Shown: piece by piece, positions 1 through 44,225 of the stretch
Numbering within the stretch: position 1 is the first letter of the stretch
Layout of the letters: each line of letters opens with the position of its first letter
Source: a virus
Taxonomy: Duplodnaviria; Heunggongvirae; Uroviricota; Caudoviricetes
Virus record (IMG/VR): IMGVR_UViG_2744054854_000007
Strand: one strand, 5' to 3'
Length of the DNA stretch: 44,225 nt
The notes under the pieces: model-generated
The model's input: the letters and a program-made list of their open reading frames with translations, nothing else
Told to the model about the DNA's origin: nothing
Database searches by the model: none
Program-made: the position numbers and the translations under genes

Positions 1-549
1 TCAGCTAGCTGGAAACTTTTTATACAGAGTTGAGAGCCCTACTCCATACGTTTTTGATACGCTTTGTCGTGATTCACCGGTTGCCATCCGCTCCCCCATT
101 TCCCGCCATTGCTCATCCGTGAACTTAGGCCTGCGACCACCAACTCGCCCTTTTGCCCTGGCTACGGCCAGCCCTGCTAAGGTACGTTCGCTATTAAGAT
201 CAGATTCATATTGTGCTGCGGAAAGGATGTTACGAAAGTTATAGCGGCCGCTGGCTGTTTTGAGATCCACGCCATCGGTAATACTGCGGAAGTTGATACC
301 CTTTTCCTGTAACTGCTGGAACATCAACAGCGCATGCAGAACGTTGCGGCCTATCCTGTCCAGCTTCCAGACCACCAGTTCATCCCCCGGCTGCATAGTG
401 GCGATGAGCCGTTTTAGAACCGGCCGATTCGATTTCCTCCCGCTGGCATGCTCTTCAAAAATTTTCTCACAACCCGCTGACTTGAGCGCCGTTAGTTGCA
501 ATTCAGTGTCCTGGTGGTTTGTTGATACTCGGGCATAACCGTAAATCAT
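1..549 (-). CDS. pin: Serine recombinase, DNA invertase of the Hin/Gin/Cin/Pin family
   Basis: Internal ATG at 549 of the 240-aa track ORF, preceded by GGAGA SD; product MIYGYARVST...VWKLDRIGRN...C-terminal HTH GVGLSTLYKKFP aligns by eye along its length with Hin; stop at 1-3. Confidence 0.9.
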   Translation of the reverse strand: MIYGYARVSTNHQDTELQLTALKSAGCEKIFEEHASGRKSNRPVLKRLIATMQPGDELVVWKLDRIGRNVLHALLMFQQLQEKGINFRSITDGVDLKTASGRYNFRNILSAAQYESDLNSERTLAGLAVARAKGRVGGRRPKFTDEQWREMGERMATGESRQSVSKTYGVGLSTLYKKFPAS

Positions 550-608
550 GGGATTTCTCCTGTTATGAAAACAGGAGAAACGGCGAAGCATCACCAGATT
601 TTTGATGG

Positions 609-634
609 TTATAAAAAAGGTTGGTTTGGGAGAA
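609..634. other. hix/gix-like recombination (crossover) site, left; core TT at 621-622
   Basis: TTATAAAAAAGG-TT-GGTTTGGGAGAA; outer half-site resembles hixL half TTATCAAAAACC (remembered consensus); inner half identical to inner half of right site. Confidence 0.7.
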
Positions 635-678
635 GGCTCTGCATTACCTGTTGGTGTGCCTGTTCCGTGGCCTTCAGC
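623..678. repeat. Inverted repeat (left copy) flanking the invertible tail-fibre segment
   Basis: About 56 bp reverse-complementary to 2729-2784 with one mismatch (T at 649 vs C); encodes the shared LGLGEGSALPVGVPVPWPSA block. Confidence 0.85.
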
Positions 679-1141
679 AACACCACCAACGGGATGGCTT
701 AAGTGCAACGGTGCACCGTTCACAGCATCCGAGTATCCAAAACTGGCACAGGCCTACCCGTCGCTTAAACTTCCAGATCTGCGCGGGGAGTTTATTCGTG
801 GATGGGATGACGGGCGAGGGATTGATGCAAGCCGCTCAATTATGAGTCAGCAGCAGGGTAGTTTGATGTCTATTTCTGTCTCAGCCAATACAAACGATGA
901 CAGAATTACTGTAATTCATGTCTATAACCCGCCGAGAGATTATGACGCTTTAATCAGCGGTGTAGGTATGGATTCAATGGCTGGTTATCATAAGGCATTT
1001 GATATCAGTAGTTTAGCATCCACTCTATCAACTCCAGACTTGACATCGCCTTTAGGTATGACTATCGCCGGACAGTTCGCTGTTGGCGGCGTGTCAAGAC
1101 CGCGCAACGTCGCATTTAACTACATCGTGAGGGCCGCATAA
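623..1141 (+). CDS. Alternative tail-fibre C-terminal segment (Sv'), not fused to the constant N-terminus in this orientation
   Basis: Track ORF 602-1141 begins with TTG/ATG inside the left recombination site; reading frame through the inverted repeat matches that of the active fibre; C-terminus RPRNVAFNYIVRAA conserved with active copy. Confidence 0.7.
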   Translation, partial: GLGEGSALPVGVPVPWPSATPPTGWLKCNGAPFTASEYPKLAQAYPSLKLPDLRGEFIRGWDDGRGIDASRSIMSQQQGSLMSISVSANTNDDRITVIHVYNPPRDYDALISGVGMDSMAGYHKAFDISSLASTLSTPDLTSPLGMTIAGQFAVGGVSRPRNVAFNYIVRAA

Positions 1142-1740
1142 TGGCGCAAGCTAAGCTAAATAGTAAATTTATCGCTACCGTGGCTGGGGATATCATCGTC
1201 TATAACTACAACGGTGAGACCCGTGAATATCAGTCCTCATCCGTTGAGTATCTTGCCGTAGGTGTTGGTATTCCAGCCTTATCCTGTATTGATGCGCCAG
1301 GAGAGCAAAAGGATGGTTTTGCCATTTGCCGTACATCAGATTTTAGCGCGTGGGAATATGTTCCCGATCATCGTGGTGAAACTATCTATAGCACCAAAAC
1401 TGGTGAAGCGTTTGTTGTCTCTTTGCCAGGTAACTACCCAAAAGAAACCACGACGCTGGCCCCTGCTACGCCATACGATACGTGGAACGGCAGCGAGTGG
1501 ATAACCGACACAAAAGAGAAACATGCTGCGGATGTGGTAAAGGCTGAACAGCAGAAAACCGCATTACTGGCGGAAGCGTCTGCAATCATCGCGCCATTGG
1601 CTGATGCTCAGGCTGGAGGCTACATCGACGATGCAGACGTGTCACGCCTGGCTGAGTGGCAACGGTACCGCTATAAACTGACTAAGGTTGATACCAGTAC
1701 CGCGCCAGACATTACTCTTCCACCGAAGCCGGAGGTTTAG
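1141..1740 (+). CDS. Tail-fibre assembly protein (alternative copy, Tfa')
   Basis: 199 aa, paralogous to the minus-strand copy (shared GETREY..SSSVEYLA.GVGIPALSCIDAPGE..GFAICRT..DTWNGSEW); start overlaps Sv' stop (TAATG). Confidence 0.8.
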   Translation: MAQAKLNSKFIATVAGDIIVYNYNGETREYQSSSVEYLAVGVGIPALSCIDAPGEQKDGFAICRTSDFSAWEYVPDHRGETIYSTKTGEAFVVSLPGNYPKETTTLAPATPYDTWNGSEWITDTKEKHAADVVKAEQQKTALLAEASAIIAPLADAQAGGYIDDADVSRLAEWQRYRYKLTKVDTSTAPDITLPPKPEV

Positions 1741-2323
1741 GCCATTTGATATTTGGTGCAGCGTCAGGGACGACAGCCTGCAATTCTTTTATGTAGGTCA
1801 GCCAGAGTATTAGGCTGGCCTTATCTTCATCACTGATAATCCCTAACTGTAGCTCCGTCTGCCACAGGCTGATCGTTGCATGTGCTTCAACTAAGAAAGC
1901 TGATTTTTGCTTTTCTGCAGCCTCTACGTCTGCGGTGTGTTGCTCGTCGATATTCGTAACCCACTCGCTGCCGTTCCACGTATCGTATGGCGTTAAAGGG
2001 GCTTGTGTCGTCGTATCTTTCGGATAATCACCCGGCTGGGAAATCGTGACTCGCTCACCTGTCTTCGTACTGTATACGGTTTCTCCGCGATGATCGGCGA
2101 GATACTCCCATGCGCTTAAGTCAAAGGTGCGACAAATGGCAAAGCCTTCTTTAACTTCTCCAGGAGCATCAATACATGATAAGGCTGGAATTCCTACACC
2201 TGCCGCCAAATACTCAACGGATGAAGAAAGATATTCACGGGTCTCACCATCGTAGTTAAACACCGTTATATCACCGGCCACTGTAGCAATATGCTCATTG
2301 TTTAATTTTGCCTTCGCCATCAT
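1712..2323 (-). CDS. Tail-fibre assembly protein (copy in expressed orientation)
   Basis: 203 aa; ATGA start/stop overlap with tail-fibre gene; converges on and overlaps the 3' end of the plus-strand paralog by 29 bp. Confidence 0.85.
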   Translation of the reverse strand: MMAKAKLNNEHIATVAGDITVFNYDGETREYLSSSVEYLAAGVGIPALSCIDAPGEVKEGFAICRTFDLSAWEYLADHRGETVYSTKTGERVTISQPGDYPKDTTTQAPLTPYDTWNGSEWVTNIDEQHTADVEAAEKQKSAFLVEAHATISLWQTELQLGIISDEDKASLILWLTYIKELQAVVPDAAPNIKWPKPPASVEE

Positions 2324-3069
2324 GCGGCCCTCACAATATAATTAAAGGCGATGTTACGTGGACGGTTTTCATTAGCTGTTGGCACGACACGAGAGGCGTC
2401 GAATCCAAGGTCATCGGTTTTGTCTATAGTAGTTGTGTTATTCGGCATTCTCGCTGATCGTGTTCCTGCATCGTAAAAAGCCCCTCTGATTGCATCAAAA
2501 GACATACCGATCCCGCCATCTGCGAATCCCTCAATATTTCTTATTGCATCCCCCTGTGAAGATAATAATTGTCGCCCGGCATCCACTCTACGTCCGTCAT
2601 CCCAGCCACGAATAAATTCACCGCGTAAATCAGGCAATTTATTTGTCGGGTAAGCCTTTGCCAGTTCCGGGAATTCTTCAGCAGAAAAAGCCGCACCATT
2701 GCATTTCAGCCAGCCTGTTGGCGGAGTGGCTGAAGGCCACGGAACAGGCACACCAACGGGTAATGCAGAGCCTTCTCCCAAACCAAGGTTTGTGAGAGCC
2801 GTAGAAATCGCCGCTGCACCATCTGATTTGATATCGGCAAATGGGTTTGCACGGCTCAGTGTGAGTTTTTGAATGGCTTTTAAAACCTGAGTCATATCGT
2901 TAATGTCGAGCGCCAATCCTGCTGACTCTACGATATGCGCTAACTCTTCCTGCATGGCATTAAACGCTGCTGCCCGCAGCCTCGTTGCGGCAATACCACC
3001 AGCAACACTTCCATCAGTATATTTGCCATCCTGCGTTGCAGTGGCTTCGACTTGCCCGATTCGGAGCAT
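2320..3069 (-). CDS. Tail fibre protein (constant N-terminus + variable C-terminus in current orientation)
   Basis: 249 aa; GAGGA SD before ATG 3069; N-terminal ~95 aa lie outside the invertible segment, C-terminus inside; short fibre like the e14 stf genes (remembered). Confidence 0.85.
   Translation of the reverse strand: MLRIGQVEATATQDGKYTDGSVAGGIAATRLRAAAFNAMQEELAHIVESAGLALDINDMTQVLKAIQKLTLSRANPFADIKSDGAAAISTALTNLGLGEGSALPVGVPVPWPSATPPTGWLKCNGAAFSAEEFPELAKAYPTNKLPDLRGEFIRGWDDGRRVDAGRQLLSSQGDAIRNIEGFADGGIGMSFDAIRGAFYDAGTRSARMPNNTTTIDKTDDLGFDASRVVPTANENRPRNIAFNYIVRAA
2729..2784. repeat. Inverted repeat (right copy) flanking the invertible segment
   Basis: Reverse complement of 623-678 with one mismatch. 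Confidence 0.85.
2773..2798. other. hix/gix-like recombination (crossover) site, right; core AA at 2785-2786
   Basis: TTCTCCCAAACC-AA-GGTTTGTGAGAG; about 19 of 26 positions match remembered hixL TTCTTGAAAACCAAGGTTTTTGATAA. Confidence 0.7.
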
Positions 3070-3120
3070 AGTTAATCCTCACTTAGTGTTAAGCGATAAA
3101 ATCAGAGGGGGAAATATCAG

Positions 3121-3714
3121 TTATGAATAATTGAAAATGATGTTCAGATGGGATGGGGCAATTTTGTTGATTGAACACTCCAGTTGTTTATTGCCCCACG
3201 ATGCGAGCGGATCTCCGCAGTAGGACGCGCCAGCAAGCGAATACTTGATCGTTGTTTGTGGCGCATTTATCCGCCAGGTAAATGGCCACTCGTCACCGTT
3301 AAGCGCATCACCGCATACTGACATGCCACTCATAGCGGGCCGGAACTGTGTGATAGTGATGGTATAACCAAGAGCTGCAGCCACCCGGATGTAATAATCG
3401 CGGTTCAGGCCGCCGGTGCTGATTAACTTTGCCACCACGGCGCGCTGGCGATCGCTGACGCCACCGGATTCACCAATCGCACAATCATCTGGTAACCCCA
3501 GAGAGCTTTCCCATTCTGACAACATTACCGTCGCTGTAGGGGGAAAAGCACCAGTAATCAGGCTTTGCGCATCGTTGTCAGAACGCTGAAACGCGCTGCC
3601 CAGTGCCCGTAATACCGCAGCCTGTACCGTTCTTTGCGACCGGGGCCACGCCCTGCCCGTCGGTAGCAGCGCACCAAGCGCACCGGCATAATCATTTTTT
3701 GAAAAGAGGCTCAT
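3121..3714 (-). CDS. Baseplate/tail protein, Mu gp48 (YmfQ, DUF2313)-like
   Basis: 197 aa; position immediately upstream of the tail fibre; family assigned from memory. Confidence 0.7.
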   Translation of the reverse strand: MSLFSKNDYAGALGALLPTGRAWPRSQRTVQAAVLRALGSAFQRSDNDAQSLITGAFPPTATVMLSEWESSLGLPDDCAIGESGGVSDRQRAVVAKLISTGGLNRDYYIRVAAALGYTITITQFRPAMSGMSVCGDALNGDEWPFTWRINAPQTTIKYSLAGASYCGDPLASWGNKQLECSINKIAPSHLNIIFNYS

Positions 3715-4853
3715 ACAAAATTCACCCCGCCAAGCACCGGAATTTCGCCAACAGCAAAGGTGATATTGGCCGTCGGAGAGTTAAGAATATAGCCCGTCGT
3801 GCCGCTAACACCGCCGATACTCCCGTTAATATCAGAGAGGTAAACTTTCCCGGAACCATCAGGGTTAGCTTCATCAAAAAACAGCGCCGTCAGCGCGTCT
3901 TTTATCCCCTGAACTGTGGTGCTGTCGGCATTTTTGATCCCAGAGATTTCAATATTGATGACTTTCTTGATCGGGGAACATACGAAAACAATGGCAGTGT
4001 CTGTCTGCTGCGGATAGATGTGGTCGGCGACAGCGAGCTGGTCTCCGGTGGCTTTAACAGCCCCCCAGTCCTCAAGTTGGGATATTCCGTCGGTACCGAC
4101 CGGAAACCCACCATTGTCATTCCGATCACACATGATATACACGCCAACGGTCCCGGCCCCGTTCAGACGCCGCTTTACCCACGCGCGGGTGACGCCCGAA
4201 ACCTCAAGCGCCCATTTTTTATAATCGGCGTCGCTTCCACCCTGAGGCGGATTCTGCCATGCCAGCAAGCCACGACTGCGAAAATCCTCTTCCGTTTCAA
4301 TATCGGCTCCGCCGGTCGCAGCGGACAGTAACGTTACCTGTGGATCCACGCCAGCAATATTCGCGTCCAGGGTCATTATGGTCCCGGCATCAGCGTTACC
4401 GCGCGCGCCTCCACCCGTTACATCACTGGTAATATCCGGCAGTATGGCCGTCACCGCGACGATACCAAATCCATCTGCCTGAATTTTAAGATCTGCATCC
4501 GTCCGGTACTGGTATCCGTCCCCGCGGTTAATGATCGAGCCAACAGGGATAATACAGTCAACACTGCCACTAGCCTGTACCGCAGGCGACTTCGCCGCTG
4601 CAGCTGGTTTTCTGAATACCTGCTTAAGGGCCATCCACCCGGCGAGATACTCATCGGTAGAGGTAAACGGGTTTGTCTGCAGGGCAATATAGTCAAGGTA
4701 GGCGTAATGCAGATGCCCCATCCCCGCATCCATGTCAGCCAGTACCTTCAGGTTCGCGAAGCGCAGGAGCGCACCAACATCCTCAAGCTCCGCCTGCATA
4801 AATTTCCGGTTTCCGTCGCGGAGTTCGCTCAGCGTCGGTCGTTTAAACGGCAT
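3711..4853 (-). CDS. Baseplate J-like protein (Mu gp47-like)
   Basis: Start taken at internal ATG 4853 (MPFKRPTLSEL), 1 nt after upstream stop; 380 aa; synteny in Mu-like baseplate cluster. Confidence 0.75.
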   Translation of the reverse strand: MPFKRPTLSELRDGNRKFMQAELEDVGALLRFANLKVLADMDAGMGHLHYAYLDYIALQTNPFTSTDEYLAGWMALKQVFRKPAAAAKSPAVQASGSVDCIIPVGSIINRGDGYQYRTDADLKIQADGFGIVAVTAILPDITSDVTGGGARGNADAGTIMTLDANIAGVDPQVTLLSAATGGADIETEEDFRSRGLLAWQNPPQGGSDADYKKWALEVSGVTRAWVKRRLNGAGTVGVYIMCDRNDNGGFPVGTDGISQLEDWGAVKATGDQLAVADHIYPQQTDTAIVFVCSPIKKVINIEISGIKNADSTTVQGIKDALTALFFDEANPDGSGKVYLSDINGSIGGVSGTTGYILNSPTANITFAVGEIPVLGGVNFV

Positions 4854-4854
4854 A

Positions 4855-5292
4855 TTAACGTTGCTCCCATATCCAGTAAAACCTGAATTCCTGCCAGTCC
4901 TTCCCCGGTGCCTGATAGCGGATAATGAGATTGAGCCGGTCAGGCAGGACGATCCTTGCAACAGGAATAACCTCGCTGACAACGCCATCAACCTTTAACC
5001 AGTTGAGCGCTTCACTCGAGTATTCCTCCGCTTTTTTTGCTACATCCGGGGTCAGTTTTTTCCGCCGTAGCAGCCACAGCCGGGATCCCAGTTGGGATTC
5101 CTCCCCGGAATCCCCCCACCAGCCGCGGCGATCGCTATCCTCATAATCATCGTCAGCGCGCGCCAGCCTGTCGGTAAACAGGCTGTCCAGTATTGCAGTC
5201 TGTAAATCGTTCCCCGTGGTGAGTTCACCCAGCCCTTTCTGCCAGTCAGCAAACATCTCATCCACATTCCAGAATGAAGCGATGTCACTCAT
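4855..5292 (-). CDS. Baseplate protein, Mu gp46-like
   Basis: 145 aa; synteny between gp45-like and J-like genes. Confidence 0.65.
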   Translation of the reverse strand: MSDIASFWNVDEMFADWQKGLGELTTGNDLQTAILDSLFTDRLARADDDYEDSDRRGWWGDSGEESQLGSRLWLLRRKKLTPDVAKKAEEYSSEALNWLKVDGVVSEVIPVARIVLPDRLNLIIRYQAPGKDWQEFRFYWIWEQR

Positions 5293-5873
5293 GTCACCTG
5301 ATCCTCTGTTTTTTGGCTGCGGATATTGTCATTGCCACTCTGGGCATTTTTAACCACATGATCATGGTCATTATGTGCATCCCGCAGCTCTTTCAGTGTT
5401 CGGGTATTGGTTTCACAGTTATCAACAATGTCACCCGTGCACCTCAGGATCGGGGTATTTGCAAGGATCCCCTGGCTGGCATTGATGGTCACGTTAGTGG
5501 CGTTATTGACCTCAACATTCTGGCCCTTTGCATCCAGGAAGATCCCCTTCTCCGTCAGGAGAATATTAAGGCCCCACTGGTTATACATGACCGTTTCGCC
5601 CGCTTTCAGGCCTGTATGACGGAACCCCTGATGGTTGGACGCAATTACCACCGCGCTGGAACGATCACCGCCAATAAAAGCCAGAACCACGTCAGTCCCT
5701 GACGGCAGGCCGGATGAAAAGCCAAATTCTGCCATCCGCGGAGCGCTGGCCACCTCCAGCGGAGTCTGGTACTGGATAGACTGCACCACCCCACCATCTT
5801 TCATAGCCGTGATCCGGCCAATCCCCAGCATGCCGGCGATCCTGGTCGCTGCATGTTTAAATAGTTGCTTCAT
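5289..5873 (-). CDS. Baseplate assembly/spike protein (Mu gp45-like, gpV family)
   Basis: 194 aa; ATGA overlap with neighbours; synteny. Confidence 0.65.
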   Translation of the reverse strand: MKQLFKHAATRIAGMLGIGRITAMKDGGVVQSIQYQTPLEVASAPRMAEFGFSSGLPSGTDVVLAFIGGDRSSAVVIASNHQGFRHTGLKAGETVMYNQWGLNILLTEKGIFLDAKGQNVEVNNATNVTINASQGILANTPILRCTGDIVDNCETNTRTLKELRDAHNDHDHVVKNAQSGNDNIRSQKTEDQVT

Positions 5874-6955
5874 GTATTGAATCCCGCCAGGTTCTGGTAG
5901 AAGGCATATGGCTGAACGGAGAATGCTTCAGGCGGCATCAGCGTCATGCGTGCATGGGTGCCGTAGTCATCGCGCATATAGGTGACTTCTGCCAGTAGCA
6001 ATTCAGTCTTCGGCAACCGTAAGGTGGGAAGATCAACGGGGATCAATGTGTTTGGTTCCCACAGTTTCCCGTCTTTATCCCGCCAGGAATCGATGGTTAC
6101 CGAGAGCTGTTTTGAACGTCCGTACCGCCGGTTCATTTCCCAGTCGATCGCACTTTGTGCCTGTTGAGTAGCCATCAGGGTACTTTCCACAATCGATATA
6201 TGTTTTCGGTACCGCATGCGGGCGGCCTCCGGATCTCTCGCCGTTGCCAGAGTCACAGCGTCATAGGCCGTATCAGGCGAATACCCTGCAATTGGAGAAA
6301 CGCTCATTGATACACCGACATAATCTGAAAACCTGTCAGCCATCGATTTGCGGTAGTATGCCTGCTCGACATTTACCCCTTCGGCTATCCCACTTGCCGC
6401 ACGACGTGTTCCCACCCGGGTCAGTAACAGGTTTCCATCGGGCTGATCGTAGTAAAGCAGAGCAGACCATCTGGCCACCCGATCGATGACTTCTTGCGGA
6501 GACTCACCCCAGTTCAGAGTGAACTGGGGTACCTTCACAAGTTCATCAACATCCGTGGTTACGGTGATGCCGTAGTAGGATGCCAGGCGAGAAGCAATTT
6601 CAAGCGCATTACTGGCATTGATGACGTTGTTAGGCCACTCGGCTGAGCAATCCACCAGGTCCTGACATTTGCTCCTGCCCGTGGCGCGGACCTCATGGCG
6701 GGAGCGCGATAGTGCGGGTTCCCAGTCATCAACATATCCCGTCAGTGTCAGATCATCTCCGATACGAACTTCACAAGACATTCCCTCTTCAACGAGTTGA
6801 CGATCTTCGTTGCCAGGGAAGTAATCCATTAGCCCAAGATCGAAATCAGAGGGAAAACGCTCAATACCCCGCGTTACCCGGACAGAATCCCACCCCTCGA
6901 TGATTTTGCCGTCGACCGTCAAAGAAACAACATCCAGATCGCTGTCTGCATTCAT
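5870..6955 (-). CDS. Baseplate hub protein (Mu gp44/P-like)
   Basis: 361 aa; ATGA overlap with upstream gene; synteny. Confidence 0.65.
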   Translation of the reverse strand: MNADSDLDVVSLTVDGKIIEGWDSVRVTRGIERFPSDFDLGLMDYFPGNEDRQLVEEGMSCEVRIGDDLTLTGYVDDWEPALSRSRHEVRATGRSKCQDLVDCSAEWPNNVINASNALEIASRLASYYGITVTTDVDELVKVPQFTLNWGESPQEVIDRVARWSALLYYDQPDGNLLLTRVGTRRAASGIAEGVNVEQAYYRKSMADRFSDYVGVSMSVSPIAGYSPDTAYDAVTLATARDPEAARMRYRKHISIVESTLMATQQAQSAIDWEMNRRYGRSKQLSVTIDSWRDKDGKLWEPNTLIPVDLPTLRLPKTELLLAEVTYMRDDYGTHARMTLMPPEAFSVQPYAFYQNLAGFNT

Positions 6956-8355
6956 TGCCTCAGTACCTTCATGGTTGTCGGCATAAACGCCGGATGCGGT
7001 ACGCGCGCTTCCTGTACCAGTTCATCTGCACGGGTGGCATCCTGGTATAATCGGTTTGCCAGCGTCAGCGCCGGAAGCGGCTGAGCGGTAGTAACCTGCA
7101 GAAGCTCGCTCAGACCAGAAGCACGCTCACTCATCGTAGAAAGGAATGCCGATCTGACGGCGAGAAGCGCGTTATACATATCATCGTCTGCGCGGTCTCC
7201 AGCCAGAACCAGCGCCGTATCAAGTTGCACAGAAACTCGTTGAGTTAACTCTTCTGCCTCGTCTGTACTGGCTGGTCTGGAGTCCGCAGCGGCACTGGTC
7301 ATGGCACCAGTACATAGCACAACAATCAGCGTGTTCATGGTCGCCGAAATCGCTTTGCTGCTGTCGGACTGCTGGTACTCCGTGCTGATTGAATTAGCCA
7401 GTTTTTCCAGCGCTGTGATTCGGTCATTAACGCTGCCGGCGCTGTTAAGAATTGCGTTTACCACGTCGGCGACGCCCTGGACAAACTCATCAGGTGTGTT
7501 GGAGCTGCTAAGCTGGCTCGACCTGTCGGTAACATTTTTCCGGTCCATTACCGACTGGGCTGTTACCTTGTCAGCCAGTGCTCTCTCATCATCCACATCA
7601 GCAACTGACGATTTGCCAGCAACAGCAGAGGAACTACCGCCCACAGAGCCTTTACTGTAACGTCCGTACCGGGTATTCCCGAACGTGGAGTTCAGGACAT
7701 TGCTGAGATTCGTGACCTGACTGATGGTGCTGTCAACCATGTTAGTCCAGAACGTGACCGTGCCTCTGATGGTGTTTATAGCCTGTGTGACACCGCGGAT
7801 TTCACTCTTAACTCTGGCAATCGTGCTCAGCACAGCAGTGCTGACCAGTTTCAGATAGTTGGTTTTCACCGTGGCGCCTGCAACGGTACTGCCCGTGACA
7901 GCAAACACTTTAAGCCCTGATTCAATTGCCATCAGGGTAAATTCAAATACTCGCCCGTTCTCCATCGAACCGGAAATACGCAAACCATTCTCAGGGATGG
8001 AAACCGTTAATTCGCCCAGTGTCGGATGGACAAGCGTACCGCTACCTTTTTGTTCACAGGCTTCAATCAGTGACTGGCGCTGCGTGATAGCATCGCCGCC
8101 GCCGTAAACCTGGCTGTTCTGGATCAAGAAACCGCGAATAACAAATCGCCGTGTTGCCCGCCCGATATCCTCTATCCAGGCTGTATCACGGTAGGGATAT
8201 TCATGTACCGCCTGGCGTCGGCCGTGGCTCCCTTCCTCAGCAACAATTGCAAATGGCACACCTCTGAATGAGCTGGGCCGTAACTGCCCCTGCCAGTCAT
8301 CGCTGGTATCTCCCCCCAAAAGAGAAGTTATTGCGTCCTGGATAATTGACGGCAT
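6952..8355 (-). CDS. DNA circularisation protein N-like (Mu gp43-like)
   Basis: ATG at 8355 with GGAGG SD (track ORF starts one codon earlier at GTG); N-terminal ...SSFRGVPFAIV... resembles Mu N N-terminus (memory). Confidence 0.7.
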   Translation of the reverse strand: MPSIIQDAITSLLGGDTSDDWQGQLRPSSFRGVPFAIVAEEGSHGRRQAVHEYPYRDTAWIEDIGRATRRFVIRGFLIQNSQVYGGGDAITQRQSLIEACEQKGSGTLVHPTLGELTVSIPENGLRISGSMENGRVFEFTLMAIESGLKVFAVTGSTVAGATVKTNYLKLVSTAVLSTIARVKSEIRGVTQAINTIRGTVTFWTNMVDSTISQVTNLSNVLNSTFGNTRYGRYSKGSVGGSSSAVAGKSSVADVDDERALADKVTAQSVMDRKNVTDRSSQLSSSNTPDEFVQGVADVVNAILNSAGSVNDRITALEKLANSISTEYQQSDSSKAISATMNTLIVVLCTGAMTSAAADSRPASTDEAEELTQRVSVQLDTALVLAGDRADDDMYNALLAVRSAFLSTMSERASGLSELLQVTTAQPLPALTLANRLYQDATRADELVQEARVPHPAFMPTTMKVLRQ

Positions 8356-8367
8356 CACGCCTCCGGA

Positions 8368-8396
8368 AATAAAAAAACCGCCATGTCGGCGGTTTA
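8368..8396 (-). terminator. Rho-independent terminator-like hairpin (minus strand)
   Basis: 7-bp GC-rich stem AACCGCC/GGCGGTT with 5-nt loop followed on the minus strand by TTTTTTTATTT; sits just upstream of the N-like gene SD. Confidence 0.55.
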
Positions 8397-8418
8397 CATA
8401 TGCACTGAAATGACTTAT

Positions 8419-8565
8419 CTATTTATCGCTGGATCCATTACGGTCAAGAGATTCGGCGATCCTGTAAAGATGCTCAGTCGCCTTGAATGAGTTCATTAGG
8501 AACTCATAAAGCACACGTAAAAGCAATGCACTTACCACCGATATCGTAATCGCCGTGAAATTCAT
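8419..8565 (-). CDS. Possible small hydrophobic peptide (48 aa), not in ORF track
   Basis: ATG..TAG ORF MNFTAITISVVSALLLRVLYEFL... in the 340-bp gap between tape measure and N-like gene; no clear SD noted; speculative. Confidence 0.25.
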   Translation of the reverse strand: MNFTAITISVVSALLLRVLYEFLMNSFKATEHLYRIAESLDRNGSSDK

Positions 8566-8698
8566 TGAGACAACAGAAAAAACGAGGAAAATGCCAATTA
8601 CCAGGTAAACAAGCGCAAAAACCTTTGGAGTCTAAATGGCTTTTGCTCCAAAAACTTTTTCATTCATAACTTCTTCCTTAACGAAATGACGACAGTGA

Positions 8699-17421: not shown

Positions 17422-19055
17422 TTTTCCTCCGGATCGGTAATGGTCTGGCTCGCAAACTGGTCAGCCTGTGCCCAGCTCGGAAGCGGTAATCCGCGTTTAA
17501 GACATGACTCAATTTCTCTCTGGCGCTGATCAAGCACTTCTTCCCAGTCTTCACCGACGTTTTCACCCACCTCAATCTCGAGGGTGGAAAGTCCGGCATC
17601 CAGACCAAGAATGGCGCCTTTTTTCTCTGCAACCGGATCCACCCAGCCGCGCCCTGGCCCCATCCAGCGCGCGCGAGAATACGCGGCTCTGGCGTCAACA
17701 AAATCAGGTGCGCCTGCGGGCAGGGGTAAATCCTCATTGTCGTGAACTTCTTCAACAAAGGCGGTGAGAATGGGCTGAGCGAAGCCGGTAGAAAAATCGT
17801 CCCGGCGGCGAGTCAGTGTTTTCCATGCCTCCAGCAACGAGGAGCGTGCAGAACTGTAGTTAACGTCAGACCAGTCCTGGGTGACCTGCTGTGGGGACAA
17901 CCCTGTTCCTGAAGAAAAATTACGGAGAACAGCAGATTCGAAGACTTCAAAATTGCTGTAGGGCCGCGCCGCGTTAACCGTCGTGATTTTCTCACCAGGA
18001 TAAAGAATGGGCATTCGGGCACCATTCTGAAGTGTCAGACGCCGATCGTTATGGAACTCAACACGCCCGTCCTGATAAGTGCCTAACTCCGACTCGTCAT
18101 AGGTCTCGCCCAGGGCAGACTGAACCATCGCAGGGTCATAGGGTGACTCAATGTAAGCGGCAAATATGGCATTAAGAATTGCTGCCTCAAGCTCACTCTG
18201 GTCATACTTCACCAGCATTTTCAGACGCTGAATAACCGGAGTCAGGATGCCGTTACCACGGTGCTGCGCGCCACGCTCATGATCAAAATCGTGAACCACA
18301 TGCGGGCGGCCCCAGTCAGTTTCACGCGGGATACGCTGCCACGTCATGGTTTTAGCCCCGCTCCACCAGTCACCGATATGGGCCTCCCTGATGTGGTAAG
18401 CAACCGGCGCACCGTCCGCATCAATTTCAACGCCACCACGGACATTTGGCATATCGAAATTCTGCTGAGGATTACTGAGGCGGTCAGGATCGACAATCTG
18501 TACCGTGGTGGCGTAACGCCCTCTTCCGGGACCAAGCCTGTCAGTTCTGTACTGGAGAATGGCCAGAGCATCCCCGTCAATAAGCTTGTGACGAAATCCC
18601 AGGCGTAACATCTGCGACACGGTGAGTTTTCGTTCAACATCACAATACCGGCCAGGATCGTTACTCCAGGTCCGCCAGTGCCCGTCCAGTGCTTTTCCGT
18701 ACTCTTCCGCCCAGGACGCATCAAACGCCTTGTTTCCGGTGATCATTCTGAGAACACGGTAATCGGGTTTCATGATGGGGCGGAAGTTGGCACCAACCGC
18801 ATTATCCAGCAGACGTGTGACCGCACCGTTTGCCCAGCCGTCATTACGGACCAGATCGCGTGCGCGGGACACGATGCGATCCCGGTAAATGTTAATTTCA
18901 TTGTCCGGGGACCACAGCGCGGGTTGCCAGTTCGCCAGTTGATCGCTGAAAGAGTCAGCTGCGTCATAAGGTACGCGGCTCCCCCCCACCAGCATAGAGG
19001 GACGCTGCTGTCGCAACGGCTGCCCATCAGAGCCCAGTATCTGTACTTTATTCAT
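17418..19055 (-). CDS. Portal protein (lambda gpB family)
   Basis: 545 aa; between gpW-like and protease genes as in lambda. Confidence 0.8.
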   Translation of the reverse strand: MNKVQILGSDGQPLRQQRPSMLVGGSRVPYDAADSFSDQLANWQPALWSPDNEINIYRDRIVSRARDLVRNDGWANGAVTRLLDNAVGANFRPIMKPDYRVLRMITGNKAFDASWAEEYGKALDGHWRTWSNDPGRYCDVERKLTVSQMLRLGFRHKLIDGDALAILQYRTDRLGPGRGRYATTVQIVDPDRLSNPQQNFDMPNVRGGVEIDADGAPVAYHIREAHIGDWWSGAKTMTWQRIPRETDWGRPHVVHDFDHERGAQHRGNGILTPVIQRLKMLVKYDQSELEAAILNAIFAAYIESPYDPAMVQSALGETYDESELGTYQDGRVEFHNDRRLTLQNGARMPILYPGEKITTVNAARPYSNFEVFESAVLRNFSSGTGLSPQQVTQDWSDVNYSSARSSLLEAWKTLTRRRDDFSTGFAQPILTAFVEEVHDNEDLPLPAGAPDFVDARAAYSRARWMGPGRGWVDPVAEKKGAILGLDAGLSTLEIEVGENVGEDWEEVLDQRQREIESCLKRGLPLPSWAQADQFASQTITDPEEK

Positions 19056-19318
19056 CAGAATCTAAACCTCGCTGGTTTCCGGGGACGAGAGATAATCCCC
19101 AGTTGCGCCTGCAGAAGTTGAATCAGGGCCAGCAGATCAGCCAGGGTGCTTTGCTGATAGGACACTGATCGCGTCCCGTCTCCCTGCGTATAGGAAAACG
19201 AAACACCGTGGCTCCCGGTTGCTAAATCAATGTACGCCTGCTGAGCTTTCGCAAGCGCATCCCTGAGCTGATCGTCAGTCATTGCGCCGGCAAGCAGGCT
19301 GGTGTTCCGGTTGAACAT
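19055..19318 (-). CDS. Head-tail joining protein gpW-like
   Basis: 87 aa; C-terminus ...LALIQLLQAQLGIISRPRKPARF resembles lambda W ...[21 protein letters not shown] (memory). Confidence 0.65.
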   Translation of the reverse strand: MFNRNTSLLAGAMTDDQLRDALAKAQQAYIDLATGSHGVSFSYTQGDGTRSVSYQQSTLADLLALIQLLQAQLGIISRPRKPARFRF

Positions 19319-19326
19319 GATTTTCC

Positions 19327-21450
19327 TTATTTCGGCAGGAGTTGCGATATTCGCTTACGTTTGACCGGCGCTGGTTCTTCAATAACCGCACCCGGCAGCT
19401 CGTAATTGATTTTTTCTTCCTGTCCAACTGGCGCTGGCAGGAACTTATCCGGATCGGCTTCGAGGTTGGCGGCCCGGACGTTGAGTTTTAACCCCATATG
19501 TTTGAGACCGCACAGCGCGGCATAGCTGTAAACGAGGCAGTCAAGCGCTTCGTTAGCTCGTCCTGGTATTGCTTCCCAGATACTGTACCGCTGCCCGGAA
19601 ATGACTTTGTAAACCAGTCGCTCCGCCAGCAGCTGATTGAAGTACCCGAGATCGCGATCGTCAGGAAAATGCATATAACCCGCAGCGGCGGCGCCAGGTT
19701 TGGGTGGCTCAAGATGCAGGCGACCGCGTATCACGTCTTTCGCTGAGTTAACCCCCAGAATGACAGGGCGGAAACTGGCTTTGCTTTTCGATGATGGTCG
19801 TTTGGTCGGCCAGACAGGATTGCGTTTACCTCCCTGTGCAGACTCCCCCTTAATTGCCCAGACACGACGGCCAAGACGCTCTTTGGCGAATTCGTATACC
19901 TTCTGCGTATGGTGGCCACCGGAGTCCATGCACGTTGCCATGATATTCAGGCCGCGCCCGTCACCACGTCGCCAGATCTGTTTCAGGTATGCATCCAGTC
20001 GCTTCCAGGGTTCTTCCGTCTCAAGGTCACCATAAATAACGTCATGCGCGACCGACCACGATTCTTCATCTCTCCCCCAGCCGGTGATCGTAATTTCGAA
20101 GCGATCGTCCTGGGTATCAACTCCAGCTGTTAACAATGCCACCCCGTCCGGAACGACGGCCGGAAATATTTCCCGGCGCGCCAGCAGAACATCAACAGGG
20201 AGCTGTTTCCCATGATTAGGTCGGTGCGGAAGCCCCATCTGGGTATTCCACCACGCCTGTTCCTTATCCGGATCGCCCTTCGCATCGATATATTTTTTCG
20301 CAATATCCGACGGCTTATCTTTTTGCCAGGGGCTGAAAAGCTTGGATGCCTGGTACCCCGCGTGGTGGTTATCGACTGCCTCCTTTCCACAGGAGGGGCA
20401 GATTGCGCGATAGACCGCATGCCGTTCCGACTCTGACCATTGCCAGACCTTTTCAACGCTGCCCTCGTCTGCCGCCCGCCAGGCAAGGTCATAATCCATC
20501 AGCGGTGAGTGCCGCTCCCCGCAGCACTCAAATGGGCGCGTCTGATGCCATCGAATAGTTTGCAGAGCTCTGAGGCGCTGTCCTTCGGACCAGCCACTAC
20601 CACAGCATTCGCAATAGAGCATCGCCGATTTAGTCAGGTGTTTATCTCCCTCTTTCGGCCACTGAACGTGTTTGAAAAAGTCGGGGAACTGGCGGTGGCC
20701 ACAGTGCGGGCAAACCACAGATGCCCGGCGCTGATCGGAGTCGGCGTAGCTGTCAGCAATGCGGCTCTCATCCTCCACCGTCGGCGAACAGGCGCGTACA
20801 GACAGCCAGGTCAGGCCAAATGTCGCTGTACGCTCTTCGGCCAGCGCAATTGGATCGCCTTCGCGGGTTATCGGGTACTTGTCCACTTCATCCGCCAGCA
20901 GGACACGAATCGGACGACGCGCAAGGTTATCAGGGCTACCAGCACCCGCCAGCGCCAGAAATCCGCCAGTGAACGCCTTGTAAAGAATGGTTTCTTTCGA
21001 GCTTTTCTGTTTCGAATCACCGATGATTTTACGCAGTACCGGCGTCACCCTTACCAGCGGGCTAATACGCTCTTTCGAAAACTGTTCAGCGGCTTCTTCT
21101 TTCGGCTGCAGCAGCAGTATCGGACAAGGATCGAGGTGGGCAAAATAGCCAAAAAGGTTTTCCAGCAGTGCTGTCTTCATCAACTGGGTACAGCACATTA
21201 CAGTGATGATATGAACCCCGGACTCCGTCGCGGCAAGCATCGGTCCGCGGGCAATTTCTACCGTCGATGTTTCCCAGTTTCCCGAAGTGCTCCCAGCCTC
21301 TTTTGCCAGCTTACGATAGTCATCTGCCCACTGCGGCACACTGATACGCGGCGGGGGTGTCCAGCCTTTGCGGACGCTTAATTCAAGACGCTCAATCTTC
21401 TGCCGGGTTAAACTCTGGCTCTCCGAGGGCTGAGATGTGTTTGTGGACAT
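19327..21450 (-). CDS. Terminase large subunit (lambda gpA family)
   Basis: About 707 aa from ATG 21450 (track starts at TTG 21456); by-eye resemblance to lambda A through the central region (e.g. ...VCPHCGHRQF... vs ACPHCGEEQY); overlaps Nu1-like 3' end as lambda Nu1/A do. Confidence 0.85.
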   Translation of the reverse strand: MSTNTSQPSESQSLTRQKIERLELSVRKGWTPPPRISVPQWADDYRKLAKEAGSTSGNWETSTVEIARGPMLAATESGVHIITVMCCTQLMKTALLENLFGYFAHLDPCPILLLQPKEEAAEQFSKERISPLVRVTPVLRKIIGDSKQKSSKETILYKAFTGGFLALAGAGSPDNLARRPIRVLLADEVDKYPITREGDPIALAEERTATFGLTWLSVRACSPTVEDESRIADSYADSDQRRASVVCPHCGHRQFPDFFKHVQWPKEGDKHLTKSAMLYCECCGSGWSEGQRLRALQTIRWHQTRPFECCGERHSPLMDYDLAWRAADEGSVEKVWQWSESERHAVYRAICPSCGKEAVDNHHAGYQASKLFSPWQKDKPSDIAKKYIDAKGDPDKEQAWWNTQMGLPHRPNHGKQLPVDVLLARREIFPAVVPDGVALLTAGVDTQDDRFEITITGWGRDEESWSVAHDVIYGDLETEEPWKRLDAYLKQIWRRGDGRGLNIMATCMDSGGHHTQKVYEFAKERLGRRVWAIKGESAQGGKRNPVWPTKRPSSKSKASFRPVILGVNSAKDVIRGRLHLEPPKPGAAAAGYMHFPDDRDLGYFNQLLAERLVYKVISGQRYSIWEAIPGRANEALDCLVYSYAALCGLKHMGLKLNVRAANLEADPDKFLPAPVGQEEKINYELPGAVIEEPAPVKRKRISQLLPK

Positions 21451-21961
21451 GTTCAATCAGCACCTCTGTCATCCTGTCCGCCGGTACATCCAGATCAGCA
21501 GCCATTAGCGGCGCCACCCTGGACGGCCAGTTAAGCCAGGCATCACGCTGTTGGCGAAAGGCGTTGAATAAAACCTCCTCGGCTGCTGTCAGCTCAATAA
21601 GCTGGCCGCTGTCTTTTTCATACTGCAGCTTTGCCTGCAGGGCCATGTAATTCTCGCGGATACGTCCCGCTTCCTCTCTCGAAAGATCTGCCCCTTCAGT
21701 GAGCATTATCTGGCGGACAGTTTTATTGATTTCATCACCGTCATCATCGTTATCGCTAACGACGGGAGTTTTCTTTTTCTTCGCGTTCGAGGCGCGCGGG
21801 TCTTTGCCATCGCGGTTTTTCTTCAATGCCGCATCGCTGGCCTCTACGTCAATCAGGTCTCCGTCCATCACAATGAAGCGCCCGGCTTTAATCCACCGAC
21901 CAATTGTTTTGCGATCCACACCTGAATGTTGTGCGTACTGACTCTGGTTCATCGTGGTCAT
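21392..21961 (-). CDS. Terminase small subunit (Nu1-like, N-terminal winged HTH)
   Basis: 189 aa; N-terminal QYAQHSGVDRKTIGRWIKAG HTH resembles Nu1 N-terminus; position directly downstream of the cos-like repeat array. Confidence 0.65.
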   Translation of the reverse strand: MTTMNQSQYAQHSGVDRKTIGRWIKAGRFIVMDGDLIDVEASDAALKKNRDGKDPRASNAKKKKTPVVSDNDDDGDEINKTVRQIMLTEGADLSREEAGRIRENYMALQAKLQYEKDSGQLIELTAAEEVLFNAFRQQRDAWLNWPSRVAPLMAADLDVPADRMTEVLIEHVHKHISALGEPEFNPAED

Positions 21962-22108
21962 GGGACATCACCTGGGACATTTTCTGGGGTGGGACATTCG
22001 CCTGGGACATTTTTGCCATGTCCCACCAGAATGTCCCACTGGAATAAACTGGAATAGCCAGAGCTGGCGAGGTGTCCGTAATGATCGCCAGAGGTGGGAC
22101 ATGGGACA
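21961..22108. repeat. cosB-like array of TGGGACAT / ATGTCCCA octamers (candidate terminase small-subunit binding sites)
   Basis: Four direct copies at about 21961, 21973, 21990, 22003; two inverted at about 22018 and 22031; two more direct at about 22095 and 22102; abuts Nu1-like start. Confidence 0.6.
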
Positions 22109-22251
22109 CAAATCTGAAAGTTGTAGCTAGGAAAACACCGCGGCGCGCAATGCCCGTACCTTACAAAAGTCTCAGGAAGGACCCATTTTTTTATTGGCTT
22201 CGACCATTCGCTCCGACTATGATTATTCCTATTCAATACAAGGAGAATGTA

Positions 22252-22755
22252 ATGGGTAACAATATAATCAAAATAACTTTCGTAGCCGCAGTGCTGGCAT
22301 CACCAATTGCTCATGCCCAGTGGGTAACTAATACTGAAGATGACCTTTTCTCTGGTGGTAAGAAAGCAATGATGCTTGGCGAGGTTTCATCCGACAATGG
22401 CGCCATTGTGTTTGACTGCACTAAAGAAAAGCTATCGGCGGCATACGTTGAAATGGATAAAAGCACCGAATCACTATCAGAGGTACCAATGGACCTGATA
22501 ATGAAGGTCGACGGGAATACCGCAGTGAAGCTCGATGCTACCCTTTCAAGACGTAATGTTCAGAGCCTCCAGATTCAATCGGATGACGCGGACCAACTAA
22601 AAACAGTGCTTAAGCAGCTTCAGGGGGCGAAATCCAAAGTGTTAGTTGGTGTGCAAACAAAGGATGGCGGAAACCAGCATTCCATGTCAGCCAATGTTTC
22701 TGGATCGACAACTGCAGTAAACAGCTTCATAAAAGCTTGCGAAATTAACTTATAA
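22252..22755 (+). CDS. Secreted protein of unknown function (Sec signal peptide), candidate moron
   Basis: ATG 22252 with AAGGAG SD; MGNNIIKITFVAAVLASPIAHA/QW signal-like N-terminus; opposite strand to the flanking late genes. Confidence 0.6.
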   Translation: MGNNIIKITFVAAVLASPIAHAQWVTNTEDDLFSGGKKAMMLGEVSSDNGAIVFDCTKEKLSAAYVEMDKSTESLSEVPMDLIMKVDGNTAVKLDATLSRRNVQSLQIQSDDADQLKTVLKQLQGAKSKVLVGVQTKDGGNQHSMSANVSGSTTAVNSFIKACEINL

Positions 22756-22765
22756 GTTACTGCTT

Positions 22766-23404
22766 TTATTTTGCCGTCCTGATGGCTTCTGCTATCGCCT
22801 GATTTAAAGCAGACGGTAGCAGTGCGTTCGCCATGGTACGGGCCCTATCCATATACCCCAGCACTGGAGTCACAGGTAGCGCATCACCAAACCGGATCAA
22901 AAGCTTTGGAGAACGCTGTTTGCGTTTCGGTCTTCGCGTCCCGTTAGCGGAACGTTTGGCCCGTCGCTTCTTAGCTTTCATCGGCTTCTTACGCTGCCAG
23001 ACAGCGTTAACGCCATCAACCTCACCTACGAATACATTTTCCTTTGCTTTAAGCTGTGAGAGCTTATTACGCGGCATGTTGCCGTATTTGTTTAGCTTGA
23101 CGTTCTTGGGGTTCAATAGCGCTTGGCTATTGAGCTTATGCTCTCCACCTAACTCGAATGGTTCCAGATAACCAGCCGCGGTATCGCGGACAAAAACCTT
23201 TGCAGTCAGGTTGTTCTTCCTTGCCGCCACCGAACCAACTGATTTAACGGTAAACGGTGTCGGGCTCTCCAGATGTCGTTCGAACGCTGTTTTCTGTGCC
23301 GTTTCTATTTGACGAACAACTTTTGTCATAGCTAGTGCTGTAGCATATGGCACCTGCTTTTGTACCTTCTTTAATTGCTGAGAAAGGTCTTTGAGTGTTG
23401 CCAT
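22766..23404 (-). CDS. Hypothetical protein with highly basic Lys/Arg-rich segment
   Basis: Internal ATG 23404 (MATLKDLSQQLKK); 212 aa; ...KKPMKAKKRRAKRSANGTRRPKRKQRSPK... tract. Confidence 0.5.
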   Translation of the reverse strand: MATLKDLSQQLKKVQKQVPYATALAMTKVVRQIETAQKTAFERHLESPTPFTVKSVGSVAARKNNLTAKVFVRDTAAGYLEPFELGGEHKLNSQALLNPKNVKLNKYGNMPRNKLSQLKAKENVFVGEVDGVNAVWQRKKPMKAKKRRAKRSANGTRRPKRKQRSPKLLIRFGDALPVTPVLGYMDRARTMANALLPSALNQAIAEAIRTAK

Positions 23405-23425
23405 AAACGCTCCAGTGTACTGACA

Positions 23426-23449
23426 TAAAAAAACCGCCCGGAGGCGGTG
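23426..23449 (-). terminator. Rho-independent terminator (minus strand)
   Basis: CCGCC-cgga-GGCGG hairpin followed on the minus strand by a T7 run; 3' of acidic-protein gene. Confidence 0.6.
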
Positions 23450-23465
23450 CATTATGCTTATCGTT

Positions 23466-23708
23466 CTATTCTTGCTCCGAATCCGGGTCATCAAAAACAT
23501 TAATAGATAAGTAAACACACTCACCTATTTCCCATCCTTTCTTGCTAAGAATATCTTCAGGGGTAGTATCGGGAACATAGAAATAGTACTCATATACCAT
23601 ATCGCCTGAATGCCCTGTATTCTCCTCAAGGTCTTCAGGTGATAGAGGTATGGAATCCAACTCATCGTCAGTGAGTTCTAATTCAGTAGCAAGCGCTGAT
23701 TGTGACAT
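23466..23708 (-). CDS. Very acidic small protein (80 aa), unknown function
   Basis: ATG 23708 with AGGAGG SD; about 22 Asp/Glu vs 2 Lys; flanked by terminator-like hairpins on both sides and a ~230-bp non-coding leader. Confidence 0.55.
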   Translation of the reverse strand: MSQSALATELELTDDELDSIPLSPEDLEENTGHSGDMVYEYYFYVPDTTPEDILSKKGWEIGECVYLSINVFDDPDSEQE

Positions 23709-23913
23709 ATGACCTCCTGTGTGAACTAACCTCAAGCTAACCCACGCAACAATTTAATTCAACATCATGTTTTGTAAAGGATTTCTGACGAGTCCGTCAA
23801 TTTGCATTATCGCAGGCACTCAGTGAATGCTTTCTGTAATGCAGTTAGTCGAGTAGCAATACAGCATGCCTCTCAACCACGGGATTGGATATAACCCAGT
23901 GAATGTATTATCG

Positions 23914-23940
23914 ATGAAAAAAGGCCGCCTAAGCGACCTT
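23914..23940 (-). terminator. Rho-independent terminator (minus strand)
   Basis: 8-bp stem (one G-U) with 4-nt loop then T6 on the minus strand, directly after the stop of 23947-24198. Confidence 0.55.
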
Positions 23941-23946
23941 TTGCTT

Positions 23947-24198
23947 TTATCTTGACCTGATGATTTTTTCTATAGCTAAATGGACACGTTGATAATCATC
24001 AGTCCCAACGGGATATGAAGGGCTTCTTCTTCCGGCCACTTCGCCGTTGTAAACCATCTGAACTTTGATTACCTCAACATTTTCACCATCCCAGATTTCA
24101 GTTCCACGAGAAACTTTGTAATGCGTGTTACTTGGGTGTGGTTTAGATGCTGTCACTAACTCTACAGAGTCTTCGATGGGGAAATATGTTTTTGCCAT
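23947..24198 (-). CDS. Hypothetical protein (83 aa)
   Basis: ATG 24198 with AAGGT SD; follows spanin genes. Confidence 0.45.
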   Translation of the reverse strand: MAKTYFPIEDSVELVTASKPHPSNTHYKVSRGTEIWDGENVEVIKVQMVYNGEVAGRRSPSYPVGTDDYQRVHLAIEKIIRSR

Positions 24199-24260
24199 AA
24201 TGTTACCTTTGGTTTCCTATGGTATTCCTTTGGAATCCTATAGAAAGGATAACGGGTACT

Positions 24261-24512
24261 TCATGGCTTGTCCACAAATTTTAGAGTGCTCGTCTTTACC
24301 TTTTTGGGATTACAGTTCACCTTCCATGCTTTGTTATGCACTAGGATGTCGCGCTTCGTCTGCTTATCCATAACGGCAATATCGTGGTCAGTAAGATAGA
24401 TGGGCTTTACCCAATCACAGGCGGTATCAACGACTACCGGGGCGGGTCCAGTTGTTGCGCAGCTCACGATCAACATCGTCGCCAAGCATATGGTTAACAC
24501 TCTGCTGTACAT
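24261..24512 (-). CDS. Putative outer-membrane spanin lipoprotein (o-spanin, Rz1-like arrangement)
   Basis: Lipobox-like IVSC near N-terminus; start overlaps the 3' 85 nt of the preceding gene in another frame. Confidence 0.5.
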   Translation of the reverse strand: MYSRVLTICLATMLIVSCATTGPAPVVVDTACDWVKPIYLTDHDIAVMDKQTKRDILVHNKAWKVNCNPKKVKTSTLKFVDKP

Positions 24513-24702
24513 TGCTGGCCTCTTTCGTTGTTTCTACCCGGCGTTCAGCAACAGCTTCAGTAGCTGTTGCACGTTCTTCAGTGCGTTGCTGGTCCGCTTT
24601 TGTCTCAGCGATGTTAGTACCGCGCGATTTACCCAGACCAAAAGCACCTGCAATTGCAGCCAGCACAGCAACAGCCAGGCCGATAATCATTTCAAGTCCC
24701 AT
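24427..24702 (-). CDS. Putative inner-membrane spanin (i-spanin, Rz-like)
   Basis: Internal ATG 24702; N-terminal TM helix MGLEMIIGLAVAVLAAIAGAFGLG then charged helical region; immediately after endolysin. Confidence 0.5.
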   Translation of the reverse strand: MGLEMIIGLAVAVLAAIAGAFGLGKSRGTNIAETKADQQRTEERATATEAVAERRVETTKEASNVQQSVNHMLGDDVDRELRNNWTRPGSR

Positions 24703-24709
24703 AGCGACC

Positions 24710-25327
24710 TCATACCAGTGCGGCTTTTGCTTTGGCGTAGCGTGCACGACGGTCGTTAATGCCGTTCTGTCCACCATTGATGATCTGGGTGATGCGAACC
24801 AGATCGCCGGAATAGCTCAGGCATCCGCTGGTGGCGTAGAACCATGCAGCTGAACGTGCCGCGTTGATATCCTTTTCCAGCAACTCAGGATTACTGACTA
24901 AATCCAGTTTTAATCCCGTTCCGCAGCGGCGGTAATTATCAAGACCGGTAATCTGAATCAGCCCACGGCCACGATATTTCCACCCATCGCCTGATGCTTT
25001 GTTACCGAGGCGATTGCTGTACACCAGATTTGCAATGGCTGGCTGATTGGCTACGTGCCCTTTTTCTTTGTCACGCCCAAGCATATATGCCTGATAGTTC
25101 GTAATGCGGCGTCCAAATGTGGTCAGCAGAGCGGCTGGGGTGTAGTTGAAGCTCTCCACCAGCGCAGAGAATCCCGCTGATTCATGTCCTGACTGAGCAA
25201 TAAACATTGCCTGGTCTTCAGGCTTAACAATGCCGAACTCTTTCATTGCCGCGTCAATGTGCGGAAACCAGCGCGTAGCTAACCCGGCGCTTACACCAGC
25301 CGCCTGTTGAAATTGTGATTGGTTCAT
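24710..25327 (-). CDS. Endolysin, glycoside hydrolase family 19 (chitinase-like)
   Basis: 205 aa with ...QSGHESAGF... and ...YRGRGLIQITG... motifs typical of GH19 lysozymes (memory). Confidence 0.8.
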   Translation of the reverse strand: MNQSQFQQAAGVSAGLATRWFPHIDAAMKEFGIVKPEDQAMFIAQSGHESAGFSALVESFNYTPAALLTTFGRRITNYQAYMLGRDKEKGHVANQPAIANLVYSNRLGNKASGDGWKYRGRGLIQITGLDNYRRCGTGLKLDLVSNPELLEKDINAARSAAWFYATSGCLSYSGDLVRITQIINGGQNGINDRRARYAKAKAALV

Positions 25328-25608
25328 TAATGCCTCAGCGTATCAACGAGACGCGCCACATTCCCACGAGCCCATAACACGGCAGCGCAAATAAGAAGGT
25401 TTACGATGACCACCATCCAGTGTGACTCCTGGTAGAGGCCGAACAGATATCGGAATGGAACGCTGGCATAAACCAGCACAACGAAGTACGCCAGCAATGA
25501 TATAGCGGGGCGATGTCTTGCCCCTTCACGCTGGTAGAACATCAGGACAAGGACGATGACCGCACAAATACCTGCATTCACCATCGCTGACGGATCACTT
25601 GTTACCAT
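25327..25608 (-). CDS. Small membrane protein (holin partner/antiholin candidate)
   Basis: ATG 25608 with GGAGGAGGGG SD; hydrophobic segments; between holin and endolysin. Confidence 0.5.
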   Translation of the reverse strand: MVTSDPSAMVNAGICAVIVLVLMFYQREGARHRPAISLLAYFVVLVYASVPFRYLFGLYQESHWMVVIVNLLICAAVLWARGNVARLVDTLRH

Positions 25609-25990
25609 TGCTGGCCCCTCCTCCACGGAATCGCGAAAGAATACTGAACAGGCTTCCCAAATCCTGACTGTTGAAAAATGTGAGCACTTTGATTGTCATC
25701 GCCGCCACTACAACAGCACCAAGTGCGTCTAATGGTCTGTCACTATACCCGGTAGCCTGTGACAGCTTTGAACCCACCAGTCCAGCGGCAAGAACGCCAA
25801 CAATGAATGACGTCATGAAGTAAGCAATCAATCGTACTCGTGTGATATTTGCCGCTGTCGCTACATAAAATACTGCACCAGCGAATGCGCCAAATACCAC
25901 GCCATAATCAATACCGGTTGCAAGACCAAATACGCTGGCTCCCATCAGGCCACCAGCCGCGACCGTAGTGCCAGAAACAGGATCGGACAT
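25595..25990 (-). CDS. Putative holin (multi-TM membrane protein)
   Basis: 131 aa, Gly/Ala-rich hydrophobic helices; first gene of lysis cassette. Confidence 0.5.
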   Translation of the reverse strand: MSDPVSGTTVAAGGLMGASVFGLATGIDYGVVFGAFAGAVFYVATAANITRVRLIAYFMTSFIVGVLAAGLVGSKLSQATGYSDRPLDALGAVVVAAMTIKVLTFFNSQDLGSLFSILSRFRGGGASNGNK

Positions 25991-26033
25991 TAAGCCCCCT
26001 CTTATTGCTGTGAGTCCTCTCAGGAATGAGGGG

Positions 26034-26062
26034 AATAAAAAAGGCCACCCGAAGGTGGCCTT
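26034..26062 (-). terminator. Rho-independent terminator (minus strand)
   Basis: AAGGCCACC-cgaa-GGTGGCCTT hairpin followed on the minus strand by TTTTTTATT; 3' of the peptidase cargo gene. Confidence 0.6.
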
Positions 26063-26084
26063 ATGTGATTCGAGGATATATCGT

Positions 26085-26984
26085 TTAGCGAATATTCCAC
26101 ATCATCGTGCTGCCATTATGATTTTCAATAATTTTCGCAGCAGGACTCGTACCAAATGAATGCATGTAGCAATGATGTATAGTCAGCACAAGATCCTGCA
26201 GAGTTTGGTCGCTCTCCAGCTCCATAATGTTCAAACCAATGCTTTGCGCTTTATCCAGATGAATATGTCTAGCATGCGCATAGGTTGTATGATGATTGTT
26301 TAGCTCATCACAAATTCGCTTAGCCTTATCTTGAGCGTTAGCATGACCTGCAAACATACCAGTACACAGCCATTTTTGTACTATTTCATTAGCCCAAACA
26401 ATAGCCTTTTCACATTCACCAATGAGAGTCGGGTTTAGCTTTTGAAGAGTAAATTGCCACCATTGGATCGCTGCAGCATTTTCAGAAATCTCTTTCTTAG
26501 CTCGCTCATACTCTTCTATGATCGCATGAGATGATAAACCACCAAGCTGCGGATCAATTGGCCCCAAATTTGACTGTTTGCCCAATACAATCTGTTCGGC
26601 ACAGCAAGCCAACATGGTCCCACAACTCATTGAGATCATAGGAACAATTGCCCGGATATTGGTCCCAAATTTTGAACGAAGATAATGACCAATAGATTCC
26701 AATGCTGCAATATCTCCCCCTGGGGTATGAAGCAAGATATCCAGCCCTAATGACGTGTCTAAGCCGTTAATGGCTGACATAAGACCATTTTTATCGTCAT
26801 CTGACATTTGTATTAAATGCTGCAACCCAGGCCCCCCCTTCTGGAGGAAGCCTGAGTAATATGAAATTACGTTTCGGCCTGTATGCTTCGACAACTCTCG
26901 TAAGTACTTGTGGCGAACCTCATCCGCTGGTGTACGTTGAGCAATAGTACCCATCTCGCCCAACACGTCTATCCAATTTGGCAT
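26085..26984 (-). CDS. ClpP/S49-fold serine peptidase-like cargo protein (second, non-morphogenetic)
   Basis: 299 aa; ...LDILLHTPGGDIAA... motif of S49/SDH-type peptidases (memory); visibly AT-richer than backbone; 12 nt downstream of a co-directional small ORF. Confidence 0.55.
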   Translation of the reverse strand: MPNWIDVLGEMGTIAQRTPADEVRHKYLRELSKHTGRNVISYYSGFLQKGGPGLQHLIQMSDDDKNGLMSAINGLDTSLGLDILLHTPGGDIAALESIGHYLRSKFGTNIRAIVPMISMSCGTMLACCAEQIVLGKQSNLGPIDPQLGGLSSHAIIEEYERAKKEISENAAAIQWWQFTLQKLNPTLIGECEKAIVWANEIVQKWLCTGMFAGHANAQDKAKRICDELNNHHTTYAHARHIHLDKAQSIGLNIMELESDQTLQDLVLTIHHCYMHSFGTSPAAKIIENHNGSTMMWNIR

Positions 26985-26996
26985 GTTCTTCTTTTA

Positions 26997-27197
26997 TCAA
27001 TATGAGTACAGTTGATGAGATTGTTGCTCTACAGCTTCAACTGAACTTACAGTGCTGTAGGAGTATAGAACACCACTACGTATAGCCTGGTCGTCTTGCT
27101 GAGCAAGAACGCGCATAGCATAGTGTTGTACAGATTCACCTTTATGGAGTTCCTCTGATTTAATACCTACTTTTTCGTAAAATTCTGCAGCGCCCAT
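26997..27197 (-). CDS. Small protein (66 aa) co-transcribed with cargo peptidase
   Basis: ATG 27197 with GAGGGA SD; no recognisable motif. Confidence 0.45.
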   Translation of the reverse strand: MGAAEFYEKVGIKSEELHKGESVQHYAMRVLAQQDDQAIRSGVLYSYSTVSSVEAVEQQSHQLYSY

Positions 27198-27463
27198 GAT
27201 TTTGTCCCTCGTTATAGCTACATCTAGCTCAAAAACAAAACAACAAACACAAGATGTAGTGATTTACGGTCTTTAAATACACGAAAAGCCTCAAAACGAG
27301 GCTTTAAAAGAGTCTTTTTGATAAAGAACTAAACAGACTATAGCGAGTCAATTACAGATTTGACAAGTAAAAAAGGGATTAAAAGCTCATAAAAACGGCT
27401 TTTTTGGATTATTCATCATCTTTTTTGATGCACGTAACAATCCAAATATAAAAACAAAGTTTC

Positions 27464-27490
27464 GACAAAAAACCCGCTCGATGGCGGGTT
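27464..27490 (-). terminator. Rho-independent terminator (minus strand), tR'-like, just downstream of Q-like gene
   Basis: AACCCGC/GCGGGTT 7-bp stem followed on the minus strand by T6. Confidence 0.6.
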
Positions 27491-27555
27491 CTTAATTCTT
27501 TGTCGACCTACGAAGCTATGGCGACGATATCAGATTTACATGAAATATATGCGTT

Positions 27556-28245
27556 TCAATCCAGTTTTGCAAGACTTGAGTCTAAATTTGTCGCCTTTTG
27601 TTGTGAACGTGATCGCGTAACCTGCAATAAAGCCCCGCTATCCAGTCGCAGGAAGATGCTGCGCATCTCAACCCAGCGGTCAGTAAAGGTCTCTGACCAG
27701 TTTTTTGGCGTTACGCCAACCAGCGACGCCAGCGCCTGATATTCGTACATCTCACGCCCTGCCAGCTCTGCTTTCACGTCCTGAGCCGCGAGCCAGACAA
27801 GCTTCTTCAGGCGCTCCATCGTTTTGCCGGCCACCTTCTTCGCGCCGAGCTGCTCCCGGAACTCTGCCCACGCCCATTGAGTGATTTCCACCTGATAGCA
27901 CCAGCGCACGTTCTCGCTATAGTTCCATAGCAGCCACGCTTTCTGGTGTTCTTCGAGTGACATCAGTGCGCGGCGCCACGATGCGCTGGAGTATTCAACC
28001 GGCTGCACCAGGGGAATATGCGAACCCTTGGCATGCGACTGCTTGCCCGGTATTGGCGGGTTATCCAGCGTAATCATTTCCCCGGTCACTTCATCCAGCA
28101 CTCGAGGCTTTTTACGTTTAAACGTTCCCGTATCGAACTGCGCGTTTTCAAGCCACGCCATCAACTGCCCTTTCGTCGCACCACTTAAATCGGCGGTGGC
28201 CACCATCAACTGCTGGCGCACGTATTCGAGAAATTGAGTATTCAT
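27556..28245 (-). CDS. Putative late-gene antiterminator (Q-like)
   Basis: 229 aa; position between nin/RusA region and lysis genes with a terminator about 65 nt downstream; family from memory only. Confidence 0.45.
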   Translation of the reverse strand: MNTQFLEYVRQQLMVATADLSGATKGQLMAWLENAQFDTGTFKRKKPRVLDEVTGEMITLDNPPIPGKQSHAKGSHIPLVQPVEYSSASWRRALMSLEEHQKAWLLWNYSENVRWCYQVEITQWAWAEFREQLGAKKVAGKTMERLKKLVWLAAQDVKAELAGREMYEYQALASLVGVTPKNWSETFTDRWVEMRSIFLRLDSGALLQVTRSRSQQKATNLDSSLAKLD

Positions 28246-28375
28246 ACTGCACCGCCTATGGTTTTGATGTAGTTCTTCAGTATCCGGTAGTCCGTTAGCA
28301 CAGAGCCGGGAAAGTGGTATAAGCGAAGCCGCTGCCAGCGAACGCGGAGGTGATCGGAAAAACAGGATTCAAATG

Positions 28376-28738
28376 TCATACGGCCTCCAGCCCGGTGATT
28401 GTCAGTTCCAGCTTTCCACCTTTGGTAACGGGCATCTTCACAACGCGATAATCAACGACCTGAGCATCGTCCAGCCAGAAACCTGCTTTGGTGAGTGCGT
28501 CAAAAGCGGCCTTTTGCAGATTATCCAGGTCACGGCGACGGCGATCCGGCATGTGGCACTCAATGCGGATTTTCACAGGCATAGCCAGACCGATATCCAG
28601 CATTGCGTTTTTAATGATTCGGGCGACGTTATCGCGGTATGCCTGCCCTTCTGCGCTGATGTGCGTGCGCCCGCGATTATGGCGGTAGTAGCGGTTATTG
28701 CTCGGCGGCCAGGGCAATGTGATGTTGTAAGTATTCAC
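28376..28738 (-). CDS. rusA: Holliday-junction resolvase RusA
   Basis: GTG start at 28738 with GAGGGGG SD; product (V)[25 protein letters not shown]...[14 protein letters not shown] nearly identical to remembered E. coli RusA. Confidence 0.85.
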
Positions 28739-29025
28739 GCCTTGATTACCCCCTCTTTCAGCCAGATAACCTGCGTTCTCGCCATACCTTCCAGCGCGCA
28801 TTCTTTAGCATACTCAGCATCGACAAAATGTGTACGGCGGTCGATCTCGTCGTGACAGGCAGAGCATGCAATGGTGGCAATCAGATCAGGCGGTTTGATT
28901 CCGGTGCCACATAACCCGGCCAGGCGAATGTGCGCCAGTACAGACGTTTCCGGGTTACCGTTGCAGACGCCGGGAATTCGAACCTGACAATCACGACCAC
29001 GAGCCTCTTTGCGTAAATTTGCCAT
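28735..29025 (-). CDS. ybcO: YbcO-like nin-region protein (DUF1364)
   Basis: Internal ATG 29025; [35 protein letters not shown]... closely resembles remembered DLP12 YbcO. Confidence 0.7.
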
Positions 29026-29027
29026 GC

Positions 29028-29234
29028 TCACCCCCACGCCTTGCTTTGCCATACCCGGCTCGGGCGAGGCGCGTTATCGCCTTCCGGCAATTGCGCGCTG
29101 ACGGTCCAGGTGATGTTGTCGCGATTCAGGCTGCGCTCTGTCTTTACACCGCGCGCCCGGTATTTCTCCACCAGCTCGTCGGCCTGATCGGTTGTGCATT
29201 CGTGATGGTGGAACCAGGAATATTTCATCGCCAT
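29028..29234 (-). CDS. Hypothetical small nin-region protein
   Basis: Internal ATG 29234 overlapping upstream stop; 68 aa. Confidence 0.4.
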   Translation of the reverse strand: MAMKYSWFHHHECTTDQADELVEKYRARGVKTERSLNRDNITWTVSAQLPEGDNAPRPSRVWQSKAWG

Positions 29235-29836
29235 CACCCCGCAAAGCTCATGAGCTGCGATGCGGCGTTTTCCGCTTCTCGCTGAGTCTTGAATGCCCGG
29301 GACAATACCCAGCGCCACAGAACATCGAGCGCGGCTTTGTACAGTTGCTGGAACTCGGTTTCGTCCATGTTAGCGAAGGCAATACTGCGGGGATGTTTGC
29401 GAAGTGTTCCGTCAGGAAGCTGAATAGCGTCATAGTGACCAGACTCGACAATTACCCAGGCACGGTACGCGTCAAAGGATTTACACAGGCTGATCCCATT
29501 GGTAATTCGGCGACTGGCTACCTGCTCCAGATACCGCTCGGCAGCATCCAGAAGTGCACCTTCGTTTCCACCAAATGCCGCGAGGAATTTAGCGTACCCG
29601 GTCACCAATTTTCGTTCGTTGGAAGAGATCGCCCCTCCAGTGGGTTCCCAATATTCAAACCCGAGATTCAGGAGCGCAAAGAAACGGCGATGGAATGCGG
29701 GATTCCTCACCTGCCGGAACTCGGCCACCAGCACGGCGCCGAGTTTGATTTTTGATTGCAGAATATCGCTGGTCTCCGGCGTCGCGGGGATCAGGATTCC
29801 TGAGGACTGCTTGATGAGTTGTAGTTCGTGCGCCAT
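29234..29836 (-). CDS. Nin-region protein of unknown function (DUF1367-like)
   Basis: Internal ATG 29836 (MAHELQLIKQ); 200 aa; family from memory. Confidence 0.5.
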   Translation of the reverse strand: MAHELQLIKQSSGILIPATPETSDILQSKIKLGAVLVAEFRQVRNPAFHRRFFALLNLGFEYWEPTGGAISSNERKLVTGYAKFLAAFGGNEGALLDAAERYLEQVASRRITNGISLCKSFDAYRAWVIVESGHYDAIQLPDGTLRKHPRSIAFANMDETEFQQLYKAALDVLWRWVLSRAFKTQREAENAASQLMSFAG

Positions 29837-29936
29837 GGTTCCCCCGTGGCGCATCAAGTTGTCAGTTGTTCAGGCTGACACTGACATTATGTACAGCTGA
29901 TAATGGAAAATCAAATGTTGCTTTTAGCTGAACTGA

Positions 29937-30188
29937 TTAATATTTGTAGCGGTTTTCAGGAAGAAATGCGTATTCGTAAGTGAAGTTGAACGCCTCACTT
30001 TCAGTGTTAAATCGGCGCTCGGTGATATCACTCCAGTGTCCCCTGAAATACTTCTGAGCCCCCCACTTTCCCTCGAATGGGAATACAGCATACGCACCGA
30101 CATACCGGTTATCAGCATGCGGATCTGGATATGACTCGCGTTCTGCCAGAACGTAAAACTTGATGCCGCTTACAATGAGGCAGCCCAT
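29937..30188 (-). CDS. Hypothetical protein
   Basis: ATG 30188 overlapping upstream stop (TGATG). Confidence 0.4.
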   Translation of the reverse strand: MGCLIVSGIKFYVLAERESYPDPHADNRYVGAYAVFPFEGKWGAQKYFRGHWSDITERRFNTESEAFNFTYEYAFLPENRYKY

Positions 30189-30445
30189 CACTTCTTCTCG
30201 TTCTGCGCGGCCATATCCAGGTATCGCGGGTCGGATGATTTCGGTAGAGTCAGGCTTTGCTCTCGGTAGTAACGAACTCGCTCCATGAAGTATTCACGCA
30301 GATGATCTGGCTGCTCACGAGCTACCTGCTCAGCGATAACCGGCATGTTCAGGCGCTCTTTGTACGCTACGCCACTGGCAGCCAGGTCCACGTTAGCCTT
30401 GTCCTGCTCTTCTTTCGATTTTTCTGCGATATTAAAATGTGACAT
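30188..30445 (-). CDS. Hypothetical protein
   Basis: 85 aa; translationally coupled to neighbours. Confidence 0.4.
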
Positions 30446-30627
30446 TAATCTGCTGTTCTCCCTCTTTTTTTCCTCGTTTCGTAAGGAGACCTGTAACCAT
30501 CTACAGGGGCCACATCATCAGCCTCAAAGCGCTTAGCGTTTGCTATATCGGATTGAAGCCAGTGTTTTTTATATCGCTTCCTCGCCGCTTTGTATTTTTC
30601 GGCAGGTGTCATTTCTTCGTTTGACAT
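30445..30627 (-). CDS. Hypothetical small basic protein
   Basis: Internal ATG 30627 abutting terminator hairpin; start uncertain. Confidence 0.3.
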
Positions 30628-30655
30628 AAAAAATCCCCTTGAGTTATGGAGGGGA
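30628..30655 (-). terminator. Rho-independent terminator (minus strand)
   Basis: ATCCCCT/AGGGGAT stem, 9-nt loop, then T6 on the minus strand; about 120 nt 3' of secreted-protein gene. Confidence 0.5.
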
Positions 30656-30782
30656 TTATAGGTCAGGCCGCGATTTGTTTCGACTGGCATAGTTCCGGCA
30701 GGTTAGCCCTCACCAGTGCTACAGCGAACGGGGGCACAGCCAAAAATAAAAACCGCCTAACCTGGTTGAAATTCGTTCTATT

Positions 30783-31124
30783 TTATTTGCAGGTAAATTG
30801 CACTACATCACCCTGAGACATTTGAAAGAATCGGTAATCACCATCTCCACGTCTTTGTATAATATTGCCCTCTTTAGTCGCACCAGATGGGTATGTCTTT
30901 CCTTCCGGTTTTTCTGGCCTAATCTTGCTTGTGGTGTAAGAAATGGTCCCAAAGTTAACTGTTATTGAATTTCCGATGTCAGTTATATTTGCCTTTACTT
31001 CGCCGGATTTTACTTCATTTGAGGTCATACTCCTTGCTATTCCAGAGCATACATATTCCTTTGCTTCAACGGCATGGGGCATAAGAAAGCCAATTCCTAA
31101 CAACGTGATCGCCAAATATTTCAC
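30783..31124 (-). CDS. Small secreted protein (113 aa), candidate moron
   Basis: GTG 31124 seven nt after AAGGAG; VKYLAITLLGIGFLMPHAVEA/KE signal-like N-terminus; two Cys in mature part; AT-rich by eye. Confidence 0.5.
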   Translation of the reverse strand: MKYLAITLLGIGFLMPHAVEAKEYVCSGIARSMTSNEVKSGEVKANITDIGNSITVNFGTISYTTSKIRPEKPEGKTYPSGATKEGNIIQRRGDGDYRFFQMSQGDVVQFTCK

Positions 31125-31286
31125 TTTATCTTCTCCTTGATGAGTCCCCCTCGATACTTTGGGAGGGATTATACAAAAGAAAAGTGTGGTCATGGCTATT
31201 TTTGGTAATGTTATTCGATGATAATTCACTTTATTTTTTAAATCATAATGCTATATTTCTTTCACCCCTTGCTTGCAAGGTACAAC

Positions 31287-31378
31287 GGAGGGTTGGCCGA
31301 GTGGTTGATGGCACCTCACTGATAATGAGGCGTACGGGCTATAAACCCGTACCGCGGGTTCGAACCCCGCACCCTATT
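31287..31378 (+). tRNA. tRNA-like gene, class-II architecture, Ile-type anticodon loop CUGAUAA (GAU); possibly degenerate
   Basis: Hand-folded: D-arm GCC-GAGTGGTTGAT-GGC; anticodon arm CCTCA-CTGATAA-TGAGG; 23-nt variable hairpin; T-arm GCGGG-TTCGAAC-CCCGC; acceptor has one G:A mismatch and no encoded CCA; followed by a terminator. Confidence 0.4.
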
Positions 31379-31381
31379 TAA

Positions 31382-31414
31382 GGGGTCGACAAATGTCGGC
31401 CCCTTCTTCGTTTT
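31382..31414 (+). terminator. Rho-independent terminator (plus strand) after tRNA-like gene
   Basis: 9-bp stem GGGGTCGAC/GTCGGCCCC (one G-U), loop AAAT, then TTCTTCGTTTT. Confidence 0.6.
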
Positions 31415-31600
31415 ATACATCAAATTTGGCTCTACCCGCACCGCATTCCTACCTGCTAAAACTTCATCAATCACCTGCCATTGCGTAGCCGAGATTACCG
31501 CCGTCGCTTTGTGCTGCTGCTTTTATGAGTATTTCCTGTATCTCGTGCAGACGATCGAGTGATACAGGACCGTTCACCGGGTGGTTGTTAATTGTCATGG

Positions 31601-32078
31601 TTAGTCCTTCACAAAGATAATCCAATGGGTTTTGTCGTTCTTCCCAGTACGCTGACCAATTGCAGGTTTCACGTCAGTAAGAGCTAAAATCTGGCTAACC
31701 GGGATCTGCGTTTCGTTCCATTTGAAAATAAGCACGCCGCGCGGCCACAGCACCCGAAACGCTTCTTTGAAACCGGCGCGTAAGTCAGAGCGCCACGTTT
31801 TTTTTGTTCAGTCGCCCGTATTTTTTACCCATCCAGGCAGACTGGCCCACGCGCTCGAGGTGCGGCGGGTCAAACACCACAACCGGAAAAGAAGAATCAG
31901 CGAACGGCAGTGAACGAAAGTCTGAAATCAGGTCTGGACTGATAACCAGGCGGCGACCGTCGCACAGTTCGTGCTCTTCGGCGCGAATATCAGTGAACAC
32001 GGCGCGGGTGTCCTGCTTGTTGAACCAGAACATGCGGGAGCCGCAGCACATATCAAGAATCGTCGTGTTGTCGGTCAT
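31601..32078 (-). pseudogene. Dam-like DNA methyltransferase interrupted by a frameshift at an A8 homopolymer
   Basis: N-terminal frame MTDNTTILDMCCGSRMFWFNKQ...VVVFDPPHLE stops 4 codons after the A8 run (31798-31805); the shifted frame continues ...TWRSDLRAGFKEAFRVLWPRGVLIFKWNE... to TAA at about 31601; removing one A restores a ~159-aa ORF. Confidence 0.5.
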
Positions 32079-32386
32079 ACTGATGCTCTCCCGTAAAACG
32101 CCAGTACACGCTGCATAGCCGGACTTGTGCGGCATACGGATGTGACCATGTTTTTTCTCACTTTCGATTTGAGTTGCTTGATATTCTGCTCGCCACCGGG
32201 CTGAAGCGAATAGACCGGGCGATGCGGCTCGCCAGTGCGGATTACTACCGTTTTGCGTACTAGGTGAAGCAGCAGGTTGTGTGCCTTCTTGCAGTCGCAT
32301 CCCAGCAGGCTCTGAACCTGACGAGGGGTTATGGTCTGGTTAACCCGAAGGAAATCGACGATTGCCCACAGTGATTTGCTTGCCAT
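32075..32386 (-). CDS. Hypothetical protein (103 aa)
   Basis: ATG 32386; stop overlaps methyltransferase ATG (ATGA). Confidence 0.45.
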   Translation of the reverse strand: MASKSLWAIVDFLRVNQTITPRQVQSLLGCDCKKAHNLLLHLVRKTVVIRTGEPHRPVYSLQPGGEQNIKQLKSKVRKNMVTSVCRTSPAMQRVLAFYGRASV

Positions 32387-32404
32387 AGTGATTTGCCCTC
32401 GAAG

Positions 32405-33154
32405 TTATTTAACGATCCGGAGATGGCTAACGTTCTTGCGATAGCTGCCCCAGTCAAAGTTCACCCACATTCCGCCATCCATCTGGAGACGGTCGATAAC
32501 CCGCGCACCCAACGCCACGAGAAGCTCGTCGTGGTTCAGGTTTGTCAGGATCCCCACCGGACGCATCGACGACAGGCGACGGTCGATAACCTGATTCAGA
32601 ATGACTTTCTCGCCGTTACTTCCACGCTGAATACCGACTTCATCCAGCACCAGCAGATCGACTTTGCAGAGGTCATCCAGCAATGCGGCCTCTGACTGAC
32701 CACCGTCGTAGCACTCGCGAACGCGTAGCATCAGGTCAGGGATAGTGACGACCAGCACGCTATGCCCGCCAGAAAGCAAATGATTTCCGATTGCTGCAGC
32801 GAGATGGTTTTTCCCGGTACCAGGGCCACCGCTAAACACGAAGCTCGCGAACCCAGCACCGAAATTCTGTGCGTAGCTCTTTGCCATCGTGAAGGCTTTG
32901 CGCTGCCCTTCCCCGGATACATGGTAATTCTCGAAAGTGCAGCTGCGGTGCAGGCTTTGAATTCCTGAGCGACCGAAAATTTTCTCTGTCCGGGCTTTCT
33001 GATTCAGCCTGTCCAGTTCTTCACACCGCTTCAGGCCTTCTTCCCTCTGCCATGCCAGCAGCTCTTCCGCGCTGGTGAACTTCGGCTGAACTCCTGGCGG
33101 AATGAGTTTCTTCAGGCGCTCAAGAGCGCTGCCAGAATTAACAATGTTTTTCAC
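32405..33154 (-). CDS. DnaC-like replicative helicase loader (AAA+ ATPase)
   Basis: 249 aa; Walker A GGPGTGKNHLAAA and Walker B LLVLDEVG; GTG start with AGGGGG SD two nt after the O-like stop. Confidence 0.85.
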   Translation of the reverse strand: MKNIVNSGSALERLKKLIPPGVQPKFTSAEELLAWQREEGLKRCEELDRLNQKARTEKIFGRSGIQSLHRSCTFENYHVSGEGQRKAFTMAKSYAQNFGAGFASFVFSGGPGTGKNHLAAAIGNHLLSGGHSVLVVTIPDLMLRVRECYDGGQSEAALLDDLCKVDLLVLDEVGIQRGSNGEKVILNQVIDRRLSSMRPVGILTNLNHDELLVALGARVIDRLQMDGGMWVNFDWGSYRKNVSHLRIVK

Positions 33155-33156
33155 CG

Positions 33157-34104
33157 TTACCCCCTGAACCCGGTCGGGATGGTTTTATCTGGCTCAGAAA
33201 TTCGGTTGGGATCTCGCTGTCCAACATGGACGGTCCTTTGGCCGTGACCACGCGATTGCAACAGACTGTTGGCAAAGGTCTGCTCCCAAGCCAACTGGTG
33301 TTTAACCTTGCCGTCAGGTATCCAGTAATCACGGAATTGCTGGAGCTCTTCAGCGGTGTAACCTGGCTCAGTGCCGACGTTCTTACCCCAGAGCGCAGCC
33401 TGACGCACGAAGTCTGGAGACGGGGTCCATGAGTCAGTGATCGGAAATTTACCCAATGGGCCAAAATCCAGACCGGGCCCAAAATCCTCGTTCTGAGGTT
33501 TGGGAGGGATAGCTGGCAGAGGTGGGTGATTTCCAGAAATATCATCCCCAGAATGACTTCCGCCCGCGCGTTCTCTCTCTGGGTTTAGATCTTCTCTTCT
33601 CTTCTCTTCTCTGTGGTTACGCGTTACGTTATTAGTAACGTTACTCGTTACGTTACTTTCCTGGAGTTTTTTCCGTTCACGAAACTCCTTCTGGCGCTGC
33701 GCATTTGTCTTGGCCGTAGCTGAGCGCATATCACCTGACGTATTGTATTCATTGAAGTTTGGAAGAATGACGCAGTTATTCTCCGCATCATAAATGGCCC
33801 AGCCTACGGTTGATAATGCAGCCCCAAAACCGGGTACTCCGACAATATCATCGATATCAGACAGGTCTGCATTTTCAAATACACCGTTACGCGAGTGTTC
33901 ATTTGCCGCAGACCAAAACGTTACTAGTAACGACACCGTAACGTTACGGGTTACGTTACGCGTTACAACGTCTGATAACGTGGTGTTATGCGAAAGTGTG
34001 AACATTTTTCCCACCTCCGGTGAACGCTCCAGTATTCGCGCAATTCCGTTCACCTTCGGGCTGGTGACCAGTGATGTACGCATCTTTATCCAGTCTCCGG
34101 CCAT
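33157..34104 (-). CDS. Replication initiator/replisome organiser (lambda O-like) with embedded iteron-like repeats
   Basis: ATG 34104 with AGGAGG SD; repeated NVT codons encoded by GTTAC repeats; position upstream of DnaC-like gene. Confidence 0.65.
   Translation of the reverse strand: MAGDWIKMRTSLVTSPKVNGIARILERSPEVGKMFTLSHNTTLSDVVTRNVTRNVTVSLLVTFWSAANEHSRNGVFENADLSDIDDIVGVPGFGAALSTVGWAIYDAENNCVILPNFNEYNTSGDMRSATAKTNAQRQKEFRERKKLQESNVTSNVTNNVTRNHREEKRREDLNPERERAGGSHSGDDISGNHPPLPAIPPKPQNEDFGPGLDFGPLGKFPITDSWTPSPDFVRQAALWGKNVGTEPGYTAEELQQFRDYWIPDGKVKHQLAWEQTFANSLLQSRGHGQRTVHVGQRDPNRISEPDKTIPTGFRG
33613..33660. repeat. Iteron-like GTTAC(G) repeat cluster A (candidate ori) inside O-like gene
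   Basis: About five direct GTTAC units plus inverted TAGTAAC within 48 bp; preceded by (CTTCT)x4 microsatellite at about 33591-33612. Confidence 0.5.
33917..33970. repeat. Iteron-like GTTAC/GTAAC repeat cluster B inside O-like gene
   Basis: GTTACTAGTAAC and CGTAACGTTACG palindromes plus direct GTTACG units. Confidence 0.5.
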
Positions 34105-34271
34105 TAAGTCCTCCTGAAGAATAATTAAGGGAAGATTTATCCAGTCGCGGTCCGACACGCTGGCAAAACAATTTGTTGTTAGGCATACTTACCCCGCAAT
34201 GATTTCGCAATGAATTGCACCAGAAAGCCGTTGGTGTTCGCGCACCGCGGCTTTCGCCATTTTTGAACCGG

Positions 34272-34811
34272 TCATATAGCCCCCAGCATCATCTGCACCA
34301 TCTCCATCAGCGGCCCGGTTAAGCCAGGGTCAACGCGGTACATCTCCACGATCCCCTCGCTCAACTCTTTCAGCTTCTGATGACGTGGAGCATCCATCGC
34401 GACGGCTATCTTCGCTTCGCTGGTTTCTTTCTCCATACGCGCCAGACGAGCCATAACGTTGTCTTCTGGTAGCAGACGGTTGCGGTACTTGAGCGGCAGA
34501 ACAGCAAGAATTGCCGGAGTCAGCTGGCGGACGTTCTCGCGGTATCTTTCACTGTTGAAATGGTTGTCCAGGAAGCGGAAAAGCTTCTGACGCTGTCGGC
34601 TGAGGTCATCAGGGAAAGTGATCTCGTCTCCCCCTTGCGCCTGGTACTCTTCGATGATCAGAGCAGAAACGACATCCTGACCATCTACACCCGCCCATGA
34701 GCGAACGGCATCACGAATATCTTCATGGCTAGGTCCCTTGCACGCTTGAGCACGATTTATCACCGCCTGCTGCGGCGATCCTGTATCCTGGTAAAACGTA
34801 AGTGATTGCAT
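34272..34811 (-). CDS. Putative CII-like lysogeny regulator
   Basis: 179 aa; position between cro-like and O-like genes; family uncertain. Confidence 0.35.
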   Translation of the reverse strand: MQSLTFYQDTGSPQQAVINRAQACKGPSHEDIRDAVRSWAGVDGQDVVSALIIEEYQAQGGDEITFPDDLSRQRQKLFRFLDNHFNSERYRENVRQLTPAILAVLPLKYRNRLLPEDNVMARLARMEKETSEAKIAVAMDAPRHQKLKELSEGIVEMYRVDPGLTGPLMEMVQMMLGAI

Positions 34812-34842
34812 AGTGCAGTCCCTTGATGGTTAGCGCCGCCGG

Positions 34843-35073
34843 TCAGGCGGCTGAATGTGGATGCGGAAACAATTCAGGAAGGTCGGGACGGAATTCATGA
34901 GCTTGAATCTGTCCTTCGCTTGCCTTTACCAAAACAGGAACATGGATCGGGGAGATTTGTTTTTTCCCATTTAACCAGTCACAGACCGTGGATTGGGCCT
35001 TACCACATCGCTTCGCTAGCTCTTTCTGACTACCGGCGATTGCAATCGCTTTTTCTACAGCAGGGTTTTTCAT
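34843..35073 (-). CDS. Cro-like HTH regulator
   Basis: Internal ATG 35073; HTH GSQKELAKRCGKAQSTVCDWLNG; divergent from the CI-like gene across operator palindromes. Confidence 0.65.
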   Translation of the reverse strand: MKNPAVEKAIAIAGSQKELAKRCGKAQSTVCDWLNGKKQISPIHVPVLVKASEGQIQAHEFRPDLPELFPHPHSAA

Positions 35074-35109
35074 AATCGCTCCTTCTATCAATTTAGGTTG
35101 ATTATGTTT

Positions 35110-35169
35110 ATCGCTTTAACGAATGTCAATCGCCTATGCGATTTTTTGCTTATTAATCGCTGTGGCGAT
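35110..35169. promoter_or_regulatory. Operator region: three ATCGC-N4/5-GCGAT-type sites between cro-like and cI-like genes
   Basis: Palindromes ATCGCctatGCGAT (about 35129-35142) and ATCGCtgtgGCGAT (about 35156-35169) plus imperfect ATCGCtttaaCGAAT (about 35110-35124). Confidence 0.6.
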
Positions 35170-35202
35170 AATATTTATGAAGGTTATTAGGGGGTATCTT
35201 TA

Positions 35203-35886
35203 ATGAGTTTTTCTGAGCGATTAGATCGCGCAATGAATGAGGCGGGTTATACACAGGGCAAGCTAGCTAAGGCAGTTGGCATGGCACAGTCAAGTGTTAA
35301 CAAGCTGCTAAATGGTGCATCAAGCTCAAGAAAAACGGTCGAGATAGCTTCTGTTCTCAATGTTCGCCCTGAATGGCTTTCCACGGGATCCGGACCGATG
35401 CGTAACGATGGCCAGCTACCGCCTCCCATTACCGCGACAAAAAAAGACTCAAACATATTCAGAGTTGACGTACTTGACCTGACATTTAGCGCGGGGCCAG
35501 GTTCTTTCATGATTTCTGAGTTTGTTGAGGTTCTACACGCCATTGAGTTCACAACCGAACACGCTCGTTCACTCTTCGGAAATCGTTCTCAGGAAGACGT
35601 AAAAGTAATGACGGTCGATGGCGACAGCATGTGTCCAACTATACAGTCTGGTGACAGATTGTTTTTCGATATTTCTGTAAGAAACTTCAAGGTCGACGGT
35701 GTTTATGCGTTCGTTTTCGGACAACATTTCCATGTGAAGCGCTTGCAGATGCAGGGCGATAGGTTGGCAGTTTTGTCTGATAACTCAGCTTATGAGAAGT
35801 GGTACATTAACGAAGGTAATCAGGATCAACTCTACGTAATGGGTAAGGCATTGATTCATGAATCAATAAAGTATAACCGATTGTAA
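35203..35886 (+). CDS. CI-like repressor (HTH + S24 LexA-type autopeptidase domain)
   Basis: 227 aa; N-terminal HTH QGKLAKAVGMAQSSVNKLLNG; C-terminal GDSM Ser and downstream Lys in the S24-type arrangement. Confidence 0.85.
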   Translation: MSFSERLDRAMNEAGYTQGKLAKAVGMAQSSVNKLLNGASSSRKTVEIASVLNVRPEWLSTGSGPMRNDGQLPPPITATKKDSNIFRVDVLDLTFSAGPGSFMISEFVEVLHAIEFTTEHARSLFGNRSQEDVKVMTVDGDSMCPTIQSGDRLFFDISVRNFKVDGVYAFVFGQHFHVKRLQMQGDRLAVLSDNSAYEKWYINEGNQDQLYVMGKALIHESIKYNRL

Positions 35887-35930
35887 AACTGTACTTTTTA
35901 TCTACTTTGGCCCAGAAAAGGATCATAATT

Positions 35931-36293
35931 ATGAAATCGGAATTATTTCATAGTGAAGCAAACTCCGAGATTATCACAGCGGATGAGTTCATTGATTTCA
36001 TAAATTCATTCAAAAAACCAATAACTTGCCAAATCTGCGGGAACCAGTCATGGTCTGTAGTTGGTGCCTTTGATCTTGATGTAGAAGAAAATCAGCCAAA
36101 ACATCATGTGATCGAAACACTTAGTTATGCACAATACAAACCTGATACTGATAGTGCTGTGACATATCCTGGCGGTATGCCACTATTTCGAATCACGTGT
36201 GATCACTGCGCACATGTACTGCTTTTTTCTTATAAAAAAGCCAGGACACTGATTAATAAAAGAAAAGAAGATCAAGGAGAGGATGGGAAGTGA
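35931..36293 (+). CDS. Zn-ribbon-like small protein, cargo gene 1 downstream of cI
   Basis: ATG 35931 (track ORF begins at TTG 35907); CQICG...CDHCAH cysteine pairs; AT-rich by eye. Confidence 0.5.
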   Translation: MKSELFHSEANSEIITADEFIDFINSFKKPITCQICGNQSWSVVGAFDLDVEENQPKHHVIETLSYAQYKPDTDSAVTYPGGMPLFRITCDHCAHVLLFSYKKARTLINKRKEDQGEDGK

Positions 36294-36922
36294 TGGGCCC
36301 ATCTCTCAAAGCTGTCCCAGACTGCGGTTCTGGCATTGATAAAGATGACCTGTACCCCAATGTTCAAAACAGACTACGCGTCGATAAAGAAGAAATGTAT
36401 ACTAACTTTATCAAATCAACAGATGAAGCTAATGAAACTGATGGGGGAAATGAAATGTCATCAGTTAGCCGTGAAGAAATGCAAGCACTTCTAGCTGCCA
36501 ATAAGGCGGAGATGGAGTCCATTGCATCTTCGATTAGAGCTGAAATGGCTTTGTCACGCGAGAATATGAACGTTCAGCTGGCATCGCTCAATTCATCTAT
36601 TAGCTCTATTTCTTCTAAAATTGAAGGGAAAATGGATAGCGTTGATGGGGATGTAAAAGCCATCAATGGCAAATTCGAAGGTATACAAGGGCAAATTACA
36701 GGAATAAACACTGCGATTGGCGGTATTCAATCAGGTATTTCCACTAGGCTTGCTATTTTTGGCGTTATCATTGCGGTTGTCGTTGCATTACCTAGTCTTG
36801 TTTCTGCCTTGAAGAGTGATCCGCCCGTAGTTCAACCAGTAGCGCAGCAACCTGTTATCATCCAATTACCTCAAGAACCAACTACTCCACGAGTACTTCA
36901 CCAACAGGAAAAATCAAAGTAA
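36293..36922 (+). CDS. Coiled-coil protein with C-terminal transmembrane anchor, cargo gene 2
   Basis: ATG 36293 overlapping upstream TGA; heptad-like Ser/Ile/Glu-rich region; hydrophobic LAIFGVIIAVVVALPSLVSAL near C-terminus then Pro/Gln-rich tail. Confidence 0.5.
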   Translation: MGPSLKAVPDCGSGIDKDDLYPNVQNRLRVDKEEMYTNFIKSTDEANETDGGNEMSSVSREEMQALLAANKAEMESIASSIRAEMALSRENMNVQLASLNSSISSISSKIEGKMDSVDGDVKAINGKFEGIQGQITGINTAIGGIQSGISTRLAIFGVIIAVVVALPSLVSALKSDPPVVQPVAQQPVIIQLPQEPTTPRVLHQQEKSK

Positions 36923-36945
36923 ACCGGCATTATGCCGGTTTTCAT
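36921..36945 (+). terminator. Terminator-like hairpin (plus strand) after cargo gene 2
   Basis: AACCGGC-attat-GCCGGTT then TTTCATATT; U-tract imperfect. Confidence 0.45.
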
Positions 36946-37482
36946 ATTCCTTTTCTCACCATAGCAGTGACATCCCACAACACTCCTTTGTGAATCACAT
37001 TTCCAACCGCGCGACGCTTAGTCTCCAAGCTATCTACTATCGCATCTCGACTTATCACCACACCGTTGATTATCTACTCGACAACTGCACCGCCAATCTC
37101 GCCAGCCATGAAAGCAGCGCGATCTTCCAGCAGCTCATCACGTGACATATCCATTCCTAAACCCATATCAATATCCCCGCCTGGTGTTTTTTTGAGCATA
37201 TCACGCATCTCATACAAAAATAAATCACTTTATAAATCAAATAAAAATCGGCAAAATCACAATATTATCGTTTAAGCGATTGATAAAATAAATCGCCTTA
37301 GCTATCATCACCCCATCGAGAAACACTAAGCGCATCAAGTTCAAACGTTCCGCTGGCCTGGCGACAAGGGCAAAGCACAGAGTGAGCTTCGCGGTGGTGA
37401 ACTGCAGAGTTAAAACGCTCAACTGTGAAGATCAGCACCACGGCGCCACCAGCGAAGTTCACTCAGAAAACTGGAGAACATC

Positions 37483-37689
37483 ATGGTTCATCAGCACTAC
37501 GGTACACAGACGGTAAACCGCGGCGCAGTTCAGCCGGGGATGCTCGTCAAACACAAAGACTCAACCTGGACGGCATCAGCTAACGCTCGCGGACGTTTGT
37601 ATCTGCATCGCGGCGTAGAAATGACTTACACCAAGGATTTGCTGGTTGAAGTTTATCTGAACGGTCTGGGGCATGGACTCAGCCACTAG
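37483..37689 (+). CDS. Hypothetical early protein (68 aa)
   Basis: ATG 37483 with GGAG SD; first gene of plus-strand early operon. Confidence 0.4.
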   Translation: MVHQHYGTQTVNRGAVQPGMLVKHKDSTWTASANARGRLYLHRGVEMTYTKDLLVEVYLNGLGHGLSH

Positions 37690-37700
37690 CGGAGGATGTC

Positions 37701-37862
37701 ATGTTAGACAAGAAATGCGGATATTGCGGCAAGCCGGTTAAAACGGAGGAAGTAATCAAGAGCACCCTTCTCTATCGCAACGGCTCACAGCTGGCGCGCA
37801 AAGAAAAAGAGTATTGCTCCAAACGTTGCGCTTCGCACGACCAGATGGCTCACGAAGGCTAA
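37701..37862 (+). CDS. Small Cys4 zinc-ribbon protein (53 aa), not in ORF track
   Basis: ATG 37701 six nt after GGAGG; CGYCGK...CSKRCA cysteine pairs; stop TAA 37860-37862. Confidence 0.45.
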   Translation: MLDKKCGYCGKPVKTEEVIKSTLLYRNGSQLARKEKEYCSKRCASHDQMAHEG

Positions 37863-38001
37863 CGTAAAACCCGCGCAAGGCGGGATCTACGTCCGGTGGT
37901 ACCGACCAAAGTTACACCGGAAACAACATTAAAACCAAAGTTAACCCAATGGGCGCTATCAATGGTCCGGGGATTCTAACACCCAAAAATGAGGATCTCA
38001 C

Positions 38002-41000
38002 ATGGAATTCTTTAATGTGGTTAAAGCCACTCAGAAATCCGGAAAGCAAGATGCAGTGGTCTGGTTCACTGCTAAAACCGAGGCTCGCGCCAATCTGATG
38101 CTGGATGTTGCGCTGGAAGATGCAGGTATCGAAACAGGTCGGGGTAAGGACTACGCCAAACCGATTCGCACTGATTTCCCAGTTGTCGACGGCCTGCCGA
38201 AAGAAGGTGAAGTTGATTTTACCTGGTGTGATCGCTACGAGCTTCAGGACGATGGGCGCACCTGGCTGCCAAAAGCCGCTGGTGTGTCTACTGGTTCCGT
38301 TTACGCCCCCTCCACACCTACTCCGACCGTAATCGTTGAAGATGCGACTGCGTCCGAAATTGTCCCGGTTGAAAACCGTACTCCAGCGGTCCGCTTTGCC
38401 GTCCATCTGATGAACGATAAATACCAAACCCACGTCACTAAAGAGCAGCAGTTGGCTGCCAGCGAAATGTCACTGGATGAAGGCAATACATATCTCCATA
38501 GCCTGCTTGTGGCAAGGAACGATGTGCCCGCGACCGCCAAACTCAGCCTGAATGCTGAGTGGAAAATGATTCGGGCGGTTAAGGACATTTTCACACCAGA
38601 CGAAGAGCACGAACCAAGATTGATCGCTGCATTCATGTCTGACTGGGTGAACACCGATGCCGGTGACCGCAATCAACTGGTAGAAGACTGGCGCAGTGGT
38701 AAGTTGCAGTTGCTCAAAACTGAAACCAGCAACGCTGCTGACGTTACAACGGGTCAAGATCTCACTGTTGAGGACGGTATCCAGACCGACGAGAACGGCC
38801 GGGCAGAAGGTGGCGTCGTTGATGGTGAAGTCGATACCGAAGAGCAATCCCAGCAGACACAGCAACCGAACCTGATCGTTGTTGCCACCCTGCCATTCCG
38901 CCAGCGCGTACTGGCTCAGTTCATCGGTGATGGTGAATATCTCTATCACATCGACGCAGGGCAGAAAAATGAGATTGTCCGCCTTGAGATGGACACCGAT
39001 GACGCGTACGTCCAGAACCTGCTGCTGGCAGCTGAGAATGTGGAAGCATTCAAAAAAGCCATTGAGCACGATATTCATAAAGTCGTGAATGCCGTTAAGA
39101 AAGTCTTCCCTGTCGATGGAAAAATCCCTGAACTCGCAACCTTAATCCAGTTTTTGAAATTGTGGTTCGCTACAGATCACATCGACCGCGGTATCCTCGT
39201 TCGCGAATGGGCCGCCGGTAATCGCATCAGTAGTGTGCAGCGTACTGATTCCGGCACTAATGCCGACGGCGGTTACGTCACTGACCGTGGACCTGACGCA
39301 CACCACACACTGGACACTCTCGATTTAGAGATTGCGTGTGCCCTTCTGCCTATGGACTTCAACCACTTCGAGATCCCGGGCAGCATTCTTCGTCGCGCTA
39401 AAGAAATCGTGACCAAAAAAGAAGAACCATGGAAATCATGGAGCAACATCCTGCGCAATCAGCCAGGTGTTCTGGGTGTTAACCGCACGGCTATTTTTAA
39501 CCTGGTACGTATCGCACCGGAAAATATTCATTTAACTCCTGTCGCTCACCTGGAATTTGTTAACCAGACCATGACAGCCGCGTTCAATTCCGCGGTCGAG
39601 TTATTGCCGTTGCATGAGGCTGAACCCGCAGCACAGGAAATTCCCCAACCTGAAGGTAAGGAGTCTCCGCGCAAATCCTTCTGCACTCACGAAGAGAACC
39701 TGCAACGCGTGCGTGAAGAAGGAGCACGCCGCCGCGCAGAGGAAGCGGCAGCACAACCGCAGAAAGTCGAACAAGAACTGGTTAAAAATGTCGGCAACGG
39801 AATATTCGACGTTACGGCTTTGCTGCAGAACTCAGCAACTCATGGCACGAAAAAGGCTACGGAGACCACCAGCAATGTGCAGGTTCAAGAAACTGTCAGT
39901 GATGAAAAACAAGCTGGTGATGAAGTACAGCCAGGCGAAAGCAGTCTGGAGTCTGGTGAAGAGTCAGATACCAGCCAGAAGGACGATGTAAACCAGAATA
40001 CGGATTCTGTCGCCAAAAATAGCGATTCTGTAAGCCAAACCGAACCAGTTGCAGCACAAACCGAGCCAGAAGCGCAATCTGACGAACCAGCTGTTGTTTA
40101 TCCCGCTTATTTCGAGCCAGGCCGCTATGAAGGGCTGCCAAACGAGGTTTACCACGCCGCCAACGGCATCAGCTCAACCCAGGTGAAAGATGCGCGCGTT
40201 TCGCTGATGTACTTCAATGCGCGCCACGTAGAGAAAACCATCGTCAAAGAGCGCTCAGCGGTGCTGGACATGGGCAACTTGGTGCATGCGCTGGCGTTGC
40301 AGCCTGAACTACTGGACGCAGAATTCAGCGTTGAACCGGTGATCCCTGAAGGCGCATTCACAACGGCCGCGACCCTGCGCGCCTTTATCGATGAGCACAA
40401 TGCCAGCCTGCCGGCGCTGCTGTCTGCCGACGACATCAAGGTGTTACTGGAAGAGTACAACGCCACCCTGCCGCCGCAGGTTCCGCTTGGCGCTAACCTG
40501 GAAGAAACGGCACAGAACTATATGGCGCTGCCAGCTGACTTCCAGCGTATTGATGGTGACCAGAAGCAGACGGCGACGGCAATGAAGGCATGCATTAAAG
40601 AGTACAACGCCACCCTGCCGCCGCCGGTTAAAACCAGCGGCAGCCGTGACGCGCTGCTGGAGCAGTTGGCAATCATCAACCCTGACCTTGTGGCTCAGGA
40701 AGCACAGAAACCGGCACCACTGAAAGTGTCCGGTACCAAAGCAGACATGATCCAGGCCGTGAAGGCAGTCAAACCAGATGCCGTATTTGCCGACGAACTG
40801 CTGGATGCCTGGCGCGATAACCCGGAAGGAAAAGTGCTGGTCACCCGCCAGCAGCTGAGCACCGCGCTGAATATTCAAAAAGCGCTTCTGGCACACCCGA
40901 CCGCCGGCATGCTGCTGACCCACCCTAGCCGAGCCGTTGAGGTGAGCTACTTTGGTTTTGACGAGGAGACGGGCTTGGAAGTTCGTGTGCGCCCTGACCT

Positions 41001-41391
41001 TGAGATCGACCTGGATGGCGTGCGTATAGGTGCAGACCTGAAAACCATCAGCATGTGGAATGTTAAGCAGGAAAGCCTGCGCGCCAGGCTACACCGGGAA
41101 ATTATTGAACGTGATTATCACCTGAGCGCGGCTATGTACTGCGAAACCGCAGCGCTGGATCAGTTCTTCTGGATTTTCGTCAACAAAGACGAGAACTACC
41201 ACTGGATCGCCATCATCGAGGCATCCGCTGAACTACTGGAGCTGGGTATGCTCGAGTACCGCAAAGCGATGCGCAATATCGCAACCGGATTCGACACAGG
41301 TGAATGGCCAGCGCCAATCACTGCTGACTACACCGACGAACTGAACGACTTCGACCTGCGCCGCCTTGAAGCGCTGCGTACTCAGGCATAA
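38002..41391 (+). CDS. RecE-like exonuclease VIII (large N-terminal extension, C-terminal nuclease domain)
   Basis: 1129 aa; ATG 38002 with GAGGA SD; C-terminal region reminiscent of RecE; immediately upstream of annealase gene. Confidence 0.65.
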   Translation: MEFFNVVKATQKSGKQDAVVWFTAKTEARANLMLDVALEDAGIETGRGKDYAKPIRTDFPVVDGLPKEGEVDFTWCDRYELQDDGRTWLPKAAGVSTGSVYAPSTPTPTVIVEDATASEIVPVENRTPAVRFAVHLMNDKYQTHVTKEQQLAASEMSLDEGNTYLHSLLVARNDVPATAKLSLNAEWKMIRAVKDIFTPDEEHEPRLIAAFMSDWVNTDAGDRNQLVEDWRSGKLQLLKTETSNAADVTTGQDLTVEDGIQTDENGRAEGGVVDGEVDTEEQSQQTQQPNLIVVATLPFRQRVLAQFIGDGEYLYHIDAGQKNEIVRLEMDTDDAYVQNLLLAAENVEAFKKAIEHDIHKVVNAVKKVFPVDGKIPELATLIQFLKLWFATDHIDRGILVREWAAGNRISSVQRTDSGTNADGGYVTDRGPDAHHTLDTLDLEIACALLPMDFNHFEIPGSILRRAKEIVTKKEEPWKSWSNILRNQPGVLGVNRTAIFNLVRIAPENIHLTPVAHLEFVNQTMTAAFNSAVELLPLHEAEPAAQEIPQPEGKESPRKSFCTHEENLQRVREEGARRRAEEAAAQPQKVEQELVKNVGNGIFDVTALLQNSATHGTKKATETTSNVQVQETVSDEKQAGDEVQPGESSLESGEESDTSQKDDVNQNTDSVAKNSDSVSQTEPVAAQTEPEAQSDEPAVVYPAYFEPGRYEGLPNEVYHAANGISSTQVKDARVSLMYFNARHVEKTIVKERSAVLDMGNLVHALALQPELLDAEFSVEPVIPEGAFTTAATLRAFIDEHNASLPALLSADDIKVLLEEYNATLPPQVPLGANLEETAQNYMALPADFQRIDGDQKQTATAMKACIKEYNATLPPPVKTSGSRDALLEQLAIINPDLVAQEAQKPAPLKVSGTKADMIQAVKAVKPDAVFADELLDAWRDNPEGKVLVTRQQLSTALNIQKALLAHPTAGMLLTHPSRAVEVSYFGFDEETGLEVRVRPDLEIDLDGVRIGADLKTISMWNVKQESLRARLHREIIERDYHLSAAMYCETAALDQFFWIFVNKDENYHWIAIIEASAELLELGMLEYRKAMRNIATGFDTGEWPAPITADYTDELNDFDLRRLEALRTQA

Positions 41392-41396
41392 GGGGA

Positions 41397-42515
41397 ATGA
41401 TGATGGAAAACACGAATATCGTAACCGCTGAACAGCAGACTCCAAACACGATCTCAGCCAGCAATGCCATTTTCAACGTGCAGGCTTTAACCCAGCTTCA
41501 GTCTGTCGCCGGGTTGATGGCACAGGCAGCCGTAACGGTGCCTGAGCACCTCCGCGGCAATCCGGCAGACTGCATGGCCATCATCATGCAGGCGATGCAG
41601 TGGGGTATGAACCCTTACGCCGTGGCGCAAAAGACGCACCTGGTTAACGGTGTCCTGGGATACGAAGCGCAACTGGTTAATGCGGTGATCTCCAGCTCAA
41701 ACGCCATCGTTGGCCGCTTTCACTATGAGTACGAGGGCGACAGGTCGAAATGTGCCAGCAGCCGCGAGATAACCGTTAAAAAGCCTGCGAAAGGTGGCGG
41801 GACGTACGACAAGAAAGAAATGGTACGCGGTTGGGAAAGTGCTGATGAACAAGGACTGTCGGTACGGGTAGGTGCCGTTATTCGCGGTGAAAGTGATATC
41901 ACCTGGGGAGAGCCTGTTTTCCTCTCCAGCGTAATCACACGTAATTCTCCACTTTGGGTATCAAACCCGAAACAGCAGATCGCTTATCTGGCACTCAAAT
42001 ACTGGGCGCGCCTATATTGCCCTGCAGTTGTTCTTGGTGTGTACACCCCTGATGAGATTGAACAGCGCACAGAAAAAGAGATCAACCCAACGCCGCAACG
42101 CGTTAGCCTGGCTGATATCTCAGGTGACACCGTCACAACCACGCAAAGCGCACAGGAATCGTCGGTAAATGTCGACTCTCTTGCCGATGATTTCCGCGAA
42201 CGCATCGAATCTGCTCAGGACGTGGATAGCGCCAAATCGCTGCGTGCCGACATTGAAACGGCGAAAGCTACGCTGGGATCCGCACTATTCACCGAGCTGA
42301 AAAACAAAGCCGTAAAGCGTTATTACCTAGTGGATGCACGCAACAAGGTTGAGGAGGCTATTAAATCCCTGCCCCAGCCCGACGAGCCGCATGCAGCCGA
42401 ACGGTTCGCTGAAGCCGAGCGCATGCTTGCATCTTCAAAGCGTCACTTAGGCGATGAACTGCACGATCAATTCAGCATCACCCTGGCGGATATGAAACCG
42501 GAATACGTGGCCTGA
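41397..42515 (+). CDS. Single-strand annealing protein (Red-beta/RecT superfamily)
   Basis: 372 aa; by-eye similarity to lambda Bet in two blocks (...AIIMQAMQWGMNPY... and ...NPKQQIAYLALKYWARL...). Confidence 0.75.
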   Translation: MMMENTNIVTAEQQTPNTISASNAIFNVQALTQLQSVAGLMAQAAVTVPEHLRGNPADCMAIIMQAMQWGMNPYAVAQKTHLVNGVLGYEAQLVNAVISSSNAIVGRFHYEYEGDRSKCASSREITVKKPAKGGGTYDKKEMVRGWESADEQGLSVRVGAVIRGESDITWGEPVFLSSVITRNSPLWVSNPKQQIAYLALKYWARLYCPAVVLGVYTPDEIEQRTEKEINPTPQRVSLADISGDTVTTTQSAQESSVNVDSLADDFRERIESAQDVDSAKSLRADIETAKATLGSALFTELKNKAVKRYYLVDARNKVEEAIKSLPQPDEPHAAERFAEAERMLASSKRHLGDELHDQFSITLADMKPEYVA

Positions 42516-42553
42516 CGAGACCGGGAGGGGTAACCCTCCCTCAAGGAGATTAT

Positions 42554-42796
42554 ATGCGACTGATCAATCGAGGAAGTAAGCAATCACCTTTAGCTCGCCA
42601 AGCATGCGACATCGCGCTGGCAGCTCACTTGCAAACATATGGCGACTATGGGCGAAGCAAGATGAAAGAGACTTATACGGTGAAGGTTGAAGGCGTGAAA
42701 GTCTGGGTGGAGGTGGTGAACCGAAAGGCGAGCTACGTGGCCACAGCGATGACCGGCATGCGCCGTCTCCGCTCCCTGCCCGGGCAGGTTGGTTGA
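42554..42796 (+). CDS. Hypothetical protein (80 aa)
   Basis: ATG 42554 with AAGGAG SD. Confidence 0.45.
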   Translation: MRLINRGSKQSPLARQACDIALAAHLQTYGDYGRSKMKETYTVKVEGVKVWVEVVNRKASYVATAMTGMRRLRSLPGQVG

Positions 42797-42837
42797 AAAA
42801 GATTTTGAATGGCCCGAACGGGCAACTGGAGAGAGCT

Positions 42838-43035
42838 ATGGATGATATTTTGGTAACGTCAGACCTGACCAGTCGCTACAAAATTTCACGCAAAACCCTT
42901 TGGTCATGGCAAAGTGCAGACACAATGCCTCGGGGCTTCGTATGCCCGTTCCCACCCCCTGACTGGCCCGGCAACCCTAACCGCTGGCGCTCTGAGTCAA
43001 TCAAAGAGTGGGAGGATAAAAAGAAGATAAATTAA
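42838..43035 (+). CDS. xis: Excisionase/AlpA-like small DNA-binding protein
   Basis: ATG 42838 with GGAGAG SD (track ORF starts at upstream TTG); ...[22 protein letters not shown]... HTH; stop overlaps integrase stop. Confidence 0.55.
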
Positions 43036-44225
43036 CTGAAGGGCTCTCCGATGATCTCTTCAAGATGGCTCTGCCAAACGCGGAGCCAGTGTTTCTGATC
43101 ATCGATATAGTCATGAAGGTTGTAATGCGCCATAACCCCCACCATCTGATGCCCGAGCAGCTTTTCAATTACGTGCGGCGGGCAACCTAACTCAGAGAGA
43201 TTTGTGGCTATCGTCCGCCTCATATCATGAAGCGACCACTCTGCCATACCTATTCCATTCCAAATAGAACGGGCGTAATTGGATGCCACAGGTGAATGAA
43301 CGGGCGAATCTTTGATCCCGCCATCAATTTTACGTTGTGAAGTCACCAGGTGATTGGTGTTTATTTTCTTGAGGTGATTTCTGACCAGGTTAACGGCGGC
43401 GTCTGAGAGTCCCCTTCTAATATGTACCCGAGTTTTATAACTGCCCGCAGGCACGACCCACTCATTATCATCCAATCGAAACCATGATCTCTCACTAAGT
43501 CGAATCTCAGCCGTACGGCATCCGGTAAGCATAATAAATTTCACCAGGAAAACGGACTCTATCGACATATGGCTTTTCAACCACTGATAGATTTTGCGCA
43601 GATCGTCATCGTCCATCCTGCGAGTTCTCTTTTTAGGCTTTTGCCCGACATCAGATGGCAGTAATCCCTCGAGTGGGTTTGAGGCGATCACACTTCTGTT
43701 AACGCAGAACCTAAACGCCCGTTTGCACAGCGAAAGCATGTAATGAGCCATCACCCTGCTTTCTATAGAATCGAAGACGTTGATCCAGTGCATTTTCGCT
43801 GTGTTATCGACTTTGACATTCTTCATCGGTTCGGCGATATGTTTCTCAAACACCTGGCGATAGTAATCGACTTTAACTAGCCCGTTAGCGATACAGTGCC
43901 TTTCAATCCAGTAATTGAACGCTTCGGCAACGGACATCGCTTCCTGTCGGGTCTGCTTATCCAGCTTCACCTGCTCTCGCGGATCCAGTCCCTCAGTTAA
44001 CCAGTTTCTGAATTGTTGGCGACGCTCTCTTGCCTGGGTGATACTCATTGCAGGATAATCACCAACATTGAGTTTTACCGCTTTACCGGCCCAGCGATAC
44101 CGATAGAAAAATGATATTTTTCCGGCCTGGCTGATTCTGGCGTTGAGCCCGTGCGAATCAGAAATAATCTCGATATCATCTCTTTTCTTGCCGAGCGCCT
44201 TCCTGAGCTTTGTGTCGGTGATCAT
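43032..44225 (-). CDS. int: Tyrosine recombinase (phage integrase); start coincides with window edge, may be truncated
   Basis: 397 aa; N-terminal arm-binding-like ...[10 protein letters not shown]...; C-terminal ...LHDMRRT... and ...HYNLHDY... catalytic-region motifs. Confidence 0.85.

What the first reader, a model, noticed from the sequence alone, without database searches (positions are those of the whole stretch)
30628..31260. AT-rich moron encoding a small secreted protein next to the tRNA-like gene
Seen in sequence: ORF with GTG start at 31124 exactly 7 nt after AAGGAG, a signal-peptide-like N-terminus (cleavage predicted after AVEA), a mature part of about 92 aa with two Cys, an AT-rich upstream region, and a terminator hairpin about 120 nt downstream. 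Established: promoter-gene-terminator cassettes of deviant composition in lambdoid phages are typically morons (for example bor, lom). Inference: a periplasmic or secreted lysogenic-conversion or exclusion factor.
Basis: partly seen in the sequence, partly recalled or inferred. Interest (0 to 1): 0.45.

Follow-up and report, generated by a model that had tools for sequence, protein, structure and literature searches.

The report
Exported beta-barrel cargo gene in prophage
This is a real but rare prophage passenger gene for a small protein that is probably exported to the space between the bacterial membranes and folds as a tiny beta-barrel; it looks like an extra gene slipped into the phage's early operon, not a self-contained promoter-gene-terminator unit, and its function is still unknown.

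Summary
A 113-codon ORF lies on the minus strand at 31124..30783. It has a GTG start, an AAGGAG 8 nt upstream (not 7), a Sec-type signal peptide with an invariant Ala at -1, a 92-aa mature part with two invariant Cys, low GC (0.40), and a hairpin plus U-run 123 nt downstream. It is a real gene: dN/dS is 0.12-0.23 and NCBI's PGAP annotation pipeline calls the same start.

AlphaFold predicts an 8-stranded beta-barrel (pLDDT 84-85 for two members). No Pfam, PHROG, NCBIfam, PADLOC or PDB sequence match exists. The family is tiny, at about 9 clusters among billions of proteins, 11 of 5426 complete E. coli genomes and no sequenced phage.

The moron reading is only partly supported. The gene is inserted, compositionally foreign cargo, but no convincing promoter was found. 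The downstream "terminator" is a widespread nin-region junction element, annotated as a terminator in phage HK639, and it heads the next gene. The gene's own TATAAT leader is a decayed copy of that element. In relatives the gene is packed into, or translationally coupled to, the early-right operon. The AT-rich stretch arrived with the tRNA-like insertion.

Function is unproven. The barrel resembles MliC/PliC lysozyme inhibitors only at fold level.

The parts
30783..31124 (-). ORF113 coding sequence (GTG start, TAA stop): precursor of 113 aa, predicted mature protein of 92 aa
   Evidence: Same start called by PGAP. dN/dS 0.12-0.23. Homologues.
31062..31124 (-). Codons 1-21: Sec-type signal peptide MKYLAITLLGIGFLMPHAVEA, predicted cleavage between A21 and K22
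   Evidence: Rule-based reading (n/h/c regions, -3 V, -1 A). A21 is invariant and -3 is V/I/A in 9 homologues. No lipobox. SignalP was not available.
31133..31138 (-). Shine-Dalgarno AAGGAG, 8 nt before the GTG. In relatives this position reads ATGGAG, with the ATG left over from the displaced downstream gene.
31145..31173 (-). Degenerate copy of the nin junction element: TATAAT (31173-31168) followed by an imperfect CCCTC/GAGGG hairpin with no U-run. It overlaps a relic upstream ORF at 31176-31126 (TTG YNPSQSIEGDSSRRR stop), which is ATG-initiated and coupled through TGATG in relatives.
   Evidence: (z -0.2 here, -3.7 for the intact copy in L007)
31174..31286 (.). AT-rich spacer between the junction remnant and the tRNA-like gene (31125-31286 has GC 0.346). 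It is not homologous to relatives of the ORF and arrived with the tRNA segment.
30661..30762 (-). Long imperfect hairpin in the 3' untranslated region of ORF113, conserved in both E. coli contexts and in IMG/VR locus L014
   Evidence: z -2.9, 0 of 200 shuffles fold as well; many G.U pairs on this strand, 1-2 compensatory pairs, but only 3 sequences
30628..30660 (-). Canonical nin junction element: TATAAT (30660-30655), hairpin 30657-30632 (CCCCU / AGGGG core, 10-nt loop), U-tract, then the ATG of the next gene at 30627.
   Evidence: The homologous element is annotated 'terminator' in phage HK639.
30445..30627 (-). Next cassette: 60-aa hypothetical protein ([13 protein letters not shown]...), followed by the theta (HolE/Hot-like) gene at 30188-30445
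   Evidence: The same order occurs in HK639 and in IMG/VR loci.
31287..31378 (+). tRNA-like gene on the opposite strand: class II (long variable arm, Ser-type D-arm), anticodon GAU, G2.A71 mismatch, U73, no encoded CCA. Its terminator hairpin lies at 31380-31405.
31467..31598 (-). 43-aa ORF, probably the truncated 5' remnant of a 186-aa gene that directly precedes ORF113 in relative L014. It marks the right end of the 945-bp module shared by both E. coli contexts (30667-31611).

Best explanation
ORF113 is a horizontally acquired passenger gene in the nin region of a lambdoid prophage, between the replication genes and ninB.

Product. It encodes a Sec-exported precursor. Signal peptidase I probably cuts it after AVEA, releasing a soluble, basic 10-kDa periplasmic protein. 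The protein folds as a compact 8-stranded up-and-down beta-barrel. Its first and last strands carry the two invariant cysteines, so a disulfide closing the barrel is inferred.

Origin. The gene was inserted between a conserved nin junction element and the start codon of the phage theta gene. That element reads: stop codon-TATAAT-GC hairpin-U run-ATG.

Expression. This is inferred, not shown. Transcription would come mainly from the early-right (PR) promoter under antitermination, during induction or infection. In relatives, translation is coupled to the upstream gene through a TGATG junction and a short upstream ORF. In this E. coli lineage a tRNA-like segment was later inserted just upstream and broke that coupling. 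The gene was left with its own AAGGAG-GTG initiation site. Any prophage-state expression would depend on the unproven -10-like TATAAT.

Mechanism, also inferred. The barrel acts in the periplasm as a binding or inhibitor module. It would use its invariant surface segment P70-Q90 (PEKPxGKxxPxGxTxEGNIIQ) against an envelope-acting protein. The most likely kind of target is a peptidoglycan hydrolase or an entry component of competing phages.

Sub-probabilities: exported soluble barrel about 0.85; expressed mainly with the early operon about 0.6; envelope protection or exclusion role about 0.35; lysozyme inhibitor specifically about 0.12-0.15.
For: - Real gene and start.
- Signal peptide with an invariant -1 Ala and two invariant Cys.
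- Position and orientation: the gene lies in the nin region, co-directional with the replication genes, theta, ninB and Q, here and in 10 or more related loci.
- Tight packing or coupling in relatives.
- Insertion relative to junction->theta or junction->hyp60.
- Foreign composition kept in all hosts.
- The tRNA and AT-rich segment are absent from all relatives.
- A distant homologue sits in a different mobile element, next to an AlpA-like gene, an integrase and tRNA-Arg. This fits a self-sufficient cargo function.
Against: - There are no expression data of any kind.
- The perfect TATAAT is retained in front of the gene in all lambdoid contexts and in front of other cassettes.
- The mature protein is basic (pI 9.0), which is not what one expects of an inhibitor of basic lysozymes.
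Confidence: 0.5

Rival explanations
1. Autonomous moron. The gene is transcribed in the lysogen from its own promoter, with TATAAT at 31173-31168 as the -10. Transcription ends at the next junction hairpin (30657-30632). The product is a lysogenic-conversion or exclusion factor made by the prophage. One mechanistic variant is inference only: a transcript starting about 7 nt after TATAAT would lack the 5' arm of the junction hairpin. It would escape termination and expose the GAGG Shine-Dalgarno sequence, while read-through transcripts from upstream would terminate.
For: - A perfect TATAAT is conserved upstream of the ORF in all lambdoid contexts. It also heads other cassettes, including in HK639, where the preceding bases differ.
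- A hairpin plus U-run lies downstream in both E. coli contexts.
- The gene has foreign composition and a sporadic distribution.
- The product is exported, like bor and lom (established knowledge).
- The tRNA insertion cuts the gene off from upstream translation, yet the gene stays intact and 98-100% conserved in 11 genomes.
Against: - No -35 was found. The best candidate is TAGCCA at a 19-nt spacing, and it is not conserved in relatives.
- The TG lies one position off the extended -10 consensus (read from the sequence).
- In relatives TATAAT forms codons 2-3 of a short ORF coupled through TGATG.
- The terminators belong to neighbouring modules and are absent in Klebsiella contexts.
- Terminators are normal nin-region features (lambda tR2-tR4, established knowledge).
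Confidence: 0.3
2. The protein is a periplasmic inhibitor of a peptidoglycan hydrolase. It would work like MliC/PliC against animal lysozyme, or like T4 Spackle against a phage tail lysozyme or endolysin. It would protect the cell from lysozyme or block cell-wall penetration by superinfecting phages.
For: - The size is similar (about 90 aa) and the compartment is the same.
- The Cys pattern is analogous: one Cys early in strand 1 (EYxC) and one in the last strand, in both families.
- The most conserved stretch is a loop plus hairpin, as in loop-inserting inhibitors.
- There is a precedent for a phage-encoded periplasmic lysozyme inhibitor, T4 Spackle (PMC7677548, found).
Against: - No Pfam PF09864 hit even at E <= 10.
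- hhalign probability is 1.9% against MliC alignments that include Pseudomonas MliC, Brucella PliC and PliC-St fragments.
- The family motifs SxSGAxY and (W/Y)(T/S)KG, invariant, are absent.
- Foldseek PDB found no PliC among its top hits.
- The 8-stranded barrel is a very common fold.
- The protein is basic (pI 9.0).
Confidence: 0.13
3. The barrel binds a small molecule in the periplasm, in the manner of lipocalin, YceI, hemophilin or Cap15, and does not bind a protein.
Against: - With 92 residues and three strands of only 4 residues, little room is left for a cavity.
- The conserved residues are polar loop residues, not cavity-lining ones.
- Cap15 is a cytoplasmic domain behind transmembrane helices, which is the opposite topology.
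Confidence: 0.1
4. The protein is an outer-membrane 8-stranded barrel of the Lom/Ail/OmpX kind.
Against: - The mature part is only 92 aa and very polar (13 K+R and 10 D+E).
- Several strands have 4 residues.
- The C-terminus is ...QFTCK and does not end in an aromatic residue.
- There are two conserved cysteines.
- No Pfam OMP family matches.
Confidence: 0.03

Closest known systems
Lambdoid-phage morons bor and lom (Hendrix/Juhala concept)
   Same: It is an extra, compositionally deviant gene that is present in few relatives. It sits among conserved phage genes and encodes an envelope-directed product.
   Different: bor and lom lie in the late region with their own promoters and are expressed from the prophage. 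ORF113 lies inside the early-right (nin) operon in the operon's orientation. It has no demonstrable promoter, borrows its terminator from the next cassette, and is translationally coupled to the upstream gene in relatives. It is not a lipoprotein (Bor) and not an outer-membrane barrel (Lom).
MliC/PliC family of periplasmic or membrane-bound c-type lysozyme inhibitors (Pfam PF09864; PDB 2f09, 3f6z, 3oe3, 4mir)
   Different: There is no detectable sequence or profile similarity. The defining SxSGAxY and (W/Y)xKG motifs are absent, the protein is basic, and inhibition is untested.
T4 Spackle (periplasmic inhibitor of the gp5 tail lysozyme; PMC7677548)
   Same: Both are small, phage-encoded early proteins with a signal peptide that act in the periplasm. 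Spackle is a plausible functional analogy for superinfection exclusion.
   Different: Spackle is reported there as a different, non-barrel fold. There is no sequence relation, and the analogy is purely conceptual.
Nin-region terminator of phage HK639 (HM208537, feature 41560-41586) and the lambda nin terminators tR2-tR4
   Same: The hairpin at 30657-30632 is homologous to the HK639 element. The surrounding order is the same: element -> 60-aa gene -> theta -> ninB.
   Different: Here a second, decayed copy also heads ORF113, so the gene is bracketed by two copies. Function as a terminator, a promoter -10 or a recombination linker was not tested.

Membership tests
Moron (autonomous promoter-gene-terminator insert expressed from the prophage) | Extra DNA, absent at the same position in related phages | tested here: met
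   In HK639 and about 25 IMG/VR loci the junction element is followed directly by theta or by hyp60. In ORF113 loci the gene lies between them. It occurs in 11 of 5426 E. coli genomes.
Moron (autonomous promoter-gene-terminator insert expressed from the prophage) | Nucleotide composition deviating from the surrounding phage genes | tested here: met
   GC 0.40 and GC3 0.36, against 0.52-0.55 and 0.58-0.63. The same holds in all other contexts.
Moron (autonomous promoter-gene-terminator insert expressed from the prophage) | Own promoter directly upstream | tested here: inconclusive
   No hit on this strand in the consensus scan. A perfect TATAAT is present but has no -35; the best candidate is TAGCCA at a 19-nt spacing. 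There are 5 lenient hits against 2.1 +/- 1.6 in shuffles. In relatives TATAAT forms codons 2-3 of a coupled short ORF.
Moron (autonomous promoter-gene-terminator insert expressed from the prophage) | Own terminator directly downstream, travelling with the gene | tested here: not met
   The hairpin at 30657-30632 lies outside the shared module (boundary at 30667) and is the leader of the next cassette. The class-B terminator belongs to the dinI module. Klebsiella loci have none.
Moron (autonomous promoter-gene-terminator insert expressed from the prophage) | Transcribed in the repressed prophage | not testable with these tools
   No transcript data are available.
Sec signal peptide cleaved by signal peptidase I | Positive n-region, hydrophobic h-region of 10-15 residues, small residues at -3 and -1, no lipobox | tested here: met
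   Rule-based reading of MK / YLAITLLGIGFLM / PHAVEA|K. The -1 Ala is invariant and -3 is V/I/A in 9 homologues. The SignalP predictor was not available.
MliC/PliC lysozyme inhibitors (PF09864) | Match to the family profile | tested here: not met
   Pfam scan of 9 members at E <= 10 gave no PF09864 hit. hhalign probability 1.9%. Profile search of PDB sequences gave 0 hits at E <= 10.
MliC/PliC lysozyme inhibitors (PF09864) | Conserved lysozyme-binding motifs SxSGAxY and (W/Y)(T/S)KG | tested here: not met
   S71 G72 A73 Y75 K85 G86 are invariant in the MliC/PliC alignment. ORF113 has only an SGA tripeptide in a different context.
MliC/PliC lysozyme inhibitors (PF09864) | Eight-stranded antiparallel beta-barrel of about 90 residues | tested here: met
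MliC/PliC lysozyme inhibitors (PF09864) | Inhibits c-type lysozyme | not testable with these tools
   Requires a biochemical assay.
Bor/Iss lipoproteins | Lipobox with Cys at +1 of the mature protein; match to the Lambda_Bor profile | tested here: not met
   No L-x-x-C lipobox; the first Cys is mature residue 5 in the context EYVC. No Pfam hit.
Lom/Ail/OmpX outer-membrane barrels | About 150-170 aa, long amphipathic strands, C-terminal aromatic residue, family profile match | tested here: not met
   The mature part is 92 aa, several strands have 4 residues, and the C-terminus is FTCK. No Pfam hit.

The most novel reading that the evidence does not exclude
ORF113 would found a new, very rare family of periplasmic beta-barrel inhibitors carried by mobile elements. 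Such inhibitors would neutralise a peptidoglycan hydrolase or another envelope-acting component of competing phages, or host lysozyme. They would be a structural convergence on, or an extremely diverged branch of, MliC/PliC, used for superinfection exclusion. The gene would sit in a previously undescribed cargo hot spot of lambdoid nin regions. That hot spot is defined by a repeated stop-TATAAT-hairpin-U-run-ATG junction, which may act as a combined terminator and promoter.
Probability: 0.12. Interest if true: 0.6.

Novelty: new member of a known kind. Interest (0 to 1): 0.3.

Why it matters
Prophage passenger genes for exported proteins often change how the host meets other phages or the immune system. 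This gene is a clean, small, testable candidate with a confident predicted fold and no known relatives.

The comparative work also corrects the regulatory picture. The apparent promoter and terminator are two copies of a recurring nin-region junction element, behind which different cargo genes are swapped. These include theta, a 60-aa protein, membrane proteins, a lipoprotein-like gene and this barrel. If that element proves to be a combined terminator and promoter, or a recombination linker, it would explain how accessory genes are shuffled and expressed inside the early operon of lambdoid phages.

As it stands, the finding is an ordinary uncharacterised prophage gene.

Tried and rejected
- **Family libraries.** Pfam, PHROGs, NCBIfam and PADLOC gave only noise, with E >= 0.085.
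- **PDB sequence search with the family profile.** 0 hits at E <= 10.
- **Foldseek against PDB.** Nothing below E 0.02; the top hits were LolA, NHBA and PH domains at low TM-scores.
- **Foldseek against BFVD.** Only uncharacterised phage proteins and jumbo-phage 'lipoproteins', best E 8e-4.
- **AFDB libraries.** Unavailable.
- **Homology to MliC/PliC.** Tested with two profile-profile comparisons and rejected at sequence level.
- **Sequenced phages.** Megablast and tblastn against 50,697 phage records found no homologue.
- **GTDB species representatives.** One spurious Butyrivibrio hit only.
- **Empty-site search.** A query built from the class-B flanks found no genome with the two flanks adjacent. 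It did show that the flanks recombine independently.
- **IMG/VR scan with CCCCTC-N10-GAGGGGATT.** This was meant to test TATAAT conservation independently.
- **Literature searches.** Searches on exported nin-region genes, phage lysozyme inhibitors, HK639 and Ser-type tRNAs with an Ile anticodon gave no direct precedent apart from T4 Spackle.
- **Longer 148-codon reading from GTG 31229.** Rejected, because the N-terminal extension is not conserved and relatives start at the signal peptide.
- **Conserved leader peptide upstream.** Considered because 4 of 4 differences between the window and L014 are synonymous. Downgraded because only MYNP is shared across all groups.

Full report
**1. The observation**

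An ORF starts with GTG at 31124 and ends with TAA at 30785-30783, giving 113 codons. AAGGAG lies at 31138-31133, 8 nt before the start, not 7. PGAP annotates the identical start in E. coli genomes as WP_039022277.1, 'hypothetical protein'.

The N-terminus is MK-YLAITLLGIGFLM-PHAVEA|KE. It has a positive n-region, a 13-residue hydrophobic core and V/A at -3/-1. There is no lipobox. In an alignment of nine family members the -1 Ala is invariant, -3 is always V, I or A, and the two cysteines (C26, C112) are invariant. The mature part is 92 aa, 10.1 kDa, with pI 9.0.

The ORF has GC 0.404 and GC3 0.36. Neighbouring genes have 0.52-0.55 and 0.58-0.63. The upstream intergenic stretch 31125-31286 has GC 0.346.

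A hairpin at 30657-30632 with a U-tract begins 123 nt after the stop. It is modest: 8 bp with 4 G-C pairs, a 10-nt loop and z -2.5. SignalP could not be run. The signal-peptide call therefore rests on classical rules plus conservation.

**2. It is a real gene, and a rare one**

Pairwise dN/dS against four homologues is 0.12-0.23 at dS of about 1-1.5.

- The word-indexed search of 5.8 billion clusters found six clusters.
- The exhaustive HMMER search of 1.84 billion representatives added three true relatives. The remaining hits were low-complexity false positives.
- The DNA is in 11 of 5426 complete E. coli genomes.
- It is in no record of the 50,697-phage collection by megablast or tblastn.
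- It is in no GTDB species representative.
- It is in six IMG/VR contigs.
- No Pfam, PHROG, NCBIfam, PADLOC or PDB-sequence match exists.

**3. Context**

The window is a lambdoid prophage, 100% identical over 28000-34000 to E. coli 2018-10-1CC. The early-right genes run on the minus strand in this order:
- a Cro-like regulator;
- YdaT;
- the replication genes;
- a frameshifted methyltransferase;
- a 43-aa ORF;
- the tRNA-like gene, on the opposite strand;
- ORF113;
- a 60-aa gene;
- theta;
- ninB, ybcO, rusA and Q.

ORF113 is therefore inside the nin region and co-directional with the PR operon.

The same placement is seen in Klebsiella oxytoca and K. aerogenes prophages and in metagenomic contigs. 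There the gene is tightly packed. The upstream gap is about 51 nt and theta starts 18-60 nt downstream. In one contig the start overlaps the upstream gene. None of these loci has an adjacent tRNA.

A 50-55% identical homologue sits in a different element, beside an AlpA-like gene, a P4-type integrase and tRNA-Arg(CCT). The protein therefore travels as self-sufficient cargo.

**4. The 'promoter' and 'terminator' are two copies of one junction element**

TATAATCCC occurs just upstream of the ORF in every lambdoid locus. It occurs twice in the window, at 31173 and at 30660, both on the minus strand just before consecutive gene starts.

An IMG/VR scan for TGATGTATAATCCC was truncated at 120 rows. 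About 30 of those rows are enterobacterial phage loci with one architecture: stop codon (TGA or TAG) - TATAAT - CCCCT(C) - 10-nt variable loop - (G)AGGGG - U-run - ATG. The arms stay complementary while the loop varies. The gene that follows differs between loci:
- theta, in about 18 loci;
- the 60-aa protein, in 3;
- a 167-aa membrane-like protein;
- a 150-aa protein;
- the homologue of the window's 84-aa ORF;
- a lipoprotein-like gene.

In phage HK639 the depositors annotated this hairpin as 'terminator'. There it is followed by an unannotated homologue of the 60-aa gene, then theta, then ninB. That is exactly the order to the left of ORF113 in the window.

It lies beyond the boundary (30667) of the 945-bp module shared by the two E. 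coli contexts. In the second E. coli context the downstream terminator belongs to the dinI module. That module is present at 100% identity in about 49 genomes that lack ORF113.

ORF113's own leader (31173-31145) is a decayed copy of the same element. The hairpin is weak (z -0.2, against -3.7 for the intact copy in L007) and it has no U-run. The ATG of the displaced gene survives in relatives as ATCATGGAGAA. In the window it has become ATCAAGGAGAA, which creates the AAGGAG Shine-Dalgarno sequence.

After the Klebsiella ORFs a short repeat, GGATTATGATATG, restores the theta start. This reads as an insertion of ORF113 between the junction hairpin and the theta start codon.

**5. Coupling in relatives, and its loss here**

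In all relatives TGATG links the upstream gene's stop to an ATG. That ATG opens a short ORF of 11-18 codons beginning MYNP. Beyond MYNP the peptide is not conserved. The short ORF ends between -4 and +16 nt of the ORF113 start, and that start is always GTG or TTG. This is the layout of translational coupling.

In the window and in its class-B sibling the ATG is TTG and has no Shine-Dalgarno sequence. Homology to relatives begins at TATAAT.

Relative L014 shows the undisturbed arrangement. It shares the methyltransferase, the 3' UTR and the 60-aa gene (78% protein identity). There a 186-aa gene is coupled directly to ORF113, and there is no tRNA. The window's 43-aa ORF matches the N-terminus of that 186-aa protein (35% identity, E 5e-10).

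The AT-rich stretch and the tRNA-like gene are therefore a later insertion. It truncated the upstream gene and severed the coupling. The AT-rich region is not a conserved promoter of ORF113.

Promoter scans found nothing on this strand at standard stringency. At lower stringency they found only TAGCCA-19 nt-TATAAT.

**6. The protein**

AlphaFold2 with the shallow family alignment gives mean pLDDT 84.1 (over 90 for the mature part) and eight beta-strands. A second model, of a 50%-identical homologue, gives 85.1 and the same all-beta strand layout.

Several small periplasmic neighbours are lysozyme inhibitors, and both families carry a Cys in the first strand and another in the last. I therefore tested membership. 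It failed on every sequence criterion:
- hhalign against MliC alignments, including Pseudomonas MliC, Brucella PliC and PliC-St fragments, gave probability 1.9%;
- the invariant SxSGAxY and xKG motifs are absent.

The resemblance is at fold level only.

The most conserved part of the family is the segment P70-Q90 (PEKPxGKxxPxGxTxEGNIIQ). It spans a long loop and the following hairpin. It is the obvious candidate for a binding surface.

**7. Most likely mechanism**

*Shown:* the gene is real, inserted and compositionally foreign, it sits in the nin operon, and the barrel fold is predicted with confidence. The signal peptide is called by rule and conservation only.

*Inferred:*
- The product is exported and cleaved after A21, and the two Cys form a disulfide that closes the barrel.
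- The gene is transcribed with the early-right operon under antitermination.
- The product binds an envelope-acting target through the conserved loop.

An exclusion or protection role is plausible by analogy with T4 Spackle (PMC7677548) and with MliC/PliC, but it is untested.

There TATAAT is a real -10. A transcript starting inside the 5' arm of the hairpin would escape termination and free the Shine-Dalgarno sequence. This idea is attractive but lacks a -35 and any transcript evidence.

**8. Verdict**

This is a new member of a known kind: prophage accessory cargo encoding an exported protein of unknown function. Interest is moderate to low (0.3). The junction-element cargo hot spot and the odd tRNA-like gene are the more intriguing by-products.

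Noticed in passing
window 31287-31378 (+), terminator hairpin 31380-31405: The adjacent 'tRNA-Ile' is a 92-nt class II tRNA with a 7-bp variable arm and a Ser-type D-arm. Its nearest database relative is a Rhizobium phage tRNA-Ser at 77.5%. It carries a GAU (Ile) anticodon, a G1.U72 pair, a G2.A71 mismatch, U73 and no encoded CCA (Rfam tRNA 46.4 bits). It faces against the early operon. It is found in exactly the same 11 E. coli genomes as ORF113, at 100% identity. If SerRS charged it, it would insert Ser at AUC/AUU codons. Its damaged acceptor stem makes a decoy or a pseudo-tRNA equally possible.
   Followed up: partly
window 30628-30660 and 31145-31173 (-); IMG/VR loci L020, L028, L030, L031, L038, L048, L060, L067, L073, L078, L084, L089, L092, L115, L118 and others; HK639 41553-41590: A conserved nin-region junction element (stop codon-TATAAT-CCCCTC-10 nt loop-GAGGGG-U run-ATG) precedes many different cargo genes in enterobacterial lambdoid phages. 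The arms are conserved and the loop varies. The 3' arm doubles as the Shine-Dalgarno sequence of the next gene. It may act as a terminator, a -10 box, a translational-coupling device or a recombination linker for cassette exchange.
   Followed up: partly
window 30661-30762 (-): A roughly 100-nt imperfect hairpin in the 3' UTR of ORF113 is conserved in both E. coli contexts and in L014. z is -2.9 and 0 of 200 shuffles fold as well. Many G.U pairs make it specific to this strand, and there is one clear compensatory pair. It could be an mRNA-stabilising element or a 3'-UTR-derived small RNA. Only three sequence variants were available.
   Followed up: partly
window 31467-31598 (-) and 31601-32078 (-): The 43-aa ORF looks like the truncated N-terminus of a 186-aa gene that is intact in L014 (35% identity, E 5e-10). 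The methyltransferase upstream is frameshifted here but intact (166 aa) in L014. This part of the nin region is decaying around the tRNA insertion.
   Followed up: partly
L017 and L018, about 4953-6943: A 50-55% identical homologue of ORF113 (111 aa, ATG start) lies in a different mobile element. It is the last gene of a small-gene array (DUF2786), next to an AlpA-like regulator, a P4-type integrase and tRNA-Arg(CCT).
   Followed up: partly
HK639 (L259 1558-1741) and window 30445-30627 (-): The 60-aa gene ([13 protein letters not shown]...) is unannotated in the HK639 GenBank record, although it is conserved in the window, L014 and three IMG/VR loci, always just before theta.
   Followed up: no
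L002 3850-3990 (class-B E. coli context): In the second E. coli context ORF113 is followed by a strong terminator (z -4.0) and a dinI gene with a LexA-box-like palindrome (TACTGTATAAAAACACAGTA). Two genomes (MLI104K1, EM18-18-42) combine the class-A left flank with the class-B right flank. This shows recombination at both module borders.
   Followed up: partly
L078 about 1745 (-) and L014 4575-4871: Other exported cargo lies in the same region. A lipoprotein-like ORF (MYFSLKTFVIITAC...) sits directly behind the same junction element in L078. A 98-aa lipoprotein-like ORF (…FLTSC…) sits just upstream of ninB in L014.
   Followed up: no
window 31753-31734 (-): A terminator-like hairpin plus T-run lies inside the 3' part of the frameshifted methyltransferase, upstream of the 43-aa ORF. 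The scan count for the whole region (3) is close to chance expectation (2.0), so it may be meaningless.
   Followed up: no

What the first reader, a model, noticed from the sequence alone, without database searches (positions are those of the whole stretch)
31287..31414. Atypical tRNA-like gene with its own terminator: class-II (long variable arm) architecture combined with an Ile-type anticodon loop
Seen in sequence: hand folding gives a cloverleaf of about 92 nt with a 3-bp D-stem, a perfect anticodon stem with loop CUGAUAA (the loop I remember from tRNA-Ile GAU), a 23-nt variable hairpin whose own loop CUAUAAA also looks anticodon-like, a canonical T-arm (GGTTCGAAC), an acceptor stem with one G:A mismatch, no encoded CCA, and a strong plus-strand terminator immediately after. 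It is on the strand opposite to all neighbouring genes. Inference: a phage-carried tRNA, a degenerate tRNA pseudogene, or a tRNA-like decoy; identity cannot be settled by eye.
Basis: seen in the sequence. Interest (0 to 1): 0.5.

Follow-up and report, generated by a model that had tools for sequence, protein, structure and literature searches.

The report
Disarmed serine-type tRNA with isoleucine anticodon
A prophage carries its own small tRNA gene built on a serine-tRNA body but reading isoleucine codons, with the end that serine charging depends on deliberately broken; sister phages carry the same broken scaffold with leucine or phenylalanine anticodons, so it is not an ordinary supply tRNA.

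Summary
ARAGORN and Rfam (46.4 bits, cut-off 29) both call a 92-nt tRNA at 31287..31378 (+), with its own promoter-like site and terminator, antisense to the nin-region genes of an E. coli lambdoid prophage.

It is not a tRNA-Ile in any respect except the anticodon loop. The body is a class-II serine tRNA. Its nearest relatives are viral tRNA-Ser genes with the same 5' strand GGAGGGU and a normal 3' strand ACCCUCC-G. Here positions 71-73 read AUU instead of CCG. That removes G1:C72, G2:C71 and G73, and no CCA is encoded.

Sister alleles in other enterobacterial phage contigs keep the same leader (all but one), the same 5' strand and the same aberrant 3' end. Their anticodons differ: GAU (Ile), UAG (Leu) and GAA (Phe), with compensatory changes in the T stem and variable-arm stem.

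More widely, 29 of 36 distinct Ser-type tRNAs with a GAU anticodon have a broken top of the acceptor stem, against 1 of 56 GCU controls.

Best reading: a dampened missense tRNA scaffold, poorly serylated, that acts through its anticodon. The function is unproven. This is a new variant of the anticodon-switched Ser-type tRNAs (allo-tRNA-like). Interest is moderately high.

The parts
31230..31257 (+). Promoter-like region: weak -35 TTTATT (31230..31235), 16-nt spacer, extended -10 TGcTATATT (31249..31257)
   Evidence: Read from the sequence. TATATT is conserved in the window, L003 and L048 although the upstream DNA is unrelated; L003 has TTGATT-16-TATATT, and L048 and L235 have TGgTATATT. The tool's own promoter scan did not flag it because the -35 is weak, so this part is inferred.
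31265..31286 (+). 5' leader with conserved hairpin CCCCTTGCTTGCAAGGTA (31265..31282), followed by CAAC
   Evidence: The 18-mer is identical in the window, L003, L048, L184, L186, L211 and L235. L241 has a different leader. Some of these members were found by searching with this 18-mer, so its invariance is partly due to how they were found.
31287..31378 (+). 92-nt class-II tRNA. Acceptor 31287..31293 pairs with 31371..31377, discriminator U at 31378. Anticodon GAU at 31321..31323, in loop 31319..31325. Variable hairpin 31332..31352. T arm 31354..31370.
   Evidence: ARAGORN, Rfam 46.4 bits, MFE cloverleaf, and PGAP 'tRNA-Ile' in 11 E. coli genomes.
31376..31378 (+). Aberrant acceptor end A71-U72-U73 where related tRNA-Ser genes have C71-C72-G73; no CCA follows
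   Evidence: G2xA71 and G1.U72 are present in 6 of 6 distinct alleles. L241 has the same 3' end. The viral tRNA-Ser group with the identical 5' 20-mer ends ACCCTCC-G.
31380..31414 (+). Intrinsic-terminator-like hairpin (31380..31405) and U-rich tail
   Evidence: The inner stem is invariant and the changes fall in the loop or the outermost pair in L003, L048 and L184. Homology to other phage contexts ends here.
30783..31124 (-). Divergent neighbour: 113-aa protein with an N-terminal signal-peptide-like segment. It travels with the tRNA in E. coli genomes but not in other phage contexts, so it is probably not a functional partner.
   Evidence: No Pfam or PADLOC family matches it. It is absent next to the tRNA in L003 and L048.

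Best explanation
This is a real, independently transcribed tRNA gene belonging to a small family carried by temperate phages of Enterobacterales. The molecule is a serine-type (class II) tRNA that has been changed in two ways. First, the anticodon loop has been replaced by that of a hydrophobic amino acid: GAU (Ile) here, and UAG (Leu) or GAA (Phe) in sister alleles. Second, nucleotides 71-73 are AUU instead of CCG. That removes G1:C72, G2:C71 and G73, which are all the acceptor-end elements of bacterial serine identity, and no CCA is encoded.

Inferred life cycle: it is transcribed from its own extended -10 promoter, antisense to the phage early operon. It is then cut by RNase P, trimmed, given CCA by the host enzyme, and folded into a normal L shape, since all core tertiary nucleotides are present.

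Its long variable arm should still attract SerRS. The broken acceptor top should make serylation and EF-Tu delivery inefficient, and should expose the tRNA to quality-control decay of tRNAs with unstable acceptor stems. It lacks almost every IleRS determinant outside the anticodon loop, so it is not a working tRNA-Ile.

The most likely mode of action is therefore a dampened missense tRNA: mostly uncharged, at most weakly or conditionally serylated, acting through its anticodon on AUC/AUU codons. The anticodon is the exchangeable specificity part of a fixed scaffold.

What is shown: the gene, its fold, its serine ancestry, the fixed acceptor defect, the anticodon swaps, and the compensatory changes. 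What is inferred: expression, charging state, and biological role.
For: Serine ancestry comes: the nearest relatives are viral tRNA-Ser(GCU), and a viral tRNA-Ser group has the same 5' 20-mer with a canonical ACCCTCC-G 3' strand.

The unit is self-contained. Homology among three different phage contexts runs only from the -10 region to the terminator.

Family members with the same 3' end CACCCTATT carry anticodons GAU, UAG and GAA, which ARAGORN calls Ile, Leu and Phe. G2xA71 is unpaired in 6 of 6 alleles. Pair 50:64 changes from C-G to A-U on both sides. A variable-stem pair changes from G-C to A-U in L184, and L211 and L235 have entirely different variable arms that still form hairpins.

Position 37 follows position 36 as in natural tRNAs: A37 after U36 or A36, G37 after G36.

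A wider pattern holds. Of 36 distinct Ser-type GAU tRNAs from genomes, metagenomes and viral contigs, pairing is 17/36 at 1:72 and 10/36 at 2:71, but 34-36/36 at positions 4-7, with intact anticodon and T stems. Of the GCU controls, 55 of 56 are fully paired (Fisher p=3e-16).

[quoted passage not shown] Bacterial CCA-adding enzymes tag tRNAs with unstable acceptor stems with CCACCA for RNase R (PMC5824355).
Against: There is no expression, charging or phenotype data. The window's -35 is weak and the promoter scan did not call the site. If the aim were Ser insertion, a normal acceptor with a weaker promoter would serve, so the strictly conserved AUU end may instead be a recognition mark for an unknown factor. 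Two alleles have atypical loop positions (C37 in L241, C38 in L211), which fits poorly with efficient decoding. The GCU control comes only from viral contigs, whereas the GAU set comes from three collections. The 36 GAU sequences fall into about 20 clusters and were not corrected for relatedness. Several family members were found with patterns that fixed the leader or the 5' strand, so the invariance of those parts is partly due to how they were found.
Confidence: 0.45

Rival explanations
1. It is a non-acylated tRNA mimic or decoy. The scaffold is kept out of aminoacylation altogether. It works as an uncharged tRNA with a given anticodon loop. It could be bait or a competitive ligand for an anticodon-loop nuclease or an anticodon-reading enzyme, or a deacylated A-site tRNA that mimics starvation for Ile, Leu or Phe.
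For: All acceptor-end serine determinants are removed, and this is conserved. The loop CUGAUAA is identical to that of host tRNA-Ile. The anticodon loop changes much faster than the stems among alleles, as expected for a specificity module in a conflict. Other broken GAU tRNAs sit beside defence genes: AbiL-like, GmrSD, Shedu, NERD and AEP-TOTE. E. coli tRNA-Ile(GAU) is a demonstrated substrate of a CDI anticodon-loop nuclease (PMC11724271). Phage tRNAs are proposed to counter tRNA-targeting defences (PMC10264068).
Against: A catalytic nuclease is not easily titrated by a decoy. A decoy needs no long variable arm, yet every allele keeps one despite sequence turnover. No partner nuclease or toxin is linked to the gene in the phages. 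The defence-island context may only reflect islands sitting next to tRNA genes.
Confidence: 0.27
2. It is an inert relic. A phage tRNA-Ser suffered an anticodon mutation, became toxic, was silenced by acceptor-end mutations, and now hitch-hikes without function.
For: CUGAUAA is one substitution (C35A) from the tRNA-Ser(GCU) loop CUGCUAA. Ser-body GAU tRNAs are highly toxic (PMC6125640). The three closest alleles differ too little for a selection test: 2 substitutions in 92 nt. It is rare, found in 11 of 5426 E. coli genomes.
Against: The unit keeps its promoter, leader, all stems and terminator in at least five diverged alleles in different phages, with compensatory changes. Anticodons differ by 3-4 loop substitutions within constant stems. 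Suppressors of toxic tRNA-Ser in yeast hit the variable arm and all stems, whereas natural defects are confined to 1:72 and 2:71.
Confidence: 0.12
3. It is a genuine but unusual tRNA-Ile. IleRS charges it through the anticodon loop and it supplies Ile decoding, for example if host tRNA-Ile is cleaved.
For: The anticodon loop is identical to ileV, including A37 and A38. PGAP and ARAGORN name it tRNA-Ile. Knocking out the serine determinants would be needed for fidelity.
Against: U73 replaces the strong determinant A73. G4:C69, C12:G23 and U29:A41 replace C4:G69, U12:A23 and C29:G41. The same acceptor end and serine-type body serve UAG and GAA alleles, and it is unlikely that IleRS, LeuRS and PheRS all accept it. 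A phage could simply carry a normal tRNA-Ile.
Confidence: 0.08
4. It is a recombination artefact: a hybrid or partial tRNA left at an integration (att) junction.
For: Two other hits (L006, L045) are 5' halves that end just after CUGAUAA. Several broken GAU tRNAs border variable islands.
Against: In the window the gene lies inside the prophage. Homology to other contexts is bounded by the promoter and terminator, not by a tRNA sub-segment. An att copy of tRNA-Ser should keep a serine anticodon, and GCU controls are almost never broken.
Confidence: 0.03

Closest known systems
allo-tRNAs (Mukai et al. 2017, PMC5389517)
   Same: They have a serine-tRNA-like body with a long variable arm and mostly non-serine anticodons, and Ile (UAU) is the commonest. 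Many copies carry stem-destabilising changes, are inactive in E. coli translation assays, and are found near toxin-antitoxin or mobile elements.
   Different: Allo-tRNAs are defined by an 8/4 or 9/3 acceptor/T-stem geometry. This tRNA is a canonical 7/5. Active allo-tRNAs keep serine identity elements, whereas here they are removed. Allo-tRNAs were described in Clostridia, Proteobacteria and Acidobacteria (and their phages) and in soil and sediment metagenomes, not as enterobacterial prophage morons. GAU does not occur in that paper's text.
Engineered and natural mistranslating tRNA-Ser anticodon variants (yeast tS*-I(GAU) and tS*-F(GAA), PMC6125640; dampened tRNA-Ser(UGG), PMC6827378; human tRNA-Ser-AGA G35A, PMC12993449)
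   Same: They are a serine body with an Ile or Phe anticodon. In the yeast design, toxicity is kept in check by acceptor-stem mutations that make the tRNA unstable. That is the same two-part design seen here.
   Different: Those are laboratory constructs or single-nucleotide human variants. This is a conserved natural gene family with its own promoter and terminator in phages, and its charging and toxicity are untested.
Nematode nev-tRNAs (PMC3333845)
   Same: They are class-II tRNAs with anticodons for Ile or Gly, so their architecture and anticodon disagree.
   Different: They are eukaryotic and, according to that work, charged with leucine. They have an intact acceptor stem and there is no relation by descent.
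Phage tRNA-Ser(GCU/ACU) genes
   Same: They are the nearest sequence relatives, at 76/92 identity. They share the D arm and 5' strand GGAGGGU and the same style of variable arm.
   Different: They have serine anticodons, a fully paired acceptor stem with C71, C72 and G73, and most encode CCA.
Alloacceptor anticodon shifts / tRNA remolding (PMC3923123, PMC4783518)
   Same: A tRNA gene changes its anticodon to that of another amino acid while keeping the old body.
   Different: Remolded tRNAs become functional members of the new family. Here the identity set of the new amino acid is absent and that of the old one has been deleted.

Membership tests
tRNA (Rfam RF00005) | Covariance-model score above the gathering threshold, plus the conserved core nucleotides U8, A14, G18G19, U33, T-loop UUCGA and G53:C61 | tested here: met
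   46.4 bits against 29, full-length match. ARAGORN also calls it. The core nucleotides were read from the sequence.
tRNA-Ile (E. coli identity set) | Anticodon G34 A35 U36 with A37 and A38 | tested here: met
   The loop CUGAUAA is identical to that of ileV.
tRNA-Ile (E. coli identity set) | Discriminator A73 (strong determinant); minor determinants C4:G69, U12:A23, C29:G41; class-I short variable region | tested here: not met
   The tRNA has U73, G4:C69, C12:G23, U29:A41 and a 23-nt variable region. The identity set is taken from PMC9976931.
Bacterial tRNA-Ser | Long variable arm with serine-type layout (one unpaired nucleotide on each side); 3-bp D stem with C11:G24; closest sequence relatives are tRNA-Ser | tested here: met
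   The best phage-database hits are annotated tRNA-Ser.
Bacterial tRNA-Ser | [quoted passage not shown] | tested here: not met
   The tRNA has G1.U72, G2xA71 and U73. In the controls, 55 of 56 have G2:C71 and 54 of 56 have G73. The rule is from PMC9976931.
Bacterial tRNA-Ser | Serine anticodon (NGA or GCU) | tested here: not met
   The anticodon is GAU.
Bacterial tRNA-Ser | Serylation by SerRS | not testable with these tools
   This needs in vitro aminoacylation or an acid-urea northern blot.
allo-tRNA | 12-bp acceptor branch arranged as 8/4 or 9/3 | tested here: not met
   The geometry is 7-position acceptor plus 5-bp T stem. The definition is from PMC5389517.
allo-tRNA | Serine-like body combined with non-serine anticodons that vary between copies | tested here: met
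   GAU, UAG and GAA occur on one scaffold.
tRNA pseudogene | Defects scattered over stems and core; loss of expression signals; no conservation of the defect | tested here: not met
   The defect is limited to positions 71-73 and is invariant. Stems are maintained by compensatory changes, and the promoter-like site and terminator are retained.
att-site tRNA fragment | Homology between copies bounded within the tRNA (usually the 3' part), next to an integrase | tested here: not met
   Homology runs from the -10 region to the terminator, and the gene lies in the nin region between the replication genes and Q.

The most novel reading that the evidence does not exclude
The gene is the first recognised member of a natural tRNA-based conflict module. 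It is a serine-tRNA scaffold whose acceptor end is crippled, so that it is normally harmless because it is poorly charged and quickly degraded. Its swappable anticodon (Ile, Leu or Phe) points it at hydrophobic codons. Under some trigger, such as a block of RNA decay or tRNA quality control during superinfection, it would accumulate, put serine into hydrophobic positions or jam those codons, and abort growth. That would make it a natural counterpart of the engineered conditionally toxic tS*-I(GAU) and tS*-F(GAA). The same logic would explain the many acceptor-broken Ser-type GAU tRNAs beside defence genes in unrelated bacteria.
Probability: 0.18. Interest if true: 0.85.

Novelty: new variant of a known kind. 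Interest (0 to 1): 0.66.

Why it matters
Annotation pipelines call this gene 'tRNA-Ile' from its anticodon, which hides that it cannot be an ordinary isoleucine tRNA. If the family is active, it would be a natural case of a mobile element carrying a deliberately attenuated missense tRNA or an uncharged tRNA mimic. Its anticodon would serve as an exchangeable specificity module. That bears on two open questions: why temperate phages carry single tRNA genes, and whether regulated mistranslation or tRNA mimicry is used in phage-host conflict. It also gives a simple, testable rule. Serine-type bodies with an Ile anticodon are found in nature almost only when the 1:72 and 2:71 pairs read by SerRS are broken.

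Tried and rejected
1. A BLAST of the 92 nt against 5426 E. coli genomes at E<=10 returned only the 11 identical copies. It could not rank host tRNAs, so K-12 tRNA genes were fetched by coordinate instead.

2. The idea that the variable loop is a second anticodon was rejected. Such loops are normal in tRNA-Ser(GCU), and this one varies among alleles.

3. No protein partner was found. The neighbouring 113-aa secreted protein travels with the tRNA only in E. coli. Pfam and PADLOC scans of neighbours in 20 loci gave no shared family.

4. The att-site remnant or hybrid idea was rejected for this locus on the homology boundaries.

5. The true tRNA-Ile reading was rejected on the identity set and on the shared scaffold of the Leu and Phe alleles.

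6. The tool's promoter scan found nothing upstream. The promoter is proposed only from the conserved TATATT and the TG motif.

7. A possible pairing of the leader and 5' strand (AACGGAG) with the post-terminator CUUCGUU was not pursued.

8. Literature searches for a described class-II GAU tRNA or a prophage mistranslating tRNA found none in the library held. That is not proof of absence.

9. My first regular expression for relatives was faulty and was corrected.

Full report
**What is there.** The window is a lambdoid prophage of E. coli. Its early genes run on the minus strand in this order: a DnaT-domain protein and a DnaC-like replication protein, small nin-region genes, a Pol III theta homologue, DUF1367, RusA, and antiterminator Q. 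Between the replication genes and the theta homologue, on the opposite strand, ARAGORN finds one tRNA at 31287..31378, 92 nt, with anticodon GAT. Rfam's tRNA model matches the same coordinates end to end at 46.4 bits (gathering 29, E=7e-7) and marks only pair 2:71 as non-standard.

It has three Watson-Crick D-stem pairs plus G13.U22 and a perfect anticodon stem with loop CUGAUAA. It also has a 7-bp variable hairpin with loop CUAUAAA and T arm GCGGG/UUCGAAC/CCCGC. The acceptor helix has G1.U72 and G2xA71, followed by U73 and no CCA.

A terminator-like hairpin of 11 pairs follows at 31380..31405. The folding z-score is unremarkable (-1.8), so the covariance score is the evidence that this is more than chance. 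The identical 331-bp stretch occurs in 11 of 5426 complete E. coli genomes, where PGAP names the gene tRNA-Ile. It also occurs in gut and other metagenome contigs. No deposited phage genome in the collection searched has it.

**What kind of tRNA it is.** Only the anticodon loop is isoleucine-like; it is identical to that of E. coli ileV. The rest is a serine tRNA.
- Global identity to the four K-12 tRNA-Ser species is 62-67%, with serV (GCU) best. Identity to Ile, Leu, Tyr and Arg is 52-57%.
- The best hits in the phage database are annotated tRNA-Ser.
- The D arm UGGCCGAGUGGUUGAUGGCA and the layout C44, stem, C48 of the variable region are serine-type.
- The 7-nt variable loop that looked anticodon-like is ordinary for tRNA-Ser(GCU). 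serV has a comparable loop. The nearest relative, L080, has CUUAAA at the same place. The loop differs between alleles, CUAUAAA against CCAUAAA.
- CUGAUAA is one substitution (C35A) away from the tRNA-Ser(GCU) loop CUGCUAA.

**The acceptor end.** A large group of viral tRNA-Ser genes shares the exact first 20 nt, GGAGGGTTGGCCGAGTGGTT, and ends with the expected complement ACCCTCC followed by G73. In the window the 3' strand is ACCCTAT followed by T, so positions 71-73 are AUU instead of CCG.

[quoted passage not shown] G73 is a determinant in vivo, the variable arm is the main determinant, and the anticodon plays no part. This tRNA therefore keeps what attracts SerRS and has lost everything SerRS reads at the acceptor end.

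It also lacks the isoleucine set outside the loop. It has U73 rather than the strong determinant A73, and G4:C69, C12:G23 and U29:A41 rather than C4:G69, U12:A23 and C29:G41.

**It is a self-contained unit.** Two close alleles lie in phage contigs with unrelated neighbouring genes (L003 and L048). Aligned with the window, homology starts at the -10 region and stops at the end of the terminator. The shared block has four parts.
- A -10 element, TATATT. It is preceded by TG in the window and in L048 (an extended -10), and by a better -35 (TTGATT, 16-nt spacer) in L003.
- A leader hairpin, CCCCTTGCTTGCAAGGTA.
- The tRNA itself.
- The terminator, where changes fall only in the loop or the outermost pair.

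The tool's promoter scan did not call the window's site because the -35 is weak, so the promoter is an inference. In E. coli genomes the tRNA travels with a divergent 113-aa secreted protein of no known family. That protein is absent from the other contexts, so no protein partner is evident.

**A family with one scaffold and several anticodons.** Scans of viral contigs with the 5' 20-mer, the leader 18-mer and the aberrant 3' end found further members.

| Member(s) | Context | Anticodon loop | Anticodon | Other differences |
|---|---|---|---|---|
| L184, L186 | L186: Klebsiella-like lambdoid nin region | CUUAGGA | UAG, with G37 | One variable-stem pair changed from G-C to A-U on both sides |
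| L235 | Next to a lysis cassette of a Pantoea/Klebsiella-like phage | UUGAAAG | GAA | Different D loop and variable arm |
| L211 | Not examined (1.4-kb locus of a 48.7-kb viral contig) | CUGAUAC | GAU | Different variable arm; T stem GAGGG/CCCUC |
| L241 | Not examined | UUGAUCC | GAU | Different leader; one T-stem mismatch |

ARAGORN names these alleles Leu, Phe and Ile. All of them end CACCCTATT. On an alignment of six distinct alleles, G1.U72 and G2xA71 are present in 6 of 6, and pair 50:64 switches from C-G to A-U on both sides. Every variable arm still folds as a hairpin despite unrelated sequence. Position 37 follows position 36 as in natural tRNAs, with A after U36 or A36 and G after G36.

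So the stems are maintained by selection, and the acceptor defect is a fixed feature rather than decay. The anticodon loop is the part that changes, by three or four substitutions inside constant stems. All three anticodons read codons of hydrophobic amino acids.

One caution applies. The leader and the 5' strand were fixed by the search patterns, so their invariance is partly due to how members were found. The 3' end was not fixed in those two scans.

**A wider rule.** A degenerate pattern for a serine-type D arm followed by CUGAUAA found 2 viral, 12 genome and 34 metagenome stretches in many phyla. These gave 36 distinct full tRNAs in about 20 sequence clusters, plus two 5' fragments. In these 36, pairing is as follows:
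- 1:72 is paired in 17 of 36.
- 2:71 is paired in 10 of 36, and is G:C in only 7.
- 3:70 is paired in 30 of 36.
- Positions 4-7 are paired in 34-36 of 36.
- Anticodon stems and T stems are intact.

The breaks are of many kinds. On the 3' side, CC is replaced by AU, AA, AG, GG and others. On the 5' side, GG is replaced by CC, GC, UC and others. One soil lineage keeps C2xC71, G73 and an encoded CCA through several compensatory changes.

The same pattern with GCU, run on viral contigs, gave 56 distinct tRNAs. Of these, 55 have seven acceptor pairs, 55 have G2:C71 and 54 have G73 (Fisher p=3e-16 for full pairing).

Two caveats apply. The control comes from one collection only, and the counts are not corrected for relatedness.

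The pattern is not what random inactivation gives. Spontaneous suppressors of toxic tRNA-Ser(GAU/GAA) in yeast hit the variable arm and all stems (PMC6125640). Several of the broken GAU tRNAs lie beside defence genes: AbiL-like, GmrSD with a restriction enzyme, Shedu, NERD, and AEP-TOTE/PrimPol. This is anecdotal and may only reflect islands sitting next to tRNA genes. No protein family is shared among the neighbours.

**How it most likely works.** Shown: a conserved, structurally constrained, serine-derived tRNA gene with an exchanged anticodon and a fixed loss of the acceptor-end serine determinants, carried as its own transcription unit by temperate phages.

Inferred: it is transcribed, probably in the lysogen since it opposes the repressed early operon, then processed, given CCA by the host enzyme, and folded normally. 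SerRS can still bind the variable arm but should charge it poorly. The wobble and mismatch at 1:72 and 2:71 should weaken EF-Tu delivery; that point rests on established knowledge of the initiator tRNA's 1:72 mismatch and was not tested here. They should also expose the tRNA to the CCACCA/RNase R surveillance of unstable acceptor stems, which operates in E. coli (PMC5824355). The requirement for a 5' GG in that pathway is from my memory of Wilusz et al. 2011.

A serine body with a GAU or GAA anticodon is among the most toxic tRNA variants known and inserts Ser at AUC/AUU. In that study the engineered versions were made tolerable by acceptor-stem mutations, which is the same two-part design seen here.

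I therefore favour a dampened missense tRNA that is mostly uncharged and at most weakly or conditionally serylated (0.45). The main rival is a tRNA that is never charged and acts as a mimic or decoy through its anticodon loop (0.27). E. coli tRNA-Ile(GAU) is a known substrate of a CDI anticodon-loop nuclease. However, a decoy needs no variable arm, and no partner gene is linked to this one. An inert relic (0.12), a genuine tRNA-Ile (0.08) and an att-junction artefact (0.03) are less likely, for the reasons given under each rival explanation.

**Comparison with what is known.** The closest described family is the allo-tRNAs: serine-like bodies with diverse, mostly non-serine anticodons, Ile(UAU) the commonest, often inactive and near toxin-antitoxin or mobile elements (PMC5389517). 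This gene works like that description, but it fails the defining 8/4 or 9/3 geometry, being 7/5, and it lacks the serine determinants that active allo-tRNAs keep. It should therefore not be filed as an allo-tRNA.

It also resembles nematode nev-tRNAs (a class-II body with an Ile anticodon), human and engineered mistranslating tRNA-Ser variants, and alloacceptor anticodon shifts. Searches of the paper library found no description of class-II GAU tRNAs in bacteria or of prophage mistranslating tRNAs.

**Verdict.** This is a real feature, correctly observed. The label 'tRNA-Ile' is misleading. It is a new variant of the anticodon-switched serine-type tRNAs, with a conserved crippled acceptor end and an exchangeable anticodon. 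Its function is unknown but can be tested directly.

Noticed in passing
window 27468..27540 (-): There is an Rfam isrJ hit (58.7 bits, gathering 37) 16 nt downstream of the antiterminator Q gene (27556..28245, Pfam Phage_antiter_Q, E=1e-101). The Salmonella 'island sRNA' IsrJ therefore looks like the short terminated leader transcript of a lambdoid late (Q-dependent) promoter.
   Followed up: partly
L066, L072, L075, L081, L084, L150, L180 (viral contigs, several over 100 kb): These are class-II, serine-type tRNAs with a GUU (Asn) anticodon, a perfectly paired acceptor stem and G73. They would be full-strength Ser-for-Asn candidates, or a phage-specific oddity. Unlike the GAU set, none has a broken acceptor end.
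   Followed up: no
L187-L225 (about 38 viral contigs, mostly from one metagenome), e.g. L188 1210..1295 (-): These viral tRNA-Ser genes share the window tRNA's first 20 nt but have a canonical ACCCTCC-G end. ARAGORN reads the anticodon as ACU. The anticodon arm appears to have only 4 pairs with a 9-nt loop, CUUACUAAU. A tRNA-Gln gene lies next to it.
   Followed up: no
L014 2766..2858 (+) (Pseudomonadota MAG): This serV-like tRNA sits in a Ser-Arg-His tRNA cluster, with an intact GGAGACG/CGUCUCC acceptor, G73 and CCA, but loop CUGAUAA instead of CUGCUAA. It is either a true full-strength Ser-at-Ile tRNA or a single-base assembly error. Five further intact cases exist (L005, L041, L043, L050, L064).
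   Followed up: no
L035, L057, L058, L060, L063 (soil metagenomes; L058 lies next to a YebC-like gene): This is an orthologous chromosomal lineage of class-II GAU tRNAs with G1:C72, a conserved C2xC71 mismatch, G73 and an encoded CCA. It is maintained through compensatory changes in the variable arm and T stem, and has a conserved downstream sequence.
   Followed up: partly
L036 (metagenome contig OGVT01004192.1): This class-II GAU tRNA has a perfect acceptor stem UCUGGGA/UCCCAGA, A73 and an encoded CCA. That is a Leu- or Tyr-type end rather than a serine-type end.
   Followed up: no
L006 and L045: These are 5' halves of serine-type tRNAs that end just after CUGAUAA(G) and continue into unrelated DNA. 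That is what a recombination junction in the anticodon loop would look like.
   Followed up: no
L047 / L062: This class-II GAU tRNA has a tandem duplication (GGGACGCCCCGTGGGACGCCCCGTGGG) reaching from the variable arm into the T stem.
   Followed up: no
L015 3823..5608 (-), L055 4482..9224 (+), L054 717..1673, L012 6447..7442, L037 2887..5454: Defence genes lie directly beside acceptor-broken GAU tRNAs: an AbiL-like ATPase with DUF3226, two GmrSD-like proteins with an MvaI/BcnI-type nuclease, Shedu SduA, a NERD nuclease, and an AEP-TOTE primase-helicase.
   Followed up: partly
window 31284..31290 with 31406..31412: In the 156-nt fold of the whole transcript, AACGGAG (leader plus the first acceptor bases) pairs with CUUCGUU just after the terminator stem, replacing the acceptor helix. 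L003 keeps the pairing through a C-to-U change. It might matter for precursor processing.
   Followed up: no
L003 501..2195 (-): A 564-aa orphan protein with no Pfam or PADLOC family lies next to the tRNA unit in the L003 phage contig. This is the position where morons and defence genes usually sit.
   Followed up: no

What the first reader, a model, noticed from the sequence alone, without database searches (positions are those of the whole stretch)
31601..32078. Dam-like methyltransferase split by an A8 homopolymer: pseudogene, sequencing error or slippage-controlled switch
Seen in sequence: the N-terminal frame (from ATG 32078) terminates four codons after an A8 run on the coding strand (T8 at 31798-31805 on plus); the alternative frame opens two codons before the run and continues for about 67 codons with a plausible methyltransferase C-terminus. 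Deleting one A gives one uninterrupted ~159-codon ORF. Established: homopolymer tracts are classic slipped-strand mispairing sites and phase-variable methyltransferases are well documented. Inference: the gene may switch ON/OFF by tract length, which would alter methylation-dependent protection or gene regulation in lysogens.
Basis: partly seen in the sequence, partly recalled or inferred. Interest (0 to 1): 0.55.

Follow-up and report, generated by a model that had tools for sequence, protein, structure and literature searches.

The report
Frameshifted prophage methyltransferase pseudogene (A8 tract)
A small prophage methyltransferase gene in this E. coli genome is broken by one extra A in a run of seven; the break is real and stably inherited at a recurrent mutation hotspot, and there is no evidence that it works as an on/off switch.

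Summary
On the minus strand an ORF from ATG 32078 stops at 31785, four codons after an A8 run (31798-31805). Removing one A gives a 158-aa ORF ending at 31601.

The repaired protein matches phrog_954 end to end (E 1e-84). It is identical to an intact Citrobacter protein, and close intact orthologs carry A7. So this is one gene with a +1 insertion.

It is not Dam-like. There is no Dam Pfam hit. It is a minimal class I SAM methyltransferase with an invariant DPPH motif, and its substrate is unproven.

It is not a sequencing error. The A8 allele is identical in 10 fetched E. coli loci, and its 97-aa product sits on 148 contigs. RefSeq already annotates it as "frameshifted".

A phase-variation switch is not supported. 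A8 is below accepted poly-A thresholds. No A7, A6, A9 or A10 version of this allele was seen in the E. coli loci or genomes examined. About 90% of tract-bearing orthologs are in-frame A7.

The tract is nonetheless a recurrent indel hotspot: at least 6 independent A8 or A6 alleles across Enterobacteriaceae prophages, against none where the tract is interrupted.

Verdict: an ordinary, recent pseudogene of low interest.

The parts
31601..32078 (-). Whole frameshifted methyltransferase gene. It is 478 nt, or 477 nt / 158 codons once one A is removed.
   Evidence: RefSeq/PGAP annotates exactly these coordinates as 'class I SAM-dependent methyltransferase, frameshifted' pseudogene HRR23_RS12935. The repaired protein matches phrog_954 at E 1e-84 over residues 2-157.
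31785..32078 (-). N-terminal reading frame: 97 codons plus a TGA stop. It carries the SAM-binding motif I and the catalytic motif IV.
   Evidence: This exact 97-aa product is on 148 contigs and in 233 index blocks. It matches phrog_11564, whose hit spans only the N-terminal residues 2-94.
31798..31805 (-). A8 homopolymer on the coding strand (T8 on the plus strand), the site of the +1 insertion. The in-frame state is A7, read AAA AAA ACG = Lys-Lys-Thr.
   Evidence: Intact orthologs L004 and L005-L010 have A7. In the IMG/VR census, 63 loci are A7, 4 are A8, 2 are A6 and 1 is A7 with a deleted C.
31601..31797 (-). C-terminal part of the methyltransferase in the +1 frame (TWRSDL...WIIFVKD*). It has no further lesions.
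   Evidence: The repaired protein is 100% identical to the intact Citrobacter protein WP_159137328.1. In the model this part forms the helix at residues 95-109 and the remaining elements (E110-121, H127-131, E140-144, E150-156).
32028..32060 (-). Motif I, the SAM-binding loop (ILDMCCGSRMF, residues 7-17).
   Evidence: D9 is invariant, and L8, C12 and G13 are nearly invariant, in 71 diverse homologs. This stretch gives weak Methyltransf_11/25 matches.
31860..31871 (-). Motif IV, DPPH (residues 70-73), the catalytic tetrapeptide typical of amino-methyltransferases.
   Evidence: D70, P71, P72 and H73 are invariant in 71 homologs of 42-62% identity.
31821..31826 (-). Second, shorter A6 run (GGT AAA AAA TAC, Gly-Lys-Lys-Tyr) 15 nt upstream of the A8 run. 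It is intact here but also a frameshift site in relatives.
   Evidence: L023 has A5 here, and L109 has a 1-nt loss in its GGG AAA AAG version of this site.
32075..32386 (-). Upstream 103-aa ORF of unknown function. Its TGA stop overlaps the methyltransferase ATG (ATGA overlap), so the two are in one operon and probably translationally coupled.
   Evidence: It has no Pfam hit.

Best explanation
This is a genuine, heritable loss-of-function allele (a recent pseudogene) of a small prophage-borne orphan methyltransferase.

The ancestral gene had an A7 run encoding Lys-Lys-Thr. Replication slippage added one A, giving A8. Translation now ends four codons later, after 97 residues. That fragment lacks the C-terminal part (from the helix at residue 95 onward) of the predicted class I fold, so the enzyme is inactive (inferred).

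The A8 allele then spread, unchanged, inside a conserved module of about 3 kb shared by several mosaic Rac/lambda-like prophages of E. coli.

The A7 run is a mutational hotspot in this gene family, so the same type of lesion has arisen repeatedly. The evidence fits ordinary mutation and relaxed selection on a dispensable accessory gene. It does not fit a high-frequency reversible switch.

The intact enzyme sits in the early-right (replication/nin) operon. It would therefore be made on induction. It most plausibly methylates phage DNA, or another nucleic acid, during lytic growth; this function is inferred, not shown.
For: One gene, one lesion: the repaired ORF matches phrog_954 over its full length. 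It equals the intact Citrobacter protein WP_159137328.1 residue for residue. Intact orthologs at 92-94% DNA identity have A7.

Real and stable: the 478-nt gene including A8 is 100% identical in 10 fetched E. coli loci from Viet Nam, China, France and elsewhere. Their flanks differ by up to 2.3% in mosaic blocks, and one carries an IS3 insertion. The 97-aa product is on 148 contigs. No A6, A9 or A10 products of this allele are on record.

Hotspot: among 70 tract-bearing IMG/VR loci, 63 are A7, 4 are A8, 2 are A6 and 1 has a deletion next to the tract. In the first, unbiased scan, 0 of 77 interrupted-tract loci were frameshifted at this site, against 4 of 42 tract-bearing loci (Fisher p = 0.014). 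Sequence backgrounds differ by 40-106 substitutions, which indicates at least 6 independent tract-length events. Several of these alleles recur in 2-5 contigs.

Dispensable gene: relatives also carry nonsense and other frameshift lesions. The prophage in the window is otherwise essentially intact.

Tract too short for a switch: software for cataloguing phase-variable loci uses poly-A/T of 10 or more (PMC6321876).
Against: The downstream frame shows no decay at all, so an allele that is only temporarily OFF cannot be excluded from sequence alone.

Both +1 and -1 variants recur at the same tract across the family, which is what a weak contingency locus would also look like.

The two tract Lys codons show only 0 and 1 synonymous changes on the tree, against 1-9 for the other Lys, Glu and Gln codons. 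This is compatible with some constraint keeping the run, although two other Lys codons are equally invariant.

The exact A7 protein exists on 14 contigs. All source names listed for this protein are Citrobacter. I could not fetch their DNA to see whether they are the immediate ancestor or revertants.

No read-level data were available.
Confidence: 0.8

Rival explanations
1. Low-rate contingency locus, meaning true but slow phase variation. On this reading the A7 run is retained in this phage methyltransferase family because occasional A6/A7/A8 switching produces ON and OFF phage or lysogen subpopulations. These could be useful, for example, against methylation-dependent (type IV) restriction versus classical restriction. 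The window would simply be in the OFF phase.
For: Tract-length changes in both directions recur at this one site in at least 6 backgrounds, and never where the run is interrupted. The OFF allele has a perfectly preserved downstream frame. The KK pair in the tract is encoded AAA AAA in 63 of 64 in-frame IMG/VR loci, whereas the neighbouring KK pair contains AAG in 25 of 69 unique sequences.
Against: The tract is 7-8 nt, and accepted poly-A/T thresholds are 10 or more. E. coli is mismatch-repair proficient, which suppresses slippage at such short runs (general knowledge). The E. coli allele is monomorphic A8 in every copy fetched and on 148 contigs, with no A9, A6 or A10 products. The tree-based synonymous test is not significant, because other Lys codons are equally invariant. 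The family also accumulates nonsense and non-tract frameshift lesions, as expected for plain decay. The gene is in a repressed prophage operon, so selection in lysogens is doubtful.
Confidence: 0.12
2. Recoding. On this reading the A8 allele still yields some full-length enzyme, either because RNA polymerase slips on the A run or because the ribosome shifts +1 on AAA AAA A. The frameshift would then set a low expression level instead of killing the gene.
For: Transcriptional slippage can be productive on runs of eight A in some systems, for example apoB and Deinococcus IS elements (PMC1088944). A +1 re-pairing of tRNA-Lys from AAA to AAA would read ACG next and give exactly the wild-type Lys-Lys-Thr-Trp-Arg sequence (read from the sequence).
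Against: The frameshift is not conserved: about 90% of tract-bearing orthologs are in-frame A7. Rescue needs a 1-nt deletion or a 2-nt insertion in the RNA. In E. coli, slippage at A/T runs gives insertions, mostly of a single nucleotide, and fewer than 1% of transcription deletions start in homopolymers; that study found no pseudogene restored by transcription errors (PMC5574713). The usual slippage threshold is 9 nt. By inspection of the sequence I saw no Shine-Dalgarno-like stimulator, and the codon after the shift site is AAC, which is neither rare nor a stop. A -1 shift leads into the third, unproductive frame.
Confidence: 0.05
3. Sequencing or assembly artefact. On this reading the true tract is A7 and the extra A is a homopolymer base-calling error.
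For: Homopolymer length errors are common with 454, Ion Torrent, PacBio and Nanopore data (general knowledge). Some other frameshifted relatives are singletons, namely phage Oslo and E. coli DEC6A, each on 1 contig, and could be such errors.
Against: The same A8 appears in 4 RefSeq complete genomes from at least 3 different strains (two of the records appear to be the same strain), in several draft assemblies, and in Logan read-set assemblies. The truncated protein is on 148 contigs and in 233 index blocks.
Confidence: 0.01

Closest known systems
Frameshifted pseudogenes at short homopolymer runs in enterobacterial prophages, as flagged 'frameshifted' by NCBI PGAP
   Same: A single-base indel in an A/T run disrupts a gene whose intact orthologs are common. 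The allele is fixed and inherited. This very locus is annotated that way in RefSeq.
   Different: Nothing essential differs. The only extra is that the same run has been hit independently several times across the family.
Phase-variable DNA methyltransferases (phasevarions: Mod subunits of type III systems in Haemophilus, Neisseria, Moraxella and Helicobacter)
   Same: A methyltransferase ORF contains a simple repeat whose length sets the reading frame.
   Different: Phasevarion tracts are long tetra- or penta-nucleotide arrays or poly-G/C runs, and they vary between sibling isolates. Here the run is A7/A8, which is below the poly-A/T cut-off of 10. It is monomorphic within the allele. The host is mismatch-repair proficient, and the gene is an orphan in a repressed prophage operon, not a Mod subunit.
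Phage Dam N6-adenine methyltransferases (Pfam PF05869) found in lambdoid phages; locus L016 carries a gene that joins a Dam N-terminus to this family's C-terminal half
   Same: An orphan methyltransferase in a lambdoid prophage with an (D/N)PP(Y/F/W/H)-type motif. L016 even carries a chimera of a Dam N-terminus and this family's C-terminus.
   Different: There is no profile similarity. The motif order is I then IV with no target-recognition domain. The protein is only 158 aa.
M.EcoPA8orf6770P, the MT-A70-type methyltransferase of Stx prophages that methylates 16S rRNA together with a partner protein (PMC10810198)
   Same: A small prophage methyltransferase annotated as a DNA adenine methylase. 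It is naturally inactivated in some strains (by IS629 there) and has an adjacent upstream ORF.
   Different: It belongs to a different family (its motif is DPPW, MT-A70). No partner or RNA substrate has been shown for the present family. It is cited only as a warning that the 'DNA' label is unproven.

Membership tests
Dam-type DNA adenine methyltransferases (PF05869 phage Dam; PF02086 D12 class, E. coli/T4 Dam) | Significant match to the family profile | tested here: not met
   There is no Dam or D12 hit at E <= 1 for the repaired protein, nor at E <= 0.01 for any of 71 homologs. As a positive control, the L016 chimera hits PF05869 at E 2e-19.
Dam-type DNA adenine methyltransferases (PF05869 phage Dam; PF02086 D12 class, E. 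coli/T4 Dam) | Alpha-class architecture, with a target-recognition domain between the SAM-binding motifs and the catalytic motif IV | tested here: not met
   Motif I lies at residues 7-17 and DPPH at residues 70-73. The whole protein is a single 158-aa class I fold without an inserted domain. The nearest solved folds are generic class I methyltransferases, Trm11, M.TaqI and PrmC at TM 0.5-0.6, not Dam.
Dam-type DNA adenine methyltransferases (PF05869 phage Dam; PF02086 D12 class, E. coli/T4 Dam) | Methylation of adenine N6 in GATC | not testable with these tools
   This needs methylome or enzyme assays.
phrog_954 / 'class I SAM-dependent methyltransferase' family of enterobacterial prophages | Full-length profile match, with both halves in one family | tested here: met
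   phrog_954 matches at E 1e-84 over residues 2-157. There are 3,795 homologs at E <= 1e-10 and 2,019 representatives at 50% clustering.
phrog_954 / 'class I SAM-dependent methyltransferase' family of enterobacterial prophages | Class I (Rossmann-like) fold with a SAM-binding motif I and a conserved catalytic motif | tested here: met
   The AlphaFold model has pLDDT 95 and pTM 0.89. Foldseek gives probability 1.0 to class I methyltransferases. D9, D30 and DPPH are invariant.
phrog_954 / 'class I SAM-dependent methyltransferase' family of enterobacterial prophages | DNA as the substrate, as the PHROG name claims | not testable with these tools
   The only support is weak PF01555 (N6_N4_Mtase) similarity in 13 of 71 members. 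The structural neighbours include tRNA, rRNA and protein methyltransferases.
Simple-sequence-repeat phase-variable (contingency) gene | A repeat tract inside the ORF whose length changes the reading frame | tested here: met
   A7 is in frame, while A8 and A6 are out of frame.
Simple-sequence-repeat phase-variable (contingency) gene | A tract long enough for high-frequency slippage (poly-A/T of 10 or more in PhasomeIt) | tested here: not met
   The tract is 8 nt here and 7 nt in the ON state. The cut-off is taken from PMC6321876.
Simple-sequence-repeat phase-variable (contingency) gene | Tract-length polymorphism among closely related isolates carrying the same allele | tested here: not met
   All 10 fetched E. 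coli loci have A8. The 97-aa product is on 148 contigs, and products of A6, A9 or A10 are absent. The A7 product is on 14 contigs; the source names listed for it are all Citrobacter.
Simple-sequence-repeat phase-variable (contingency) gene | Evolutionary retention of the tract beyond what codon usage explains | tested here: inconclusive
   The tract Lys codons show 0 and 1 synonymous changes, against 1-9 at the other Lys, Glu and Gln codons, and two other Lys codons also show only 1. One AAG-interrupted variant was found among 64 in-frame loci.
Simple-sequence-repeat phase-variable (contingency) gene | Measurable reversible ON/OFF switching | not testable with these tools
   This needs read-level data or fluctuation assays.
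Programmed frameshift / transcriptional-slippage recoding site | The frameshifted arrangement is conserved among orthologs | tested here: not met
   63 of 70 tract-bearing IMG/VR loci, 14 of 15 metagenome loci and 3 of 3 GTDB Citrobacter loci are in frame.
Programmed frameshift / transcriptional-slippage recoding site | A slippery run of at least 9 A/T, or a shift site with a stimulator (Shine-Dalgarno-like element, or a hungry or stop codon in the A site) | tested here: not met
   The run is A8. The next codon is AAC, the stop lies four codons downstream, and I saw no Shine-Dalgarno-like element on inspection. The thresholds come from PMC1088944 and PMC5574713.

The most novel reading that the evidence does not exclude
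The A7 run is kept in roughly a third of this phage methyltransferase family as a weak contingency site. Slow A6/A7/A8 switching would create methylating and non-methylating phage lineages that are favoured alternately by classical and by methylation-dependent restriction in different hosts. The E. coli A8 allele would then be an OFF phase that can revert.
Probability: 0.1. Interest if true: 0.5.

Novelty: already known. Interest (0 to 1): 0.18.

Why it matters
It matters little for biology at large. For annotation, the locus should stay a frameshifted pseudogene of a class I SAM-dependent methyltransferase, should not be called Dam, and should not be listed as phase-variable.

There is one modest by-product. 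In this prophage methyltransferase family a single A7 run accounts for most independent inactivations. This is a clean natural example of how a 7-nt run biases where an accessory gene breaks. It also explains why PHROGs holds families that match only part of this protein (phrog_11564 residues 2-94; phrog_6151 residues 57-157).

If the minority reading were true (a slow reversible switch), it would extend methyltransferase phase variation to temperate phages of mismatch-repair-proficient enterobacteria. That would be of moderate interest.

Tried and rejected
- The first AlphaFold run used 53 close homologs and gave pLDDT 53. I discarded it. A second run with 71 diverse homologs gave pLDDT 95.
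- Sequence searches of the PDB gave only weak generic methyltransferase hits.
- A tree-based count of synonymous changes, meant to test whether the run is selectively retained, was inconclusive.
- The Rfam scan of 31150-32150 found nothing above threshold within the gene, only the neighbouring tRNA.
- The promoter and terminator scan found no excess of promoter-like sites, and terminator-like sites were only modestly above the shuffle mean (9 against 4.4 +/- 1.9), none of which I could tie to the gene.
- Host-specific intolerance as the cause of inactivation in E. coli was rejected, because intact homologs are common in E. coli (for example P0031 on 116 contigs, and 15 complete genomes).
- A split enzyme made of the 97-aa and 50-aa fragments was considered and rejected. 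The 50-aa ORF starts at a GTG inside the helix that precedes the strand at 110-121, I saw no clear ribosome-binding site by inspection, and neither fragment would form a complete fold.
- The literature search for a characterised member of this family found only an MT-A70 enzyme of a different family.

Full report
**1. The observation**

On the minus strand, an ATG at 32078 opens a reading frame that passes through an A8 run (T8 on the plus strand, 31798-31805). It stops at TGA 31785-31787 after 97 codons. The +1 frame is open across the run and continues to TAA at 31601-31603.

Deleting one A gives a clean 158-codon ORF; adding two gives 159 codons. This is the only homopolymer of 8 or more bases in the window.

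**2. One gene or two**

It is one gene. The repaired protein matches phrog_954 ("DNA methyltransferase") over residues 2-157 at E 1e-84. Two other PHROG families match only parts of it: phrog_11564 over residues 2-94 and phrog_6151 over residues 57-157. This suggests that split gene calls are common enough in phage records to have formed families of their own.

A search of 5.8 billion proteins found 3,795 homologs at E <= 1e-10. Most of the listed ones are 157-162 aa and are named "class I SAM-dependent methyltransferase".

Close intact orthologs (L004, L005-L010; 92-94% DNA identity) read AAC/ACC AAA AAA ACG TGG, which is A7. The window therefore carries a +1 insertion in an ancestral A7 run.

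**3. What kind of methyltransferase**

It is not Dam-like. The repaired protein gives no hit to PF05869 or PF02086, and only sub-threshold Methyltransf_11/25 hits. Among 71 diverse homologs, 60 hit Methyltransf_11, 13 weakly hit PF01555 and none hit Dam. A Dam fragment found by chance in a related locus scores E 2e-19 in the same test, so the negative result is meaningful.

The residues invariant across homologs of 42-62% identity are D9 (motif I, LDxCCG), D30, R32, P48, D70-P71-P72-H73 (motif IV, DPPH), E105, R108 and P138.

An AlphaFold model built on that alignment is confident (pLDDT 95, pTM 0.89). It shows a single compact class I fold with no target-recognition domain. Its nearest solved structures are generic class I methyltransferases, Trm11, M.TaqI, TrmM and PrmC, at TM 0.5-0.6.

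The enzyme is thus a minimal amino-methyltransferase-type protein whose substrate is not established. A prophage MT-A70 enzyme long annotated as a DNA adenine methylase turned out to methylate 16S rRNA with a partner subunit (PMC10810198). That is a different family, but it is a reason to treat the "DNA" label with caution.

**4. Real or artefact**

The A8 run is real. The window is E. coli 2018-10-1CC, NZ_AP021894.1 positions 2607707-2651931. PGAP annotates 31601-32078 as a "frameshifted" pseudogene there and in two other complete genomes from China and France.

The 478-nt gene, A8 included, is 100% identical in 10 fetched loci. Their flanks differ by up to 2.3%, concentrated in mosaic blocks. 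One prophage has an IS3 insertion 170 nt downstream, and others have deletions.

The truncated 97-aa product is on 148 contigs and in 233 index blocks, including read-set assemblies.

**5. Is it a switch?**

*Within the allele.* Every E. coli copy I fetched is A8. Products expected from A6, A9 or A10 versions of this allele are not in the 15-billion-protein collection. The source names listed for the A7 product are all Citrobacter.

*Across the family.* A complete IMG/VR scan for the tract-bearing class returned 70 loci:
- 63 are A7.
- 4 are A8 (L028, L069, L136, L155).
- 2 are A6 (phage vB_SosS_Oslo, which is L033/L002, and L157).
- 1 is A7 with the following C deleted (L081).

Metagenome contigs gave 14 A7 and 1 A8. 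Three GTDB Citrobacter genomes were all A7.

In the first, unbiased scan, 4 of 42 tract-bearing loci were frameshifted at this site, against 0 of 77 loci in which the run is interrupted (AAAGAAAC, AAAGACAC and similar). Fisher's exact test gives p = 0.014.

The frameshifted alleles sit on backgrounds 40-106 substitutions apart. The window and L028 share an identical 106-nt block around the run and may share one event. That leaves at least 6 independent tract-length changes plus one adjacent deletion. Several of these alleles recur on 2-5 contigs, so not all can be sequencing errors.

The run is therefore a genuine indel hotspot.

*Other lesions in the family.* The family also carries lesions elsewhere:
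- a frameshift in the upstream A6 run (L023, which has A5) and a 1-nt loss in the GGG AAA AAG version of that site (L109);
- another frameshift (L110);
- three nonsense mutations (L037, L041, L102).

That is the pattern of a dispensable accessory gene decaying.

*Is the run selectively retained?* The test was inconclusive. The tract Lys codons show 0 and 1 synonymous changes, against 1-9 at other two-fold codons, but two other Lys codons also show only 1.

*Tract length.* A7/A8 is short of the poly-A/T length (10 or more) used to call phase-variable loci. Even those cut-offs include tracts that may switch too slowly (PMC6321876). Phase variation also requires demonstrated reversibility and a minimal switching rate (PMC11868660). 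Neither can be shown here.

**6. Could A8 still be expressed by recoding?**

This is unlikely to matter:
- The frameshift is not conserved among orthologs.
- The usual slippage threshold is 9 A/T (PMC1088944).
- Rescue would need a 1-nt deletion or a 2-nt insertion in the RNA. E. coli RNA polymerase slippage at A/T runs gives insertions, mostly of one nucleotide, and rarely deletions. That genome-wide study found no pseudogene restored by transcription errors (PMC5574713).
- A +1 ribosomal re-pairing on AAA AAA A would give the wild-type sequence, but I saw no stimulatory element on inspecting the sequence, and the next codon is AAC.
- A -1 shift enters the unproductive third frame.

**7. Context**

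The window is an almost complete prophage of about 43 kb. It has an integrase, RecET, a LexA-like repressor, YdaS/YdaT, DnaT-like and IstB-like replication genes, a nin-like region, Q, lysis genes and contractile-tail genes. Only two internal pseudogenes are annotated.

The methyltransferase follows the replication genes in the rightward early operon. A strong promoter-like site lies at 35101-35129 on the minus strand, next to the divergent repressor gene. The gene overlaps the stop of an upstream 103-aa ORF by ATGA.

By analogy with lambdoid phages, it would be silent in the lysogen and expressed on induction. This is inference.

**8. Verdict**

The best explanation is a recent, fixed +1 frameshift pseudogene at a recurrent mutational hotspot, already flagged as frameshifted in RefSeq.

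A slow contingency-type switch cannot be excluded without read-level or experimental data. I give it about 10%.

Noticed in passing
window 31287-31378 (+), with a hairpin plus T-run at 31380-31405 (+): A 92-nt tRNA gene with anticodon GAU (Ile) but a long, class II-like variable arm of about 20 nt. It lies on the strand opposite to the early operon, just downstream of the methyltransferase, and is followed by a terminator-like hairpin. ARAGORN, Rfam (46 bits) and PGAP all call it a tRNA, and it is conserved in the related prophages L177 and L178. A long variable arm is unusual for tRNA-Ile, so its charging identity is unclear.
   Followed up: partly
L016 8977-9441 (+) (IMGVR_UViG_3300048929_000032): A chimeric ORF. 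Residues 6-67 match the N-terminus of phage Dam (PF05869, E 2e-19). They are fused in frame at ...WAG|MGKKYGRLN... to the C-terminal half of the family studied here. The DPPH tetrapeptide of this family is absent, and the Dam match covers only profile positions 1-63 of 169. This looks like recombination between two different methyltransferase genes.
   Followed up: partly
L041 and L102 (IMG/VR loci), at the codon equivalent to window 31833-31835 (Trp82): Two loci on different backgrounds (one in the A7 class, one with an interrupted tract) both carry TGG>TGA at the same Trp codon of the AWMGKKY motif.
   Followed up: no
window 31821-31826 (-); relatives L023 and L109: A second A run (A6, Gly-Lys-Lys-Tyr) lies 15 nt upstream of the A8 run and is also a frameshift site in relatives: A5 in L023, and a 1-nt loss in L109's GGG AAA AAG version of the site. 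Unlike the A7 run, this Lys-Lys pair is often encoded with AAG (25 of 69 unique tract-class sequences).
   Followed up: partly
window 36942-37148 (-): The other pseudogene annotated inside the prophage: a small hypothetical gene with an internal stop. The same lesion is annotated in the Chinese and French strains (L177, L178).
   Followed up: no
P0030, P0012 and other 248-251-aa homologs: Many family members carry an extra C-terminal domain of about 90 aa (...HHQRRLKHHINRMWLEK...) with no Pfam match. The window gene lacks it and is followed instead by an unrelated 43-aa ORF (31467-31598).
   Followed up: partly
window about 30000-33000, compared with L177-L185: A core of about 3 kb (the 3' part of the IstB-like replication gene, the 103-aa ORF, the methyltransferase pseudogene, the tRNA and the start of the nin-like region) is virtually identical in all the compared E. 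coli prophages. The blocks on either side differ by up to about 10% locally, which is a sharp mosaic boundary pattern.
   Followed up: partly

What the first reader, a model, noticed from the sequence alone, without database searches (positions are those of the whole stretch)
33571..33970. Two iteron-like GTTAC clusters and a (CTTCT)n microsatellite embedded in the O-like replication gene
Seen in sequence: cluster A (about 33613-33660) and cluster B (about 33917-33970), roughly 260 bp apart, are dense in direct GTTAC(G) units and inverted GTAAC/TAGTAAC units and translate as repeated NVT codons; between and upstream lies (CTTCT)x4 (about 33591-33612) and a short (CT)n. Established: the lambda origin is a set of iterons inside gene O. 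Inference: these are initiator-binding sites defining ori; two separated clusters are unusual. The pentanucleotide repeat inside a coding region is a potential slippage hotspot.
Basis: partly seen in the sequence, partly recalled or inferred. Interest (0 to 1): 0.4.

Follow-up and report, generated by a model that had tools for sequence, protein, structure and literature searches.

The report
Phage replication origin inside initiator gene
The repeats are real and are most likely the prophage's replication origin: two sets of initiator-binding repeats plus a nearly invariant purine-only DNA tract, all written into the coding sequence of the initiator gene and shared by many phages.

Summary

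They lie on the minus strand in a 315-aa replication-initiator gene (33157-34104). This gene is not a lambda O homologue. It has an unclassified winged-helix-like N-domain, a disordered linker and a DnaT-type ssDNA-binding C-domain, and a DnaC-like loader gene follows it.

Comparison with about 250 related loci shows selection on the DNA itself:
- Synonymous sites are fixed in both clusters and in the tract, but vary freely elsewhere in the gene.
- Relatives with a different N-domain subtype carry a different hexamer (GTCCGC, GTCACG, GTAGAC and others), and the hexamer changes in both clusters together.
- The "microsatellite" is the most conserved element. AGAGAAGAGAAGAGAAGAGA is exact in 41 of 49 non-redundant homologues (gene GC 0.43-0.67).
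- The tract is read in more than one frame. It also sits after iterons in genes with other N-domains (DUF1376, Lin1244_N, Phage_rep_org_N).
- Its length does not vary among close relatives, so it is not a slippage hotspot.

Best reading: an iteron-type origin laid out like lambda ori or SPP1 oriL. Cluster A plus the polypurine tract form the core, and cluster B is an auxiliary site. No experiment supports this yet, and I found no description of it in the literature I could search.

The parts
33157..34104 (-). Replication-initiator gene (315 aa, starts MAGDWIKMR). A longer GTG-initiated ORF reaches 34158.
   Evidence: ORF list. PGAP annotates the same 315-aa CDS as 'DnaT-like ssDNA-binding domain-containing protein'. 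PHROG 2509 'replication initiation protein', E 3.3e-89. No Pfam Phage_rep_O hit.
33742..34104 (-). Coding region of the folded N-terminal domain (aa 1-121). Winged-helix-like; presumed iteron-binding domain.
33886..33970 (-). Iteron cluster B (cluster 1 in gene order): GTWACG units at 12-bp phase, including the palindromes CCGTAACGTTACGG and GTTACTAGTAAC. It encodes the N-terminal half of helix 49-70.
   Evidence: Synonymous sites are fixed in 37 non-redundant relatives (ACG 0.90, CGT 0.82, GTW 100%; H/Hbg 0.53 against 0.91 elsewhere; p = 4e-5). The hexamer type co-varies with cluster A across subfamilies.
33742..33762 (-). Third zone of synonymous-site fixation (CCA AAC TTC AAT GAA TAC AAT). 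Role unknown; it lies between the two iteron clusters.
   Evidence: TTC in 37/37, GAA in 35/35 and TAC in 33/33 relatives. H/Hbg 0.42, p = 3e-5.
33613..33657 (-). Iteron cluster A (cluster 2): 3.5 units of the 12-bp repeat NGTRACGTAACG, ending 3 nt before the tract. It encodes SNVTSNVTNNVTRNH in a disordered linker.
   Evidence: GTA is used at 0.77-0.92 and ACG at 0.71-0.93 of the conserved V and T codons. 12 bp is the dominant spacing, and the last GTWAC lies 3 nt from the tract in 23 of 35 genes. Linker pLDDT is below 50. One close relative (L055) lacks exactly one 12-bp unit.
33590..33612 (-). Polypurine tract AGAGAAGAGAAGAGAAGAGAAGA, seen on the + strand as (CTTCT)n. It encodes REEKRRE and contains a (AGAGA)4 mirror repeat. 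Proposed unwinding or priming core of the origin.
   Evidence: Codons are identical in all sequences that keep the consensus residue at each position (31-35 of 37 relatives per codon), including the rare AGA codon. The exact 20-mer is present in 41 of 49 non-redundant homologues with gene GC 0.43-0.67. At least 120 viral contigs carry the exact 21-mer. 91 of 111 distinct loci have 3 or more copies of a hexamer within 72 nt upstream, against 13 of 111 downstream. The tract is read in three frames. It is unique in the window.
33238..33447 (-). Coding region of the C-terminal DnaT-type ssDNA-binding domain.
   Evidence: Pfam PF17948, 49.1 bits against a cutoff of 25. Foldseek to 4ou6 (DnaT84-153 with ssDNA), E 3.6e-5, TM 0.93. 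Profile against PDB hits 6aep at 3.9e-17.
32405..33154 (-). DnaC-like helicase-loader gene immediately downstream.
   Evidence: NCBIfam PRK12377, 440 bits against a cutoff of 389. The DnaC equivalog model scores 316 bits (cutoff 357). PHROG 50, E 9e-80.
35101..35129 (-). pR-like promoter (TTGACA-17-CATAAT). It would drive the cro-like gene, the cII/YdaT-like gene, the initiator and the loader, sending transcription through the proposed origin.
   Evidence: Consensus scan, 11 of 12 matches. Gene order.

Best explanation
The region is the prophage's origin of replication, embedded in the gene of its own initiator.

Proposed mechanism:
1. The initiator's N-terminal winged-helix-like domain binds the GTWACG iterons.
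2. Cluster A (33613-33657) abuts a 23-nt polypurine tract (33590-33612). Together they form the origin core, in DNA that encodes a disordered protein linker.
3. Cluster B (33886-33970), about 300 bp upstream inside the N-domain coding sequence, is a second array of the same sites. It probably loops to cluster A, or titrates or handcuffs initiator, as the second iteron sets of P1, F and P4 do.
4. Initiator assembly on supercoiled DNA opens the duplex at or beside the tract. Transcription from the pR-like promoter may help, because it makes a purine-rich RNA over the tract.
5. The C-terminal DnaT-type domain binds the exposed single strand, and the adjacent DnaC-like loader brings in host DnaB.

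Shown here: the repeats exist, the DNA sequence itself is under selection, the hexamer co-varies with initiator subtype in both clusters, and the domain folds are as stated.

Inferred: protein-DNA binding, unwinding at the tract, looping, and that replication starts here.
For: 1. Selection on DNA rather than protein. In 37 non-redundant relatives, conserved-residue columns elsewhere keep near-background codon diversity (H/Hbg 0.91). The value falls to 0.53 in cluster B, 0.36 in cluster A and 0.00 in the tract (Mann-Whitney p from 4e-5 to 8e-8). The GTCCGC subfamily shows the same pattern.
2. Conservation across hosts. Both clusters keep their positions in genes of GC 0.43-0.67.
3. Co-variation. 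The epsilon15-like subfamily, whose N-domain is divergent, has GTCCGC x2 + GCGGAC x2 in place of GTWACG, in front of the same tract. Across 81 non-redundant genes, the hexamer found before the tract recurs at least twice in the 5' zone in 64. It does so in 0 of 81 equal-length stretches 3' of the tract, and in 8.7% of non-cognate comparisons.
4. Independence from the reading frame. The tract is read in frames 0, 2 and 1 in 89, 24 and 2 of 117 distinct loci. It also occurs in genes with DUF1376, Lin1244_N and Phage_rep_org_N N-domains, which share only the REEKRRE segment with this family.
5. Protein structure. Cluster A and the tract encode a disordered linker (pLDDT < 50). The N-domain is folded and the C-domain has the DnaT ssDNA-binding fold.
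6. Genomic context. The module runs repressor / cro-like / cII-like / initiator / DnaC-like loader, with a pR-like promoter.
7. Precedent. The lambda origin (iterons plus an AT-rich tract) lies in the middle of gene O and needs transcriptional activation (PMC7466680). SPP1 oriL (iterons plus an unwinding element) is embedded in gene 38, and G38P binds two separate regions (PMC5737612).
Against: - There are no experimental data for this family. No rep_origin is annotated in epsilon15, SPN1S, CP2 or TL-2011b.
- There is no conventional long AT-rich unwinding element. The tract is 39% GC and the sequence after it is about 55% GC.
- Cluster B also encodes a well-folded helix, so protein constraint contributes there.
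- A few relatives lack cluster 1 (L083-L085), and one lacks the tract (L003).
- Fixed synonymous sites could also reflect an RNA-level or regulatory role.
Confidence: 0.72

Rival explanations
1. The repeats are binding sites for the initiator or another regulator, but they act in gene regulation rather than as the origin. For example, they could block transcription or autorepress the initiator/loader operon, while the real origin lies elsewhere.
For: Cluster B lies only about 140 nt into the gene, downstream of the pR-like promoter. Many plasmid Rep proteins autoregulate through inverted repeats (established knowledge). The hexamer co-variation shows only that the two clusters share a binder, not that replication starts here.
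Against: Cluster A abuts a nearly invariant polypurine element in the linker-coding DNA, which is where lambda and SPP1 place their origins (PMC7466680, PMC5737612). No other iteron-like array or tract exists in the window. Regulation alone does not explain a tract shared by several initiator families.
Confidence: 0.1
2. The constraint acts on RNA or translation. The tract would be a run of rare AGA codons, or a purine-rich mRNA site bound by Hfq, S1 or a small RNA, that throttles initiator synthesis. The GTAACG repeats would form mRNA structure.
For: AGA is a rare arginine codon and tandem AGA codons occur in every frame of the pentamer repeat. The purine strand is the sense strand in 115 of 117 distinct loci.
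Against: Codon rarity does not require the GAA/GAG/AAG choices to be fixed. The upstream repeats are short hexamers in direct and inverted orientation at 11-13 bp spacing, as protein-binding DNA sites are, and they differ between subfamilies while the tract stays the same. Rfam finds nothing.
Confidence: 0.07
3. The tract is chiefly a recombination linker. This short identical sequence at the domain boundary would let phages swap origin-specific N-modules and host-specific C-modules, and the iterons would merely travel with the N-module.
For: Many homologues match only residues 1 to about 161 and then carry unrelated C-termini. The tract sits at that junction. 21-33 identical nt is close to the minimum length for homologous exchange (established knowledge). 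L144 shows recombination between the clusters.
Against: Near-perfect purifying selection on 20 or more nt, while the flanks are saturated with change, needs a direct function. Selection for evolvability alone is weak. This reading is compatible with the origin reading as a by-product.
Confidence: 0.05
4. The repeats are protein features only: NVT peptide repeats and a charged REEKRRE linker, with no function at the DNA level.
For: The peptide motifs VTRNVTRNVT, NVTxNVT and REEKRRE are conserved in the protein alignment.
Against: Synonymous positions are fixed. The same DNA is read in different frames. Cluster A and the tract encode a disordered linker. The hexamer changes in both clusters together.
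Confidence: 0.03

Closest known systems
Bacteriophage lambda ori / O protein (with loader P)
   Same: Iterons followed by a purine-rich, low-stability tract, located in the linker-coding middle of the initiator gene. The gene lies in the pR operon and a helicase-loader gene comes next. The initiator has an N-terminal origin-binding part and a C-terminal recruiting part (PMC7466680).
   Different: No sequence or Pfam relationship to O. The iterons are 12-bp units with a GTWACG core, not 19-bp units. A second iteron cluster lies about 300 bp upstream. The tract is a defined (AGAGA)n sequence conserved across hosts rather than a generic AT-rich region. The loader is DnaC-type, not P. The C-domain is DnaT-like.
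Bacillus phage SPP1 oriL / replisome organiser G38P
   Same: The origin (iterons plus an unwinding element) is embedded in the organiser's own gene, and the organiser binds two discrete regions (PMC5737612). Some relatives that share this N-domain carry a PF09524 C-terminus, the family to which that paper assigns G38P. One tract-bearing gene has a Phage_rep_org_N domain.
   Different: The second SPP1 site (oriR) is a separate region of the genome, not within the same gene. The SPP1 unwinding element is AT-rich. This N-domain has no detectable homology to Phage_rep_org_N.
Iteron plasmids P1 (incC/incA) and F (incB/incC), and phage P4 ori/crr (from established knowledge)
   Same: Two arrays of the same initiator-binding repeats are separated by rep-gene sequence. 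One array is the origin and the other an auxiliary or control locus that acts by looping or handcuffing.
   Different: In those systems the arrays flank the rep gene or lie kilobases apart. Here both are inside the coding sequence. None of those systems has the polypurine tract.
E. coli primosomal protein DnaT
   Same: The C-terminal ssDNA-binding domain matches by Pfam, by PDB profile search and by fold.
   Different: The NCBIfam DnaT equivalog model scores 84 bits against a cutoff of 201. The N-terminal two-thirds of the protein is unrelated.
Rac prophage ydaS-ydaT-ydaU-ydaV module (oriJ region) of E. coli K-12
   Same: Same gene order: repressor, YdaS/cro-like, YdaT/cII-like, initiator, DnaC-like loader. 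The YdaU linker also carries short repeats (TGTTCAAACA x2 plus an inverted copy) next to an A-rich run, and the protein ends in the same PPGFRG motif.
   Different: The YdaU N-domain is DUF1376, and there is no (AGAGA)n tract.

Membership tests
Lambda O replication-initiator family (Pfam Phage_rep_O) | Sequence match to the O N-terminal origin-binding domain | tested here: not met
   Pfam scans of the full protein and of aa 1-135 give no Phage_rep_O hit. The only hit is the C-terminal DnaT domain.
Iteron-type replication origin | Three or more short repeats at about one helical turn spacing, clustered well beyond chance | tested here: met
   12-bp period. 20 of the window's 63 GTWACG sites fall within 351 bp, and no shuffle reaches the total count.
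Iteron-type replication origin | The repeats co-vary with the initiator's DNA-binding domain | tested here: met
   GTWACG, GTCCGC, GTCACG, GTAGAC and other hexamer types track N-domain subtypes, and both clusters change together.
Iteron-type replication origin | An adjacent DNA-unwinding element | tested here: inconclusive
   A 23-nt polypurine tract (39% GC, mirror repeat) abuts the last iteron, and this region has the lowest GC in the gene (0.38). It is not a classical AT-rich 13-mer region, and unwinding has not been tested.
Iteron-type replication origin | The initiator binds the repeats and replication starts there | not testable with these tools
   Needs EMSA or footprinting, a mini-replicon assay, and marker-frequency analysis.
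PHROG 2509 / epsilon15-type 'replication initiation protein' | Profile match over most of the protein | tested here: met
   E 3.3e-89 over aa 52-333 of the 333-aa ORF. tblastn finds epsilon15, SPN1S and TL-2011b at 27-34% identity.
Primosomal protein DnaT (NCBIfam equivalog NF002770) | Full-length match above the curated cutoff | tested here: not met
   84.1 bits against a cutoff of 201. Only model positions 85-179 match.
DnaT ssDNA-binding domain (PF17948) | Domain match above the gathering score, plus the fold | tested here: met
   49.1 bits against 25. Foldseek to 4ou6 gives TM 0.93.
Hypermutable coding microsatellite (contingency locus) | Repeat copy number varies among close relatives | tested here: not met
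   The tract is 23 nt in all 32 relatives with at least 75% N-terminal identity. It is exact or near-exact in 48 of 49 distant homologues.

The most novel reading that the evidence does not exclude
The (AGAGA)4-6 tract is a sequence-specific origin core shared by several phage replisome-organiser families with no detectable homology to one another (this family, DUF1376, Lin1244_N, Phage_rep_org_N). It would be kept nearly invariant across hosts of 43-67% GC for one of two reasons: a conserved host replication factor reads it, or its purine-rich transcript or mirror-repeat DNA forms an R-loop or triplex that opens the duplex.

In addition, the upstream iteron cluster encodes the very helix of the N-domain that changes whenever iteron specificity changes. 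Binding site and part of its reader would then be written in the same DNA.
Probability: 0.25. Interest if true: 0.85.

Novelty: new variant of a known kind. Interest (0 to 1): 0.62.

Why it matters
If the reading is right, it gives a sequence signature for locating origins in many temperate phages and prophages of Proteobacteria. The signature is locus-specific hexamers at 11-13 bp spacing that end at ...CC|AGAGAAGAGAAGAGAAGAGA. It is present in the isolated phages epsilon15, SPN1S and CP2, whose records annotate no origin in this region.

It also offers a natural series of matched initiator/iteron specificities (GTAACG, GTCCGC, GTCACG, GTAGAC and others) for studying how origin recognition evolves.

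It raises a concrete question as well. Why is a 20-23-nt purine tract held almost invariant inside coding DNA, across several initiator families and a wide range of host GC content?

Finally, it shows that a coding 'microsatellite' can be the most strongly conserved element of a gene rather than a mutable one.

Tried and rejected
- Lambda O membership: rejected, no Pfam or profile match.
- Rfam scan of 32300-35300 at E <= 1: nothing found.
- Slippage or contingency locus: rejected, the tract length is constant.
- Protein-only NVT repeats: rejected by the codon-level and reading-frame analyses.
- Remote homology of the N-domain to DUF1376, Phage_rep_org_N or Lin1244_N: hhalign aligned only the REEKRRE segment. 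This is a weak test because the templates were single sequences.
- Literature: searches for the tract on either strand, for REEKRRE, for epsilon15 with iterons, for DUF1376 with origin, and of the Eru Stx-phage paper all found no description. The Weigel & Seitz 2006 review is not held.
- DnaA-box or IHF-like matches near the clusters: I looked by eye only and found nothing convincing. The TTTATCCAGT repeats at 34085 and 34136 are two mismatches from a DnaA box.
- Plasmids: only 3 PLSDB records encode a relative of the N-domain, so this is essentially a phage system.
- Rac ydaU: checked for the tract as a link to oriJ. It has iterons but no tract.

Full report
**1. What is in the sequence**

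They belong to a gene on the minus strand. On that strand they read as follows.
- Cluster A (33613-33657) is AGTAACGTAACG AGTAACGTTACT AATAACGTAACG CGTAAC, encoding SNVTSNVTNNVTRN.
- The run seen as (CTTCT)4.6 (33590-33612) is the 23-nt polypurine tract AGAGAAGAGAAGAGAAGAGAAGA, encoding REEKRRE.
- Cluster B (33919-33966, with an outlying unit at 33886-33891) is GTA ACG CGT AAC GTA ACC CGT AAC GTT ACG GTG TCG TTA CTA GTA ACG, encoding VTRNVTRNVTVSLLVT.

These are well beyond chance. GTWACG occurs 63 times in the window against 29.3 +/- 5.7 in shuffles, and 20 of those sites fall within 351 bp. The tract is unique in the window.

**2. The gene and its neighbours**

The gene is 33157-34104, 315 aa, starting MAGDWIKMR. 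RefSeq annotates the same CDS in four E. coli genomes.

It is not a lambda O homologue.
- Pfam finds only a C-terminal DnaT DNA-binding domain.
- The N-terminal 135 aa match no Pfam family.
- PHROGs places the protein in family 2509, 'replication initiation protein'.
- tblastn links it at 27-34% identity to the replication proteins of epsilon15, SPN1S and TL-2011b.

The neighbourhood is a Rac-like early region: an S24 repressor, a YdaS/cro-like gene, a YdaT/cII-like gene, this gene, then a DnaC-like loader. A pR-like promoter lies at 35129-35101.

AlphaFold gives three parts.
- A folded N-domain (aa 8-121; modelled alone, pLDDT 86 and pTM 0.80) with helix-turn-helix plus beta-hairpin topology.
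- A disordered linker (aa 151-214, pLDDT < 50).
- A C-domain that superposes on the DnaT ssDNA-binding domain (4ou6, TM 0.93).

**3. Is the constraint on the protein or on the DNA?**

I collected 139 related loci from genomes, viral contigs and metagenomes, using protein patterns taken from other parts of the protein. Both clusters keep their positions, at gene nt ~138-180 and ~448-496, in genes with GC from 0.43 to 0.67.

I then built a codon alignment of 37 non-redundant relatives and measured codon diversity at columns where the residue is conserved.

| Zone | Codon entropy relative to background (H/Hbg) |
|---|---|
| Rest of the gene | 0.91 |
| Cluster B | 0.53 |
| Cluster A | 0.36 |
| Polypurine tract | 0.00 |

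- In cluster B, Thr is ACG in 90% of sequences, Arg is CGT in 82%, and Val is only GTT or GTA.
- In cluster A, GTA ACG dominates.
- In the tract, AGA GAA GAG AAG AGA AGA GAA is used by every sequence that keeps the consensus residue at each position (31-35 of 37 per codon), although AGA is a rare codon.
- Mann-Whitney p values range from 4e-5 to 8e-8.

These internal controls come from the same sequences, so shared ancestry cannot explain the contrast. A protein-only explanation is therefore excluded.

**4. Co-variation**

A second subfamily has a divergent N-domain segment. It includes epsilon15 and SPN1S. It has no GTWACG at all. Instead it carries GTCCGC, GTCCGC, GCGGAC, GCGGAC at 11-13 bp spacing directly before the same tract, and the same four-site array again at gene nt 54-100. 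Synonymous sites are fixed there too.

Other subfamilies use GTCACG, GTAGAC, GGTAACG, GTCCCC or GTGACA, again in both places.

Across 81 non-redundant genes:
- the hexamer found before the tract recurs at least twice in the 5' zone in 64;
- it recurs in 0 of 81 equal-length stretches 3' of the tract;
- non-cognate hexamers recur at least twice in 8.7% of comparisons.

So both clusters are sites for one factor, and that factor's specificity changes with the N-domain. The obvious candidate is the N-domain itself.

**5. The 'microsatellite'**

The tract is not mutable.
- Among 32 close relatives it is always 23 nt. The only length change in the region is the loss of exactly one 12-bp iteron in L055.
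- Among 49 non-redundant homologues found by protein similarity, the 20-mer (AGAGA)4 is exact in 41, differs slightly (interrupted or truncated by a few substitutions) in 7, and is missing in one.

- In 91 of 111 distinct loci, some hexamer occurs three or more times within the 72 nt upstream. This is true downstream in only 13 of 111.
- The usual layout is two direct plus two inverted copies, with the last one abutting the tract (...GCGGACC|AGAG...GCGTTACC|AGAG...GCGTGACC|AGAG).
- The tract is read in frame 0, 2 or 1 in 89, 24 and 2 of 117 distinct loci.
- It also occurs in genes whose N-domains are DUF1376, Lin1244_N or Phage_rep_org_N. Those proteins share only the REEKRRE segment with this family in profile comparison.

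The tract is therefore a DNA element in its own right, combined with many different iteron sets.

**6. Interpretation**

The layout matches the two best-studied phage origins that lie inside initiator genes.
- The lambda origin has iterons and an adjacent AT-rich tract in the middle of O, and depends on transcriptional activation (PMC7466680).
- SPP1 oriL has iterons plus an unwinding element inside gene 38, and G38P binds two regions (PMC5737612).

I conclude that cluster A plus the tract is the origin core. Cluster B is an auxiliary array that could act by looping, handcuffing, titration or autoregulation, as in P1 incA, F incC or P4 crr (established knowledge). The DnaT-type C-domain and the DnaC-like loader would then load DnaB.

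How the tract works is open. It has the lowest GC in the gene and contains a perfect mirror repeat, which gives triplex potential. It is also always purine-rich on the sense strand, so transcription would form an unusually stable RNA-DNA hybrid. These ideas are inference. The near-invariance of the exact sequence hints at sequence-specific recognition by something conserved across hosts.

**7. What remains uncertain**

- No binding, unwinding or initiation has been measured.
- There is no classical AT-rich unwinding element.
- The DNA-binding role of the N-domain rests on fold resemblance and co-variation.
- A regulatory or RNA-level role cannot be fully excluded (see the rival explanations).
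- A third zone of synonymous fixation (33742-33762) is unexplained.

**8. Novelty**

Iteron origins inside initiator genes are a known kind. I found no prior description of three things: an origin for this protein family, the paired iteron arrays, or the shared (AGAGA)n tract. This covers the searchable literature and the annotations of epsilon15, SPN1S, TL-2011b and CP2. That library omits most subscription journals. I therefore rate the finding as a new variant of a known kind, of moderate to high interest.

Noticed in passing
window 33742-33762 (minus strand): CCA AAC TTC AAT GAA TAC AAT (codons 115-121), between the two iteron clusters, is a third zone with fixed synonymous sites in the GTAACG subfamily (TTC 37/37, GAA 35/35, TAC 33/33). 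It may be a host-factor site. By eye it does not resemble an IHF site or a DnaA box.
   Followed up: partly
L144 (IMGVR_UViG_3300045988_040153): In this relative, iteron cluster 1 is fused directly to cluster 2 and the tract (tract at gene nt 96; 183-aa product). This looks like a deletion by recombination between the two arrays.
   Followed up: no
L260 4980-5130 (E. coli K-12 Rac prophage, ydaU): The linker-coding part of ydaU carries TGTTCAAACA twice, plus an inverted TGTTTGAACA, next to an A-rich run. The layout is the same but there is no (AGAGA)n tract. This is a candidate position for the Rac origin oriJ.
   Followed up: partly
L264 (Escherichia phage TL-2011b, gene F365_gp12): GTAACG-type iterons are followed by a variant tract, AGAGGAAGAGGAAGA, and then TATATATA. 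So the tract sequence is not strictly obligatory.
   Followed up: no
window 31287-31378 (+): A 92-nt tRNA-Ile (anticodon GAT) lies inside the prophage, downstream of the replication module. It is unusually long for a tRNA-Ile.
   Followed up: no
window ~31601-32078 (-): RefSeq annotates a frameshifted class I SAM-dependent methyltransferase pseudogene close downstream of the loader gene, after one small hypothetical ORF. A DNA polymerase III theta homologue lies further on.
   Followed up: no
window 33586-33591: A GATC (Dam) site overlaps the 3' end of the tract (AGAAGATCTA). It is shared by many enterobacterial relatives but replaced by GATATA or GATAAA in others.
   Followed up: no
window 34085-34102 and 34136-34153: A direct repeat, TTTATCCAGTC(T/G)C, occurs at the 5' end of the initiator gene and just upstream of it. 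Each copy is two mismatches from a DnaA box. I did not test whether it is conserved.
   Followed up: no

What the first reader, a model, noticed from the sequence alone, without database searches (positions are those of the whole stretch)
35076..35200. Operator palindromes in the cI-cro intergenic region, with a similar half-site pattern about 2 kb away
Seen in sequence: ATCGCctatGCGAT and ATCGCtgtgGCGAT with centres 27 bp apart plus an imperfect third site, all within the roughly 130-bp divergent promoter region. A related ATCGtttaaGCGAT lies at about 37265-37280 upstream of the plus-strand early operon (possible OL). Inference: tripartite OR-like switch and a second operator controlling the recE/recT/xis operon.
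Basis: seen in the sequence. Interest (0 to 1): 0.35.

Follow-up and report, generated by a model that had tools for sequence, protein, structure and literature searches.

The report
Prophage repressor operator sites OR and OL
The short palindromes are very probably the DNA sites where this E. coli prophage's repressor and its Cro protein bind to control the lysis-lysogeny switch, which is an ordinary lambda/434-style arrangement with a binding sequence I could not find described.

Summary
ATCGC-N4-GCGAT occurs exactly twice in 44 kb (35129-35142 and 35156-35169; 0.08 expected). Both copies lie in the 129-bp gap between a divergent cI-like repressor gene (HTH + S24 peptidase, 35203-35886) and a Cro-like gene (YdaS family, 35073-34843).

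A weight matrix built only from distant relatives picks five sites in the window, well ahead of every other position:
- three at OR: 35110, 35129 and 35156;
- two at OL: 37267 and 37292.

Each site overlaps a predicted promoter. PR and PRM diverge at OR. PL lies upstream of kil-ydaE-recE-recT-xis.

At least 120 IMG/VR viral contigs and four Klebsiella phages carry the same layout. In all of them cI has the recognition helix MAQSSVNKLL, or a one- or two-residue variant of it. cI relatives that are 72-78% identical overall but have other helices keep the 5-N4-5 architecture with other half-sites (ATAAC, ATAGC, ATACG), and the Cro helix changes with them.

The cI DNA-binding domain resembles that of the 434 repressor, whose operator is also 14 bp. 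Binding itself is inferred, not shown. This is a new member of a known kind, of low to moderate interest.

The parts
35110..35123 (.). OR site A (OR1 position): ATCGCTTTAACGAA. Its right half is imperfect. It fills the spacer of PR and abuts the -35.
   Evidence: It has 2 mismatches. Its PWM score is 16.1, fifth best in the window, against 10.4 for the best background hit. It is conserved 19 bp from site B in 55 distinct relatives, with consensus ATC[A/G]C-N4-GCGA[A/T]. Among window-like variants the half-sites are kept while the central 4 bp vary.
35129..35142 (.). OR site B (OR2 position): the perfect palindrome ATCGCCTATGCGAT. It lies between the -35 of PR (1-nt overlap) and the -35 of PRM (3-nt gap).
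   Evidence: Exact match. PWM score 20.4. It is perfect in 52 of 52 distinct upstream regions chosen by cI protein homology alone.
35156..35169 (.). OR site C (OR3 position): the perfect palindrome ATCGCTGTGGCGAT. It lies in the PRM spacer and overlaps the -10 by 1 nt.
   Evidence: Exact match. PWM score 16.5. It is perfect in 49 of 52 protein-selected relatives, with 1 mismatch in the other 3.
35101..35129 (-). PR-like promoter for cro: -35 TTGACA (35129..35124), 17-nt spacer, -10 CATAAT (35106..35101). The predicted start is near 35094.
   Evidence: 11 of 12 consensus match. The TGTCAA and ATTATG hexamers are nearly invariant in relatives. The start site is inferred.
35146..35174 (+). PRM-like promoter for cI: -35 TTGCTT (35146-35151), 17-nt spacer, -10 TAATAT (35169-35174). 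The predicted start is near 35181, which puts the centre of site B near -45.
   Evidence: Read from the sequence. It falls below the scan threshold. Relatives conserve the equivalent TTGC[TC]A-17-TAGAGT at the same position. Inferred.
35203..35886 (+). cI-like repressor, 227 aa. It has a 434-like HTH domain (recognition helix Q29-S-S-V-N-K34) and an S24 autopeptidase domain (Ala97-Gly98, Ser142, Lys179).
   Evidence: Pfam HTH_3 and Peptidase_S24. phrog_4 at 1e-57. Residues 2-62 align to the 434 repressor DNA-binding domain at E 4e-5. The catalytic and cleavage residues were read from the translation.
34843..35073 (-). Cro-like protein, 76 aa, YdaS family. Its recognition helix is AQSTVCDWLNG. 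A GAAGGAG Shine-Dalgarno sequence lies upstream.
   Evidence: Pfam YdaS_toxin PF15943 at 1.6e-14. phrog_35. Its helix co-varies with the cI helix and the operator across relatives.
34272..34811 (-). YdaT-family CII-like regulator, the second gene of the PR operon.
   Evidence: Pfam YdaT_toxin at 1.5e-25. phrog_163, CII-like activator.
37267..37280 (.). OL2: ATCGTTTAAGCGAT. It overlaps the -35 of PL by 1 nt, the same geometry as site B at PR.
   Evidence: 1 mismatch. Top PWM score, 20.6. In almost every relative with enough downstream DNA it is paired with OL1 exactly 25 bp away.
37292..37305 (.). OL1: ATCGCCTTAGCTAT. It lies in the PL spacer and overlaps the -10 by 3 nt. Its single mismatch (GCTAT) is the T needed by the -10 hexamer TATCAT.
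   Evidence: 1 mismatch. PWM score 18.3. The GCTAT right half is invariant in 74 relatives.
37280..37308 (+). PL-like promoter: TTGATA-17-TATCAT. The predicted start is near 37315.
   Evidence: 10 of 12 consensus match. Relatives have TTGAC[TC]-17-TATTGT or TATTAT at the same place relative to the OL pair.
37247..37251 (.). Possible remnant of OL3. Only the half-site ATCGG is present where many relatives have a full third site 21 bp upstream of OL2.
   Evidence: Sequence read. The OL3 consensus in relatives is ATC[A/G]C-TTTA-NCGAT. Weak; may be nothing.
37483..43035 (+). Early operon downstream of PL: kil (37483-37689), ydaE (37701-37862), recE (38002-41391), recT (41397-42515), DUF4060 (42554-42796) and an excisionase-family ORF (42793-43035).
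   Evidence: Pfam, PHROGs kil phrog_294 and excisionase phrog_1553, and RefSeq annotation. That these genes form one transcription unit is inferred.
36921..36941 (.). Strong bidirectional terminator hairpin. It ends the cI-moron transcription unit before OL/PL.
   Evidence: Terminator scan. Folding energy -12.9 kcal/mol, z -5.2.

Best explanation
**What it is.** The 14-bp dyads A-T-C-G-C-N4-G-C-G-A-T are the operator sites of this E. coli prophage's immunity system.

**Who binds (inferred).** A dimer of the cI-like repressor, which has a 434-type helix-turn-helix, recognises each dyad through helix 3 (Q29-S-S-V-N-K34). The YdaS-family Cro, with helix AQSTV..., recognises the same sites.

**At OR.**
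- Site A lies in the PR spacer and site B at the PR -35. Together they would block PR, and so cro, the ydaT-like cII gene and the replication genes.
- Site B is centred near -45 of PRM, which places it to activate cI transcription.
- Site C lies in the PRM spacer and -10. It would give negative autoregulation by cI, and shut-off of cI by Cro.

**At OL.** Two sites, about 2.1 kb away, cover the -35 and -10 of PL. They would silence kil, recE, recT and xis in the lysogen.

**Induction.** RecA-stimulated self-cleavage of cI at Ala97-Gly98 would lift repression.

**Shown versus inferred.** Shown here:
- the sites exist and are non-random;
- their positions relative to promoter consensus elements;
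- their conservation in relatives;
- their co-variation with the recognition helices.

Inferred:
- the binding itself, the order of site occupancy, and activation at PRM;
- cooperativity or OL-OR looping;
- SOS inducibility.
For: **Statistics.**
- 2 exact sites against 0.08 expected.
- 2 close pairs of near-matches against 0.003 expected.

**Independent weight matrix.** A PWM built only from relatives that are not window-like scores exactly five window positions at 16.1-20.6. All five are in the two promoter regions, and the next best hit scores 10.4.

**Promoter overlap.** PR matches 11/12 and PL 10/12. The sites abut or overlap the hexamers with the same 1-nt geometry at both promoters (sequence).

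**Gene context.** cI (HTH + S24), YdaS-type Cro and YdaT-type CII.

**Conservation.**
- At least 120 viral contigs have the exact B-N13-C arrangement.
- After removing duplicate loci, 113 remained. Their cI is 33-100% identical overall, yet helix 3 stays MAQSS[VI]N[KR]LL apart from a few single substitutions at the Asn. Nearly every locus with enough downstream DNA has an OL pair 25 bp apart, 0.9-2.9 kb downstream.
- In loci chosen by protein homology only, site B is perfect in 52 of 52 and site C in 49 of 52.

**Double dissociation.** cI proteins 72-78% identical to this one, but with a different helix 3, have different half-sites in the same 5-N4-5 frame. The Cro helix changes in step:
- HK639: QPAIQK with ATAAC;
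- L006, L009 and L012: QPS[VI]WK with ATAGC;
- L007: QPTIWR with ATACG.

**YdaT not required.** Klebsiella phage Mulock has the same operators but a lambda-type CII instead of YdaT, so YdaT is not needed for these sites.

**Structural analogy.** The cI N-terminal domain aligns to the 434 repressor DNA-binding domain. The Gln that contacts operator base A1 in 434 is conserved here, and the 434 operator is also 14 bp (the contact itself is established knowledge from the structures 2OR1 and 1RPE).

**Experimental precedent.** A YdaS-type Cro and a cI analogue bind overlapping operators at PR/PRM and at a PL in prophage CP-933P (PMC8630535).
Against: - There are no binding or expression data for this element or any close relative. 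The exact operator strings were not found in the searchable literature.
- The PRM hexamers fall below the scanner's threshold and rest on my reading plus conservation.
- Site A, at the position where lambda has its strongest site, is the weakest match (2 mismatches).
- The centre-to-centre spacings are unequal: 19 and 27 bp at OR, and 25 bp at OL. The cooperativity pattern therefore cannot be read off from lambda.
- No intact OL3 is present in the window.
- The shared ancestry of the relatives inflates apparent conservation.
Confidence: 0.88

Rival explanations
1. The palindromes act as RNA hairpins, as intrinsic terminators or attenuators, rather than as protein-binding DNA sites.
For: The terminator scan flagged 35128-35143 (followed by TTTTTT) and 35156-35169 as terminator-like on the + strand.
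Against: - The stems are only 5-6 bp, at -5.5 and -5.6 kcal/mol. The real terminator at 36921-36941 folds at -12.9 kcal/mol.
- Sites A and OL1 essentially cannot fold (-0.8 and -0.2 kcal/mol), yet they are conserved as half-sites.
- The sites lie upstream of, or within, the promoters, so most would not be transcribed in a sense that matters.
- In relatives the conservation follows the half-site sequence, not compensatory base pairing.
Confidence: 0.02
2. The sites are bound by only one of the two regulators, either cI alone or Cro alone, or by the YdaT-type CII-like protein, rather than being shared cI/Cro operators.
For: - YdaT of CP-933P is a DNA-binding repressor with its own inverted-repeat operator near ydaS (PMC9986795).
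- The Cro here belongs to a different fold family (YdaS) from cI, so shared recognition is not guaranteed.
Against: - Both the cI helix and the Cro helix co-vary with the half-site across five specificity groups, and the two helices share their first residues within each phage (AQSS/AQST, SQPA/SQPA, QPSVW/QPSVW, QPTIW/QPTVW).
- Mulock has identical operators but no YdaT.
- The CP-933P YdaT motif TTGATT-N6-AATCAA is not enriched in the window: 18 matches against 23.8 expected.
- In CP-933P, both PaaR2 and YdaS footprint the same intergenic region (PMC8630535).
Confidence: 0.07
3. The repeats are chance or compositional features of an AT-rich intergenic region and have no regulatory role.
For: Two of the six matches with at most 1 mismatch (34396 and 43825) are consistent with background.
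Against: - Exact matches: 2 against 0.08 expected.
- Clustered pairs: 2 against 0.003 expected.
- There is a clear PWM score gap between the five sites and all other positions.
- Position and sequence are conserved in relatives whose cI is only 33-63% identical.
Confidence: 0.01

Closest known systems
Phage 434 repressor/Cro with OR1-3 and OL1-3 (14-bp operators ACAA-N6-TTGT; structures 2OR1, 1RPE, 1PER, 3CRO)
   Same: - The cI N-terminal domain is homologous to the 434 repressor DNA-binding domain.
- The operators are 14 bp, with conserved outer bases, a variable non-contacted centre and A at position 1.
- The Gln at the start of helix 3 is conserved.
- Clusters of sites overlap PR/PRM and PL.
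- The C-terminal domain is a self-cleaving S24 peptidase.
   Different: - The half-site is ATCGC, not ACAA. Five outer bases are conserved rather than four.
- Helix 3 is QSSVNK rather than QQSIEQ.
- The Cro is a YdaS-family protein, not a 434-Cro paralogue of the repressor domain.
- Site spacings differ.
- Only two intact OL sites are present.
Phage lambda OR/OL switch (cI, Cro, PR, PRM, PL)
   Same: - The overall logic and geometry match: three OR sites across divergent PR and PRM, with the middle site next to the PRM -35.
- OL lies about 2 kb away, at the promoter of the recombination/excision operon.
- Extra genes sit between cI and OL, in the position of rexAB.
   Different: - The operators are 14 bp rather than 17 bp.
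- The cI mRNA from PRM is predicted to have a leader and a Shine-Dalgarno sequence, so it is not leaderless.
- No N gene is evident after PL.
- The site at the OR1 position is the weakest consensus match.
- CII is of the YdaT type.
CP-933P (E. coli O157:H7) PaaR2-YdaS-YdaT switch, and Rac racR-ydaS-ydaT
   Same: - Both have a YdaS-family Cro and a YdaT-family CII transcribed divergently from the repressor.
- In CP-933P the repressor and YdaS were shown experimentally to footprint overlapping operators at PR/PRM and to regulate a PL (PMC8630535).
- The PL-side genes here (kil, ydaE, recE, recT) are Rac-like.
   Different: - The repressor here is a cI with an S24 peptidase domain, not PaaR2 or RacR.
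- The operators are unrelated in sequence and length: an 18-bp GTTTAGTAA-type palindrome in CP-933P.
- There is no paaA2-parE2 toxin-antitoxin cargo.
Phage HK639 immunity region (cI 72% identical), and Klebsiella phages Mulock, ST11-VIM1phi8.1, ST512-KPC3phi13.1 and ST13-OXA48phi12.5
   Same: - HK639 has the same gene order (cI, YdaS-type Cro, YdaT-type CII) and the same 5-N4-5 operator architecture at OR and OL.
- The Klebsiella phages carry the same ATCGC operators, the same cI helix 3 and the same OR/OL geometry.
   Different: - The HK639 half-site is ATAAC and its helix is QPAIQK, so it is predicted to be heteroimmune.
- The Klebsiella phage cI proteins are only about 62% identical overall, and Mulock has a lambda-type CII and an intact OL3.
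- In none of the records I examined (HK639 and Mulock) are the operators annotated.

Membership tests
Lambdoid immunity switch (cI-OR-cro plus OL) | Divergently transcribed repressor (HTH + S24 autopeptidase) and small Cro-like HTH protein | tested here: met
   cI is at 35203-35886 (+) and cro at 35073-34843 (-), with a 129-bp gap.
Lambdoid immunity switch (cI-OR-cro plus OL) | Several copies of one inverted-repeat motif in the intergenic region, overlapping two divergent promoters | tested here: met
   Three sites. PR comes from the scan. PRM comes from my reading plus conservation, so the PRM part is weaker.
Lambdoid immunity switch (cI-OR-cro plus OL) | A second cluster of the same motif overlapping the early promoter on the other side of cI | tested here: met
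   OL2 and OL1 lie on the -35 and -10 of TTGATA-17-TATCAT. The pair is conserved in relatives.
Lambdoid immunity switch (cI-OR-cro plus OL) | Operator sequence tracks the recognition helix of the repressor and Cro across heteroimmune relatives | tested here: met
   There are five helix/half-site groups, with dissociation in both directions.
Lambdoid immunity switch (cI-OR-cro plus OL) | Repressor and Cro physically bind the sites and control PR, PRM and PL | not testable with these tools
   This needs EMSA or footprinting and reporter assays.
Lambdoid immunity switch (cI-OR-cro plus OL) | Self-cleavage site and Ser/Lys dyad for RecA-dependent induction | tested here: met
   Ala97-Gly98, Ser142 (GDSM) and Lys179 were read from the translation. 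Peptidase_S24 matches at 5e-17. Activity was not tested.
434-type repressor-operator pair | N-terminal domain homologous to the 434 repressor DNA-binding domain | tested here: met
   phmmer E 4.3e-5 to 2r63 and 1per over residues 2-62.
434-type repressor-operator pair | 14-bp dyad operator with conserved outer bases and a variable centre | tested here: met
   Logos from 55-92 relatives.
434-type repressor-operator pair | ACAA outer half-site (434 immunity specificity) | tested here: not met
   The half-site is ATCGC. The specificity is different, so this is not 434 immunity.
434-type repressor-operator pair | Cro is a paralogue of the repressor DNA-binding domain (434 Cro fold) | tested here: not met
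   The Cro matches Pfam YdaS_toxin and PDB 8co2/8c7k. It does not match 434 Cro.
CP-933P / Rac type YdaS-YdaT module | YdaS-family Cro followed by a YdaT-family CII-like gene | tested here: met
   PF15943 and PF06254.
CP-933P / Rac type YdaS-YdaT module | PaaR2/RacR-type repressor and its operator motifs (18-bp GTTTAGTAA palindromes; YdaT site TTGATT-N6-AATCAA) | tested here: not met
   The repressor is an S24 cI. The YdaT motif is not enriched. The operator motif is different (PMC8630535).
Intrinsic terminator | Stable GC-rich hairpin followed by a U-tract, downstream of a transcription unit | tested here: not met
   Folding energy is -5.5 kcal/mol at best, and two of the five sites do not fold. 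The sites lie in promoter DNA.

The most novel reading that the evidence does not exclude
This prophage belongs to a clade of 434-like cI/YdaS-Cro switches in Enterobacteriaceae that forms a natural series of specificity swaps. The architecture A-N-N-N-C-N4-G-N-N-N-T stays fixed, and the inner half-site positions change: CG, AA, AG or AC at positions 3-4, with position 2 also differing in one group (ACAAC).

These changes track residues 2, 3 and 5 of helix 3 in both cI and Cro:
- QSSVN with ATCGC;
- QPAIQ with ATAAC;
- QPSVW with ATAGC;
- QPTIW with ATACG;
- QAAIQ with ACAAC.

If the co-variation reflects direct readout, it gives a compact natural recognition code, usable to design orthogonal repressor/operator pairs. 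It would also show two unrelated folds (cI HTH_3 and YdaS) converging on the same code.

A further oddity worth testing is that the site at the OR1 position is consistently the weakest consensus match in this immunity group. That may mean an occupancy order unlike lambda's.
Probability: 0.5. Interest if true: 0.45.

Novelty: new member of a known kind. Interest (0 to 1): 0.27.

Why it matters
- **Regulatory map.** It pins down the map of a Rac-like, recET-carrying prophage that is rare in E. coli. This immunity region occurs in 5 of 5426 complete genomes.
- **Predicted immunity group.** It predicts that the prophage shares immunity specificity with a large group of Klebsiella-type temperate phages.
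- **Testable series.** It adds an uncharacterised operator specificity (ATCGC-N4-GCGAT, helix QSSVNK) to the 434-like repressor family. The closely related natural variants could serve as a ready-made series for studying, or engineering, repressor-operator specificity.
- **No new mechanism.** It does not change how such switches are thought to work.

Tried and rejected
- **Terminator or hairpin reading.** Rejected on folding energies.
- **YdaT (CII-like) as the binder.** Rejected for two reasons. The CP-933P YdaT motif is not enriched, and Mulock keeps the operators without YdaT.
- **LexA box.** By eye, no CTGT-N8-ACAG overlaps the sites.
- **Rfam scan of 30000-44225.** Nothing relevant to the switch or the PL leader. 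It found only the tRNA and two sub-threshold hits.
- **PADLOC scan of the two genes downstream of cI.** No hits.
- **Megablast of the immunity region against the phage collection.** Only the kil region matched. The related phages had to be found by protein search or by sensitive blastn.
- **Genome-contig scan with cI.** Only 7 loci were returned. These were useful for the heteroimmune comparison but not for conservation.
- **Literature.** Papers mentioning HK639 hold nothing on operators. The exact operator strings occur in no searchable paper.
- **My first automatic start-codon and half-site caller.** It mis-called some cI starts and left a 'none' group. I replaced it with anchored extraction.
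- **Inverted-repeat search in 34700-35210 for a further operator.** It found only the B/C pair.
- **The palindrome 35087-35102 (ATCAA-N6-TTGAT) at the PR start.** It is not conserved in relatives and I treat it as chance.

Full report
**1. What is in the sequence**

The finding sits in the 129-bp gap between two divergent genes.
- On the + strand, 35203-35886 encodes a 227-aa protein with HTH_3 and Peptidase_S24 domains that matches phrog_4, 'transcriptional repressor'. Read directly from the translation, it has an Ala97-Gly98 pair, a GDS142M serine and Lys179. This is the usual self-cleavage set of LexA/cI proteins.
- On the - strand, a 76-aa HTH protein starts at ATG 35073, preceded by GAAGGAG. 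It belongs to the YdaS family (Pfam PF15943, phrog_35).
- Downstream of it lie a YdaT-family CII-like gene (34811-34272), a DnaT-domain replication protein and a DnaC/IstB-like ATPase.

The window is 100% identical to a prophage in E. coli 2018-10-1CC. This immunity region occurs in only 5 of 5426 complete E. coli genomes.

**2.

ATCGC-N4-GCGAT occurs exactly twice in 44,225 bp, on either strand: at 35129-35142 and 35156-35169, with centres 27 bp apart. Shuffles expect 0.08 matches.

With at most 1 mismatch there are six matches:
- the two exact sites;
- two isolated hits at 34396 and 43825, which equal the background expectation of about 2.

In 300 Markov simulations, pairs of such sites within 40 bp occurred 0.003 times per window. 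The window has two such pairs.

**3. An independent site model finds five sites**

I built a symmetrised weight matrix only from relatives that are not window-like, whose cI is about 60% identical or less to this one. Scanned over the window, it gave these scores:
- 37267: 20.6
- 35129: 20.4
- 37292: 18.3
- 35156: 16.5
- 35110: 16.1
- best remaining position: 10.4

OL in this prophage has two good sites. Where many relatives have a third OL site 21 bp upstream of OL2, only a lone half-site (ATCGG, 37247-37251) remains.

**4. Relation to promoters**

The consensus scan finds two strong promoters:
- PR on the - strand: TTGACA (35129..35124), 17 nt, CATAAT (35106..35101), an 11/12 match.
- PL on the + strand: TTGATA (37280-37285), 17 nt, TATCAT (37303-37308), a 10/12 match.

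The sites relate to these promoters as follows.
- Site A fills the PR spacer, next to the -35.
- Site B overlaps the PR -35 by one base.
- OL2 overlaps the PL -35 by one base, which is the same geometry as site B at PR.
- OL1 lies in the PL spacer and shares three bases with the -10. This explains why its right half is GCTAT in every relative.

For cI, I read a PRM of TTGCTT (35146-35151), 17 nt, TAATAT (35169-35174). It falls below the scanner's threshold. The equivalent TTGC[TC]A-17-TAGAGT is conserved at the same place in relatives. Site C then occupies the PRM spacer and touches its -10. Site B is centred near -45 of PRM, close to where lambda OR2 sits. These start sites and the activation are inferences.

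Downstream of PL lie kil (phrog_294), ydaE, recE, recT, DUF4060 and an excisionase-family ORF (phrog_1553). The integrase gene is on the opposite strand. A strong terminator at 36921-36941 (-12.9 kcal/mol) closes the cI transcription unit before OL.

**5. Comparative evidence**

*Same specificity, diverged proteins.*
- After removing duplicate loci, 113 remained. Their cI is 33-100% identical to this one overall, yet helix 3 stays MAQSS[VI]N[KR]LL apart from a few single substitutions at the Asn.
- Nearly every one with enough downstream DNA has an ATCGT-N4-GCGAT / ATCGC-N4-GCTAT pair exactly 25 bp apart, 0.9-2.9 kb from OR.
- To avoid circularity, I also collected loci by protein homology to one of these cI proteins. 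In 52 distinct upstream regions, site B is perfect in 52, site C is perfect in 49 (1 mismatch in the other 3), and site A has at most 2 mismatches in 44.
- Site A has consensus ATC[A/G]C-N4-GCGA[A/T] across 55 variants. Within the window-like group, its half-sites stay fixed while the central four bases vary.
- Four isolated Klebsiella phages share this OR: Mulock, ST11-VIM1phi8.1, ST512-KPC3phi13.1 and ST13-OXA48phi12.5.

*Similar proteins, different specificity.* cI proteins that are 72-78% identical overall, but differ in helix 3, have different half-sites in the same 5-N4-5 frame and at equivalent positions.

| Source | cI helix 3 | Cro helix | Half-site |
|---|---|---|---|
| Window | QSSVNK | AQSTVCDW | ATCGC |
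| HK639 | QPAIQK | SQPAVHKW | ATAAC |
| Enterobacter, Mixta and Pseudocitrobacter loci | QPS[VI]WK | KQPSVWAW | ATAGC |
| Kluyvera locus | QPTIWR | AQPTVWRW | ATACG |
| One IMG/VR locus | QAAIQK | SQAAVQKW | ACAAC |

This dissociation in both directions is the strongest argument that the palindromes are read by helix 3 of both cI and Cro.

Mulock carries the same operators but has a lambda-type CII in place of YdaT.

**6. Structural analogy**

Residues 2-62 of cI align to the 434 repressor DNA-binding domain at E 4e-5. In that alignment, 434 Gln28 corresponds to Gln29 here, and this Gln is invariant in all the relatives compared. In the 434 co-crystal structures (2OR1, 1RPE; established knowledge), Gln28 contacts adenine 1 of a 14-bp operator.

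Here too the operator is 14 bp, begins with an invariant A and has a variable centre. Lys/Arg34 is also conserved, alongside the invariant C5. Residues 30, 31 and 33 vary together with the inner half-site positions. The residue-to-base assignment is a hypothesis.

The Cro is not 434-like. Its nearest solved structures are 8co2 and 8c7k, deposited as 'antirepressor protein Cro'.

**7. Mechanism proposed**

- In the lysogen, cI dimers occupy A and B, shutting PR, and OL1 and OL2, shutting PL.
- cI at B stimulates PRM. At high cI concentration, site C is filled and PRM is throttled.
- After DNA damage, RecA-stimulated cleavage at Ala97-Gly98 removes cI.
- Cro made from PR then binds the same sites and keeps PRM off, presumably through site C first.
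- OL-OR looping over 2.1 kb is possible but untested.

The sites, their positions, their conservation and their co-variation are shown. Binding, order of occupancy, activation, cooperativity and inducibility are inferred. An experimental precedent exists: in CP-933P, a YdaS-type Cro and a cI analogue share operators at PR/PRM and at a PL (PMC8630535).

**8. Rivals**

- *Hairpins or terminators.* The best stems reach only -5.5 kcal/mol, and two of the five sites cannot fold.
- *YdaT binding.* The known YdaT motif is not enriched, and YdaT is dispensable in Mulock.
- *Chance.* Excluded.

**9. Comparison and novelty**

This is a standard lambdoid immunity switch. It has a 434-type repressor domain and operator length, a Rac/CP-933P-type Cro and CII, and an operator specificity (ATCGC-N4-GCGAT) that I could not find described. 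The exact strings are absent from the searchable literature, and the operators are not annotated in the HK639 or Mulock records.

It fails membership of '434 immunity' (different half-site, different Cro fold). It also fails membership of the CP-933P/Rac repressor type (the repressor here is an S24 cI). It does work like both.

I rate it a new member of a known kind, of low to moderate interest. The most interesting by-product is the natural series of specificity swaps in this cI/Cro clade.

**10. Caveats**

- PRM is called by eye.
- Site A, at the OR1 position, is the weakest match.
- The spacings (19 and 27 bp at OR, 25 bp at OL) are unlike lambda's, so the occupancy order could differ.
- Relatives share ancestry, which inflates conservation counts.

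Noticed in passing
window 35075-35088: ATCGCTCCTTCTAT (2 mismatches) overlaps the cro Shine-Dalgarno sequence and start codon. Most protein-selected relatives (50 of 52) have a 2-mismatch site at the same offset, reading ATCACCTCAGCTAT, built from half-site variants seen in bona fide sites. It could be a weak fourth operator over the cro ribosome-binding site, or just the constraint of the SD and start codon.
   Followed up: partly
window 35035-35050: An everted arrangement of the operator half-sites, GGCGAT-TGCA-ATCGCT, lies inside the cro coding sequence (codons AIAIAG). The terminator scan flagged it. Mulock has GCGAT-GGAA-ATCGC at the same place. The meaning is unknown; it may be a coding coincidence.
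   Followed up: no
window 37315-37482: The roughly 170-nt leader between PL and kil folds into a long imperfect hairpin at about 37380-37465 (-54 kcal/mol, z -2.5). From 37343 on, it is 93% identical to the region annotated Kil in phage mEp237. HK639 has a putL antiterminator RNA at the equivalent position. No Rfam family matches here, and no N-like gene is evident.
   Followed up: partly
window 35907-36922: Two genes of unknown function (phrog_4293; phrog_5820, a coiled-coil protein with a C-terminal hydrophobic segment) follow cI, in the position of lambda rexAB, and end at a strong bidirectional terminator. There are no PADLOC or informative Pfam hits. They are candidates for a lysogen-expressed exclusion or defence function.
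   Followed up: partly
window 31287-31378: A 92-nt tRNA-Ile (anticodon GAT) lies inside the prophage (ARAGORN; Rfam 46 bits; annotated in RefSeq). It is unusually long for an Ile tRNA.
   Followed up: partly
window 36942-37148 (-) and 31601-32078 (-): RefSeq marks a small minus-strand gene just upstream of OL as a pseudogene with an internal stop. It also marks a SAM-dependent methyltransferase as frameshifted. Both are signs of some decay in the prophage.
   Followed up: no
window 35087-35102: The palindrome ATCAA-N6-TTGAT spans the predicted PR start. It is not conserved in relatives and does not match the orientation of the CP-933P YdaT site. Probably chance.
   Followed up: partly
window 37864-37960 (-): A weak, sub-threshold Rfam match to the isrB Hfq-binding sRNA (28.6 bits against a gathering score of 35, E 0.09) lies between ydaE and recE.
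   Followed up: no
L002 (HK639) 3920-3985 and 6525-6590; L006, L007, L009, L012 upstream of cI: Each heteroimmune relative has its own set of three 5-N4-5 dyads at OR: ATAAC, ATAGC or ATACG. HK639 also has such dyads at OL. The operators are not annotated in the HK639 record.
   Followed up: yes

What the first reader, a model, noticed from the sequence alone, without database searches (positions are those of the whole stretch)
35931..36945. Cargo pair immediately downstream of cI in a rexAB-like position: Zn-ribbon protein plus coiled-coil protein with C-terminal membrane anchor
Seen in sequence: two plus-strand ORFs co-directional with cI, translationally coupled (TGATG at 36291-36295), AT-rich by eye, followed by a hairpin at 36921-36945. 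Gene 1 (120 aa) has two Cys pairs (CQICG, CDHCAH). Gene 2 (209 aa) has a long Ser/Ile/Glu-rich heptad-like region, a C-terminal hydrophobic helix and a Pro/Gln-rich tail. Established: in lambda the genes co-transcribed with cI from the maintenance promoter (rexA, rexB) are an exclusion system, and this slot is a known hotspot for prophage-encoded defence in lysogens. Inference: a candidate superinfection-exclusion or abortive-infection module expressed in the lysogen, with the membrane-anchored coiled-coil protein as effector and the Zn-ribbon protein as sensor or regulator. No match to a system I can name.
Basis: partly seen in the sequence, partly recalled or inferred. Interest (0 to 1): 0.7.

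Follow-up and report, generated by a model that had tools for sequence, protein, structure and literature searches.

The report
Prophage cargo pair beside the repressor
Two uncharacterised genes sit right after the repressor of an E. coli lambda-like prophage, in the slot where phage lambda keeps its rexAB exclusion genes; one is a membrane-anchored protein from a widespread family that always travels with a small, interchangeable partner, which makes it a good untested candidate for a new phage-exclusion system.

Summary
Gene 1 (35931-36293, 120 aa) has four invariant Cys. Gene 2 (36293-36922, 209 aa) has a disordered N-terminus, a long helix, a C-terminal membrane helix and a Pro/Gln tail. 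The two genes overlap by one base, are AT-rich, are under purifying selection and end in a strong hairpin.

Operator repeats place the pair between cI and OL/PL. A related E. coli prophage has an empty site, so 35869-36936 is inserted cargo.

Neither protein matches any Pfam, NCBIfam, PADLOC or PDB entry. Both fall in function-unknown PHROGs.

- Gene 2 belongs to a real family: 241 representatives at 50% identity, and 133 of the 170 top hits examined share the architecture.
- A small gene always precedes it. The partner comes in at least four unrelated types.
- The Zn-ribbon type recurs in a Cupriavidus prophage (hhalign probability 93%).
- The pair follows at least 11 different repressor types. 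In three lineages it lies next to the tape-measure gene.

The most likely reading is a lysogen-expressed exclusion module with a cytoplasmic specificity subunit and a tail-anchored membrane effector. It is analogous to RexAB but not homologous. The function is untested, and blocking of DNA injection is a serious rival.

The parts
34843..35091 (-). cro-like HTH gene, divergent from cI (context)
   Evidence: ORF. Annotated 'transcriptional regulator' in RefSeq. A PR-like promoter, TTGACA-17-CATAAT, lies at 35129-35101 on the minus strand.
35110..35169 (.). OR: operator palindromes ATCGC-N4-GCGAT (35129-35142 and 35156-35169 perfect; 35110-35123 degenerate)
   Evidence: These are the only zero-mismatch matches in the 44 kb window.
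35203..35886 (+). cI-type repressor (HTH_3 plus Peptidase_S24)
   Evidence: Pfam PF00717 E 5e-17 and PF01381 E 8e-8. phrog_4 transcriptional repressor, E 1e-57.
35931..36293 (+). Gene 1: 120-aa cytoplasmic protein with a putative four-Cys Zn ribbon (CxxCG-x3-W ... TCxxC); partner or specificity subunit
   Evidence: phrog_4293 E 2.5e-33. Only 4 clusters in 5.8 billion proteins. Homologous partner in Cupriavidus: hhalign probability 92.9%, E 3.6e-7. dN/dS 0.08. AF2 pLDDT 60.6, with no significant PDB fold match.
36293..36922 (+). Gene 2: 209-aa tail-anchored inner-membrane protein. Variable disordered N-terminus (1-57), conserved helix starting SREE(M/L), Gly/Ile heptad or hendecad repeats, membrane helix about 153-175, and a Pro/Gln-rich periplasmic tail with a QPVIIQLPQ motif
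   Evidence: phrog_5820 E 1.3e-70. Family of 241 representatives at 50% identity. 133 of the 170 top hits examined share the C-terminal membrane helix and tail. dN/dS 0.145.
36921..36941 (.). Hairpin terminator shared by gene 2 (+) and the convergent pseudogene (-); right-hand mosaic joint of the cassette
   Evidence: Homology to L006 ends at 36942. Homology to L055 and L056 starts at 36937.
36942..37148 (-). 68-codon minus-strand gene with a stop at codon 12 (pseudogene); flanks the cargo slot on the OL side
   Evidence: Intact copies occupy the same position in L055 and L056.
37267..37308 (+). OL/PL: operators ATCGTTTAAGCGAT and ATCGCCTTAGCTAT overlapping the promoter TTGATA-17-TATCAT

Best explanation
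The pair is a horizontally mobile two-gene cargo cassette (a 'moron'). It sits between the prophage repressor gene and OL/PL and is read through from the repressor's promoter in the lysogen.

My preferred mechanism is an exclusion or abortive-infection module that works like RexAB without being related to it.
- Gene 2 is made in the cytoplasm and anchored in the inner membrane by its single C-terminal helix.
- Its conserved cytoplasmic helix and Gly/Ile-rich repeats are held inactive or controlled by the small protein made with it from the overlapping upstream gene. Here that protein is the Zn-ribbon protein of gene 1.
- When the partner meets a signal from an infecting phage, the membrane protein self-associates through its helical repeats and disturbs the membrane. 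Infection stops.

**Shown:**
- gene structure, position and cargo status;
- family membership;
- obligate pairing with interchangeable partners;
- conservation of the slot.

**Inferred:**
- expression in lysogens;
- topology (N-terminus in, tail out);
- interaction between the two proteins;
- the anti-phage role;
- the membrane-damaging step.
For: **Slot**
- Operators and promoters place the pair between cI and OL/PL, with no terminator after cI.
- An empty site in E. coli O157:H16 (L056) has about 90 bp where the window has about 1070 bp. L055 carries different cargo there (KilA-N protein plus a hypothetical protein).
- The literature calls this cI-to-N region a mosaic hotspot that holds the abortive-infection systems RexAB and BstA and is highly transcribed in lysogens (PMC8585504).

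**Module**
- In all loci where the upstream side could be read, a small gene immediately precedes the gene 2 homologue, overlapping it or within 36 nt of it.
- The partners fall into at least four BLAST-unrelated types.
- The Zn-ribbon type is paired with a gene 2 relative downstream of an S24 repressor in Cupriavidus oxalaticus as well. That locus has 62% GC, and hhalign gives probability 92.9%.

**Mobility**
- The pair follows at least 11 repressor types that are under 70% identical to one another.

**Neighbouring cargo**
- In many loci a DUF3024 gene that matches PADLOC defence candidate PDC-S43 (E 7e-42) shares the slot.

**Membrane protein**
- It has a single strong membrane helix and long helices.
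- There are weak, sub-threshold similarities to the membrane-inserting head regions of ClyA-type pore formers: MakE at E 1.8e-4 and SmhB at E 0.04.
Against: - No experiment or transcript data support any part of the functional claim.
- No homology exists to any known defence protein.
- A single membrane helix is a thin basis for a pore. The pore-former similarities are far below threshold (20.6 bits against a 360-bit cut-off) and may reflect composition only.
- The periplasmic tail carries a conserved motif (54 of 133 members). Some relatives sit beside tape-measure genes. Both facts fit an entry-blocking role at least as well.
- Partner type tracks the variable N-terminus of gene 2, but this may be simple linkage. 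The Zn-ribbon partners of E. coli and Cupriavidus go with unrelated N-termini.
Confidence: 0.4

Rival explanations
1. The pair is a superinfection-exclusion module that blocks DNA entry, working like HK97 gp15 or P22 SieA. The tail-anchored protein sits in the inner membrane. Through its membrane helix and conserved Pro/Gln tail it stops the incoming tail or tape-measure protein from opening a channel. The small partner assists or regulates it.
For: - Relatives of the pair lie next to tape-measure genes in three separate lineages: L003, L042-44 and L054. The tape-measure genes are confirmed by PHROGs at E <= 1e-65.
- In L042-44 the pair lies on the strand opposite the tail operon, between a chaperone-position gene and the tape-measure gene. 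That is the slot of the gp15 moron, which blocks genome injection (PMC3594210).
- The periplasmic tail has a recurrent QP-h-h-x-h-PQ motif.
Against: - The most conserved part of the family is cytoplasmic (the SREEL...NKAE...R-E helix). Only about 35 residues are outside the cell.
- Known entry blockers are single small membrane proteins. They have no obligate, swappable cytoplasmic partner.
- The tape-measure neighbourhood is a general cargo hotspot. Lipoproteins and other cargo lie there too.
Confidence: 0.25
2. The pair is not an anti-phage system. It could be a toxin-antitoxin-like addiction pair, with the membrane protein as toxin and the upstream partner as antitoxin. It could also be a regulator of the lysis-lysogeny switch or of host physiology (lysogenic conversion).
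For: - The small gene lies upstream and is translationally coupled to a membrane protein, which is the usual antitoxin-toxin order.
- RexA itself modulates the lambda switch (PMC11077077), so genes in this slot need not be purely defensive.
- No defence homology was found.
Against: - The partners have no DNA-binding or recognisable antitoxin domains.
- The same cassette works in two different prophage slots and behind at least 11 repressor types. This argues against a role tied to one particular switch.
- Toxin-antitoxin pairs in prophages often act in defence anyway.
Confidence: 0.2
3. The ORFs are chance or decaying reading frames with no function.
For: - Both are annotated only as hypothetical proteins.
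- In two related loci the last 8-12 codons of gene 1 are altered (L005, L008).
Against: - dN/dS is 0.08 and 0.145.
- The Cys residues are invariant.
- The family has 241 representatives with a conserved architecture.
- Pairing is conserved across beta- and gamma-proteobacteria.
Confidence: 0.02

Closest known systems
Lambda RexA/RexB abortive-infection system
   Same: - Same slot: downstream of cI, upstream of OL/PL, co-directional with cI.
- Two genes, one cytoplasmic protein and one inner-membrane protein.
- AT-rich cargo ending in a terminator.
   Different: - No sequence similarity was found in Pfam, PHROGs or PADLOC.
- RexB has four membrane helices; gene 2 has one, at its C-terminus.
- RexA is a 279-aa DNA-binding dimer; gene 1 is a 120-aa putative Zn-ribbon protein.
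- Here the cytoplasmic partner is interchangeable between unrelated families.
BstA (BTP1 and other prophages), single-protein abortive infection downstream of cI
   Same: Same conserved placement directly after the prophage repressor, presumably sharing its promoter (PMC8585504).
   Different: BstA is one soluble DNA-binding protein with a DNA-based self-immunity element. There is no homology and no membrane component.
HK97 gp15 (YebO-like) moron, superinfection exclusion at the inner membrane
   Same: - Prophage-expressed small inner-membrane protein.
- Relatives of the present pair occupy the same chaperone/tape-measure slot (L042-44).
   Different: - gp15 is a single short protein with no partner and no long cytoplasmic helix.
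- There is no sequence relationship.
- In the window the pair is in the immunity region, not the tail operon.
Pfam PF07798 CCDC90-like (formerly DUF1640): coiled coil plus C-terminal membrane helix
   Same: - Overall architecture.
- Distant members of the gene 2 family score 20-30 bits over the coiled-coil and membrane-helix end of that profile.
   Different: - All scores are below the 33.5-bit gathering threshold.
- The window protein does not hit it at all at E <= 1.
- The function of the bacterial members of that family is unknown in any case.
PHROG families phrog_5820 (gene 2), phrog_4293 (gene 1) and phrog_5893 (type-B partner)
   Same: True membership: E 1e-70, 2.5e-33 and 2e-50.
   Different: All three are 'unknown function', so membership adds no mechanism.

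Membership tests
RexAB (lambda) | Homology to RexA and RexB | tested here: not met
   No Rex family appears among the Pfam, PHROGs, NCBIfam or PADLOC hits for either protein.
RexAB (lambda) | Located between cI and OL/PL, co-directional with cI, with no intervening terminator | tested here: met
   Operator and promoter mapping and terminator scan. Empty-site comparison.
RexAB (lambda) | Polytopic (four-helix) membrane channel protein plus a cytoplasmic activator | tested here: not met
   Gene 2 has a single hydrophobic segment at 153-175. Gene 1 has none.
RexAB (lambda) | Excludes phages (for example T4 rII) by loss of membrane potential | not testable with these tools
   This needs plaque assays and membrane-potential measurements.
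phrog_5820 / gene 2 family (tail-anchored coiled-coil protein) | Full-length profile match; SREEL-type helix, repeats, C-terminal membrane helix, Pro/Gln tail | tested here: met
   E 1.3e-70 over residues 7-207. Alignment A1/A3 has 30 invariant columns. Architecture shared by 133 of the 170 top hits examined.
phrog_4293 / Zn-ribbon partner family | Profile match and four invariant Cys in two CxxC knuckles | tested here: met
   E 2.5e-33. C33, C36, C90 and C93 are invariant, including in the Cupriavidus and L053 partners. hhalign probability 92.9%. Metal binding itself is untested, and the fold search gave nothing significant.
Pfam PF04513 Baculo_PEP_C | Score at or above the gathering threshold (38 bits) | tested here: not met
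   23.6 bits. This is a coiled-coil-type match only.
Pfam PF07798 CCDC90-like (DUF1640) | Score at or above the gathering threshold (33.5 bits) | tested here: not met
   No hit for the window protein. Distant relatives score 19.7-29.8 bits.
ClyA-type alpha pore-forming toxins (MakE, SmhB) | Family-level sequence match | tested here: not met
   MakE scores 20.6 bits against a 360-bit cut-off. SmhB has E 0.04.
Known anti-phage systems in PADLOC-DB v2 | Any model match at E < 1e-3 | tested here: not met
   Searches covered the window pair and four related pairs. Only the neighbouring DUF3024 gene matches (PDC-S43).
Type II toxin-antitoxin pair | Small upstream gene translationally coupled to a downstream toxin gene | tested here: met
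   One-base overlap here. Overlaps of 4-14 nt or gaps of 36 nt or less in relatives.
Type II toxin-antitoxin pair | Toxicity of the downstream product, neutralised by the upstream product | not testable with these tools
   This needs expression experiments.
HK97 gp15 / YebO-type entry blocker | Homology to gp15 or YebO | tested here: not met
   The PHROGs and Pfam scans of gene 2 returned no family annotated as superinfection exclusion or YebO. No direct pairwise comparison with gp15 was made.

The most novel reading that the evidence does not exclude
The gene 2 family is the conserved membrane effector of a previously unrecognised, widespread and modular prophage defence system of Proteobacteria. 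Interchangeable small partners (Zn-ribbon, beta-rich 144-aa, small alpha/beta, small helical) set which phage is sensed. The cassette moves between the two classic cargo hotspots of temperate phages: after the repressor and beside the tape-measure gene.
Probability: 0.35. Interest if true: 0.75.

Novelty: new variant of a known kind. Interest (0 to 1): 0.6.

Why it matters
The region between cI and PL is the best-known address for prophage-encoded exclusion (RexAB, BstA), yet most cargo found there is unannotated.

This work turns an orphan pair into a defined family that can be tested:
- a conserved tail-anchored membrane protein, with 241 representatives at 50% identity;
- an obligate small partner that comes in unrelated, swappable forms;
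- two recurrent prophage slots, across beta- and gamma-proteobacteria.

If the pair is a defence system, it would be absent from current defence catalogues. It would be present in about 1% of complete E. coli genomes (56 of 5426 carry the type-A or type-B cassette). It would also offer a simple model of how sensors are exchanged on a fixed membrane effector.

If it blocks DNA entry instead, it would be a new tool for studying how tape-measure proteins cross the inner membrane.

Tried and rejected
1. **Known families.** Pfam, NCBIfam and PADLOC gave only sub-threshold coiled-coil hits: Baculo_PEP_C, DUF1664, MakE, PbeC. These were rejected as membership.
2. **Solved structures.** Profile searches with gene 1, gene 2 and type-B partner alignments found nothing significant.
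3. **Structure prediction.**
   - Both AlphaFold2 models have low confidence (pLDDT 60.6 and 58.3).
   - Foldseek of the gene 1 model against PDB gave a best E of 0.86. The top hits were Zn-ribbon proteins such as Rpb9 and ribosomal proteins, which is not significant.
4. **Are the Zn-ribbon and small alpha/beta partners related?** hhalign gave probability 0.4%, so this was rejected.
5. **Phage database.**
   - The window locus has no nucleotide match.
   - Gene 1 has no tblastn match.
   - Gene 2 matches only HK542 and HK244.
6. **Species-representative genomes.** The scan gave only two loci, one of them a weak Lachnospiraceae match that was not pursued.
7. **Literature.**
   - Searches on HK542/HK244, rexAB-slot defence, coiled-coil or tail-anchored defence proteins, and DUF1640 found nothing on this family.
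   - The DefensePredictor supplements contain neither the accessions nor diagnostic peptides.
   - Brenes & Laub 2025 is not held and could not be checked.
8. **RNA elements.** Rfam found no RNA family in the cassette.
9. **Does the N-terminus of gene 2 bind the partner?** Co-variation is perfect among the viral loci. However, Zn-ribbon partners in E. coli and Cupriavidus go with unrelated N-termini. I therefore treat the co-variation as linkage, not proof of contact.

Full report
**Where the window comes from.** The 2.2 kb around the finding is 100% identical to a lambdoid prophage in five of 5426 complete E. coli genomes, for example NZ_AP021894. On one side lie cro-like, YdaT-like, replication, Q, lysis and head genes on the minus strand. 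On the other side lie ydaE, recE, recT and an integrase.

- The repressor gene is at 35203-35886 (HTH_3 plus Peptidase_S24).
- Gene 1 starts 44 nt later at 35931, behind an AAGGA ribosome-binding site. It ends at 36293.
- Gene 2 starts with the ATG at 36293, sharing one base with the TGA of gene 1, and ends at 36922.
- GC is 38% for gene 1 and 42% for gene 2, against 51% for the window.
- A 9-bp GC-rich hairpin at 36921-36941 folds far better than shuffled sequence (z = -4.4).
- Gene 1 has CxxC at 33-36 and 90-93.
- Gene 2 has one strongly hydrophobic segment at 153-175 and no signal peptide. Residues 58-152 show an amphipathic 3.6-residue periodicity. The last 35 residues are rich in Pro and Gln.
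- AlphaFold2 predicts a disordered N-terminus, a helix at 60-120, a membrane helix at 149-173 and a disordered tail. Overall confidence is low.
- Against a 79%-identical copy of the cassette, dN/dS is 0.08 for gene 1 and 0.145 for gene 2, so both are real genes.

**The slot.**
- The only perfect ATCGC-N4-GCGAT palindromes in the window lie between cro and cI.
- Two one-mismatch copies overlap a good promoter (TTGATA-17-TATCAT, 37280-37308) that reads into the recombination genes. These are OR and OL/PL, and the pair lies between cI and OL/PL, exactly as rexAB does in lambda.
- No terminator-like site lies between cI and gene 1.
- A related E. coli prophage (L056) matches the window up to 35868 and again from 36937, with only about 90 bp and its own hairpin in between. 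So 35869-36936 is inserted cargo.
- Another relative (L055) carries a KilA-N gene and a hypothetical gene in the same place.
- The right-hand joint falls at the hairpin in three independent comparisons.
- A minus-strand 68-codon gene lies between the cargo and OL. It is intact in those relatives but carries a stop at codon 12 here.

**What the proteins are.** Neither protein reaches the threshold of any Pfam, NCBIfam or PADLOC model, and neither matches a solved structure. Both belong to PHROG families of unknown function: phrog_4293 (E 2.5e-33) and phrog_5820 (E 1.3e-70).

*Gene 2 family.*
- The word-indexed search found 31 clusters, all from Enterobacterales where a source named the organism.
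- An exhaustive profile search of 1.84 billion representatives found 241 at E <= 1e-3 and 102 at E <= 1e-10.
- Of the 170 top hits examined, 133 have a membrane helix at about three-quarters of their length, followed by a Pro/Gln-rich tail of about 35 residues. The tail often carries a QP-h-h-x-h-PQ motif.
- The most conserved part is cytoplasmic: a helix beginning SREEL and continuing through NKAE and R-E. Heptad or 11-residue Gly/Ile(Asp) repeats of variable number follow it.
- The first 40-115 residues are variable.
- Distant members give sub-threshold hits to CCDC90-like/DUF1640, which has the same coiled-coil-plus-anchor layout.

*Gene 1 family.*
- It is tiny in the indexed search, with 4 clusters.
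- The gene immediately upstream of the gene 2 relative in a Cupriavidus oxalaticus prophage is a homologue (hhalign probability 92.9%, E 3.6e-7). A second high-GC locus has a weaker one (probability 41.5%, E 2.7e-4). All share CxxCG-x3-W ... TCxxC.

**The pair is a module with a fixed part and a swappable part.**
- I read 43 viral contigs, HK542/HK244 and seven further loci. Wherever the upstream side could be read, a small gene directly precedes the gene 2 relative, overlapping it or within 36 nt.
- The partners fall into at least four groups that BLAST and hhalign do not connect:
  - the Zn-ribbon type;
  - a 144-aa beta-rich type (phrog_5893, as in HK542);
  - a small 85-100-aa type;
  - an 84-aa helical type.
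- Partner type tracks the variable N-terminus of the membrane protein. Nucleotide homology between the window and the HK542 cassette begins only inside gene 2, at 36492. The recombination unit is therefore partner plus N-terminus. Zn-ribbon partners in E. coli and Cupriavidus accompany unrelated N-termini, so I do not claim that this shows contact.

**Where the module lives.**
- Most loci have it directly after a repressor. At least 11 repressor types under 70% identical to one another are involved, including lambda-type cI, several other S24 repressors and short HTH repressors.
- In many loci a DUF3024 gene that matches PADLOC candidate PDC-S43 lies between the repressor and the pair.
- In three lineages the pair is next to a tape-measure gene instead (L003, L042-44, L054). 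In L042-44 it lies on the opposite strand, between a chaperone-position gene and the tape-measure gene. That is the slot of the HK97 gp15 moron, which blocks genome injection (PMC3594210).
- The cI-to-N region is a known mosaic hotspot that holds RexAB and BstA and is strongly transcribed in lysogens (PMC8585504).
- Prevalence in complete E. coli genomes is 5 of 5426 for this cassette and 51 of 5426 for the HK542-type cassette. All copies are annotated hypothetical.

**Interpretation.** The firm result is a conserved, mobile two-gene cargo module in lysogen-expressed slots.
- *Preferred reading (0.4):* a RexAB-like logic, in which a small cytoplasmic specificity subunit controls a tail-anchored membrane effector that stops infection at the membrane. 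Three things support this: the main conservation is cytoplasmic, the partner is obligate and exchangeable, and the slot is the rex/bstA slot.
- *Main rival (0.25):* an entry block at the inner membrane. The tape-measure neighbourhoods and the conserved periplasmic tail suggest it.
- *Minority reading (0.2):* an addiction or regulatory role.

None of these can be settled without experiments.

**Comparison with known systems.** The pair works like RexAB at the level of position and parts list, but it fails every homology and membrane-topology test for membership. It is a true member only of function-unknown PHROGs. I found no description of it in the literature I could search.

**Verdict.**
- Novelty: a new variant of a known kind of prophage cargo.
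- Interest: 0.6.

Noticed in passing
window 36942-37148 (-): A 68-codon gene convergent with gene 2 has a stop at codon 12, and RefSeq also marks it as a pseudogene. Intact homologues occupy the same place, between the repressor or cargo and OL/PL, in two related E. coli prophages (L055 4129-4335, L056 4459-4665). Its function is unknown.
   Followed up: partly
window 37864-37960 (-): Sub-threshold Rfam match to the Hfq-binding sRNA isrB (28.6 bits against a gathering score of 35, E 0.022). It lies between ydaE and recE.
   Followed up: no
L009 3996-4337 (and most type-B loci L010-L020, L025): A 113-aa DUF3024 gene lies between the repressor and the pair. It matches the PADLOC defence candidate PDC-S43 (E 7e-42), so the same slot stacks several cargo genes.
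   Followed up: partly
L042 4471-5474; L003 4358-5438; L054 5550-6651: Relatives of the pair sit beside tape-measure genes. In L042-44 they are on the opposite strand, between a chaperone-position gene and the tape-measure gene, which is the HK97 gp15 moron slot. Lipoprotein or secreted-protein cargo lies next to them.
   Followed up: yes
L052 7874-11582 (Cupriavidus oxalaticus prophage): A gene set resembling a diversity-generating retroelement lies a few genes downstream of the immunity region: three Lcl_C-domain genes, bAvd and a reverse transcriptase.
   Followed up: no
L056 5485-6600; L048 689-1405: Other cargo in related prophages: a RelA/SpoT-domain gene in the early-left operon of the E. 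coli O157:H16 prophage, and a HigB-like toxin/HTH pair in the Kosakonia prophage.
   Followed up: no
window 31287-31378 (+) and 31601-32078 (-): RefSeq annotates a tRNA-Ile and a frameshifted SAM-dependent methyltransferase pseudogene inside the prophage, between the replication genes and the Q region. Coordinates were converted from L001.
   Followed up: no
L005 4634-5041; L008 4635-4973: In two of the four viral contigs with the Zn-ribbon cassette, gene 1 is altered only at its C-terminus, after about residue 108-112, by a frameshift or early stop. The stop/start overlap with gene 2 is lost, while gene 2 stays intact.
   Followed up: partly
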